The position numbers were made by a program, and so were the translations under genes. 35,687 nt of DNA, from the IMG/VR virus record IMGVR_UViG_2690315992_000010. The stretch is one strand, 5' to 3'. Positions within the stretch are counted from its first letter, which is position 1. Each line of letters begins with the position of its first letter. The notes beneath the pieces are model-generated. The model had not been told where the DNA came from, did no database searches, and saw nothing but the letters and a program-made list of their open reading frames with translations. Source of the stretch: a virus. Taxonomy: Duplodnaviria > Heunggongvirae > Uroviricota > Caudoviricetes. This document shows, one piece after another, positions 1-35,687 of this stretch.

Positions 1-273
1 ATGAACATCGGTAAAGCAATCATCAACTACGCAGCGCGTCGCAACATGGACATTACCTTGATTGGGGATGAGACCGTGGCGTTCTGGGAAGCGGATAACG
101 ATTGTGAATGGATGTTCTCCTACATGATTGGTAATGATGGTTTCCTCCACTTTAAAGGCAATGTGTATCTGCCGCAGGATATTAAAGAAGAATTACCAGC
201 GTGCATCGATACAGACAAGAAGCTGAAAGAAGTAATCAACTTTATCGCTAAAGAGTTTATCAGCAAGAAGTAA
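1..273 (+). CDS. hypothetical protein (begins at window edge, possibly 5'-partial)
   Basis: Open frame 1-273 ending TAA at 271-273, followed by stem-loop at 284-302. No domain recognised. Confidence 0.4.
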   Translation: MNIGKAIINYAARRNMDITLIGDETVAFWEADNDCEWMFSYMIGNDGFLHFKGNVYLPQDIKEELPACIDTDKKLKEVINFIAKEFISKK

Positions 274-283
274 TGTCTAATTT

Positions 284-302
284 GGCGGGTACTATTCCCG
301 CC
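284..302 (+). promoter_or_regulatory. intercistronic stem-loop, copy A of a repeated hairpin-plus-RBS module
   Basis: GGCGGG-tactatt-CCCGCC. The surrounding ~40 bp (TCTAATTTGG.GGGT...ATTCCC.CCG.TTT..AAA.GGA.AAT) recurs at 715-765 with compensatory stem changes. Confidence 0.4.
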
Positions 303-323
303 GATTTAAACGGAATACAGACA

Positions 324-710
324 ATGTTCAATATTATGACTCGTAAATTTGGTGAGATGACTTTCGAGAAAGCTGGTGTTGCTCGTACCGAAGAAGAAGC
401 AATGGCCTTAGTTCTGGTAGCACTGAGATCATCAACTGAGATTATCGACGCTGAATATGTAGCCGCAGAAGGTGAGATTAACGAGATTAAAGCGGTGGCT
501 AAGGAATTAGGTGTTAAAGGTTTCCGTAAGCTGAGACTATCCCGCGAGTCATATGTAATTGGTAAGCAAGGACAATACCTAGATGAGAATACCGTGATTA
601 TTCTACTGAATAAGATCACCCGCTACGGTTGGAAGATTGAGCAATATAAAACATGTTTCGAATTATACGAAAAAGGTTTGCTGGATACTCTGACCATCGT
701 TCGCGCTTAA
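324..710 (+). CDS. hypothetical protein
   Basis: ORF track gives 273-710. ATG 324 preferred because 273-323 overlaps the stem-loop and the paralogous module at 725-766 places the start codon after the hairpin. Stop TAA 708-710. No domain recognised. Confidence 0.4.
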   Translation: MFNIMTRKFGEMTFEKAGVARTEEEAMALVLVALRSSTEIIDAEYVAAEGEINEIKAVAKELGVKGFRKLRLSRESYVIGKQGQYLDENTVIILLNKITRYGWKIEQYKTCFELYEKGLLDTLTIVRA

Positions 711-724
711 TTAATTTCTAATTT

Positions 725-750
725 GGTGGGTGTAATTCCCACCGCTTTTT
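725..750 (+). terminator. intrinsic terminator-like hairpin, copy B of the module
   Basis: GGTGGG-tgtaatt-CCCACC followed by GCTTTTT, then GGAGAA RBS and ATG at 767. Confidence 0.5.
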
Positions 751-766
751 AAATGGAGAATCAAAC

Positions 767-847
767 ATGTTAGCTTTTATCTCATTCGTGGGAGGTAGTC
801 TCACAACCATGATTAGTCTTTCTTATATTGTCGTTAGTATGGGGTGA
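767..847 (+). CDS. small hydrophobic peptide, 26 aa (MLAFISFVGGSLTTMISLSYIVVSMG)
   Basis: GGAGAA RBS 8 nt upstream of ATG; not in ORF track (too short); hydrophobic composition. Confidence 0.2.
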   Translation: MLAFISFVGGSLTTMISLSYIVVSMG

Positions 848-850
848 GCA

Positions 851-973
851 ATGAAACAATTTCATGATGGCATTTCATCTAAGACATTCAAGAAAGAATA
901 TTCGCTGTGTATTAACTGGATTGATTTGATTGGTGCGGTTGTGTTTGGTCTGATTATTAGCATTAACTTTTAA
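851..973 (+). CDS. small membrane peptide, 40 aa with hydrophobic C-terminal segment (IDLIGAVVFGLIISI)
   Basis: ATG 851 preceded by GGGGTGAG; stop TAA 971-973; not in ORF track. Confidence 0.25.
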   Translation: MKQFHDGISSKTFKKEYSLCINWIDLIGAVVFGLIISINF

Positions 974-1018
974 TGATATAAATATATCGTAATTCAAACA
1001 ACAAGAGGAAATTCTACT

Positions 1019-1432
1019 ATGAAAAAGATTATCGCTGGTGTTGTTCTTGCTCTGGGTTTGGTTGGTGCTGCAAATGCTAATACCTATTATGTGTGTAATT
1101 CCTACTTCGAACATAAAGGAGATGATACACAATATCTTCGTGATGGCGACCGTTATTATCATGCACCGTCTGGAAAATATCGTGGTTTTATCGGTGTGAA
1201 AGTTCGCGTGAATGATGATAATAGTCAATTTGCTTTCAACGATCCGGTATATGATAAGACAATCAAAAGCCCTAAATTGAAAGAAGATAAGAACGAGAAA
1301 GAAGAATATTATGGTTCCGAAGATGGTAAATCCTACATCAAGTATCTGCATTCTGTTGATGGCGCGCCTATATTTGATGTTAAAAAAGGTGATACGTCTT
1401 ATTCCCTGATTAGCTGCCGTGAAATTCTTTAA
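1019..1432 (+). CDS. secreted/periplasmic protein of unknown function (Sec signal peptide)
   Basis: Strong RBS AGAGGAAA before ATG 1019. N-terminus MKKIIAGVVLALGLVGAANA is a canonical signal peptide with AxA cleavage motif. Two Cys (positions 26 and 134) could form a disulfide. Confidence 0.6.
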   Translation: MKKIIAGVVLALGLVGAANANTYYVCNSYFEHKGDDTQYLRDGDRYYHAPSGKYRGFIGVKVRVNDDNSQFAFNDPVYDKTIKSPKLKEDKNEKEEYYGSEDGKSYIKYLHSVDGAPIFDVKKGDTSYSLISCREIL

Positions 1433-1446
1433 TCTTTAATCACCTA

Positions 1447-1486
1447 GCCCCTATCGTTATAATACGCGGTAGGGGCGTTTTTGTTT
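1447..1486 (+). terminator. hairpin with T-tract between secreted-protein gene and recombinase gene
   Basis: GCCCCTA...TAGGGGC stem around a TTATAATA centre, followed by GTTTTTGTTT. Could be a terminator/attenuator or a recombinase-associated palindrome. Confidence 0.4.
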
Positions 1487-1495
1487 GGAAATGGT

Positions 1496-3175
1496 ATGAA
1501 AACTAAACTGTATTCGTATATTCGTTTCTCGTCTATGCGTCAGAATGATGGTTCGAGTTATGAACGACAAATCAGGATGGCTAGAGAGATTGCGGTAAAG
1601 TATGACCTTGAACTGGTAAATGATTATCAGGATCTGGGTGTATCTGCGTTTAAGGGTGCTAACTCCAAAACAGGGGCGCTATCTCGTTTCCTTGATGCAA
1701 TAGGTAGATCCGTTCCTGTTGGTAGCTGGCTATTCATCGAAAACTTGGACCGTTTATCCCGTGCCGATATTGTCAGTGCGCAGGAGTTATTCCTTTCAAT
1801 CATCCGTAGGGGGATAACCATTGTTACTGGCATGGATAACAAGATCTACTCGCTGGATACTGTTACCGCTAACCCGATGGACCTGATGTTCTCCATCCTT
1901 TTATTCATCCGTGGTAATGAGGAAAGCCAGACTAAGCGCAATCGTACTAACTCAAGCGCACTGATTAAGATTAAAGCTCATCAAGAAAATCCACAAAATC
2001 CGGCTGTTGCAATCGAGGAAATTGGAAAGAATATGTGGTGGACTGATACCACATCTGGTTATGTGCTTCCTCATCCGGTCTTCTTCCCTATTGTTCAGGA
2101 AGTTGTGGAATTACGCAGGAATGGACGGTCAACCGCCGAGATACTGGATCACCTTAACGCGACATACACACCACCACCAGCCGCAAGTCACAAGAGGCAT
2201 TCAAACTGGTCACGGGCAATGATTGAAAGGTTGTTCCATACCCGCGCTTTGATTGGTATCAAGGAAATCTCTGTAGATGGCGTTAAGTATGAGTTAAAGG
2301 ATTATTATCCTCGTGTGCTAGATGACGCTGAGTTTTATCACCTTAAGAAAAGCATTGGTGTTAGAGCATGTAACTTTGGAGACAAAGAAGAAGTTAAACC
2401 TATTCCCTTGCTTAGTGGTGTTGGTCTATTGAAATGTGAACATTGCGGTTCCGCTATGGTTAAGGTGAAAGGAACAAACAGACGGCCTAACCAATATCGT
2501 TATTCATGCGATGCAATGCGCTCTAGTCGTATTGAATGTGTGCATACAAACTGGAGTTTTCGCGGCGACCAATTAGAGAAAGCTGTATTGCAATTGCTGG
2601 CTGATAAAATCTGGATTGCTGAAGATAAGGCTAATCCGGTTCCGGCTTTGAAAGTACAGATTGATGAAATATCACGCAAGATTGATAACCTGATTACCCT
2701 TTCTGCTATGACAGGAGCAACGAAGGAGCTAGCCGATCAGATTACTACCCTCAATAGCGAGCGTGAAACACTCTACAATCAAATTAAGATGGCAGAAGAG
2801 GAAATGTATTCTGTTGACTCTCAAGGCTGGGAGAAGCTCGCAGAATTTGATTTAGAAGATGTTTACAACGAGGATCGCATTAAGGTCCGGTTTAAGATTA
2901 AGCAAGCTCTAAAACGGATCGGGTGTAGCAGGATTGACAAGTACAAAAACTTGTTTGTACTGGAATACATCGATGGCAAGACCCAGAGAGTTGTAATAGA
3001 AAATTCAAGAGGACCGAGGAAAGGCCGGATCTTCGTTGATTTGAAGACTATCAATGATAGGCAGATTCTGGAGAGTAACGGGCTTGTTCTGCATCCATGT
3101 TTAGACATGCTGACAGATAAGAACTGGAAACCAGAAGAAGAAATACCAGGTCCATTACAGGAATTTGGAATTTAA
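1496..3175 (+). CDS. large serine recombinase (putative serine integrase)
   Basis: N-terminal resolvase-type catalytic domain (YIRFSSMRQ...SYERQ, GVSAFKG, ENLDRLSRA), then recombinase domain, Cys-rich zinc-ribbon (CEHCGS...YRYSCD...CVH) and coiled-coil; 559 aa from ATG 1496. Track start 1481 is TTG; ATG 1496 is in frame. Confidence 0.8.
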   Translation: MKTKLYSYIRFSSMRQNDGSSYERQIRMAREIAVKYDLELVNDYQDLGVSAFKGANSKTGALSRFLDAIGRSVPVGSWLFIENLDRLSRADIVSAQELFLSIIRRGITIVTGMDNKIYSLDTVTANPMDLMFSILLFIRGNEESQTKRNRTNSSALIKIKAHQENPQNPAVAIEEIGKNMWWTDTTSGYVLPHPVFFPIVQEVVELRRNGRSTAEILDHLNATYTPPPAASHKRHSNWSRAMIERLFHTRALIGIKEISVDGVKYELKDYYPRVLDDAEFYHLKKSIGVRACNFGDKEEVKPIPLLSGVGLLKCEHCGSAMVKVKGTNRRPNQYRYSCDAMRSSRIECVHTNWSFRGDQLEKAVLQLLADKIWIAEDKANPVPALKVQIDEISRKIDNLITLSAMTGATKELADQITTLNSERETLYNQIKMAEEEMYSVDSQGWEKLAEFDLEDVYNEDRIKVRFKIKQALKRIGCSRIDKYKNLFVLEYIDGKTQRVVIENSRGPRKGRIFVDLKTINDRQILESNGLVLHPCLDMLTDKNWKPEEEIPGPLQEFGI

Positions 3176-3179
3176 GCTA

Positions 3180-3437
3180 ATGAAGATGATTAAGATTTTA
3201 GGTTTGATTTTATCTATGAATTCTTGCCTGGCATTGGCAACCGTTGACCAAGAAATGCGTAGACCGCTAACCTATAGAGAAGATGCTTTCATTGATGGAG
3301 CACATAAGACATTGAAATTGCTATGTCAAAAGACCACCAGTAATTACGATGAATACAGAAAATGTTATGAGGAATCACTAGACATTTATTCTGATGAGGT
3401 GAGAAAGATTTTCATAGAACAAGAAAATAAATCATAG
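3180..3437 (+). CDS. small secreted or lipoprotein-like protein
   Basis: N-terminus MKMIKILGLILSMNSCLALA is signal-peptide-like (possible atypical lipobox or ALA cleavage site). Track start 3165 is TTG; ATG 3180 is in frame. Confidence 0.4.
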   Translation: MKMIKILGLILSMNSCLALATVDQEMRRPLTYREDAFIDGAHKTLKLLCQKTTSNYDEYRKCYEESLDIYSDEVRKIFIEQENKS

Positions 3438-3475
3438 GCGGCCTAAATCGCCGTATAACGAACCAAACGCTTTAA

Positions 3476-3498
3476 GGGGTACATTTGTACCCCTTTTT
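3476..3498 (+). terminator. intrinsic terminator at convergence of plus-strand operon and minus-strand late operon
   Basis: GGGGTAC-attt-GTACCCC followed by TTTTT. Confidence 0.6.
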
Positions 3499-3519
3499 AA
3501 TTTAATTGCGTTAGAGAGT

Positions 3520-3717
3520 CTATAATTGGCTTAAATCAAGCTCTAGGTCTTCCGGTTCTTTCATTACTTCAACCAGAGACGGATCTACTTCGTCAAAAAC
3601 GACTTTATCGTCTGCGGTATATTTGTCTATAATGAAAAAATGGTCAGAAATATAGCTAACGTCGCCAGCATATTCTAACAAAAAAGCGCCCACCAGAGGC
3701 GCTTTTGTTTTATCCAT
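3520..3717 (-). CDS. hypothetical small acidic protein
   Basis: 65-aa ORF, last gene of minus-strand operon before terminator; no domain recognised. Confidence 0.4.
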   Translation of the reverse strand: MDKTKAPLVGAFLLEYAGDVSYISDHFFIIDKYTADDKVVFDEVDPSLVEVMKEPEDLELDLSQL

Positions 3718-4063
3718 TCCACCGTGATTTTTTTGATCTGGAATCGATATGCGTAAATGTTTTATATTTTCCTAAGCCGTATTGAGTAGGATATTTCCCA
3801 TCAAGATAAGCATGAACAATATCAGGTGAGACACCCTTGATAACAATGTCAGCCGCGCGGCCTCGAACGTGATAGCTATTGGCTGCCCCGCCTACATTCT
3901 TGTTATGAGTCGGGCAACGGTTGCCACTGTTAATAATCACTGGTTTACCGAAGTGCTCTCGTACATCCTCAAGAATTACCAGTAATTCAGCGTCGATTGT
4001 ATCATAATCACATTTTCCGCATTTACATTTAAATTCCTTGCGAGAAAAATGTTTGCTTAACAT
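3710..4063 (-). CDS. peptidase M15-family zinc peptidoglycan peptidase (putative endolysin)
   Basis: FSRKEF...CKCGKC, SGNRCPTHN, SYHVRGRAAD and TFTHID motifs match the small M15A/YcbK-like zinc peptidase architecture. Family assignment from memory of motifs, not a search. Confidence 0.6.
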   Translation of the reverse strand: MLSKHFSRKEFKCKCGKCDYDTIDAELLVILEDVREHFGKPVIINSGNRCPTHNKNVGGAANSYHVRGRAADIVIKGVSPDIVHAYLDGKYPTQYGLGKYKTFTHIDSRSKKSRWNG

Positions 4064-4072
4064 ATTACCCCC

Positions 4073-4420
4073 TTAGATCATTTCGAAGATATAACCAATA
4101 AAGCGCATACCCTTGATATAATAAGGAGCAGTGCCTACACACACCGCGCGTGCATCGCCCAGACAATTAAAGCTATAAGGATTAACTACATCGACTTCTT
4201 GCCCGACACGAAAACGATACTTAGGACGTTTAGCCAATGTAGCGACACAAAACACGGTCCCTTTTTCATGATCGCGGATACATTCTTTATATTGTTTATG
4301 TTTAACTCTCTTCGCCTCAAAATCATAGGTCATTGATTCTGGGCTAATGCCATTAATAAAAATACCGGAAAGCTGATCGACCGGATAAGTAGGAAATTCA
4401 GTGAAAATATTTTTAGCCAT
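4073..4420 (-). CDS. hypothetical protein
   Basis: 115-aa ORF, no TM segment or motif recognised. Confidence 0.45.
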   Translation of the reverse strand: MAKNIFTEFPTYPVDQLSGIFINGISPESMTYDFEAKRVKHKQYKECIRDHEKGTVFCVATLAKRPKYRFRVGQEVDVVNPYSFNCLGDARAVCVGTAPYYIKGMRFIGYIFEMI

Positions 4421-4458
4421 GTTATACCCCCATAAGATTCTATGAGGGTATTTATGGA

Positions 4459-5142
4459 TTAAACATATCTCATGCGCGATTTAATGTGCTTATTAATGTT
4501 CTTAAGCATCATTTCCTCGTTGCTTTCCCACGATCCTAGCGTCGAATAACGAGTAGAAATTTTATCCGACTTAACGGCAACAATTCGCTTACTCTGTTTC
4601 TGGATGCGTTTCTCTAAGCGACGTTTTGCCACCGCCGATCCATTCCTAGCGCGTTTGGTTCGGGATTTCTTAGGCTTGTACTTCTTCATGATAAAAGTCC
4701 CTTCCTTGTTCTCTACCTTGATGAAGTTGCCGTTTTCGAGGTTACGCATCATCCTCCCGCCTTTGATGGCCTTAATGTTCCCGTGGGCGTCTAAGACCTT
4801 ACCGTTGGCAATTGGCACTAGCTTATTGATTTTGCCACCATCGAAATAGTGTTTCAGATAGTCGTCCTGACTGCCGATCTTCTTGTCCTTATCCCTTGCG
4901 CCCTTAATGAAGATTTGGTGTCTCGTCCCTGATCGGTTCTTGTAGTTGGTATTACCTACAGCTTGCTGAGTCCAGCGAGTAGGTCTATCAACATTCTTGT
5001 TAATCTTCTTCTGGAGTGCTCTGGAAGCAAAGATCGCCCCTTCCCCTATCGCCCTTTCGAATGTATCAGTTGCCTTTTCAGACCATTGCCGCAACGCTTT
5101 CTTAGTCCTTAGAGCGTTTCGTTTATTGGTACTGATTGCCAT
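4459..5142 (-). CDS. hypothetical highly basic protein
   Basis: 227-aa ORF rich in Lys/Arg (KKYKPKKSRTKRARNG..KRRLEKRIQKQSKR); function unknown. Confidence 0.45.
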   Translation of the reverse strand: MAISTNKRNALRTKKALRQWSEKATDTFERAIGEGAIFASRALQKKINKNVDRPTRWTQQAVGNTNYKNRSGTRHQIFIKGARDKDKKIGSQDDYLKHYFDGGKINKLVPIANGKVLDAHGNIKAIKGGRMMRNLENGNFIKVENKEGTFIMKKYKPKKSRTKRARNGSAVAKRRLEKRIQKQSKRIVAVKSDKISTRYSTLGSWESNEEMMLKNINKHIKSRMRYV

Positions 5143-5143
5143 G

Positions 5144-5314
5144 TTAGCCCCCTAATAACGAAAAGACCCCCGCCAGTGTCCTTAGCAATTGTTCATCCAC
5201 GGTCATAGCCGGGAGTTCAAGCCCAAAGGACGTTAGCAGAGGTCTAATAGCTACGTTATAAGTGAGGGCGACAATCAAGAGATAACCAAAATATTTCTTA
5301 AGTTTATTCTTCAT
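5144..5314 (-). CDS. small membrane protein, 56 aa (one predicted TM helix)
   Basis: Internal ATG at 5314 preceded by GGGGTGA RBS; hydrophobic stretch YFGYLLIVALTYNVAI. Track ORF 5144-5386 starts further upstream and overlaps the preceding gene. Confidence 0.35.
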   Translation of the reverse strand: MKNKLKKYFGYLLIVALTYNVAIRPLLTSFGLELPAMTVDEQLLRTLAGVFSLLGG

Positions 5315-5333
5315 ATATTCACCCCTTTTATTA

Positions 5334-5612
5334 TTATTTTTGTCTGAGTAAATCGATAACTTGGTCAAATTTAGCGTCCATCGCAACCACTTTCTTCTCT
5401 ATACCGTGTAGTGTTTGTTCCATTTGGTAAACACGTTCAGCAATCTGAGTATGGTTATTCTGCATCGTCTCAAACTTCTGGTTTAACAATGCGTCGCTGG
5501 ATTCCAATTTAGATAACCTATTTTCTGTTGCTAATTGATTTCGGTGGAGTCTCCAAAGCCCACCGCAAATTAAGGCGATAACACCGATACCGCCATATAT
5601 AATTTCAGTCAT
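5334..5612 (-). CDS. membrane-anchored coiled-coil protein (N-terminal TM, spanin-like topology)
   Basis: N-terminal hydrophobic IIYGGIGVIALICGGLW followed by heptad-like helical region; sits immediately downstream of J-like gene. Confidence 0.45.
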   Translation of the reverse strand: MTEIIYGGIGVIALICGGLWRLHRNQLATENRLSKLESSDALLNQKFETMQNNHTQIAERVYQMEQTLHGIEKKVVAMDAKFDQVIDLLRQK

Positions 5613-5717
5613 TACGCCCCCGATATTTTTATATAGTTTAATGGCAAAATTATTTAGATAAAAATAATCCCGCCTAACTCAAAAGAATTAAGCGGGATTA
5701 ATTATTAGAATTAAATT

Positions 5718-8700
5718 TTAAGAAACAGAAATACCAGTAGCGGCTTTCTTAGTTACCATTACCGTTAGATCGCTGATATATGCACTTGGGGTATAGTTGT
5801 TAACGCCCTTACAGTAAACTTCAAAAGTCATTGTTACTGCCCCGTGTCCGGCTGGCATGTCAATAACTCCACTGTACATACAGCCAGAAGTTGCAGTGCG
5901 ATCATATAGAACACCACCATTTTTCTTAACGATTAGTCGGCAAGTATCCCAATGATCGCTACTTTCGCCACGACGAACAGACCCGTTATGATGAATCGCT
6001 GGAATCACTATTTGGCGATCGAATGGATGATCATCTTCGACCCTTACAGTGATTGCACCATCAGGCCAGTTTGGTTGGCGATGCGGGAAACTCCTACCAA
6101 CCACTTTCACGAAGTCACCACGCACCTGATTAGCATCAAGCATACCCAAAATGCGGCAACTTGAATTAATCGTTACGTTGTTCATTTCGCCGGAATCAGC
6201 CACCAAATGACCACGAATATTAGCGTATCTAAAATGGCAAGTGCCATCTTTGCCAATATACCATCCATCGTTACCATTCCAGTTATAAGACTGGATATAG
6301 TTACCAATTTTAGCATTATCGATAGAGCCATCAATAATATGACCTGTTCCGATCTGTGCGTGCTGGATGTGAGCACCGTTAATCTGGGCTGTGCCGATCT
6401 TAGCCGTAGTGATACTAGCATCACTAATCTGGGCGGTTCCGATCGCTGCATTACGAATCATTGCATTATCGAGATAAACCTTGTTATCTTCGATACCAAA
6501 CGGACAAACTTCTGATCCGTCTTGTGGAGCTACCGCGATTTTATCAGCCGTAAAGATGATTCTCGTCGGTTGTGCTGGATCGTTGGTTGCGCTCATATGA
6601 ATACCAGCCACGCGACCATCTGCATTAACTGCCAGATTATATTTGCTGTTAATGGTTCCCTTCAAAGCATCGATTTTTACATCTGCTTCCTGATTCACAC
6701 CAGCAATCTTACCATCCATTTCTACCCGAACTTGATCAATCTTGCTTGCGCTTGCTGCCTCACTGGTAGCAATTGCTTGTTTCAGGGTAGTAGCGGATGC
6801 GCTAACTTCTTTGGTGATATCGCCTTTCAGTTCAGCTTTAACCTGATCAATCTTAGTTGCGCTGGCTTGCTCACTGGTAGCAATCAGACTCTTGAGAGTA
6901 TCGGCTGAGGCTTGGACCGTCTGCCCTGTCTCGGTAGTAATCTGTTTATGCATTGCATCAATCTTAGCATCGGCATTAGCGCCAGCTTGAGCAATAGCAT
7001 CCGCGATGGTTTCATCTAAGCGATCTTGTAAACCGATCAGGTCTTCCAGTGCTTCTTTGTCCTGATCGTCCCAACTAATGGTAGATTTCATTTGCATGAA
7101 ATACGGTTCGGACCAAACAGCATCATCCATACCGAAAATATCGTAGTGAGCACCACGGATATAATAATCACCGTCAGCAATATCAAAGGAAGTATGGCTA
7201 ACACTATTCGTGCTTACTGCCCTTGCATCTGAGAAAGTGTTATCGGTTGCATACTGGATGATTGACCCTGCATAGTCATGTTCTACGTCATCCGCCCAGC
7301 TAACAAACGCAGTATTAAAGCCACCACGCGCACTAAAACCTTTCATTGGCTTATGCTGTGGGTTAATAGCCACTAAACGCGCTGGGGCGCTTACAGAGTT
7401 GTTATAACCCTTAGCGGATACTTCTACCGTCAATTCACGGGAAAGGCCGTTAAACTGGTTCATATCGAGCGTATAGGTCCATGATTCAGGATCGCGGGTA
7501 CGGTACTGAATAGACTTACCAGCCTTGTTAGTTACCTTGATAATGTAGGCTTCAAACAGGTCACTAAACTTGTTAGTTTCACCGTTGATAACCACATCTA
7601 AGGCTTGCTGATTGTCCCATTCAATAATCAGATCGTTGCCTTCGAAAGTACCAGGTGAACTACCCTGATTTTTGATGCGGATCGCTGGCGTAGGCAGTTC
7701 ATAGGTAACTTCTGGATTCTGGTTAACCAATTCCACCCATTCGGAACGAGCAATAATACCGAAAGCACAAACGCGGTAATCGTAGGAACGATCTTTAGCC
7801 AGTGCATTGATATTGAAAATTTGCTGTGAAGTCTGTCCCAGCTTAATCCAGTTAGGTGATCCACTCACTTTGTAATCAATCTGGAAACCGTAGCGGTTGA
7901 AATCTTCCGGTGCATCCCATGTCAAAGTTACGTTTTTACCGTGGATTGTCTCACCAGTTGCCTTAATTCTGAAATTAGTCGGTTTCTGTACTGTCATTGA
8001 ATCCGGTAAACCAGTAGGTCTATTGTCTGGATTCGCCGCATAGTTCAGGTCAGTATAAACCTGAGAATTATATTCTGTGGCGGTGATAGTCATCATCCCA
8101 GCAATACCAGAATCAATAGAGCGATCAATTGCAGTAATACGCCAAAGTGAATTATTCAGTTTTAATTCATCATAGGTTACGCTAATAACATCCCAAACTT
8201 CGGCAGTGAATGCGTCAGTAGTCATAAAGCTGATAACCTGAGTGATACGAGATTTATTTCGTTCTACACTCGCGAGTTTATCAATCTGGGCTTTAGACTT
8301 AACAAAACGATATTCAATATCTTTAGCGATAATTCGACCATCTTGACGAATAGTAGCATCGTTTTCAGCATCAGCCGGATAACGTAGCATTTGCTCGGAA
8401 TAGTCGATTGATGGTTCTTGATACATCGCGTTAATGGTATTGAAATAACCGTTAGTGCCACCTGTTTTCAGTGATACCTTACCCATCATGATATTGTCTT
8501 CATTGAAGGTATGCTTAACAATATCAGGAGCATCCAGTTTCAGGGTAATTCTTCCGAAGGATTCGAACATCACCCCGCCGAAAGTCTGCATGAGATTAGT
8601 TAAGTTCTCTTTAAAGCTGGCGTTCGGATCACATGCACCGTTTGAATGCAAATCCATCTGGCGTACTTGTTTACGTACTTTCAGGAATGAATCAACGTTG

Positions 8701-18800: not shown

Positions 18801-19229
18801 ATTTTTATTAGCGTTGATGGTATCCGACAATTCAGCTTTAACACCAGCAAGATCGGAAGCAGCTTTATTTTTATTGGCCTCGATTGTCGCGTCGGTTTCG
18901 CGTTTAATTACATCAACTTTATTGTTAATTTCTGCGTGATTTGCTGCGATGGTTGCATCAGTAGTTTGTTTAATTTCATCTACTTTAGCGTGAATATTGC
19001 GGTCGTTTGCTGCAATTGTGCTATCTAATTCTTTCTTGTTAGCATCAACTTTAGATTCTAGTGCCGCGTGAGTTTCAGGAGAAACAGAGATTTGAACTAC
19101 TTCATGATCTCGGTCTTTGGTAAAAATAACATGGTCTTTAAGGTTGATTGCTACCTCACCGACCTGTAATTGTTCCGGCGTTGGTTTTTTGCCAGAAACA
19201 TTAGTTCGTTTAAATTGGATTGATTGCAT
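15804..19229 (-). CDS. long (side) tail fibre with C-terminal intramolecular chaperone / S74 autoproteolytic domain
   Basis: 1141 aa; N-terminal ~33-aa repeat units (DxTIAAN...KVDxIKxxTD); C-terminus ...GRELGVIAQDVEKVMPEAVHV...TISVSSINALFVKAFQEL matches the chaperone domain of endosialidase/L-shaped-fibre type proteins. Confidence 0.8.
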   Translation of the reverse strand: MQSIQFKRTNVSGKKPTPEQLQVGEVAINLKDHVIFTKDRDHEVVQISVSPETHAALESKVDANKKELDSTIAANDRNIHAKVDEIKQTTDATIAANHAEINNKVDVIKRETDATIEANKNKAASDLAGVKAELSDTINANKNAAAVATQELDTRINKKVDDIKSRTDATIASNHKAINDKVDLIKAETDRTIAANQAYAENQLTDTYNNLTGVIAANKQEAADSVAALTRDVEAKNTAIHSKIDNNKVYTDSELARLESRIDAADGSADGKYIKKHVNTYTDGYLLSKTANYFDDPNARNLDYFGAFRMNDLAGHIAMILHVPHPSGVNHARGFEFTYGSNPHATVRTYGYDELGNLSYSHRMYHEGDKPTPAEIGAYSKAEIDRLFQKTLNFGIEGGWFKLGSLTLPQQHGRSAKIRLVGGNGYNVGMNGQANIIELVIRCGNNSPKGVVFNAYYSIWYHEQHFCAIPTDGDNYDLYAYYGAHTGFVLAEYQVSSGGVSLNLLDTPEYLGGEKPVADEIFDALNISSFNNVSNRGTLNFAGNHQGQYDIEHMNEQQTNSKKMLRRFRSSAPATIWHESVDDQNYRLATGYDDVNQQLLLSAATGLHVKRLTLDGGVGNAGIDIRRGPNESSHFNFMDYRTGQDVRNGWFGFGDLTTKDFIWWNDNGQNSINLIEDGELHITGGKGQKIVMNSEVALSENARLAVKGGNYGLMLRNDGSSFHILTTDLKDSFGSWNNRRPFSYDFADGGLYLGGTATARCLHLGIDGSTRLEDNLFFKAGSRQSMDYMELVHWGASNTGRNNVLSLRDSKGFLAEFERLWDNTTKNTFFGKMKINRGSDAIIMNAESGDSSVYLLGTCADNNNWYIGKGGGDNGLAFYSYATNAAINLTNAGDIALSPKGVEMVHVNNARLYVHGERWTASQPGDWGNQWRVEAPIFVDHGYVGQDCYYPIVKARSLITNQGYTTAVDFGMRRIPNNWGQAIIRVGSAENSPDNGHPQAVFEFHHDGFFYTPGNGSFNDVHIRSDERLKINKEELEEGALDKLNSLTVYSYDKVKSLSDDTVVGRELGVIAQDVEKVMPEAVHVCSDGDTENPGEIKTISVSSINALFVKAFQELTTKYDAMNEELKAVKAELAAIKSCK

Positions 19230-19302
19230 CTAATCACCTCACTATAAAACAGGAATAAGGGAGGCGTTAACCTCCCGCGTCATGTTTTATTTAGAGAAGC
19301 AA

Positions 19303-20136
19303 TCAGTATTCCCCGAAGTCGATCCGGTCATGGATAGAAACGGCTTCAATCTCGGCTGGTGTCGGTTTTTCTTCTGTGGAATACACTTTCACCCATCCCG
19401 AATTACCGTCTTTCTGGACTGTGCGAACTCGTAAACGTGGTGCGCCGGAAGCGGTGCAAGTTAATTGCCATCCACCATCTTCATTAGGTTGAGCGTGAAT
19501 TAGTGAAGTATCAGCACTAAATGGATTAGATGCGCTCGATCCCTGATAGGTCACAAAACGGTTTCCGGTTAATGCTTCGCTATCAATCGGACCAGTGAAT
19601 GGATTTACACCAGCACCCAGACCAAAATCACCCTGACGTAAGATCCGACCTTCGGTTGCAATACCACGATCCAGAATCCCGCCATCAGGTTCTAATTTAA
19701 ACTCGATTGTAGTAACTTTGTTATCGCCGGATTTTGTTTTATGTGACGAGACGAAAGCGTCAAAGATGACGTAGTAACCTGTGTTAGCAGCACTGTAACC
19801 AGAGTTCACAACATAGAACATACGAAAGCGTAAAGGAGTTTTATCATTCACCGCTTTCATCAACATGTCTTGATGTTCGTCATCCAGAACACGGTTTACT
19901 ACTAACGTAGTTGATTCAAGTTTACGATAACCAGAAAGTTTCCCCGTAGCGTCCTGGTCATACTCTTCTAACGTCTGTATCTCTGTAGATTCGGTTATCG
20001 TCGGGAATGCTGCGATGTTCTCGATAGGACTAAATGCAGGATCGAAAAAGTCCGGCTGGTTATCGACCATAGTAGAAACGGAGACTTCAACATGCGACCC
20101 CGTGAAAATGTCTAAGTTATCTTGTGTAATATTCAT
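19303..20136 (-). CDS. virion structural protein (neck/tail; possible tube-like fold with extra C-terminal domain)
   Basis: 277 aa; position between head-tail connector genes and fibre gene; moderate codon bias; shares KPTPAEI motif with the fibre protein. Function uncertain. Confidence 0.35.
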   Translation of the reverse strand: MNITQDNLDIFTGSHVEVSVSTMVDNQPDFFDPAFSPIENIAAFPTITESTEIQTLEEYDQDATGKLSGYRKLESTTLVVNRVLDDEHQDMLMKAVNDKTPLRFRMFYVVNSGYSAANTGYYVIFDAFVSSHKTKSGDNKVTTIEFKLEPDGGILDRGIATEGRILRQGDFGLGAGVNPFTGPIDSEALTGNRFVTYQGSSASNPFSADTSLIHAQPNEDGGWQLTCTASGAPRLRVRTVQKDGNSGWVKVYSTEEKPTPAEIEAVSIHDRIDFGEY

Positions 20137-20145
20137 TATTACCCC

Positions 20146-20568
20146 TTAAAAACGCGCTACATAAGAAAATTTAAGGCTAAGTGTCCCAACGATACCCCCA
20201 TCACTAGAATCATCGTCATAATCGGTATTAGAAGCAACTGGAGTGATATCTGAAATAGAGAAGCCCAAATCTTTAAATCGTGGGTTATCCGGCTGAATCT
20301 GGATTATCTGGCAAATACCCTCATGAATTTTGGTTTCATGATTCTGAGAATACAACTGCATTTCGATAACGCATTCAGCTTGCATTGCATTACCACCACG
20401 AACACGCGTATAAGTCTCATTCATTCCAGTAATCCAACAAACCACGTCATCACTAAAGCCTTGCTGAGTTTGTTCTACGTTTAAAGCCAGACCTAAATCT
20501 TGTTCGATAATATCCTGCAAGGCGCGTTTGATTTTCAGTCTAGGCATATTATTAACGGTAGCGAGCAT
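20146..20568 (-). CDS. head-tail joining / tail terminator-like protein
   Basis: Synteny only. ATG 20568 preceded by GGGGGT RBS; track start 20649 is GTG further upstream. Confidence 0.35.
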   Translation of the reverse strand: MLATVNNMPRLKIKRALQDIIEQDLGLALNVEQTQQGFSDDVVCWITGMNETYTRVRGGNAMQAECVIEMQLYSQNHETKIHEGICQIIQIQPDNPRFKDLGFSISDITPVASNTDYDDDSSDGGIVGTLSLKFSYVARF

Positions 20569-20842
20569 GTGTACCCCCTGCACGAGCAATAAAGCAATCA
20601 GAAGTATTATCACCATTGCGCTTAACGTATTGAACTTTGAAGCGTTCACCGTCTACAATGACAACATCACCCTGATTTAAGTTTCCCTCACGACAAAATA
20701 GAAATTCTGATTCTGTAATTACCCCCTGTTCGTCGGTAGTAGTAATTTCATGGTAAGCACGAATTGATTTACCACCTTCCACCGAAAATACAGGAGCACT
20801 TTTAAACATTCTTGATAATTGTGATTCTGATAATTTGAACAT
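20552..20842 (-). CDS. head-tail connector / head completion protein
   Basis: 96-aa ORF immediately after capsid gene terminator; synteny only. Confidence 0.35.
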   Translation of the reverse strand: MFKLSESQLSRMFKSAPVFSVEGGKSIRAYHEITTTDEQGVITESEFLFCREGNLNQGDVVIVDGERFKVQYVKRNGDNTSDCFIARAGGTHARYR

Positions 20843-20872
20843 AGTTACCCCCTTTATGGAGTATTTACATAC

Positions 20873-20899
20873 AAAAAAGCCCCACCGTTAGGCAGGGCT
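20873..20899 (-). terminator. terminator/attenuator downstream of major capsid gene
   Basis: Minus-strand AGCCC...GGGCT hairpin followed by TTTTTT. Confidence 0.45.
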
Positions 20900-21036
20900 A
20901 ATTATTATTTTGCTTTAGTCTTACGTTCTTTTTTAACTGTGGCTTTCGCCGTAACCGTCTGGGAATCTTCTTCCGGTTCAGGAATCAGATTATCTTCCCC
21001 CAAATCGGGGGAAGGAACAGAAGGTTCTACGTTAGT

Positions 21037-23046
21037 TCATTCAGAGATATGAAGAACTTTCAGAGCTTCCGGCTGGGTTACAACGTAATCCAGATCTACC
21101 CAGATACGCGGAACAATTGCGGACTGTGCACGGTAGGTGGTGTCGTCCATATCCAGTTCCAGACCGCCCCACTCACCGATAGTAATACCGGAGAAGTCAC
21201 CCAGAACGATGTGGTCTGCCGGAATAACACCAGAAGTAACTACTTCGTAACCAGCAATTTTGCCGTTTTCCAGAATGAAGCCTTGAGCGTCACCACGATC
21301 AGATTTCGGGGTAGATTCCAGTTCAGCAGCAGTTGCACCGCTCATTGCAAACTTGATCGCCTGAGCAGGAACGCCAGCGTCGGTCAGTTTAGCAATTTCT
21401 TTCAGGAAGTCTTTGTAGGTGAAAGCAGCTTTCTTCTCAACGCGGCTAGCGTCTACCAGTTGTTTAACCAGACCAGCCGGACCACGATCGTTAGCTTTAT
21501 CAGACAGAATCAGTTGTTCCAGTTTGATACGAACAGCCTGGTTGATGTGATCAGTGATCAGGGTAGCGATACCCGGAACGGTTTTAATGCTCTGACGGCT
21601 GATCGGGTTGCCACCAGCAAAAGTCTTAGGAGACAGTTTCACGTTTGCAAATTCAGCTTTGCCTTCCGGTGCAGCACCGTTTTCATCAACGAAGCCGAAA
21701 GCGTCAACGCTGGATTTAGTCATTTTTGGAATAGCGGTCGGAGCAGTCAAGCCACTGTAAACAGTCACACCCAGACGACCCAGAACGGATTCCGGCATCA
21801 GCATTTCGATGTAGGATTCAGTCATCAGTTTTTCATCGGTGATAGCAGTCAGGTCAGCTTTGGTGTTACCAGCAGCAGCAGCACGCATAGCAGCAGCCGG
21901 AACGAATACAGAGCCACCACGAGCAGCACGACCACGCTGCATAGTTGCAGTAGCAGCCATTGCAGAAAACTCGGCTTCGTTAGCACCCAGAGCTTCACCA
22001 TCTACCAGAGAGCGAATTACGTTGTTCAGGTCAAAAGTTTTTTCCATTTTAGAGTCCTTAATTTGTTGTTCGTTATTACGTTGAGCATTGACGAGATTAT
22101 TTAGTGCCTTAGTGCGGAATGCTTCCGGCGTCATGTCTTTAATTGCCAATGCGCGTTTTAATTCTTCGTCGTCAATATTTAGTTCCCGCGCGATCTCGCG
22201 GATTTCTAATTCGTCTTCTTCGGAACGTTCAGCCACTTCCTCGGTTTTTTCTTCTTCAACCGGAACGGCTTCACGTTCTTCTTTTACTTCTTCTGTTTCC
22301 CGAACAGTTGAACTATCATCATCAACACTTTCAGGATGTTCAGCGTCTTTTCCGTCTTCGAGATTTTCATCTTCTTTATTCTCTTCAACTTGGCGCTCTT
22401 GAGTTTCTTCAACTTCCGATTCTTTATTTTCTTCTACCGGAGTTTCTTCAACCTGAGCGGGTTCTTGTTCTTCTTTGATTTCTTCGATTTGTTCTTTAGT
22501 CATATCGCGTTTAGCCTCCAAATTAACTGTGATAGTATTTAGAGAGCGATTTAAACCGACCGAATCGTCCGCCGGGACCGTAACAAAACTTAATTCGAAA
22601 GGAACAAACTTAGTAACAATCAATTGTCCTTTGGCATAATCGATGTGATATTCTTTAATGTCATAACCGACAGAAATTTTTTCCATCGTACCTTCAATGA
22701 CTTTATTACGAATATCATTAGCCAAAGTGCCATGCTTAGAGAATCTAACGGTCGCACGGCCTACTTTATCCGCATCGATTCGAGCGTTACAAACGACACC
22801 TAAATGATTATCGAAATTATGATTAAACAGCAACGGAGCGTTATTATTCAGACGAGACAGATCAACCGCTTCCGGTGTATGTACCAGAATTTCATCTAAT
22901 ACCACCATTTCTTGATTTTGCTCATCCCAGAATTGGCGCTGATAAGGCTGTTCACTGGAGAAAGCAATTTCAAATTCGTATTGATCGTTATGCCCTTCGT
23001 TAATAACTCCACCGTAACCGTTAAGTTCGCGGCGAAATTTAAGCAT
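21037..23046 (-). CDS. prohead protease - acidic scaffold-like linker - major capsid protein (single in-frame ORF)
   Basis: N-terminal ~170 aa has prohead serine protease-like motifs (LLFNHNFDNHLGVV, ISVGYD, FELSFVTVPADD); ~150-aa Glu/Lys-rich linker; C-terminal ~336 aa strongly codon-optimised capsid-like domain. Internal ATG near 22047 with AAGGA RBS. Confidence 0.75.
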   Translation of the reverse strand: MLKFRRELNGYGGVINEGHNDQYEFEIAFSSEQPYQRQFWDEQNQEMVVLDEILVHTPEAVDLSRLNNNAPLLFNHNFDNHLGVVCNARIDADKVGRATVRFSKHGTLANDIRNKVIEGTMEKISVGYDIKEYHIDYAKGQLIVTKFVPFELSFVTVPADDSVGLNRSLNTITVNLEAKRDMTKEQIEEIKEEQEPAQVEETPVEENKESEVEETQERQVEENKEDENLEDGKDAEHPESVDDDSSTVRETEEVKEEREAVPVEEEKTEEVAERSEEDELEIREIARELNIDDEELKRALAIKDMTPEAFRTKALNNLVNAQRNNEQQIKDSKMEKTFDLNNVIRSLVDGEALGANEAEFSAMAATATMQRGRAARGGSVFVPAAAMRAAAAGNTKADLTAITDEKLMTESYIEMLMPESVLGRLGVTVYSGLTAPTAIPKMTKSSVDAFGFVDENGAAPEGKAEFANVKLSPKTFAGGNPISRQSIKTVPGIATLITDHINQAVRIKLEQLILSDKANDRGPAGLVKQLVDASRVEKKAAFTYKDFLKEIAKLTDAGVPAQAIKFAMSGATAAELESTPKSDRGDAQGFILENGKIAGYEVVTSGVIPADHIVLGDFSGITIGEWGGLELDMDDTTYRAQSAIVPRIWVDLDYVVTQPEALKVLHISE

Positions 23047-23092
23047 TTAATCACCTTTAATTAATTGGGGGCATTGCGCCCCCCGTTGGTTA

Positions 23093-24604
23093 TTAGGGAT
23101 CGGCTGGGGAATTTTTTTCTTCACCCTCGCCATCAACGATAATATTTAGTGCGCTTTTTTCGGCTTGAATCTCTGAGAATACTTTTTCAGGATCATCACC
23201 ACGTTCCAATATAACGGCAGTACGTGATTTAAGTCCGTTATCAATTAAAGCAATCTCGGCGCTTACGTCTTTAAATGGATCGACGGATTCAAAACGCGGA
23301 CGAATAATAGTAGTGTTATCGATAATATGCGGAATTGCAGTAATACGAATCGGAACAATACCACGCGCGGAATAATGGCGTAGATATGCTTCAAAAATTG
23401 GCAATACCACTGTTTCAATTAATTTGTTTTGCAGTGCTTTAACTCGTGTGCGTTGAAGCAATTCGCCGTAGCGGGCTGCGCTGTAGTTGATCTGGCTGGT
23501 ATCACCAGTTAAGCCCTGTTTAAACACGCCTAAGCCCATTGATACGCTAGTAAACATCGCATCATTGAAGCTGTTAAAGTCATCGCCACTTTGGGCGCTC
23601 TGAATTGACTTAATCGTTGCCCCTTCCGGCAATTCCTGAATAGTACCCGGTGCAAAGTCCTGTACTACTTCCGGCGCTTGATATTGTTCATCCTCTTCAC
23701 CAGTATCAAAATCGTCACCAGAATCTTTCGGACGTTCGATAAAGCCCATAGAGCTAGCTGCAATGCGTTTCTGGATGATCGCAGTTTCGCGGAATGCATC
23801 TTGATGTGCGATATCCTTAATCACTGGCAGGAAGTCAGTCACACCACGCAGGGATTCGGCGGTAAGCGGTTGATAATAATGGCATACTTGCGAAGCATCG
23901 ACGCGATAGTTATCACCAGTGTAGGTCTGAGTCAGTAGGTTGACTTTACGAAACCAGTATGCCACGGGCTTCATCGTTTCTACGGCATACTCCACACCTT
24001 GATATATCGCACGTTCTTTGCTCACTTCACGGTTGAGAGTCCAGTCGCACTTATCAGCAGACAGGATAGAAACATTTATCTCATTGTTTTCTTTAGTTAA
24101 AACGATGAAACACTCACCACCCATAACGCGCTCACGTTCAGCCATTACCAGCAATTCACGGAAGTTAAAGCGACCGTTACGAGAGAAGCGTTTAGCATTC
24201 TGCGCCCACTTCCAGAAAGCATTCTCGATCTGCTTATTCAGTGCGCTATCAAGTTTGCCATTTGATTTAACGATTGACGGCTTCGGATCTAGGCCAGTAC
24301 CTACCACCATATCGGTGATGTATTGCGTGTATCGACTGCCTACGGAAGTGTTTAAGGCCAGAGTACGCCCCTGATCATAAAGGCGCTTACCGTTCGATTT
24401 GAGAGCCTTATTGAAGGTTCCGGTAATGGTGTCTTGTTGAAGCTGTCCATCAATGCGATCACCAACCAGACCTAAACTACGAGTCGCCAGAGATTTCTGG
24501 AATTTTTCTACTTGTTTGTCGATGAAAATTTTTGGTTGTTGTTGGCGGTGATTAGTTTTAACTGGAGTTTCTACCGCCTTTTTGCGTCGAAAAAGATTAA
24601 ACAT
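23093..24604 (-). CDS. portal protein
   Basis: 503 aa, located between terminase and capsid genes; acidic C-terminus; portal-like QINYSAARYGEL segment. Confidence 0.75.
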   Translation of the reverse strand: MFNLFRRKKAVETPVKTNHRQQQPKIFIDKQVEKFQKSLATRSLGLVGDRIDGQLQQDTITGTFNKALKSNGKRLYDQGRTLALNTSVGSRYTQYITDMVVGTGLDPKPSIVKSNGKLDSALNKQIENAFWKWAQNAKRFSRNGRFNFRELLVMAERERVMGGECFIVLTKENNEINVSILSADKCDWTLNREVSKERAIYQGVEYAVETMKPVAYWFRKVNLLTQTYTGDNYRVDASQVCHYYQPLTAESLRGVTDFLPVIKDIAHQDAFRETAIIQKRIAASSMGFIERPKDSGDDFDTGEEDEQYQAPEVVQDFAPGTIQELPEGATIKSIQSAQSGDDFNSFNDAMFTSVSMGLGVFKQGLTGDTSQINYSAARYGELLQRTRVKALQNKLIETVVLPIFEAYLRHYSARGIVPIRITAIPHIIDNTTIIRPRFESVDPFKDVSAEIALIDNGLKSRTAVILERGDDPEKVFSEIQAEKSALNIIVDGEGEEKNSPADP

Positions 24605-24614
24605 GATTTACCCC

Positions 24615-25109
24615 TTATCGCGTAAGACGTAATTTGATATTTTTAATCGGGCTAATTCCCTGTTTACGTCGTTCGGCTTGAATTAATTTTGATAACTGAC
24701 GTTCATAATCGACTTTTAGAGTCTGGAGAACAGCCAATGACTCATAGGCGAAAGTATTCCCTTTCACTGTCATTGCTGATAATGCGGCTTCGTCCCCAGA
24801 TAAACGGGCGAAAATAACTTGCTCGATTAAGGCGATAGTTTCCCGCAGATAGTCTTTTTTGGAGATTTTGGCGAATACTGGCAAAACAGTTAATTCCTGC
24901 ATTGATACCAGTTCTTCTTCCAAAGTGGTTACGATGGTATATTTACCTTCGGCAAAATCTAAGGTTTTAATCTCGTGATTAGCCGGAGTGTCATCAACCT
25001 GATAAATGATACCTTTACTATTTCCTACCTGAATTGTTACACCCTCTTCATTCGCCAGCGTGATTTTTTCACCTTTACGAATTACTAAGGGAATTAGTTC
25101 TAAACTCAT
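24615..25109 (-). CDS. hypothetical head-assembly protein (between terminase and portal)
   Basis: 164-aa ORF; synteny only. Confidence 0.4.
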   Translation of the reverse strand: MSLELIPLVIRKGEKITLANEEGVTIQVGNSKGIIYQVDDTPANHEIKTLDFAEGKYTIVTTLEEELVSMQELTVLPVFAKISKKDYLRETIALIEQVIFARLSGDEAALSAMTVKGNTFAYESLAVLQTLKVDYERQLSKLIQAERRKQGISPIKNIKLRLTR

Positions 25110-25181
25110 AATTACCCCTTATTTAATTGTTATTGGATTAACAATATTTAGGGGGAGGCCGCCCCGAAGGACGGCGAGTTA

Positions 25182-27086
25182 TTAGAACGATGTTACCCAG
25201 CTACGGCCTCTATTTGGGCGTCTGGCGATGTTTTTACGTTGTGGTCGTGTGATTGGCTTATTTTCTTCGATTTGCTCGTCAGATTGCGATTTAGGAGCTT
25301 CTACGGATTCTTCTGGTTCACGGTTCAAACTATCTTTGATGGCTTCGAGTTTTTCCCATGACATTTTATTGAGTACATGGCGATAACTAGCCACCGCATA
25401 GGTTAGGCAGTCCAAGCCCTCGTTGCGTTGCTGACCAACTTTTACCCAACGTGTGGTATTACCCTGCCGTTTCAACTGTTCAGATAGCAATTGCTCGCAG
25501 TAGTCATCAGGAACGTCACCAATCTGGAAGACCGTATGAGGATCGCTGTCTCTCAAGTTCCGGTTAATCATTTCACGGATCATCGTCTTAAGGTTGTTTA
25601 CGCCCAGAATTTTAAGGGTAAAACCGCCCGTTCTTGTGTCTTTTACCGGAAGGATTGGAGCATCAACATTACTTGCGCCCTTAATGGCGCATAGATTTTG
25701 CCACCTAGTGCAAAAGCGGTAGATCACTTGCGTAGCTCGTCCGTTTGATGAGTCCACGAAAGCGGATAGCATCGGGATTCGTTGACCGGATCGGGTATAG
25801 AATTTTGCTTTCAGGAAGTTGTAAAGCTGGTCATATGCTGGTGATTCGTGGCGTTCGCAGTTCACATCATAGAATGATCGGTGATCAACTACGCATATCC
25901 CTTTACGAGAGATACCCAGCAAGGTAGATTCCAGACGGTCTTTTTGCTGGTCAACTCCACCTACCAGAGCCAAAACATCATCAGGAATATTATCTAAGCT
26001 AATGTCAGTTTTCAGCGTTTCCAGTTCGTCGGCTGTGCGGTCTTCGTTAAGATCATCGAAGGTTTCACCGAGCACCACATTATAGAACGTTGCCAGCGAC
26101 ATATTCGCGTAGCTATCAGCAAAGTCCACCACACACGCACGGATAGAACTAAACGGAGACATAAGGCGGTTAGCATGAAAACCGATTACTTCCGCATTTG
26201 GTTCGGTGGCGACCCATTCTCCCTGAGCAACAGCACGGAGGCGATCTGGTTCTGACCAATCAGTTTCACATGACGGGCAACGGTAAACGGCTGTGTCTGG
26301 ATTCGGCAGTGATTTACCATTGATTACATGCCAATCAAAGAATACTCTACTCCATTCCATTACGTGTTTGTGTCCGCAATGCTGGCAAACGACGTGGTAT
26401 TTTCTTTTATCCGAGAGTTCCCATTGTTGGTTTATCGCCCCATCCCGCGAAGTTGGAGTAGAAGCAATTACGATCCTTGCATCATCACCGAAAGTGGTTG
26501 CGCGTTGTTCCGCTAGCTGGATCGGGTTCCCTTCGTCTGACTCATCAGCCGCATCAACTTCATCAAGAATAATCAAAGGTAGTGTTTTACCGCGAAGATG
26601 TGATGGACTATTCAACGACATGAAATACATGAATGATCCGTTACGAAGCTGAATAATCGATGAGTTGTTAACGGCATTGCGATCTGACTTGTCGGTGATC
26701 ATCGCCTTTAATTCTGGGGTTGCCTCTAATACTGGCTTCACCTTACCCGCGATCCAGCTATTCAACTCGCGGACGTTTGCTTGCAAAACACCTATATTAG
26801 TGGGGTTGCTGGCGATCCTATGAAAGATAATACCGTTTAGCACAAGAGTTTTACCCAACTGCGCCGAGCACTTTAGCACAATTTTTCGCCTATCTTCGGT
26901 GATCGCGTCCATCATCCCACGTTGGAAAGGATGCAATTTAATTAGCGATCCGGCTTTAACACCATCGGTTGCAACTACATTAGCCTCTACCCATTCGCTA
27001 GGTTTCATGGCTTTAGGTGGGCGAATTGCAGCAGAGATATTTCTGAGAATCTTTTTTAATTTTGCCTTATTAGAAATCAGTTTCAT
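25182..27086 (-). CDS. terminase large subunit (GpA family)
   Basis: 634 aa; Walker A-like KCSAQLGKT, IASTPT motif, Cys-rich zinc-finger-like segment (CQHCGH...CPSC), size similar to lambda gpA; GAGGGTAA RBS before ATG 27086. Confidence 0.8.
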   Translation of the reverse strand: MKLISNKAKLKKILRNISAAIRPPKAMKPSEWVEANVVATDGVKAGSLIKLHPFQRGMMDAITEDRRKIVLKCSAQLGKTLVLNGIIFHRIASNPTNIGVLQANVRELNSWIAGKVKPVLEATPELKAMITDKSDRNAVNNSSIIQLRNGSFMYFMSLNSPSHLRGKTLPLIILDEVDAADESDEGNPIQLAEQRATTFGDDARIVIASTPTSRDGAINQQWELSDKRKYHVVCQHCGHKHVMEWSRVFFDWHVINGKSLPNPDTAVYRCPSCETDWSEPDRLRAVAQGEWVATEPNAEVIGFHANRLMSPFSSIRACVVDFADSYANMSLATFYNVVLGETFDDLNEDRTADELETLKTDISLDNIPDDVLALVGGVDQQKDRLESTLLGISRKGICVVDHRSFYDVNCERHESPAYDQLYNFLKAKFYTRSGQRIPMLSAFVDSSNGRATQVIYRFCTRWQNLCAIKGASNVDAPILPVKDTRTGGFTLKILGVNNLKTMIREMINRNLRDSDPHTVFQIGDVPDDYCEQLLSEQLKRQGNTTRWVKVGQQRNEGLDCLTYAVASYRHVLNKMSWEKLEAIKDSLNREPEESVEAPKSQSDEQIEENKPITRPQRKNIARRPNRGRSWVTSF

Positions 27087-27129
27087 GTAATTACCCTCAT
27101 TACGAAATATGAAGGTATTTATTAAATTG

Positions 27130-27158
27130 TTGATATTTTGATAAATACGGGTATTAAG
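27130..27158 (+). promoter_or_regulatory. candidate sigma70 promoter for rightward gene 27175 (divergent from terminase)
   Basis: TTGATA - 16 bp - TATTAA upstream of AAGGGGGGG RBS. Confidence 0.3.
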
Positions 27159-27174
27159 ATTTAAGGGGGGGTGT

Positions 27175-27780
27175 ATGCTAATTAATCAGCAACAAAGAGA
27201 TGCATTAGAATTAGCCTTTTCTTGTTGTACCGATCATGAATATCGTTTGCCAGTTAAGCACCATCACAAGAAGACTGATTACACAACATCTGGCTTTAGT
27301 CGTGAGGAAGCTAAACAGATTTTAATCGAGTTGTATCGCGATCATGGGTATACCGATATTCATAACTTCTTTAAGAAGCATCGTACATCACAGACAGAGT
27401 TTAATAGAGTTCGTGAATGGTTTGATTTTGACATTAAGCGATTCTATCGAGTAGATGACGGTCCTATCTATCGGTTGCAGTGGACACCGATTAGGGAAGT
27501 GCTTAAACAGAAGAGATTGAATCATGCCATTACACGCTATCGTAATGTGGCTTTTAAGAAAGGCTATGGTGATTCAAGGGAATTGTTTGTAGAACTCGCT
27601 AACGTGCGATATAGCCACTATTACAGGAATCCTAAAGAGTTCTTCGAAGTGCTGCGCAAGGTTGATATTAGTCGGGGTACATATTATTCACGGTTGAAGA
27701 AGTACGGGATTAAGGCAGAGTTCTTTATGTCGGTTGACGATGGAGAACTTTTTCCGATAAAATGTAAGTCCTCTAAATAA
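27175..27780 (+). CDS. helix-turn-helix protein of unknown function (paralogue family member 1)
   Basis: 201 aa; contains FSREEAKQILIELYRD and C-terminal ISRGTYYSRLKKYGI segments that recur in the two small proteins at 27810 and 31471. Confidence 0.5.
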   Translation: MLINQQQRDALELAFSCCTDHEYRLPVKHHHKKTDYTTSGFSREEAKQILIELYRDHGYTDIHNFFKKHRTSQTEFNRVREWFDFDIKRFYRVDDGPIYRLQWTPIREVLKQKRLNHAITRYRNVAFKKGYGDSRELFVELANVRYSHYYRNPKEFFEVLRKVDISRGTYYSRLKKYGIKAEFFMSVDDGELFPIKCKSSK

Positions 27781-27809
27781 AGGTGAACATTCACTTTAAT
27801 TTGGAGAAA

Positions 27810-28043
27810 ATGACTATGACTACTAAAGCTACTCGCGGTCGCCCTGCCCGTTTTAACGCTGAACAGATGGCTGATATTGCCTACGCTTATTATACAGCGG
27901 ATCGTGGTAAGGAAGCGAAAGAACAGATTCTTAGTGAACATGGGATCTCAATCGCCCAATTCTATAAGAATATGAAGAAGTTGGACATTAAATTCTATGT
28001 TCAGATCGGTGATGGTCAGATCGTAGAAGCAACAGGTTTTTGA
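27810..28043 (+). CDS. small helix-turn-helix DNA-binding protein (paralogue 2)
   Basis: 77 aa from ATG 27810 (GGAG RBS); RGRPARFNAEQMADIAYAYY...ISIAQFYKNMKKLDI. Track start 27783 is GTG. Confidence 0.5.
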   Translation: MTMTTKATRGRPARFNAEQMADIAYAYYTADRGKEAKEQILSEHGISIAQFYKNMKKLDIKFYVQIGDGQIVEATGF

Positions 28044-28058
28044 GTTTTGATTCTCTTT

Positions 28059-28082
28059 GCCACTCTTCGGAGTGGCTTTTTT
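28059..28082 (+). terminator. intrinsic terminator
   Basis: GCCACTC-ttcg-GAGTGGC followed by TTTTTTG. Confidence 0.7.
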
Positions 28083-28203
28083 GTATGTAAAACAATCGGC
28101 GCAAAACTGCGCTCATTTCTAAGTTGAGTCCAAATCTGGACTGATCTATAGATGCATCCAAATCTGGAGGGATGCGCTTAAAGTTCAGCGCATCTACAGA
28201 TAC

Positions 28204-28228
28204 AAAAAAGCCCCTGAAATTCAGGGGC
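28204..28228 (-). terminator. intrinsic (bidirectional) terminator after Rha operon
   Basis: AAAAAA-GCCCCTGAA-at-TTCAGGGGC-AAAAATT; its right half is the TTCAGGGGCAAAAAT motif that forms the iteron array at 30.7-30.9 kb. Confidence 0.65.
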
Positions 28229-28236
28229 AAAAATTA

Positions 28237-29070
28237 TTACAGTCCGAAGACTTCCAGAGAGCCAGCATTCTGACGAATCAGCAAAGCAGTGTTATTAATG
28301 ATTGCTCGTGAGTTATTCGGCTGTGGCAATTTCAAAGTTGCGGCCTTTTCTTCTTCAAGCAATCCGAGTTTTACGAGATGCGGGATAGCATCAGCAGTGA
28401 ACTCGATCTGACCGTGTGCCGACATACGAGCGAACATATAGCCAGGAGGAAGCAGATCATAGCCTTTAGGCTTACCAGAAGCATCCAGACGACGCTCAAG
28501 AACACCAGCAGCACATAAACCTTTCAGAATCATTTGTACCTTCGTAGAGCCTCGTTTTTCGCCTAATAAGCGGCTAAGACTGTGTGCATCAATAGCTTTA
28601 CGGATATGAAGATCAACTAATTGTTCTTTTTCTTGAATCAGTTGTTCGTTTGCGGCTTCTAATTCCATTGCCTCACGAATCCAATCGAGCTTAGTCATGT
28701 TTGCGTATGGGTTGACTTGCTGAGAACGCAGTTTTTCATTTTCTTCTTTCAGTCGTTTCCATTCCTGAATAACAACCATTCGACGCTTAACATCGTAACC
28801 AGTGACAAGAGTCAGAGTCATTTCTTCGTCTAGTTGATATTCGTTTTGTTCGCGTCCGTATTGGTCAAAATAGATGACGCGAAACTTCGCGTGATCTTCA
28901 TAACCTAGAGCATTCAACATCTTAGTTATATCAACTTTAACTTTGTGGTGTTCTTTTCCGGTAAATTCAGCGATCTGACGAGAAGACATGGTCAGTGGTT
29001 TGGTGTTATCAACAACCAGAGACACGGAAGCAGTTTTAACAGCAGTATTCATAGTAGTAACAGTATTCAT
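28237..29070 (-). CDS. Rha-family phage regulatory protein / antirepressor
   Basis: N-terminal LTMSSRQIAEFTGKEHHKVKVDI matches the Rha-domain signature; ~150-aa C-terminal antirepressor-like domain. Confidence 0.65.
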   Translation of the reverse strand: MNTVTTMNTAVKTASVSLVVDNTKPLTMSSRQIAEFTGKEHHKVKVDITKMLNALGYEDHAKFRVIYFDQYGREQNEYQLDEEMTLTLVTGYDVKRRMVVIQEWKRLKEENEKLRSQQVNPYANMTKLDWIREAMELEAANEQLIQEKEQLVDLHIRKAIDAHSLSRLLGEKRGSTKVQMILKGLCAAGVLERRLDASGKPKGYDLLPPGYMFARMSAHGQIEFTADAIPHLVKLGLLEEEKAATLKLPQPNNSRAIINNTALLIRQNAGSLEVFGL

Positions 29071-29159
29071 AGTAAAAATTCCCCTTAAACGGTTTAGTGA
29101 TTTGGTCCTCCTAGTTCCGGCATCTCAACCGGAACAATTTTATTTATGATAGAAATTTA

Positions 29160-29492
29160 TTACCAATCGATTTCTACTTGGTCTTCTTCATAATAAGGAA
29201 TCGCATATTCATAACGCCAATTTTCGATGATTTCACGTTCTTCATTAGTAAGAAGGTGATTGTTAACTGGAGTCGCATTGTGATTACCAGCTTCGAATTG
29301 CTCGCGAACTTCCAGCATTGCATGAATACCAGTTAAGGTCATCAGATCAAACGGAACATGCATACTACGGGAGATAGTTTCACGGGATACACCCCAATCA
29401 TTTTCTACATGGCTAGGGGTTACAGAAACGGTTTTGCCGGAGATTTTAACAGTCCAGTCATACAGGGATTTAGTGATGGTAAATTCTTTCAT
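29160..29492 (-). CDS. hypothetical protein
   Basis: 110-aa ORF with AGAGGA RBS, first gene downstream of promoter at 29549-29577. Confidence 0.5.
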   Translation of the reverse strand: MKEFTITKSLYDWTVKISGKTVSVTPSHVENDWGVSRETISRSMHVPFDLMTLTGIHAMLEVREQFEAGNHNATPVNNHLLTNEEREIIENWRYEYAIPYYEEDQVEIDW

Positions 29493-29548
29493 GTTACATC
29501 CTCTTTACAAATCTAGGTCAAATAGGTTCAAAGTTGTCAAGCGCGATA

Positions 29549-29577
29549 ATCATAAAAAAGTCAGAAATTTTTGTCAA
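29549..29577 (-). promoter_or_regulatory. candidate sigma70 promoter (leftward) overlapped by palindromic operator
   Basis: Minus-strand -35 TTGACA (29577-29572), 17-bp spacer, -10 TATGAT (29554-29549). Palindrome TTGTCAA-tacccc-TTGACAA at 29571-29590 overlaps the -35. Confidence 0.4.
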
Positions 29578-29612
29578 TACCCCTTGACAAGACGCCAAAG
29601 GGTTGACCTAAC

Positions 29613-30071
29613 TTACAGCATATCTAAGCCTTCATCGTAACCGTAGAAGCCACCGTGAGAAGAGAAAGCGATTGGTGCGTAGTCTTCGTCTTCCTCATCT
29701 TGTTCTGGGGCTTCCTGAGCGGTTTCTTTACCGTAATTAAACATTGCTTCATCCAGTTCACGAAGAGTCAAGAAGCTACCCAGGTCAATGTCACCGGAAC
29801 GGACTTGAAACGGCAGATCATCACGAACAATAATTGCTGGTAGATTCTGGTACTTTAAGCGTTCTTCATCGGTGAAGACGTTAACAACAATGGTCGGCTT
29901 CTTATTACGGCAAAACGCATACCATGCACTAGAGAAATGGGATTCATCAGAGTTGAAAAGGATGTTATAACCACGTTCACGGAACATCTTCATTAACTTG
30001 TCATTGTGGAAGCTATCAGAATCCAGACCCAGAAGGATAAAAGGAGTAGTGGTAGTCATCTTGTGGTTCAT
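29613..30071 (-). CDS. hypothetical protein with acidic C-terminal tail
   Basis: 152 aa, GAGGA RBS; C-terminus EAPEQDEEDEDYAP; no domain recognised. Confidence 0.5.
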   Translation of the reverse strand: MNHKMTTTTPFILLGLDSDSFHNDKLMKMFRERGYNILFNSDESHFSSAWYAFCRNKKPTIVVNVFTDEERLKYQNLPAIIVRDDLPFQVRSGDIDLGSFLTLRELDEAMFNYGKETAQEAPEQDEEDEDYAPIAFSSHGGFYGYDEGLDML

Positions 30072-30713
30072 AGTGGAAATCCTCTAAAAGAAAGTGAATC
30101 AAACAAATTACACTAGTATTTATAACGAGAATTTTTTATCTATTTGGAAGGGATTGGTATTCAGTCGGGCATAGCCCTCCTTCATAGATTTTGATTAAAT
30201 CATCATCAAAACGAAGAAGTATCTTTAGAATATAAGAATCTTTCTTTCGAAGAAAGAATAATCAGGAAGCAATTTCAGCAACCGCAGGTTGCGATCCCGA
30301 AGGGATAACCAATACCTTTCTAGAAAGTGATTGTTACTCACTTCGTTCGTTTACTAGAATCAGTTATCATCTAGTATTAAAATCCCTTTCTAAGAAAATC
30401 CTTTCAAAAGTGATTCTCGATGCCACGCAGTGGCGTCGCAGACGTTTGAGAGTGAGCGAAGCGAGCGAGCAAACTAGTTAATTCCTTCTAAGACCATCTA
30501 GTATCATCTAGTTTAAATTAGTTGTTACTAGAAGTAATTGGTTAGCGCTACGCGCAGTCGGGCAAAGCCCTCCTAATATCTTTTTGGTTATTTTTGGTTT
30601 TACACATGAGCGTAGCGAATGTGTTATATAATATCTATGCACGCCCGATTCCCCGTTTTTACCCCTCACTAAGTTAATGTTTTATAAAGAGTTTTTCTTA
30701 CCAATCCTTTTCG

Positions 30714-30906
30714 GGGGCAAATTTCAGGGGCAAAAATTAGATTTTAAGGGGCAATTATTGGCATTTCAGGGGCAAAAATGAGGGGCAAAATCACTGTTTC
30801 CCAGAATTTCAGGGGCAAAAATAGTGGGTTTCAGGGGCAAAAATGGGATAGTGGAATCTTGGGTATTTTGGTTCGGGGGCAAAATTCAGAATTTCAGGGG
30901 CAATTC
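30714..30906. repeat. array of ~9 direct GGGGCAA(A/T) iterons (5 copies of full TTTCAGGGGCAAAAAT)
   Basis: Core starts near 30715, 30727, 30749, 30770, 30782, 30811, 30832, 30876, 30897; spacings mostly 12 or 21 bp; non-coding. Confidence 0.6.
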
Positions 30907-30993
30907 CCATCAAATATTTTGATAGAAAATTCTTGTATATTATTTAATCAAAAAATCACCAAAAAGTGGCGTAAGTTAATGATTTAAAAAGAA

Positions 30994-31019
30994 TTGTCAA
31001 AAGGTCTCCGTGCTATAAT
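30994..31019 (+). promoter_or_regulatory. candidate extended -10 promoter (rightward)
   Basis: TTGTCAA at 30994-31000 and TGcTATAAT at 31011-31019. Confidence 0.35.
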
Positions 31020-31099
31020 AGGTTATAAAGGTTGATAATCCTGATCTACCATTTTCAAACAAAAATTTTGATAGTCATTTCTCGCTTAGGTCAAGTGTA

Positions 31100-31128
31100 T
31101 TGACAACTGTCAAGGATTATTTTATACT
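31100..31128 (+). promoter_or_regulatory. candidate strong sigma70 promoter (rightward) with palindromic -35 region
   Basis: TTGACA (31100-31105), 17-bp spacer, TATACT (31123-31128); -35 lies in palindrome TTGACAACTGTCAA. Confidence 0.5.
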
Positions 31129-31263
31129 TTTTCTCACTGGTGGGGGTTGAAATTTTCTAAACAGTCCCCATATAGATGATAAGCAAGAATTTCCACGTTA
31201 TAAATACATGTGTGAAATGATTGTTCACTTCTGAAAATCTCCTGATCCACTGCTAATTCATAC

Positions 31264-31291
31264 AGCACTGGTTAGATATACAGTGCTTTTT
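31264..31291 (+). terminator. intrinsic terminator-like hairpin (possible end of a ~160-nt small RNA)
   Basis: AGCACTG-gttagatata-CAGTGCT followed by TTTT. Confidence 0.4.
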
Positions 31292-31415
31292 CGGTTGAAT
31301 ATTGTACGAATTGATTAATAATTAATCTTCTCTTTAGCAATTCGTGCTCCCACTGATCGGATATACAGTGGTTTTACAGGGTTTTCTGAAAATCATTTTA
31401 TAAATACAAGTGTTC

Positions 31416-31436
31416 AGAGCGAAATGCTCTTTTTTA
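31416..31436 (+). terminator. attenuator hairpin immediately upstream of gene 31471
   Basis: AGAGC-gaaat-GCTCT followed by TTTTTT. Confidence 0.45.
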
Positions 31437-31470
31437 AGAAATTATTAATCCACATGTGAGGAATCGACTG

Positions 31471-31650
31471 ATGGCTAGACCTGTTAAGTTCACTCGTGAA
31501 ATGATTGTTGATATTGCTAAACGCTTTTACAGCGACACTGAGCGAGGCGGGGAAAACTTCTTTAAGAAGGAAGGAATTGATAGAAGCGGATTCTACAAGC
31601 TAATGAAGAAATACGAAATTCAGGTAAAGATTAACGTTCAAGTTTGTTAA
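31471..31650 (+). CDS. small helix-turn-helix DNA-binding protein (paralogue 3)
   Basis: 59 aa from ATG 31471 (GAGGA RBS); ARPVKFTREMIVDIAKRFY...IDRSGFYKLMKKYEI parallels the 27810 protein. Track start 31456 is GTG. Confidence 0.5.
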   Translation: MARPVKFTREMIVDIAKRFYSDTERGGENFFKKEGIDRSGFYKLMKKYEIQVKINVQVC

Positions 31651-31765
31651 TCCACTTTCACTGAGAATTATATGATGGCTTTAAAAAAAGAAAAAGCCTC
31701 CCTTGTTGCAGCAAAGGAGGCTTGAAATGAACAATTAAAACTAACTTTCTACAGGAGTATTTATA

Positions 31766-32710
31766 ATGTTATTTTCCGCTAACTTTTTCACTAACGAAGT
31801 AACCAACGCTAAAGCAGTTATCAAATTTGGCACCGAAGCAAACAAGAAGATTCAGCCGAAAGTTGTTGTTCATGTTTCCTTTGCGCAGCAGAAATCCGCT
31901 TTCGCTGGCTTTAAAGCACATCGTGAAGCACTGATCGCGGCTGGCTTTGGTGTTGACGGTAAACTGCCTAACGGCATTCGTAAAGCAATCGACCGCGTTA
32001 AACCTGCTAAAGACGTTGCAGTAGACCACATCGTTACTTTCACCGTTAAGAACTCTTCTGAACTGTTCCACCTAGTGATTGCTGGTGATACTGCTATCGT
32101 TTCCGCTCCTAACATGGATTTTCAGGATACCGCTGATTGCAACATTACCTTTGGTCGTCGTAAAGAAGTTACCGGAAAAGCTAAACTGAACTTCACCAAA
32201 TCCGGCAATCCTTACTTTGCTGTATTCTTTAACAGCCACGCTACTGAGAAAGAAGTAGTAGAACTGGTTGCATATGAAGGTGAAGAAAAAGCACGTATTG
32301 AATCTTGCGACGCTTTCGTAGAACTGGAAGCACAGGTTAATGCTGTTTCTCCGGTTGCTGTTGAAGATCGTTTCTCTGCACTGGAAGCACAGATCGCAGA
32401 ACTGAAAGCTGCGCTGGAAGAAAAAGACCAGATCATCGAAGCACAGAAAGCTGAGATTGAAGAACTGAAAGCTAAAGAAGTTGCTCCGGTGGCAGTAGTT
32501 GAAAATGCGGCTGATGAGGCCGCAAATGATGAAGTAGAAGTGAAAATCGATGTGATGCGTGATCCGATGGCTGCACTGCAATTGCTTCGTTCTTTTAAGG
32601 GCAAATCTCATTTTTCTAGTGATGCGGTAGACGAGGAAGAAGAACAGAAACGCAATGTTGCAATGCTTCATGATGAAATGTACGGTACTAACTTTTCTTA
32701 CTGCCAATAA
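31766..32710 (+). CDS. hypothetical protein, apparently highly expressed (N-terminal globular part, C-terminal Ala/Glu-rich coiled-coil-like region)
   Basis: 314 aa; consensus AGGAG RBS 8 nt before ATG; codon usage strongly skewed to CTG/CGT/GGT/GAA/AAA/GCT; bracketed by terminators. No family recognised. Confidence 0.6.
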   Translation: MLFSANFFTNEVTNAKAVIKFGTEANKKIQPKVVVHVSFAQQKSAFAGFKAHREALIAAGFGVDGKLPNGIRKAIDRVKPAKDVAVDHIVTFTVKNSSELFHLVIAGDTAIVSAPNMDFQDTADCNITFGRRKEVTGKAKLNFTKSGNPYFAVFFNSHATEKEVVELVAYEGEEKARIESCDAFVELEAQVNAVSPVAVEDRFSALEAQIAELKAALEEKDQIIEAQKAEIEELKAKEVAPVAVVENAADEAANDEVEVKIDVMRDPMAALQLLRSFKGKSHFSSDAVDEEEEQKRNVAMLHDEMYGTNFSYCQ

Positions 32711-32714
32711 AAAA

Positions 32715-32732
32715 GGGACTCCGAAGAGTCCC
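32715..32732. terminator. bidirectional intrinsic terminator
   Basis: AAAAAA-GGGACTC-cgaa-GAGTCCC-TAGTAAGTTT; stronger T-tract on minus strand. Confidence 0.55.
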
Positions 32733-32806
32733 TAGTAAGTTTAGGTTAGGTTTGCACAACAAAGATGAACATAATGCTACATTATTCTTTAAAGCCAGAA
32801 AAATAA

Positions 32807-32824
32807 CCGCCTCTTTCGAGGCGG
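32807..32824 (-). terminator. intrinsic terminator (minus strand)
   Basis: CCGCCT-ctttcg-AGGCGG with minus-strand T-tract (TTATTTTTCT). Confidence 0.5.
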
Positions 32825-32981
32825 GAGGATTAATACTCAATCTATACTTGTTATGTTTTTATGTTGTATAGATCCTGACTATGAAAACACTGTACTGGAG
32901 TGTGTTTTATGGCTTTTAATCGGGAATCCTCAAAGAAGATCCCCTGTTAATAACCATAAGGAGAAAAGGCAGATTACACTA

Positions 32982-33155
32982 TTATTTAGTATCCTTTTTA
33001 CAGCAACTAAAAAGAATAAACAAAAAGAAGCATACCCAGCCGTAAGGCGTACCGATTAGAAATTTGAAAAACACCACCAGCGATATAAAAATCAATTTAA
33101 TGCCAGCGACGATAGTCAAAAACAGCAGAGTAGCAAAGTAGACAAAAAGATCCAT
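32982..33155 (-). CDS. small hydrophobic membrane protein, ~57 aa (two predicted TM segments)
   Basis: ATG ~33155 with AGAGGA RBS; MDLFVYFATLLFLTIVAGIKLIFISLVVFFKFLIGTPYGWVCFFLFILF...; not in ORF track. Confidence 0.25.
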   Translation of the reverse strand: MDLFVYFATLLFLTIVAGIKLIFISLVVFFKFLIGTPYGWVCFFLFILFSCCKKDTK

Positions 33156-33208
33156 AGATAATCCTCTTTGAAAACGACCATCATCTATAGTTCAATTCAT
33201 CGATTTAA

Positions 33209-33310
33209 TTAATTATACTTGAAAGCGTTACACAAAGTAGAAATGCCAATATGTGCCAGTGAATATACGATAGTTAATCCTACAGCCAGATAAATCAAAA
33301 ATTCAACCAT
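33209..33310 (-). CDS. small hydrophobic peptide, ~33 aa
   Basis: ATG ~33310 with GAGGA RBS; MVEFLIYLAVGLTIVYSLAHIGISTLCNAFKYN; not in ORF track. Confidence 0.2.
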   Translation of the reverse strand: MVEFLIYLAVGLTIVYSLAHIGISTLCNAFKYN

Positions 33311-33408
33311 AGGTAAATCCTCAAATAAGAAAAAGGTTAGCGGGGGATGTTCTCCCCCGTAGGCGTTGACCCATTCAACACCCTTCACATATATTTAGTA
33401 TCTAATTT

Positions 33409-33966
33409 TTACGACACATCAAATTCATCATCTTCTTCTGGTTCTTGTTCTTCCGGTTCATCCATTAATGGTAATTCTTCTTCCTCGTCTTCTCCCAAAT
33501 CTGCATTTTCGAACAAGTCCCCTACTTCATTTAAACGACGCTCGATGATCTCCCTTAGCTTATTCTTCAATGTTTTCTGGTCAGTTGCAGATTCGAGAAT
33601 TTCTAAAGCGTCGATTGTGGCGATCTGCAAAATAGTCTGTTTCACTTTCCCGCAGTATTCCGCTAGTTGCTGTTCTACATAACCGACAGGAATCAGGAGA
33701 TTCATTTTTTCCTGGTTCTCTCGTTCGGCTGCATCTGCCATTGCTCTTTCTCTGCGGAGACGTTCTTGATCAATCGCTTCTTTGATTGAAGTTTGTTTAA
33801 GTGGGTTAATTACGTTCTTTAGCACCCAATCGCAACCTTCCTTTGCTGGAACACGCCTCTTATTGGTATTGTAAGGTAGTCCCCTTTCTAACCATCGCTT
33901 ACCGCCACCATTCAATGTATAACCATATAAACGGGAAATTTCTGTAAGGGTTAATTCTTCTTTCAT
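33409..33966 (-). CDS. terminase small subunit (Nu1-like) candidate
   Basis: N-terminal HTH segment LTLTEISRLYGYTLNGGGKRWLERGLPY resembles the Nu1 DNA-binding domain pattern; central coiled-coil; strongly acidic C-terminus; GGAGGA RBS; palindromes and GC-rich site just upstream. Confidence 0.5.
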   Translation of the reverse strand: MKEELTLTEISRLYGYTLNGGGKRWLERGLPYNTNKRRVPAKEGCDWVLKNVINPLKQTSIKEAIDQERLRRERAMADAAERENQEKMNLLIPVGYVEQQLAEYCGKVKQTILQIATIDALEILESATDQKTLKNKLREIIERRLNEVGDLFENADLGEDEEEELPLMDEPEEQEPEEDDEFDVS

Positions 33967-33984
33967 TGGTTATCCTCCATTAAA

Positions 33985-34043
33985 TTTGCGTAATTTTATT
34001 TATTGGTTTTACGCAAAATCTAAGCGCCTAAAACGCGTTTTAG
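33985..34043. promoter_or_regulatory. palindromic protein-binding sites upstream of small terminase gene (cosB-like candidates)
   Basis: Inverted repeat TTTGCGTAA-N15-TTACGCAAA (33985-34017) and perfect 16-bp palindrome CTAAAACGCGTTTTAG (34028-34043). Confidence 0.4.
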
Positions 34044-34090
34044 CGAAGGGAAAGATCCAGTAATGGTAAGGGTTAGGAAGGGGGTTAATA

Positions 34091-34109
34091 GTCGCGTAGC
34101 GACCGCGCC
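34091..34109. other. candidate cos nicking region (GC-rich island with dyad symmetry)
   Basis: GTCGCGTAGCGACCGCGCC in AT-rich context ~125-145 bp upstream of the Nu1-like start, the position expected for cosN in lambda-like genomes. Inference only. Confidence 0.25.
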
Positions 34110-34324
34110 ATGAGTGAAGTGATCACGTTTTAAAATCTCACACGCACATCAAATACCGGGGTGCCGAAAACTCCCTTTATTTCATCCGTGGAACAGTACC
34201 TTTTTAATTTGTCAAGCATTAATTTCTTAATTTAATTACTAAATCTCATCCCAATAATTGAAAAAATATCAAAAATCAATAAAGTAAGCATCTAAAAGTC
34301 AGTCCATACCAAAAGAGGTATAAA

Positions 34325-35104
34325 ATGAAAAACATTATCGCTGCTATCGTGCTTTCTGCTACTGCTTTCGGTGCTGATGCTGCGTCCTTTGATTGCACTA
34401 AGGCTACTACCAAATCAGAGAAGTTTATTTGTGCTAACGAGTCTATCTCCGCACTGGATTCGAAACTTCATGAAGTATATGTTAAAGCTGTTAAGATTGA
34501 TCCATCTCTGAAACAAGAGCAACGCAACTGGAATAAAACTGTTCGTGATACAATGATCAATATCGGGCAGATTCAGCCACTGGAGGCTGTATACAACGCT
34601 CAAATCCAAAACTTGATGAATGTATTATCTAAAGAAGAAACCGCGTCAGAGAGCGATTCAGAGACTTCTGCGAAGGTTGAAGAAGAACAACCGAAACAGG
34701 AAGAAGTAAAGAAACTGAATGTTACCGCGATTTACGCATGTACTACAAAATTTACATGGAAAGTTATCGATGGTGAGGAAACAGAAGCTGTAAAAGATAA
34801 ACTCTACGGAAACAAAACTTTTGATAATAACGGCGGTAAACTTAAGATCAAAATGGTAGACGATGTTCCGGTATCTTTTGTGTATTCCGACAAGTATGAT
34901 GTTTATAAATCAAGTCTCAAGCCATCTAAAGAGAATCCAAACGCAATGGAAGGTAAATCCAAACAGGATACTATTGGACGTGTTAACACTTATAACATCT
35001 GGGTAAGCAAAAAAGGTGACATGCGTCTTGAAGTAATTGAACCAAAATTTGATTCTGAATATAAACACACTCAATTTGCATGTGACATGGTAGACGCAGA
35101 GTAA
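34325..35104 (+). CDS. secreted protein with DUF1311 / LprI-like N-terminal domain
   Basis: Signal peptide MKNIIAAIVLSATAFGADA; SFDCTKATTKSEKFICANESISALDSKLHEVY matches the conserved Cys-containing DUF1311 signature; AGAGG RBS. Confidence 0.55.
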   Translation: MKNIIAAIVLSATAFGADAASFDCTKATTKSEKFICANESISALDSKLHEVYVKAVKIDPSLKQEQRNWNKTVRDTMINIGQIQPLEAVYNAQIQNLMNVLSKEETASESDSETSAKVEEEQPKQEEVKKLNVTAIYACTTKFTWKVIDGEETEAVKDKLYGNKTFDNNGGKLKIKMVDDVPVSFVYSDKYDVYKSSLKPSKENPNAMEGKSKQDTIGRVNTYNIWVSKKGDMRLEVIEPKFDSEYKHTQFACDMVDAE

Positions 35105-35336
35105 GAGGTGAAATGATGCAATTCAATAGCATGAAGATTACTCAAAAATGGTGGGATGCGATGAAAGCTAACCACCAGAACGATATTAATTAAGTAACAT
35201 TTTAGATATACAGCACCCAGCTAACAGATCACCTTTTATGGATTTCATTATAACCCCTTTGATCTGGAAACTATGTTAATTAGTTGATTTCTAAGCCTTG
35301 TCCTTGTGATGGGGCTTTTTATTGCAAAATTTTTAG

Positions 35337-35687
35337 TTATTTTGGGTTGACTACATTCGGGTTGCCAATTCGCCAGGCTAACTCTTGCTGAGTGATTTCT
35401 GACTGTAAAAAAGCATTTAACAGCAATACTTTAGAGGCGACGCTCAAAGGTACTTCAATAAAGTGATCATGACTATTTAATGGCGAAGGTAACGGGATAA
35501 GCTCGTTATCTTCAAAATAAAAATCAAATGCGGTCAGTAAAGCATCTTTTGCCGCTTCCATCGCTTCAGCGACAGTTTCGCCCTGCGTCAACGCTTCAGG
35601 GATATCCACAAAAGAAACCATATAACCGCCTTCCGGCGCGGGTGTAAGAGTGACGGGATAACGCATAATTTCGACTGTCTCTCGCAT
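35337..35687 (-). CDS. hicB: HicB-family antitoxin, N-terminal domain only; C-terminal DNA-binding domain apparently truncated at junction with phage-like DNA
   Basis: MRYPVTLTPAPEGGYMVSFVDIPEALTQGETVAEAMEAAKDALLTAF... recognised as HicB N-terminal domain (recalled as near-identical to E. coli HicB; not verified). ORF ends ...ITQQELAWRIGNPNVVNPK* inside what should be the first helix of the HTH. Base composition and codon usage look more host-like here. Confidence 0.55.
   Translation of the reverse strand: MRETVEIMRYPVTLTPAPEGGYMVSFVDIPEALTQGETVAEAMEAAKDALLTAFDFYFEDNELIPLPSPLNSHDHFIEVPLSVASKVLLLNAFLQSEITQQELAWRIGNPNVVNPK

What the first reader, a model, noticed from the sequence alone, without database searches (positions are those of the whole stretch)
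33985..34109. Candidate cos region upstream of the Nu1-like gene
Two palindromic elements (33985-34017 and 34028-34043) and a GC-rich dyad (34091-34109) occupy the positions where lambda-like genomes carry small terminase binding sites and the cohesive-end nicking site. This supports the small terminase call and predicts the virion genome ends.
Basis: inference. Interest (0 to 1): 0.45.

Follow-up and report, generated by a model that had tools for sequence, protein, structure and literature searches.

The report
Candidate cos region of hicB prophage
The palindromes upstream of the small terminase gene are real and lie in a 250-bp conserved non-coding block that is probably this E. coli prophage's DNA-packaging (cos) site, but the GC-rich dyad looks more like a small-terminase recognition site than the cutting site.

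Summary
All three elements exist exactly as described: a 9-bp inverted repeat (33985-34017), a 16-bp palindrome (34028-34043) and a GC-rich dyad (34091-34103/34109). Together they appeared in 0 of 2000 shuffles. They lie in a ~250-bp non-coding block (33967-34216) kept upstream of a distant Nu1 homologue in E. coli, Salmonella and Proteus prophages. The window is a ~35.3-kb prophage inserted in hicB, with a lambda gpA-type large terminase 6.3 kb from the small-subunit gene. A cos site here is the best reading (about 0.65-0.7), but no virion ends could be found.

- The inverted repeat keeps its geometry in every relative.
- The 16-bp palindrome is perfect in only one other aligned locus.
- The dyad core is invariant in "type I" relatives. 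It is replaced in "type II" relatives, including one whose large terminase is 96% identical (first 390 aa). Core type always follows the small terminase's DNA-binding domain, so the dyad behaves like cosB rather than cosN.
- A better nick-site candidate is a GC-only run (34156-34166) between conserved T-rich flanks, about 190 nt upstream of the gene, as in lambda.

This is an ordinary kind of feature in an undescribed phage family.

The parts
33409..33966 (-). Nu1-like small terminase gene (185 aa), with an N-terminal winged-HTH domain and an acidic C-terminal tail
   Evidence: PHROG 57 'terminase small subunit' at E=7e-11. hhalign of a 17-sequence profile to lambda Nu1: 94% probability, E=9e-8, residues 4-91. 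Weak PDB sequence hits to three small-terminase entries. The AF2 model shows strand-helix-turn-helix-wing. No Pfam or NCBIfam hit.
33967..34216 (-). Conserved non-coding block upstream of terS: the candidate cos region, which must also hold the terS promoter
   Evidence: Homology among E. coli relatives runs from terS to window 34216 and then breaks into variable cargo genes. Homologous blocks are present in Salmonella and Proteus relatives.
33985..34017 (.). Inverted repeat TTTGCGTAA-N15-TTACGCAAA (core GCGTAA-N15-TTACGC, 33988-34014) with an A-tract spacer. Candidate small-terminase binding site (R1/R2-like) or operator.
   Evidence: Perfect 9-bp arms. The half-site geometry is kept in all aligned relatives, including Proteus (GCGGAA-N15-TTTCGC). 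It occurs once in the prophage.
34024..34043 (.). 16-bp palindrome CTAAAACGCGTTTTAG (34028-34043), of which only the half GCGCCTAAAACG (34024-34035) is conserved
   Evidence: Perfect in the window and L005; the symmetry is broken in the other groups. The related motif CGTTAYAGSSC is kept in Salmonella and distant E. coli relatives.
34085..34108 (.). Invariant 24-nt core TTAATAGTCGCGTAGCGACCGCGC containing the dyad GTCGC-GTA-GCGAC (34091-34103). This is the 'type I' specificity element; I read it as a cosB/R3-like small-terminase site, with cosN as the alternative.
   Evidence: Identical in every IMG/VR locus with upstream sequence and in all 11 metagenome contigs. 16 of the 24 nt (34091-34106) are identical in Salmonella relatives whose flanks differ. 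It is replaced by a different island in type II relatives. It occurs once in the window.
34126..34178 (.). Block B: conserved T-rich flanks around a GC-only run CCGGGGTGCCG (34156-34166). Alternative, and in my reading better, candidate for the nicking site.
   Evidence: The pattern G.GTTT(T)C-[GC-rich 6-7 nt as parsed]-CG.T.TTT is present in nearly all relatives, including Proteus. The centre has 8 GC-rich variants by the script plus 2 read by eye, while the flanks are kept. It is shared by type I and some type II elements.
34195..34216 (-). Block A: AGGTACT (34195-34201) and CTTGACA (34210-34216) at the distal edge of the conserved block. Possibly promoter-related.
   Evidence: Conserved in most relatives. 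The consensus scan finds no sigma-70 promoter on the minus strand.
25182..27086 (-). Large terminase, lambda gpA type, 6.3 kb downstream of terS
   Evidence: Pfam GpA_ATPase at 1.4e-59 and GpA_nuclease at 8.6e-45; PHROG 15 at 1e-139.

Best explanation
The ~250-bp conserved non-coding block 33967-34216 is the packaging-recognition (cos) region of a ~35.3-kb temperate phage integrated in hicB.

Proposed mechanism, all inferred by analogy with lambda:
- The Nu1-like small terminase binds, through its N-terminal winged-HTH domain, to sites in the gene-proximal half of the block.
- These sites are the inverted repeat at 33985-34017, the conserved GCGCCTAAAACG at 34024-34035 and the invariant GC dyad core at 34085-34108.
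- That binding positions the gpA-type large terminase to make staggered nicks.

The proximal half plus the small terminase's DNA-binding domain form one specificity cassette (cosB-like), which exchanges independently of the large terminase. I place the nick site most likely in the GC-only run 34156-34166, between conserved T-rich flanks, about 190 nt from the start codon. The GC dyad is the second candidate.

The block must also hold the terS promoter, because every gene upstream of it is on the opposite strand.
For: Shown:
- The elements exist and cluster beyond chance.
- The gene is a distant Nu1 homologue, and the only terminase large subunit is gpA-type. To my knowledge all characterised members of that family make cohesive ends.
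- Homology among 61-64 E. coli genomes runs from terS to 34216 and then breaks.
- The same block architecture is found in Salmonella, Proteus and distant E. coli relatives.
- The 24-nt core is invariant in every type I E. coli locus with upstream sequence, and 16 nt of it persist in Salmonella among diverged flanks.
- The inverted-repeat geometry is kept in all aligned relatives.
- The inverted repeat and the core are each unique in the prophage.
- Core type I or II matches the small terminase N-domain type in all loci for which both were read, and occurs with all three large-terminase lineages. Lambda and 21 share cosQ and cosN but differ in cosB and the TerS N-terminus in the same way (PMC4669245).
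- Block B has conserved flanks around a GC-only centre that differs between lineages. This resembles the variable cohesive-end bases between conserved nick flanks described for lambda-like phages (PMC4669245).

Inferred: all binding, nicking and the choice of nick site.
Against: - There is no direct evidence of termini. No phage record matches, and every contig found reads through the block.
- terS is 6.3 kb from terL, unlike lambda.
- There is no lambda-type cosN and no IHF consensus in the block.
- Co-inheritance of the core with the TerS N-domain is also what tight linkage (125 nt) would give.
- The Block B flanks are direct, not two-fold symmetric, and do not track large-terminase lineage.
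- A 32%-identical Rouxiella relative has only 64 nt upstream of its terS.
- The inverted repeat overlaps where a promoter or operator for terS would sit, with a TAnnnT hexamer in its spacer.
Confidence: 0.45

Rival explanations
1. The GC dyad at 34091-34109 is cosN, where staggered nicks create the virion ends. The inverted repeat and the palindrome between it and the gene are the small-terminase binding sites (cosB).
For: - The dyad core is the longest invariant non-coding run, 24 nt, in type I relatives, and 16 nt survive in Salmonella among diverged flanks.
- It is GC-rich, two-fold symmetric and unique in the genome.
- The 125 nt between it and the ATG match the ~120-bp length of lambda cosB (PMC4669245).
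- A conserved TTTTAAAAC lies 20-30 nt upstream, roughly where lambda has cosQ (the cosQ position is from my own knowledge).
Against: - L056 has a large terminase 96% identical over the first 390 aa, yet a completely different sequence at this position. Both core types occur with all three large-terminase lineages.
- Core type follows the TerS DNA-binding domain instead.
- A perfectly palindromic overhang could self-anneal or fold into a hairpin, which known cohesive ends avoid (inference).
- The 16-bp palindrome is not conserved as a palindrome.
Confidence: 0.2
2. The block is only a transcriptional control region for the terS unit: a promoter plus an operator, perhaps auto-repressed by the MerR-like small terminase or by another phage regulator. 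The packaging site lies elsewhere, or packaging is headful.
For: - terS has no co-oriented upstream gene, so a promoter must be in the block.
- The inverted repeat lies 19-51 nt before the ATG, and its spacer ends in a conserved TAnnnT hexamer (TAAAAT, TACAAT, TACCAT).
- A conserved TTGACA marks the distal edge.
- The Rouxiella relative has only 64 nt upstream of terS.
- The top fold matches of the model are MerR-family regulators, though none is significant.
Against: - No sigma-70 consensus promoter is found on the terS strand.
- 250 bp with at least four separately conserved blocks is more than a simple promoter and operator need.
- The inverted repeat is not repeated at other operon starts, such as upstream of terL.
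- No other non-coding region looks like a cos site. The 88 nt upstream of terL are AT-rich with no dyad, and the 1.4-kb ORF-free gap holds iterons instead.
- gpA-type terminases are cos enzymes as far as I know.
Confidence: 0.25
3. The palindromes are chance features of an AT-rich intergenic spacer in a defective prophage and have no function.
For: - Each element alone has a 2-5% chance in shuffles.
- The 16-bp palindrome is not conserved as a palindrome.
- The prophage lacks recognisable replication and repressor genes.
Against: - All three elements together appeared in 0 of 2000 shuffles.
- There is strong block-wise conservation across genera.
- The family is widespread, with intact structural genes, and is present in 64 of 5426 complete E. 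coli genomes.
- An attP-like junction in a 35,485-nt contig suggests the element excises.
Confidence: 0.03

Closest known systems
Bacteriophage lambda cos (cosQ-cosN-cosB with R3, I1, R2, R1) and the Nu1/gpA terminase
   Same: - A non-coding site of about 200-250 bp lies immediately upstream of a Nu1-type small terminase gene.
- The large terminase is gpA-type.
- An inverted pair of candidate binding sites sits just before the gene, as R2 and R1 do in lambda.
- A GC-rich candidate nick region lies ~190 nt from the start codon.
   Different: - There is no lambda-like 12-nt cohesive-end sequence and no IHF site.
- The small terminase is only ~19-24% identical to Nu1 and misses the Pfam model.
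- terS and terL are separated by 6.3 kb that holds regulatory genes and an iteron array.
- Integration uses a serine recombinase, at hicB.
[quoted passage not shown] 2015, PMC4669245
   Same: The DNA just upstream of terS and the TerS N-terminal domain are inherited together as type I or type II. They are combined with different TerS C-domains and large terminases, and the recombination joints fall inside terS and inside the non-coding block.
   Different: Specificity has not been tested here. The cassette includes a single invariant dyad rather than recognisable 16-bp R repeats. Linkage alone could produce the same pattern.
N15-type 'simple' cosB (a single critical R3 site near cosN)
   Same: If the nick site is at 34156-34166, the invariant dyad core lies about 50-70 bp from it. 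That is where R3 lies in lambda and N15.
   Different: This depends entirely on the unproven nick-site placement. There is no sequence similarity.

Membership tests
Lambda-like cos site (sensu Feiss: lambda-like cohesive ends) | 12-nt cohesive-end sequence related to GGGCGGCGACCT | tested here: not met
   With up to 3 mismatches there are 8 matches, against 11.3 expected by chance, and none lies in 33967-34216.
Lambda-like cos site | Located directly upstream of the small terminase gene, within ~200 bp | tested here: met
   The conserved block 33967-34216 abuts the terS start at 33966.
Lambda-like cos site | IHF site (I1) between TerS-binding repeats | tested here: not met
   WATCAANNNNTTR has 4 matches in the window, none in the block.
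Lambda-like cos site | Several TerS-binding repeats, one of them inverted | tested here: inconclusive
   One conserved inverted pair (GCGTAA-N15-TTACGC) and looser GCGYTWA-like repeats seen by eye. No binding data.
Lambda-like cos site | Virion DNA ends with complementary single-stranded extensions at the site | not testable with these tools
   No phage record or contig end was found at the block.
Lambda-like cos site | Single copy per genome and conserved among relatives | tested here: met
   unique; conserved.
Nu1-type small terminase | Sequence homology to Nu1 or the small terminase family | tested here: met
   PHROG 57 at E=7e-11. hhalign to lambda Nu1 at 94% probability, E=9e-8. Pfam and NCBIfam give no hit, so the homology is distant.
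Nu1-type small terminase | N-terminal winged helix-turn-helix DNA-binding domain | tested here: inconclusive
   The AF2 model (pLDDT 70) has strand-helix-turn-helix-wing at residues 4-40. The top Foldseek hits are MerR-family wHTH proteins, but all have E>1.
Nu1-type small terminase | Gene adjacent to the large terminase gene | tested here: not met
   6.3 kb apart. The same separation is conserved in Salmonella, Proteus and other E. coli relatives. The genes are adjacent only in a 32%-identical Rouxiella relative.
gpA-type (lambda) large terminase | GpA_ATPase and GpA_nuclease domains | tested here: met
   E=1.4e-59 and 8.6e-45.

The most novel reading that the evidence does not exclude
An undescribed family of ~35-kb enterobacterial temperate phages has a split terminase locus. 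A cos-plus-terS cassette sits at one prophage end next to attP, and a ~6-kb iteron-bearing early region separates it from terL. The DNA site and TerS DNA-binding domain form interchangeable packaging-specificity cassettes (types I and II) that reassort freely among three large-terminase lineages. In this reading the invariant GC dyad is the specificity determinant, and the cohesive end is a lineage-variable GC-only run.
Probability: 0.35. Interest if true: 0.45.

Novelty: new variant of a known kind. Interest (0 to 1): 0.33.

Why it matters
If confirmed, this would define the packaging site and virion ends of a widespread but uncultured prophage family. The family is present in about 1% of complete E. 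coli genomes and also in Salmonella and Proteus. It would also give a natural second example, outside the lambda/21/N15 group, of exchangeable cosB/TerS-domain specificity cassettes. In practice it tells anyone inducing these prophages where to look for termini, and which 250 bp would make a plasmid packageable. It does not change general understanding of cos packaging.

Tried and rejected
- **Cultured relatives with known ends.** Megablast, blastn and tblastn against 50,697 phage records gave nothing for the region or for TerS. The best large-terminase hit is 43% (DCP80), and its upstream region is unrelated.
- **Contig ends as a proxy for virion ends.** The IMG/VR loci look like prophage excerpts of about 35 kb, and some are cut exactly at the terS start. 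Logan, ENA and JGI contigs all read through the block. They break instead at the edge of homology or near att.
- **Satellites carrying the same site elsewhere in E. coli genomes.** None found.
- **Structured RNA or DNA.** No Rfam hit. The fold z-score of the block is 0.06. The dyad is not followed by a T-run, so it is not a terminator.
- **IHF site and lambda cosN.** Both absent.
- **A cos site next to terL.** The 88 nt there are AT-rich with no dyad. The 1.4-kb ORF-free gap holds iterons, not a cos-like site. A 9-nt match there to the core (CGCTACGCG, 30546-30554) is within chance.
- **Cos-end joining as the cause of the mosaic joints in Block B.** I rejected this because packaging from cos to cos returns parental genomes.
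- **The species-level genome scan.** It returned only one distant relative, in Rouxiella.

Full report
**What the window is**

The window is essentially one complete prophage of about 35.3 kb with about 41% G+C. In the close relative E. coli MEI003 the same element splits the hicB antitoxin gene. The 5' part of hicB, then hicA and yncJ, lie next to the end that carries the finding. The 3' part of hicB and ydcR lie next to a large serine recombinase at the other end.

Reading the minus strand from the right end, the order is:
- truncated hicB (35337-35687);
- an LprI-like cargo gene on the plus strand (34325-35104);
- a 358-nt intergenic region that holds the finding;
- a 185-aa gene (33409-33966);
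- about 6.3 kb of small regulatory-type genes with a 1.4-kb ORF-free stretch;
- a lambda gpA-type large terminase (25182-27086);
- portal, protease-capsid fusion, tail genes and endolysin;
- the recombinase on the plus strand (1481-3175).

**Check of the observation**

All three elements are present at the stated coordinates:
- TTTGCGTAA (33985-33993) and TTACGCAAA (34009-34017), perfect 9-bp arms 15 nt apart.
- CTAAAACG|CGTTTTAG (34028-34043), the only perfect 16-bp palindrome in the window.
- GTCGC-GTA-GCGAC (34091-34103), running on as CGCGCC to 34109.

In 2000 dinucleotide-preserving shuffles of the intergenic region the three kinds of element appeared in 4.2%, 1.6% and 5% of shuffles, and never together. 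The 19-nt GC island is one of 14 in the window, and most of the others lie inside genes.

**Is the gene a small terminase?**

Pfam and NCBIfam find nothing. Pairwise identity to lambda Nu1 is 19%. The following results nevertheless support the call:
- PHROG 57 'terminase small subunit' matches residues 25-169 at E=7e-11.
- A 17-sequence profile aligns to lambda Nu1 residues 2-109 with 94% probability.
- A profile search of the PDB lists three small-terminase entries among its weak hits, including 1J9I, the Nu1 DNA-binding domain.
- An AlphaFold model (pLDDT 70) has strand-helix-turn-helix-wing at the N-terminus, followed by long helices and a disordered acidic tail.
- Its best fold matches are MerR-family winged-HTH proteins, but none is significant.

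No other small-terminase candidate lies next to the large terminase. I accept the call as a distant Nu1 homologue.

The unusual point is the 6.3-kb separation from the large terminase. That separation is conserved in E. coli, Salmonella and Proteus relatives. Only a 32%-identical Rouxiella relative has the two genes adjacent.

**Conservation of the non-coding DNA**

The region occurs in 64 of 5426 complete E. coli genomes. Many matches stop at window 34216, beyond which different cargo genes follow. Alignments of IMG/VR, Logan, ENA, JGI and NCBI loci show a block of about 250 nt with separately conserved parts. Read towards the gene, these are:
- **Block A**: CTTGACA (34210-34216) and AGGTACT (34195-34201).
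- **Block B** (34126-34178): conserved T-rich flanks around a GC-only run (34156-34166).
- **A 24-nt core** (34085-34108) that contains the dyad.
- **A conserved GCGCCTAAAACG** (34024-34035).
- **The inverted repeat.**

The inverted repeat keeps the geometry GCGTAA-N15-TTACGC, with an ATAAATA centre, in all aligned relatives. In Proteus it reads GCGGAA-N15-TTTCGC.

The 16-bp palindrome is perfect only in the window and one other aligned locus (L005). In the other groups its left half has changed and the symmetry is lost. As a palindrome it is probably fortuitous.

The inverted repeat and the core each occur once in the prophage.

**The GC dyad**

The 24-nt core is identical in every IMG/VR locus with upstream sequence that was found through the protein, and in all 11 metagenome contigs found through a pattern near the start codon. 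Two Salmonella relatives keep 16 of the 24 nt although their flanks differ.

A second set of relatives ('type II': L046, L049, L056, L059/L060, L074, and a variant in L047) has no dyad at this position. They carry a different conserved island, TTTTCAAAWYGGTTYAGTTAASCC.

The large terminases fall into three lineages. Relative to the window's protein, one is at 96% identity, one at about 80%, and one at about 55%. Both core types occur with all three lineages:
- L056 has a large terminase 96% identical over the 390 aa available, yet a type II core.
- L051 and L054 have large terminases only 58% identical, yet the type I core.

Core type always matches the type of the small terminase's N-terminal domain. 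That domain is 73-88% identical to the window's within type I and 46-56% identical in type II. L056 combines a type II N-domain (52%) with a window-like C-domain (89.5%).

In the lambda group, lambda and 21 share cosQ and cosN but differ in cosB and in the N-terminus of TerS, and the two travel as a roughly 600-bp cassette (PMC4669245). By that analogy the dyad behaves like a cosB element, not like cosN.

Two cautions apply. The dyad lies only 125 nt from the gene, so linkage alone would also give this pattern. And large terminases placed by bound small terminase might tolerate different nick sequences.

**An alternative nick site**

Nearly all relatives, including Proteus, have the pattern G.GTTT(T)C, then a G+C-rich centre, then CG.T.TTT. 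The centre is 6-7 nt as parsed by the script and 7-11 nt when the adjoining G/C bases are counted. It differs between lineages: the script separated 8 GC-rich variants, and I read 2 more by eye in L049 and L047. The flanks are kept throughout.

Conserved nick flanks around more variable cohesive-end bases are described for lambda-like phages (PMC4669245). In the window the GC run lies about 190 nt from the start codon, which is the lambda distance (from my own knowledge of the lambda sequence). That placement would put the dyad about 50-70 bp from the nick, where R3 lies in lambda and N15.

Against this reading, the flanks are direct repeats rather than two-fold symmetric, and the variants do not track large-terminase lineage.

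**What could not be shown**

- No record in the phage collection matches the region or the small terminase.
- Every contig recovered reads through the block. Contig ends fall at the edge of homology or near att.
- No satellite carries the site elsewhere.
- The block has no lambda cohesive-end sequence, no IHF consensus, no Rfam match and no unusual folding.
- No sigma-70 consensus promoter is found on the terS strand. A promoter must nevertheless be there, since all upstream genes face the other way. The inverted repeat, whose spacer ends in a conserved TAnnnT hexamer, could therefore be an operator.

**Verdict**

That this is the packaging region is the best explanation, at about 0.65-0.7 in total. 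It rests on homology of both terminase subunits, position, block-wise conservation, uniqueness in the genome, and the lack of a better site elsewhere in the prophage.

The specific prediction that virion ends lie at 34091-34109 has about 0.2 probability. I consider the GC run at 34156-34166 at least as likely, and I read the dyad as a small-terminase specificity site. A purely regulatory role for the block has about 0.25 probability.

This is a known kind of feature in an undescribed phage family with an unusual split terminase layout. Interest is modest.

Noticed in passing
window 30709-30908 (within the ORF-free stretch 30072-31455): About nine iterons, TTTCAGGGGCAAAAAT, at 21-22-nt spacing, lying between terS and terL. 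This looks like a replication origin or partition-type site. The ORF-free gap is conserved in relatives.
   Followed up: partly
window 30150-30620: A cluster of GC-rich hairpins in the ORF-free stretch: a GCGAAGC-type motif at 30448-30470, and CAGTCGGGCAWAGCCCTCCT twice, at 30162 and 30555. No Rfam match. Possibly a non-coding RNA or origin elements.
   Followed up: no
window 35337-35687, and to the left of position 1 (L002, L050): The prophage is inserted in the hicB antitoxin gene and truncates it. The recombinase is a large serine recombinase (1481-3175). Other family members sit next to a 2-hydroxyacid dehydrogenase gene instead (L047, L056, L057).
   Followed up: partly
L051 1-60 (Logan contig SRR31546711_3486, 35,485 nt): The contig starts with a junction that resembles attP (phage left arm joined to phage right arm) rather than hicB. 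This suggests an excised circular form, and so an active element.
   Followed up: partly
window 27783-28043, 31456-31650 and the C-terminus of 27175-27780 (all plus strand): Three paralogous small ORFs share an RGRPxKF...FYKxMKK helix-turn-helix-like motif. They have no family hit. They face against the structural genes.
   Followed up: no
window 9930-10703 (minus strand): A gene matching homing endonuclease families (PHROG 314 at E=1.6e-25) sits inside the tail gene module.
   Followed up: no
whole window: No recognisable repressor, replication initiator or holin was found among the ORFs scanned. The only regulatory hit is a Rha/antirepressor-like protein (28237-29070). The early functions of this 35-kb phage are essentially unannotated.
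   Followed up: partly
L001 (Escherichia phage DCP80, PQ671644.1, 1-9611): A 141-kb record classified as a T4-like Gaprivervirus begins with 1.2 kb of repeat-rich non-coding DNA, followed by a gpA-type terminase/portal/capsid module 35-48% identical to this prophage. This is odd for that taxon and may be a chimeric assembly or a misclassification.
   Followed up: no
window 34046-34083: CCCTT(C/A)(C/G) occurs three times at 11- and 22-nt spacing (in helical phase) between the dyad core and the palindrome, on a G-poor strand. It is only partly conserved in relatives.
   Followed up: no

Follow-up and report, generated by a model that had tools for sequence, protein, structure and literature searches.

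An exchangeable beta-barrel joined to a DUF1311 module in a secreted protein encoded at the edge of an Escherichia coli prophage and in lytic T4-like phages

Proteins with an LprI-type (DUF1311) domain have been described in connection with lysozyme resistance, with lytic transglycosylases, and with T6SS effectors. For LprI of Mycobacterium tuberculosis, the MliC domain was reported to be sufficient for lysozyme resistance, whereas ScwA, which contains the LprI domain only, conferred none; ScwA controls the levels of the lytic transglycosylase MltD (PMC7933661). The SGxxY motif as defined previously forms a loop which inserts into the active site of lysozyme, and no inhibition was observed in vitro for the barrel protein PhiA (PMC8334348). 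In the periplasm, the toxicity of Etse4, a T6SS effector directed at the cell wall, is relieved by the DUF1311 protein Etsi4 (PMC12981562), and genes for LprI-domain proteins adjoin genes for lysozyme-like or transglycosylase T6SS effectors in Pantoea (PMC9796082), in Salmonella Dublin (PMC8867033), and in the WHIX loci (PMC12135965). Here, we describe a DUF1311 gene of a tailed virus (Caudoviricetes; IMG/VR record IMGVR_UViG_2690315992_000010), which is located at positions 34325..35104 on the plus strand of a stretch of 35,687 nucleotides, termed the window in the following. Our reading combines the anatomy of the protein, its evolution, and a role in neutralising peptidoglycan hydrolases, and to this combination as the best explanation we assign a probability of roughly 40%.

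The open reading frame begins with ATG, is preceded at a distance of 6 nt by the ribosome-binding site AGAGG (34314..34318, plus strand; read directly from the sequence), and encodes a secreted two-domain protein of 259 amino acids. It represents a genuine gene, since the protein matches PHROG 14799 over its full length (E=3.7e-115), its homologues fall into 21 protein clusters, and the N-terminal part of the gene is under purifying selection (dN/dS 0.05-0.2). An E. coli prophage of about 35.3 kb, put into hicB by a large serine recombinase, has this gene as its last. In E. coli K-12, ydcR directly follows hicB, and in NZ_CP024141 the prophage lies between two hicB halves. Alignment with K-12 hicB and the other junction in NZ_CP024141 place the crossover core GGCAA (hicB strand) at 35362..35366; identity to K-12 hicB ends at about this position, the DNA from there to 35687 is host DNA, and the stop codon of the gene lies about 258 bp inside the prophage. 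From the end of the hicB identity and the split hicB of NZ_CP024141 it follows that the gene belongs to the prophage rather than to the host backbone. On the side away from the junction, a gene for a small-terminase-like (terS-like) protein (33409-33966, minus strand) and a candidate cos region are located. A sigma-70 promoter-like site (TTGAAA-16 nt-TAAAGT, 9 of 12 consensus matches) was found by a consensus scan at 34258..34285 on the plus strand, which is weak evidence, as six such sites were present in the region and 4.6 were expected. The DNA 5' of the gene is specific to the prophage, since homology to phage RB49 begins at 34319. Downstream, a scan revealed an intrinsic-terminator-like hairpin (35293..35325, plus strand) with a stem of 10 pairs (AAGCCTTGTC...GGGGCTT) and a subsequent T run (TTTATTG), which closes the transcription unit. 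With terS and the candidate cos region on one side, the host junction on the other, and a promoter-like site and a terminator of its own, the gene occupies a moron-like slot. Position and strand of the gene suggest that it may be expressed in lysogens and, in RB49, early in infection.

The N-terminal 19 residues (MKNIIAAIVLSATAFGADA; 34325..34381, plus strand) form a signal peptide of the SPase I type, recognised by inspection from a basic n-region, a hydrophobic core, and an A-x-A cleavage motif, after which the sequence continues with ASFDC. A lipobox pattern ([LVI][ASTVI][GAS]C) gave no match within the first 40 residues; the residues before Cys24 are SFD. Residues 1-18 are unstructured in the AlphaFold model (pLDDT <50), and the sequence features support Sec-type export. 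Residues 20-105 (34382..34639, plus strand) constitute a helical DUF1311/LprI-type module with an invariant Cys24-Cys36 pair, as delineated by Pfam, AlphaFold, and the family alignment. The match to PF07007 (LprI/DUF1311) comprises residues 24-76, reaches 26.1 bits (curated cut-off, 22 bits; E=1.2e-5), and spans only positions 1-71 of the 106 profile positions. AlphaFold predicts four helices (30-37, 39-58, 62-80, and 83-105; pLDDT about 80-88), and no solved DUF1311 structure occurred among the matches of the PDB profile search or of Foldseek. Throughout the family, the module hardly varies, and the start "ASFDCxKA..E..IC...L..LD", the first cysteine pair, and the motif "Q..W...R(D)" are family-invariant; standalone DUF1311 proteins share the start "ASFDCxKA..E..IC". 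A second pair of conserved cysteines, which the standalone relatives have close to the domain end as R..C(G)....C, is absent from the family (RDTMINIGQIQ), which therefore represents a divergent, shortened branch of DUF1311. The nearest standalone bacterial relatives have housekeeping genes as neighbours and are uninformative in this respect. The module is followed by an acidic disordered linker (residues 106-130; 34640..34714, plus strand), defined by pLDDT values below 50 for residues 106-129 and by a DNA alignment which places the left recombination breakpoint at about 34696-34705 within it. The original prediction of a secreted prophage protein with an LprI-type N-terminal domain, encoded at a moron-type position between the cos region and the host junction, is correct in these three respects.

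Beyond that prediction, the gene has three further features, namely an orphan barrel, the replacement of this barrel as a cassette, and near-identity of its N-terminal part to a gene of lytic RB49-like phages. The C-terminal half (residues 131-259; 34715..35104 including the stop codon, plus strand) is modelled confidently as an eight-stranded antiparallel beta-barrel with a conserved Cys139-Cys253 pair, and these cysteines of the first and the last strand probably form a disulfide bond. An outer-membrane barrel of the Lom/OmpX type was rejected by inspection because of the hydrophobic/charged alternation of the strands, the two cysteines, and the lack of a C-terminal aromatic signal. The fold resembles the closed barrels of MliC/PliC, which are the best matches by rmsd and coverage; Cap15, AlkL, designed barrels, and TbpB-type barrels reach scores similar to that of PhiA, and the fold is a generic one. 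With the full model, Foldseek retrieved barrels from the PDB only at low significance, namely TbpB and fHbp (E about 1e-3). Pfam MliC (PF09864) was not matched at E values up to 10, either by the whole protein or by 17 C-terminal domains, and a Pfam search of all C-terminal variants found no family. A profile of the barrel retrieved only two fragments from a set of 5.8 billion proteins and, from 1.84 billion representatives, apart from members of its own family, only three proteins with PKD repeats, which are spurious according to Pfam. NCBIfam and PADLOC searches of the protein family gave no match, and a whole-family profile gave only chance-level matches to PDB sequences. In the literature, we found nothing on this phage gene family except one entry in a table of 2006, listing "RB49ORF260c" with a DUF1311 match of E=0.2, which is probably the RB49 member of the family. 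When the barrel group of the window was compared with the P0015-type group by hhalign, the probability was 12.6% and only the first strand and the two cysteines were aligned; common homology of all barrel types is not shown by sequence.

Alternatively, the barrel could bind a lipid or another small ligand in the manner of a lipocalin/YceI-like barrel or have some other non-hydrolase function, such as sequestering an envelope intermediate or a signalling molecule. This is very improbable in our view, because the matches of lowest rmsd and highest coverage are the closed MliC/PliC-type barrels, because variation is spread evenly over strands and loops rather than concentrated at a cavity, and because the fusion to DUF1311 points to a theme of hydrolase binding. 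For an orthologue, RefSeq uses the name "lysozyme inhibitor LprI family protein", which rests on a domain without demonstrated lysozyme-inhibiting activity of its own and should be corrected. A classical inhibitor of animal (c-type) lysozyme, like LprI or MliC/PliC, would shield the lysogen in the gut or in phagocytes; this is likewise hard to credit, since inhibition by LprI was credited to the MliC domain and ScwA provided no lysozyme resistance (PMC7933661). The phage protein has no MliC sequence match and no lipobox, and the patterns SG..Y, S.SGA.Y, and Y...TKG gave 0 matches in all 21 members, so that SGxxY is missing in 21 of 21. Furthermore, the gene is a standard component of strictly lytic phages (Krischvirus), whose infected hosts survive only minutes, and animal lysozymes are conserved whereas the barrel alleles are many and anciently diverged. 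In the form in which it was made, the original suggestion of a lysozyme-inhibitor-like protein is not supported.

The kinship with lytic phages is evident at the DNA level. The segment 34319-34705 of the window, comprising signal peptide, DUF1311 module, and linker, is 95.6% identical to RB49p262, and in the segment 35100-35180 the identity to the start of RB49p261, the gene which follows the homologue in RB49, is 82.7%. According to DNA and protein alignments, a remnant of 26 codons (35113..35193, plus strand) of the 95-amino-acid RB49p261 is present here, in which MMQFNSMKITQKWWDAMK aligns with MQFNNMKITKDWWDAMR. The gene and the stub of the next gene are thus common to RB49-like lytic phages and the prophage, and the locus shows the capture of a gene by a prophage from a lytic phage. 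Of the Krischvirus (RB49-like) records, 56-59 contain the gene. In these phages it is located in a variable early region bounded by gene 52 and the holin gene t; in T4-like phages, small early ORFs are its neighbours, and a more divergent T4-like phage carries a distant homologue at the same locus. Every barrel type of the prophage was also found in T4-like contigs at this locus. Tail-fibre DNA, too, has been exchanged between the prophage and Krischvirus.

Copies of this prophage located at the identical hicB site differ in their barrel, of which there are at least three types. The flanks of these variants are 96-97% identical, while the DNA is unalignable across about 34696..35111/35276, and identity of the window to other prophage variants and to RB49 stops at 34695-34705. 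The exchange has left a signature at synonymous sites, dS being about 0.1-0.3 in the N-terminal part versus about 2 or saturation in the barrel; for the window versus L008, it increases from 0.26 (N-terminal part) to 1.98 (barrel), and in the reverse case, the window versus L001, it decreases from 0.14 to 0.00. Wherever dS could be estimated, dN/dS of the barrel was 0.1-0.3, from which we conclude that the barrel alleles are old and under purifying selection; positive selection was dismissed, there being no sign of rapid adaptive change. Taken together, it is very probable that the protein is a soluble periplasmic one composed of a DUF1311 helical module, an acidic disordered linker, and an orphan eight-stranded barrel, and that anciently diverged barrel alleles have been moved by recombination onto a near-uniform N-terminal module in both lytic and temperate phages. 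Whatever the function, the locus is a clean natural case of domain-level cassette exchange with a measurable synonymous-site signature.

As a rival reading, the barrel could block the phage's own outer-membrane receptor from the periplasmic face, one receptor per allele, in the manner of the superinfection exclusion proteins Llp of T5 and Cor. In line with such receptor masking, the protein is phage-borne and periplasmic with a variable domain, its gene is located 2-3 kb from the gp37/gp38 adhesin genes in T4-like genomes, and tail-fibre sequences have moved between the prophage and Krischvirus, as described above. Yet among hicB-site prophages the barrel type is independent of both the side tail fibre and the J tip. 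The side fibre of EC416 is 95.6% identical and the barrel is nevertheless different; the barrel type of the window is found alongside several fibre types and either of two J-tip types, and two barrel types are combined with a single J-tip type (in this comparison, the assignment of AP027619 is based on its coverage class only). Moreover, Llp and Cor have a lipid anchor, which the phage protein lacks. Receptor masking was abandoned as the leading idea on the basis of this co-variation test, and we regard it as improbable.

The original prediction also considered that the protein might modulate lysis. In a broader form, it could regulate peptidoglycan hydrolases of the phage or the host, either as an inhibitor or buffer of the endolysin, which would affect the timing of lysis, or by modulating lytic transglycosylases in the way of ScwA. 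The position of the gene a few kb from the holin gene t in T4-like phages would fit, but closeness to t reflects the conserved gene order of T4. A precedent is ScwA, a periplasmic LprI-domain protein which acts on MltD and whose overproduction leads to lysis (PMC7933661). However, the same alleles are present in a lambda-like siphovirus prophage and in T4-like myoviruses with unrelated lysis cassettes, and a conserved host enzyme as partner would not predict deep allelic diversity. Regulation of this type is accordingly unlikely, and lysis modulation is less likely than protection of the envelope.

Tentatively, we prefer a mechanism in which the protein provides exclusion or immunity in the periplasm, directed at peptidoglycan hydrolases that enter the cell. 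After export, it would act in the periplasm of the lysogen or, in the case of the lytic phage, of a freshly infected cell, where it would bind and neutralise a peptidoglycan-cleaving enzyme arriving from outside, and the phage's host cell would thereby be protected. Candidate targets are the tail-associated lysozyme of a superinfecting phage and a muramidase-type T6SS or bacteriocin toxin. The DUF1311 module may supply a hydrolase-binding or periplasmic-anchoring activity, as in other DUF1311 proteins, and the barrel allele may determine which enemy enzyme is recognised. This functional class is suggested by Etsi4, by the LprI-domain proteins encoded beside T6SS effectors, and by the effect of ScwA on MltD levels. 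The target is probably external, because the gene stands on its own both in a siphovirus prophage and in lytic myoviruses, whose lysis and tail genes differ, and because the barrel type assorts independently of side tail fibre and J tip. What counts against a hydrolase-blocking role is the generic barrel fold, the missing similarity to MliC, the missing SGxxY motif, the negative in vitro result for PhiA, the partial DUF1311 match with its missing second cysteine pair, the negative PADLOC and NCBIfam searches, and the lack of an adjacent effector gene, the neighbours being the terS-like gene, the 26-codon remnant, and hicB. The protection of the lysogen envelope, which had been proposed originally, is still the best functional class, the likely antagonist being a microbial or phage peptidoglycan hydrolase and not an animal lysozyme.

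A more far-reaching and rather doubtful proposal is that these proteins form a new class of polymorphic periplasmic exclusion/immunity proteins of phages, in which a constant DUF1311 "handle" would carry interchangeable specificity domains, namely the barrels described here and other folds in Klebsiella, Aeromonas, and lambdoid phages. Virulent T4-like phages and temperate prophages would trade these domains by recombination. Every allele would have its own incoming envelope attacker to neutralise, either the tail lysozyme or tip protein of a phage or a muramidase of the T6SS or bacteriocin type, and the alleles would form a shared, balanced "immunity allele pool" crossing lifestyles. If the proposed role is true, E. 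coli phages of opposite lifestyles draw on a common stock of periplasmic defence alleles, which would add a new player to the competition of phages with one another or with bacteria at the cell envelope and would bear on the influence of prophages on susceptibility to T4-like phages used in therapy, for example Krischvirus.

With respect to its proposed role, the blocking of an incoming muramidase, the protein corresponds to Spackle (Sp) of T4, the periplasmic inhibitor of the gp5 tail lysozyme, which is likewise small, exported, and encoded by a T4-type phage; there is no sequence similarity to Sp. In tblastn searches with Sp of T4 and of the Klebsiella T4-like phage PWKp16, only chance-level matches were obtained in RB49 within the 61-41 stretch, which is syntenic with the T4 sp locus and holds RB49p262 (22 kb plus 6 kb of RB49 sequence covered). 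PWKp16 has both a spackle gene and an LprI-domain protein, and the phage protein is therefore probably no simple replacement of Spackle; Sp is not known as a protein with a swappable domain. Like the DUF1311 immunity proteins of T6SS, i.e., Etsi4 of EHEC and those predicted in Pantoea, Salmonella Dublin, and the WHIX loci, the protein is periplasmic, occurs in Enterobacteria, and plausibly neutralises incoming cell-wall hydrolases. In contrast to it, the immunity protein of Salmonella Dublin has 146 amino acids and no second domain reported, and the T6SS immunity genes adjoin an effector gene, which the phage gene does not. From Brucella PhiA and from MliC/PliC, the protein differs by an identity of only 12-13%, by the absence of a Pfam MliC match, and by a barrel of about 125 rather than about 90 residues. 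With ScwA of Salmonella it shares the properties of a soluble periplasmic DUF1311 protein with conserved cysteines, disulfide-bonded or predicted to be so, and without MliC, but the LprI domain of ScwA is C-terminal in an all-helical, chromosomally encoded protein, whereas it is N-terminal, barrel-fused, and phage-borne here. The domain order of an N-terminal DUF1311 module followed by a small eight-stranded barrel in an exported protein is that of M. tuberculosis LprI (Rv1541c). In contrast to this lipoprotein, the phage protein is soluble and has neither lipobox nor MliC signature nor SGxxY motif; it is encoded by phages, and its polymorphic barrel is exchanged in the form of a cassette.

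The gene at 34325..35104 (+) is an intact reading frame of 259 codons, preceded, as read from the sequence, by a ribosome-binding site (AGAGG) six bases 5' of its ATG; a promoter-like site (34258-34285) and a terminator-like hairpin (35293-35317) are consensus matches only. It is considered a real gene because it matches PHROG 14799 over its full length (E=3.7e-115), has homologues in 21 clusters in a search of 5.8 billion proteins, and is under purifying selection in its N-terminal part (dN/dS 0.05-0.2). The original prediction of a secreted protein with a DUF1311/LprI domain is borne out: Pfam family PF07007 (LprI, formerly DUF1311) matches residues 24-76 with a score of 26.1 bits (curated cut-off, 22 bits), covering only profile positions 1-71 of 106, and the N-terminus, MKNIIAAIVLSATAFGADA/ASFDC (slash, cleavage site), reads as an SPase I-type signal peptide with an A-x-A site. 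A sequence pattern check of this N-terminus detected no lipobox, and residues 1-18 are unstructured in the AlphaFold model; export, as read from sequence and model, is strongly indicated. The domain call itself is not new, since the gene already carries the RefSeq label 'lysozyme inhibitor LprI family protein' and a survey from 2006 reports a marginal match to DUF1311 (E=0.2) for 'RB49ORF260c', which is probably the same gene.

According to the AlphaFold model, which was built with the family alignment, the protein consists of a four-helix N-terminal module (residues 30-105, pLDDT about 80-88), a disordered acidic linker (residues 106-129, pLDDT below 50) and a beta domain (residues 132-258), which, when modelled alone, is predicted to form an 8-stranded up-and-down barrel (pLDDT 91.1, pTM 0.84). 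The residues of the barrel strands alternate between hydrophobic and charged, which identifies it as a soluble rather than a membrane barrel. Four cysteines are conserved, C24 and C36 in the DUF1311 module and C139 and C253 in the first and last barrel strands, and these pairs probably form two disulfides in the periplasm. The barrel matched no Pfam family, and no relatives outside its own gene family were found among 1.84 billion representative proteins; three additional matches in this search were PKD-repeat proteins and were rejected as spurious. A ligand-binding barrel, or some other function, is an improbable reading.

At its right end, the window runs into the 5' part of hicB, whose identity to the K-12 gene ends at a GGCAA core (35362-35366). 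In K-12, hicB is directly followed by ydcR; in NZ_CP024141, ydcR adjoins a 3' piece of hicB, and the first two prophage genes past this piece correspond to the two ORFs with which the window opens, the third being a 'recombinase family protein' that corresponds to the large serine recombinase at 1481..3175 (+). These matching junctions indicate that the window comprises approximately the entire prophage of about 35.3 kb plus 326 bp of host DNA. The gene is thus not part of the host backbone but the last gene of the prophage, its stop codon lying about 258 bp from the host junction; on its other side is a divergent small-terminase-like gene (phrog_57, 33409-33966), with the genes for the large terminase, portal and head deeper inside. 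With DUF1311 homology found and the gene assigned to the prophage, the observation and the proposed moron position at the prophage edge both stand.

Several features of this neighbourhood deserve mention. Integration by the large serine recombinase lies inside the antitoxin gene hicB, leaving a 5' remnant as a 116-codon ORF (35337-35687, -) that has acquired a new tail (…NPNVVNPK), besides a detached 3' fragment; the adjacent toxin gene hicA is frameshifted in the lysogens NZ_CP024141 and NZ_CP074033 and intact in NZ_CP122634 and NZ_CP124819. The 358-bp gap between the small-terminase-like gene and the gene studied here contains a G+C-rich island (34080-34110) with a perfect palindrome, GTCGC-GTA-GCGAC (34091-34103), a candidate cos or terminase recognition site. 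The two terminase genes are unusually arranged, about 6 kb apart (large terminase, 25182-27086), and the intervening stretch (27087-33408) encodes an anti-repressor/Rha-like gene (28237-29070) and several ORFs without PHROG, PADLOC or Pfam assignment, among them a 314-aa acidic, coiled-coil-looking protein (31766-32710). The G+C content is about 41% throughout the prophage, near the 38% of the gene itself and well below the approximately 51% of E. coli.

The segment encoding the signal peptide, the DUF1311 module and the linker (34319-34705) shows about 96% DNA identity to a hypothetical gene of lytic RB49-like (Krischvirus) phages, which is present in 59 T4-type Krischvirus records. In RB49 this gene, RB49p262, is located between gene 52 and the holin gene t, on the same strand as gene 52; gene 52 of T4 and the genes around it belong to the early or middle class. 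Just past the stop codon in the prophage, positions 35100-35180 match, at 83% identity, the beginning of the gene that comes next in RB49, RB49p261 (95 aa), of which a stub of 26 codons with its own GAGGTG ribosome-binding site remains (35113-35193, +), apparently the footprint of a two-gene block captured from a T4-like phage. A more divergent T4-like contig carries a distant homologue at the same locus (45% identity in the N-terminal module). The presence of the gene throughout Krischvirus, its deeper synteny and the truncation of the neighbouring gene suggest transfer from a T4-like phage to the prophage. A second segment has been exchanged between the same groups: the side tail fibre (15804-19229, -; 1141 aa, with Gp34_trimer and S74 chaperone domains) shows 80-86% DNA identity over parts of its length to the distal long tail fibre gp37 of Krischvirus and 39% protein identity to gp37 of a T4-like contig. 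It is thus a mosaic with Krischvirus gp37, and the prophage and RB49-like groups evidently recombine. Among related prophages, the side fibre and J tip are highly mosaic. Five T4-like contigs (L008, L013, L015, L016 and L018) carry a Tad2-like (anti-Thoeris) ORF directly ahead of the holin gene and some 1.5-2 kb downstream of the homologue, which marks this locus as a hotspot of accessory and counter-defence functions.

Across the family, the first approximately 125 residues are nearly invariant and the last approximately 125 fall into several types with 26-45% identity or no alignment at all. In other E. coli genomes with this prophage, likewise inserted at the hicB site, flanks with 96-97% identity enclose unalignable DNA (from about 34696/34705 to 35111/35276) coding for another barrel. 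This prophage lineage has at least three barrel types, and all of them, together with further types, are also found at the gene 52-t locus of T4-like contigs; sequenced Krischvirus genomes contain two types (11 versus 45 records). Between the window and L008, dS is 0.26 in the N-terminal part and 1.98 in the barrel (barrel dN/dS 0.11); the corresponding dS values are 0.18 and saturated for RB49, and 0.14 and 0.00 for the prophage homologue L001, barrel dN/dS being not calculable in the latter two cases. It follows that the barrels are alleles of old standing that are each kept by purifying selection, and that recent hypermutation is not the source of their diversity. Recombination within the gene, in the linker, shuffles them onto a homogenised N-terminal module. 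We hold this anatomy and evolutionary history with high confidence. Neither the function nor the modular build of this phage family was the subject of any paper that we found; what is new here is the orphan MliC-like barrel, the exchange of barrel cassettes with its dS signature, and the allele pool common to virulent and temperate phages.

The DUF1311 module, at about 40% identity, also occurs on unrelated C-terminal domains in several other phages, among them Klebsiella Marfavirus, Aeromonas T4-like phages and the lambdoid phage ev099; proteins of 230-250 aa with this layout are encoded by Klebsiella phage PWKp16, near the primase and spackle genes, by Escherichia phage ev099, adjoining xis and int and thus again in a moron-like position, and by Aeromonas phage AS-sw. 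An SSU5 gene labelled 'lysozyme inhibitor LprI family protein' matches in a comparison of the module only, and the nearest non-phage relatives are standalone DUF1311 proteins of about 120 aa.

The Pfam name LprI is a weak guide to function. In M. tuberculosis LprI, the MliC domain was reported to be sufficient for lysozyme resistance, and the LprI-domain protein ScwA confers no such resistance and controls the levels of the lytic transglycosylase MltD (PMC7933661). Inhibition of animal lysozyme, as the name would imply, is quite unlikely here, because the barrel lacks the MliC signature and its SGxxY motif, the protein has no lipid anchor, the gene also occurs in strictly lytic phages, and the domain is hypervariable. 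DUF1311 proteins do, however, turn up repeatedly as partners of peptidoglycan glycosidases: in EHEC, Etsi4 relieves the toxicity that the cell-wall effector Etse4 exerts in the periplasm (PMC12981562), and LprI-domain genes adjoin lysozyme-like or transglycosylase T6SS effectors in Pantoea, Salmonella Dublin and WHIX loci (PMC9796082, PMC8867033, PMC12135965). A role in controlling host hydrolases or the lysis of the phage itself has a small probability, given the deep allelic diversity and the exchange of the gene between phages with unrelated lysis systems. The gene stands alone in a siphovirus prophage and in lytic myoviruses that differ in tails and lysis genes. Receptor masking in the manner of Llp or Cor is similarly doubtful, since the barrel type does not co-vary with either receptor-binding protein of the phage itself, the side fibre or the J tip.

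The periplasmic location, the hydrolase-associated module with its MliC-like barrel, the stand-alone gene, the ancient and diverse alleles and their independence of fibre and J tip are best accommodated by a protective binder, to which we assign a probability of about 0.35. The protein would bind an incoming, polymorphic envelope-attacking protein, most likely a peptidoglycan hydrolase delivered by a superinfecting phage or a bacterial competitor, and would thereby serve as an exclusion or immunity factor. The original interpretation is thus supported in part: envelope protection is retained as the leading, still tentative class, and lysozyme inhibition and lysis modulation are ranked lower. 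With regard to a possible replacement of Spackle (Sp), the periplasmic inhibitor of the T4 tail lysozyme gp5, no Sp homologue was found in the 61-41 stretch of RB49, the part of that genome searched; PWKp16 encodes Sp alongside an LprI-domain protein. The proposed mode of action would resemble that of T4 Spackle and of T6SS immunity proteins, but the protein belongs to neither of these families.

What the first reader, a model, noticed from the sequence alone, without database searches (positions are those of the whole stretch)
35300..35687. Phage-like DNA abuts a truncated hicB antitoxin gene
The HicB N-terminal (toxin-binding) domain is intact, but the reading frame ends after ...ITQQELAWRIG with eight unrelated residues, exactly where sequence character changes to AT-rich phage-like DNA. 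That implies insertion into the 3' part of hicB, removing the DNA-binding domain. This could deregulate the hicAB operon or make the prophage a switch on a toxin-antitoxin locus.
Basis: partly seen in the sequence, partly recalled or inferred. Interest (0 to 1): 0.7.

Follow-up and report, generated by a model that had tools for sequence, protein, structure and literature searches.

The report
Prophage inserted into antitoxin gene hicB
The window is a ~35 kb E. coli prophage that its own serine integrase inserted into the chromosomal antitoxin gene hicB, removing the DNA-binding end; this is an ordinary prophage–host junction, and in this strain the partner toxin gene hicA was already dead.

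Summary
Window 35364-35687 (-) holds the first 108 codons of chromosomal E. coli hicB. Eight phage-derived codons (NPNVVNPK) and a stop at 35337 follow.

The break is a site-specific attL junction. Aligning attB, attL and attR places the crossover at a TT dinucleotide (35362-35363), which is also the centre of dyad symmetry of the inferred attP. A 559-aa large serine recombinase lies at 1496-3175. In the near-identical lysogen 14EC029, the missing 3' hicB piece sits 42 bp beyond window position 1. Removing that prophage in silico restores wild-type hicB.

About 35-40 of 5,426 complete E. coli genomes have this site occupied, by independent integrations. Sister phages with related integrases split ycdX or codB instead, so hicB looks like one more conserved, dispensable landing site.

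The truncation removes the recognition helix and the rest of the HTH. The idea that this deregulates the toxin or acts as a switch is not supported for this strain. A contig identical to the window carries a 22-bp frameshifting deletion in hicA, and that allele is common in non-lysogens. Most other lysogens keep hicA intact, so an effect there remains untested.

Verdict: new member of a known kind, low-to-moderate interest.

The parts
35364..35687 (-). 5' part of chromosomal antitoxin gene hicB: native codons 1-108 (MRETVEIM...ELA[W]RIG). It contains the HicA-binding N-terminal domain and helices 1-2 of the HTH. R105W at 35373-35375 is private to this strain.
   Evidence: 97-99.7% nucleotide identity to hicB of 5,322 of 5,426 complete E. 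coli genomes. Alignment to K-12. Pfam PF15919 at aa 10-74. Codon table. PDB 6HPB, 6HPC and 6U0I are this protein.
35362..35366 (.). Core TTGCC shared by attB and attP. The inferred crossover dinucleotide is TT at 35362-35363, inside codon 109 of hicB.
   Evidence: attB/attL/attR alignment. Variant attR sequences GGTTT-CCC and GGTTT-CAC in IMG/VR proviruses restrict the exchange to TT. The dyad symmetry of the inferred attP peaks at 12/20 exactly at this TT, against 9 or fewer at every other centre.
35337..35361 (-). Phage-derived end of the reading frame: the third base of codon 109, codons 110-116 (tail NPNVVNPK) and the TAA stop.
   Evidence: The same tail is present in 7 lysogens. A second attP-arm type gives the tail KPKCCKPQ in 4 others.
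35344..35361 (.). Phage (P) arm of attL, GGGTTGACTACATTCGGG. It is an imperfect inverted repeat of the P' arm, which lies just outside the left end of the window.
35293..35317 (+). Terminator-like hairpin followed by a T-run. It would end rightward phage transcription 45 bp before the junction.
   Evidence: 2 terminator-like sites found against 0.3 expected in shuffles. This is a consensus match only.
1496..3175 (+). Large serine recombinase (integrase), 559 aa, starting MKTKLYSYIRFSSMRQ. The mechanical ORF begins at a TTG at 1481.
   Evidence: Pfam Resolvase (aa 11-158), Recombinase (203-291) and Zn_ribbon_recom (315-373). 558/559 aa identical to the PGAP 'recombinase family protein' of 14EC029.
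1..35361 (.). Prophage body. About 42 further phage bases and attR lie left of window position 1, giving a total of about 35.4 kb.
   Evidence: Collinear with the 34,397-bp prophage of 14EC029 that lies between the two hicB fragments.
3710..27086 (-). Late gene block: endolysin, tail tip/fibre, distal tail protein, tape measure, major tail protein, T-even-like long tail fibre, major head protein, portal and large terminase. A homing endonuclease is inserted at 9930-10703.
   Evidence: PHROGs hits.
34325..35104 (+). Last phage gene before attL: a secreted LprI-family (lysozyme-inhibitor-like) protein, probably a moron.
   Evidence: Pfam PF07007 and PGAP annotation.

Best explanation
The window is almost the whole of a ~35.4 kb temperate prophage from an E. 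coli phage lineage that has no sequenced isolate. The phage's own large serine recombinase joined a short, roughly symmetric attP to a ~40-50 bp attB inside chromosomal hicB. Strand exchange occurred at a non-palindromic TT in codon 109. The result is attL (window 35344-35366 onward) and attR (about 42 bp left of window position 1).

The hicB reading frame keeps 108 native codons, runs 8 codons into phage DNA, and stops. The product keeps the HicA-binding N-terminal domain. It lacks the recognition helix and the C-terminal helices of the Xre-type HTH, which bind the operator and dimerise HicB, so it cannot autorepress. That last step is inferred from the domain map and from the published structure and regulation.

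In the lineage the window comes from, hicA already carries a 22-bp frameshifting deletion, so there is no toxin left to deregulate. hicB serves the phage as a highly conserved, dispensable integration site, as ycdX and codB do for sister phages. Conservative excision by the serine integrase would restore hicB exactly. This was shown in silico only.
For: Junction anatomy:
- attB, attL and attR share only TTGCC. Variant lysogens narrow the exchange to TT.
- The symmetry of the inferred attP peaks at that TT.

Integrase:
- It has the Resolvase, Recombinase and zinc-ribbon domains and lies 1.5 kb from attR.

Split gene:
- PGAP annotates both hicB halves at the two ends of a 34,397-bp collinear prophage in 14EC029. 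Deleting the prophage in silico gives a HicB identical to K-12.

Site-specificity and independent events:
- 11 lysogens examined have the junction at the identical position, in different host hicB alleles (E3G; NSH>TNN/V>I) and with two attP-arm types.
- The 62-bp attB is uninterrupted in 4,997 of 5,426 genomes. 40 genomes show only a half-site.

Loss of the DNA-binding domain:
- HTH_3 at aa 95-141 is present only in the full-length protein.
- The E. coli HicB C-terminal HTH mediates dimerisation and operator binding, and the N-terminal domain neutralises HicA (review PMC11594946; PDB 6HPB/6HPC).

hicA already dead here:
- Contig ERR178177_47 has 0 mismatches to window 33001-35687 and a 22-bp deletion in hicA.
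- The same allele occurs in many non-lysogens. It is not enriched in lysogens: 8/35 against at least 692/5,288, Fisher p = 0.12.

Landing-site view:
- Sister prophages with 92-94% and 72-77% identical integrases split ycdX and codB.
Against: - There is no experimental evidence for integrase activity, excision or phage production.
- The 21-nt attP junction was not found in IMG/VR or in JGI metagenome contigs, so a free or circular phage form has not been observed.
- The window does not contain attR. Its position is inferred from 14EC029 and from IMG/VR proviruses.
- Linking the window to the hicA-deleted contig rests on sequence identity over 2.7 kb plus the private W105, not on a known provenance.
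- Whether the 116-aa HicB fragment is stable or still binds HicA is not known.
Confidence: 0.88

Rival explanations
1. Regulatory switch (active lysogeny). The prophage excises precisely under particular conditions, without killing the host, to restore full-length HicB and so toggles autoregulation of hicAB.
For: The prophage splits an ORF, and in silico excision restores a wild-type gene. The serine integrase gene is intact. Most lysogens keep hicA intact. Precedents exist for serine-recombinase elements in comK, sigK and spsM (my own knowledge).
Against: - In the window's lineage hicA is a pseudogene, so there is nothing to toggle.
- Occupancy is sporadic, about 40 of 5,037 genomes with the site, and not fixed in any visible lineage.
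- Closely related phages use the unrelated genes ycdX and codB, so the target looks interchangeable.
- No excised attP form was found.
- A hicB deletion is viable in K-12 (PMC2215328), so restoration is not obviously required.
Confidence: 0.06
2. Selected lysogenic conversion. In hicA+ hosts, truncating HicB derepresses the HicB-controlled promoter and/or partly frees HicA. The resulting phenotype (lower envelope-stress responses, sigma-E independence, tolerance) would benefit lysogen or phage, so hicB would be targeted for its function.
For: - Delta-ydcQ (hicB) lowers several envelope stress responses and suppresses rpoE lethality through toxin activation (PMC2215328; PMC11481867).
- The HTH is lost.
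- One of the two E. coli hicAB promoters is repressed by HicB and yields antitoxin only (PMC11594946).
- 27 of 35 lysogens have hicA annotated as intact.
Against: This does not apply to the present strain, where hicA is frameshifted. There is no enrichment or depletion of dead hicA among lysogens. Sister phages target unrelated genes. The retained N-terminal domain may still neutralise HicA, which would leave little phenotype.
Confidence: 0.1
3. The hicB-like ORF is a phage-borne gene, for example an antitoxin mimic used against host defence, or the junction is an assembly or provirus-calling artefact.
For: The window ends exactly at the ATG of the ORF and begins exactly at an ATG. Most related IMG/VR proviruses begin at that same ATG, which suggests automated provirus trimming at gene boundaries. 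Phage-encoded HicAB systems exist (PMC11594946).
Against: - The 326-bp hicB part is 97-99.7% identical to the chromosomal gene of 98% of complete E. coli genomes.
- Host synteny hicA-yncJ-rlhA continues beyond it.
- The host allele of the fragment varies with the host, not with the phage.
- The remaining 3' codons lie at the other prophage end.
- The junction is reproduced in 17 or more finished genomes.
Confidence: 0.01

Closest known systems
Large serine recombinase (serine integrase) prophages that integrate inside host ORFs: Listeria A118/phi10403S in comK, B. subtilis SPbeta in spsM, the skin element in sigK; the phiC31, Bxb1 and TP901-1 integrases
   Same: The integrase has the same three-domain architecture. 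attP is short and quasi-symmetric, and attB is simple, around a non-palindromic central dinucleotide. Integration is intragenic and splits the gene, and conservative excision would restore it exactly.
   Different: Sequence identity to any integrase in the collection of 50,697 phage records is 30.5% or less (Bcep176, E. coli phage Perceval and others). The target is a type II antitoxin gene. There is no evidence of developmentally or environmentally programmed excision. Occupancy is sporadic.
'Incomplete phage-like region' carrying ISApl1-mcr-1-pap2, reported as inserted between lysN (ydcR) and hicB in E. coli with chromosomal mcr-1 (PMC7700713)
   Same: Same chromosomal location, and the same kind of content (head, tail and fibre genes) with no close relative among known phages. 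It is very probably the same prophage family. The lysogens 14EC029 and 14EC017 found here are Chinese clinical isolates.
   Different: That paper describes the insertion as lying between two genes and the element as non-functional. It does not report the serine integrase, the att sites or the split of hicB. The window carries no mcr-1-sized ORF. I did not compare the sequences directly.
E. coli HicAB type II toxin-antitoxin system (PDB 6HPB, 6HPC, 6U0I)
   Same: The host part of the finding is this locus. The N-terminal HicA-neutralising domain is intact.
   Different: The copy in the window lacks HTH helix 3 onward. The partner hicA in the matching contig is frameshifted. The locus is therefore a double remnant rather than a working TA system.
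Sister prophages of the same family integrated in ycdX and in codB
   Same: Gene order is collinear and many proteins are identical. The integrases are 92-94% (ycdX type) and 72-77% (codB type) identical in aa sequence. The P' arm TAATATCATGTACCC is nearly identical in the hicB and ycdX types. All split a host ORF.
   Different: The attB differs. 33 of the 44 substitutions between the hicB-type and ycdX-type integrases fall in aa 195-350, the DNA-binding recombinase and zinc-ribbon domains.

Membership tests
Large serine recombinase (serine integrase) integration system | N-terminal resolvase-type catalytic domain with the serine nucleophile motif | tested here: met
   Pfam PF00239 at aa 11-158, E = 2e-14. 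The N-terminus reads YIRFSSMRQ, matching the Y-x-R-x-S-x-x-x-Q pattern. That pattern is from my own knowledge.
Large serine recombinase (serine integrase) integration system | C-terminal recombinase domain plus zinc-ribbon domain, which distinguish the large from the small serine recombinases | tested here: met
   PF07508 at aa 203-291 and PF13408 at aa 315-373, in a protein of 559 aa.
Large serine recombinase (serine integrase) integration system | Short attP and attB sharing a non-palindromic central dinucleotide; attP arms form an imperfect inverted repeat; hybrid attL and attR with no target duplication beyond the core | tested here: met
   The shared core is TTGCC, narrowed to TT by variant lysogens. 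Dyad symmetry is 12/20 at TT against 9 or fewer elsewhere. In silico excision is exact.
Large serine recombinase (serine integrase) integration system | Catalysis of attP x attB recombination; excision that depends on a recombination directionality factor | not testable with these tools
   No candidate directionality factor was identified. The attP junction is absent from IMG/VR and JGI metagenome contigs.
HicAB type II toxin-antitoxin locus (functional) | HicB with an N-terminal partial RNase H-like toxin-binding domain | tested here: met
   PF15919 at aa 10-74. Residues 1-108 are identical to PDB 6U0I and 6HPB apart from R105W.
HicAB type II toxin-antitoxin locus (functional) | HicB C-terminal DNA-binding domain (HTH in E. 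coli) for autorepression | tested here: not met
   The HTH_3 hit at aa 95-141 is lost in the window's ORF. The frame leaves native sequence after G108.
HicAB type II toxin-antitoxin locus (functional) | Intact upstream hicA toxin gene | tested here: not met
   hicA lies outside the window. In the contig identical to the window it has a 22-bp frameshifting deletion, and PGAP marks the same allele 'frameshifted' in 14EC029. It is intact in 27 of 35 other lysogens by annotation.
Phage regulatory switch / active lysogeny | Prophage interrupts an ORF, and precise excision restores it | tested here: met
   Shown in silico only: removing 34,397 bp in 14EC029 gives a HicB identical to K-12.
Phage regulatory switch / active lysogeny | Stable association of prophage and target gene across a lineage, with the restored gene's function needed under defined conditions | tested here: not met
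   About 40 of 5,037 genomes are occupied, scattered over different host alleles. The toxin partner is dead in this lineage. Sister phages use other genes.
Phage regulatory switch / active lysogeny | Condition-triggered, non-lytic excision and re-integration | not testable with these tools
   This requires culture experiments.

The most novel reading that the evidence does not exclude
In the majority of lysogens that still have an intact hicA, reversible serine-integrase excision and re-integration could toggle HicB between a full-length autorepressor and a DNA-blind, monomeric antitoxin. The prophage would then act as a genetic switch on HicA activity and on the sigma-E/envelope-stress phenotypes known for hicB loss. 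A related point is better supported. The hicB-, ycdX- and codB-targeting integrases form a natural series of closely related enzymes with reprogrammed attB specificity, and the changes cluster in aa 195-350.
Probability: 0.07. Interest if true: 0.6.

Novelty: new member of a known kind. Interest (0 to 1): 0.25.

Why it matters
For annotation, the result explains a recurrent 'truncated hicB' pseudogene in E. coli. It also defines the exact ends, att sites and integrase of a prophage lineage that has no sequenced isolate and that one paper described only as an 'incomplete phage-like region' next to hicB carrying chromosomal mcr-1.

For TA biology, the hicA+ lysogens are natural hicB(1-108) alleles. 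They could test whether the N-terminal domain alone neutralises HicA at native expression levels, and what loss of autorepression does.

For recombinase engineering, the hicB/ycdX/codB integrase series offers closely related enzymes with three different natural E. coli attB sites.

None of this changes current concepts.

Tried and rejected
1. hicA inactivation as a consequence of the insertion. This was suggested by the frameshifted hicA in 14EC029. I rejected it because the identical 22-bp deletion sits next to uninterrupted hicB in many genomes and is not enriched in lysogens.
2. Search for the excised or virion form through the attP junction 21-mer. There were no hits in IMG/VR or in JGI metagenome contigs.
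3. IMG/VR relatives of the integrase. 28 loci were found. Most start at the same first-ORF ATG as the window and four retain attR with host flank, so they look like trimmed proviruses and none shows attP.
4. Identification of the phage by nucleotide similarity to 50,697 phage records. Only mosaic pieces matched: a T-even-like tail fibre, and 385 bp of the LprI gene. Protein searches gave TerL at 43% or less and integrase at 30.5% or less.
5. Rfam and tRNA scans of the window found nothing, so this is not a tRNA-type attachment site.
6. The W in ELAWRIG as part of the junction. Rejected: it is a single private substitution that the other lysogens examined lack.
7. Literature searches for hicB as a prophage or serine-recombinase target. 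Nothing specific turned up except the mcr-1 paper.

Full report
OBSERVATION

The last ORF of the window (35337-35687, minus strand, 116 aa) starts exactly at the window's last base. Its first 108 residues match E. coli K-12 HicB in the 145-aa reading that begins MRETVEIM, apart from R105W. The last eight residues, NPNVVNPK, replace native KPKQEITR.... Pfam detects the HicB N-terminal domain (aa 10-74) in both the truncated and the full-length protein. It detects the HTH_3 domain (aa 95-141) only in the full-length one. The full-length protein is the one solved in PDB 6HPB, 6HPC and 6U0I. GC content falls from 44% in the hicB part to 35% in the 260 bp next to it. The description in the finding is therefore correct. 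The only corrections are that the W is a private substitution (window 35375) and that the break lies at 35362-35363.

WHAT IT IS

A megablast of window 35100-35687 against 5,426 complete E. coli genomes matched 5,322 of them over the hicB part only, starting at window 35356-35362. 17 genomes matched the whole query, and about 35 shared at least the phage-side ~80 bp.

In the near-identical lysogen 14EC029 (NZ_CP024141.1), PGAP annotates two hicB pseudogene fragments 34.4 kb apart. One is 'missing C-terminus', next to hicA-yncJ-rlhA. The other is 'missing N-terminus', next to ydcR. A collinear prophage lies between them.

Window position 1 is the ATG of the first phage ORF, 42 bp inside attR. 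The window is therefore the prophage minus those 42 bp, plus the 5' hicB fragment. Most related IMG/VR proviruses start at the same first-ORF ATG, which suggests the window came from automated provirus calling.

ATT SITES AND MECHANISM

The sequences, with the proposed exchange point marked, are:
- attB (K-12): ...CTCCTGTTTAGGT-TT-GCCAATTCGCCTGG...
- attL (window): ...GACTACATTCGGG-TT-GCCAATTCGCCAGG...
- attR (14EC029)...CTCCTGTTTAGGT-TT-GCCTAATATCATGTACCC...

Variant proviruses at the same site have attR GGTTT-CCCTAAT or GGTTT-CACTAAT. Together with the GGG of attL, these confine the exchange to the TT at window 35362-35363, the first two bases of codon 109. The reconstructed attP has its maximum dyad symmetry (12 of 20 positions) exactly at that TT, and no other centre exceeds 9. 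TT is non-palindromic, as directional integration requires.

The ORF at 1496-3175 is a 559-aa large serine recombinase with Resolvase, Recombinase and zinc-ribbon domains and an N-terminal YIRFSSMRQ motif. Removing the prophage in silico at TT in 14EC029 deletes 34,397 bp and yields a HicB identical to K-12.

The anatomy, including the crossover at TT, is read or deduced from the sequences. Catalysis, directionality and excision are inferred from what is established for serine integrases.

POPULATION PICTURE

The 62-bp attB is uninterrupted in 4,997 of 5,426 genomes, and 3,311 of those are at least 99% identical to the K-12 sequence. 40 genomes show only a half-site.

Eleven lysogens inspected all break at the same position. 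They differ in host hicB allele (E3G; NSH>TNN with V>I) and carry one of two attP left-arm types, giving the tails NPNVVNPK or KPKCCKPQ. This means several independent integrations.

The same phage family occurs with a 92-94% identical integrase inserted in ycdX. In strain 14EC007 it splits that gene into two PGAP pseudogene fragments. It also occurs with a 72-77% identical integrase inserted in codB. Of the 44 amino-acid differences between the hicB-type and ycdX-type integrases, 33 lie in residues 195-350, the DNA-binding domains.

The family habitually lands inside conserved, dispensable ORFs. Nothing indicates that hicB is chosen for its function.

CONSEQUENCES FOR HICAB

According to the HicAB review (PMC11594946), the N-terminal domain of HicB neutralises HicA. 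In E. coli the C-terminal HTH mediates dimerisation and binds the operator of one of the two hicAB promoters, whose transcript yields antitoxin only. The truncation removes HTH helix 3 onward, so loss of autorepression is expected. Neutralisation may persist. Both points are inferences.

A full hicB (ydcQ) deletion is viable in K-12. It lowers envelope-stress responses and suppresses rpoE lethality through toxin activation (PMC2215328; PMC11481867). Viability of hicA+ lysogens therefore does not prove that the fragment neutralises HicA.

For the window's own lineage the question is moot. A Logan contig (ERR178177_47) encodes exactly this 116-aa protein with W105 and has 0 mismatches to window 33001-35687. 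Its hicA carries a 22-bp deletion that frameshifts the gene. The same allele is marked 'frameshifted' in 14EC029.

That allele also sits beside uninterrupted hicB in at least ~690 genomes. It is not significantly enriched among lysogens: 8 of 35 against at least 692 of 5,288, Fisher p = 0.12, uncorrected for phylogeny. It therefore looks independent of the insertion rather than a response to it. In 27 of 35 lysogens hicA is annotated as intact, and 8 of these were confirmed individually. Any deregulation or switch effect would have to be sought in those strains.

THE PHAGE

PHROGs annotation gives an endolysin, tail tip and fibre proteins, a distal tail protein, a tape measure, a major tail protein, a long tail fibre whose C-terminal two thirds resemble the T-even gp37 type, a major head protein, a portal, a large terminase and an Ant/Rha-like regulator.

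No record among 50,697 sequenced phages is close. Nucleotide matches are limited to the tail-fibre segment (82-86% to Krischvirus/RB49-like phages) and to 385 bp of the LprI-family gene (about 96%). The best large terminase match is 43% aa identity and the best integrase match 30.5%. The attP junction was not found in IMG/VR or JGI metagenome contigs, so activity of the phage is unproven.

LITERATURE

I found no paper describing hicB as a serine-integrase attB. One short report (PMC7700713) describes a ~25.7 kb 'incomplete phage-like region' with ISApl1-mcr-1-pap2 'inserted between lysN and hicB' in 9 of 47 chromosomal mcr-1 E. coli. This is very probably the same element family, described without the integrase, the att sites or the gene split.

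VERDICT

The structural interpretation, insertion into hicB with loss of the DNA-binding domain, is correct. The functional speculation is not supported for this strain and remains untested for hicA+ lysogens.

This is a new member of a well-known kind: a serine-integrase prophage integrated inside a host ORF. Interest is modest. The more useful by-products are the exact att sites of an uncharacterised E. coli phage lineage and a natural series of related integrases with three different attB specificities.

Noticed in passing
L005/L034 (NZ_CP024131.1 2954000-2992206), L043, L044, L046; L045 (NZ_CP015229.1): Sister prophages of the same family split ycdX (integrase 92-94% aa identical) or codB (72-77%). 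33 of the 44 integrase differences between the hicB and ycdX types lie in aa 195-350. The ycdX attR is CATATTTGGGA-TT-CCCTAATATCATGTACCC and the attL is GACTACGTTCGGGT-TT-CCGGGATGGC. Strain UTME-9 carries both a hicB-site and a ycdX-site prophage.
   Followed up: partly
L047 2782-2976 (outside the window, upstream of hicB); L001 44106-44260: A 22-bp deletion in hicA, between the short repeats CCTGCG and ATTGCG, frameshifts the toxin gene. The allele is present in at least ~690 of 5,426 complete E. coli genomes, most of them with uninterrupted hicB. A sizeable minority of E. coli therefore has a toxin-less hicAB locus.
   Followed up: partly
window 35375: A private T>A change gives R105W in the remnant HicB (HTH helix 2). 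It is absent from the 10 other lysogens examined and from K-12. This would fit relaxed constraint in a locus that has lost both partners, but it is a single change.
   Followed up: yes
window 30071-31766, repeats at 30709-30905: A ~1.7 kb stretch has no ORF of 70 aa or more and holds about 10 copies of TTTCAGGGGCAA, mostly 21 bp apart. This is an iteron- or operator-like array, possibly the phage origin or an immunity region. No Rfam family matches. A comparable gap with no annotated gene exists in the ycdX-type prophage (L034 33592-34979).
   Followed up: partly
window 9930-10703 (-): A 257-aa homing endonuclease ORF (phrog_314) sits between tail genes. It is absent from the otherwise collinear prophage of 14EC029, which accounts for part of the length difference.
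   Followed up: no
window 15804-19229 (-), especially ~15980-18366: The tail fibre has a C-terminal region like the T-even long tail fibre distal subunit (gp37), with 82-86% nucleotide identity to Krischvirus/RB49-like virulent phages. The relatives in 14EC029 and 14EC007 additionally carry a gp38-like adhesin gene that the window lacks. This indicates receptor-binding module exchange between temperate and virulent phages.
   Followed up: no
window 34320-34706: The first ~385 bp of the LprI-family gene, the last phage gene before attL, are 95-97% identical in nucleotide sequence to hypothetical genes of RB49-like virulent phages. The rest of the gene has no such match.
   Followed up: no
window 35362-35488 versus other genomes (H63-H69): A class of E. 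coli genomes matches only ~127 bp of the hicB 5' fragment (window 35362-35488) at 97% and nothing further upstream. This suggests a divergent or recombinant hicAB 5' region in those lineages.
   Followed up: no
L044 2160-2200 (NZ_CP069522.1): In one ycdX-site lysogen, the ~20 host-side bases next to the core (ATCAATTGGATATCGTGGA-TT) differ at about 7 positions from the other ycdX lysogens (ATCTATTTCATATTTGGGA-TT). That is more than ordinary allelic variation and is unexplained.
   Followed up: no
literature: PMC7700713: The commonest chromosomal mcr-1 context in E. coli (9 of 47 isolates) is a 'phage-like region' at lysN(ydcR)/hicB. This is probably the prophage family described here, which would make it a vehicle that fixes colistin resistance in the chromosome. 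The window itself carries no mcr-1-sized ORF.
   Followed up: partly
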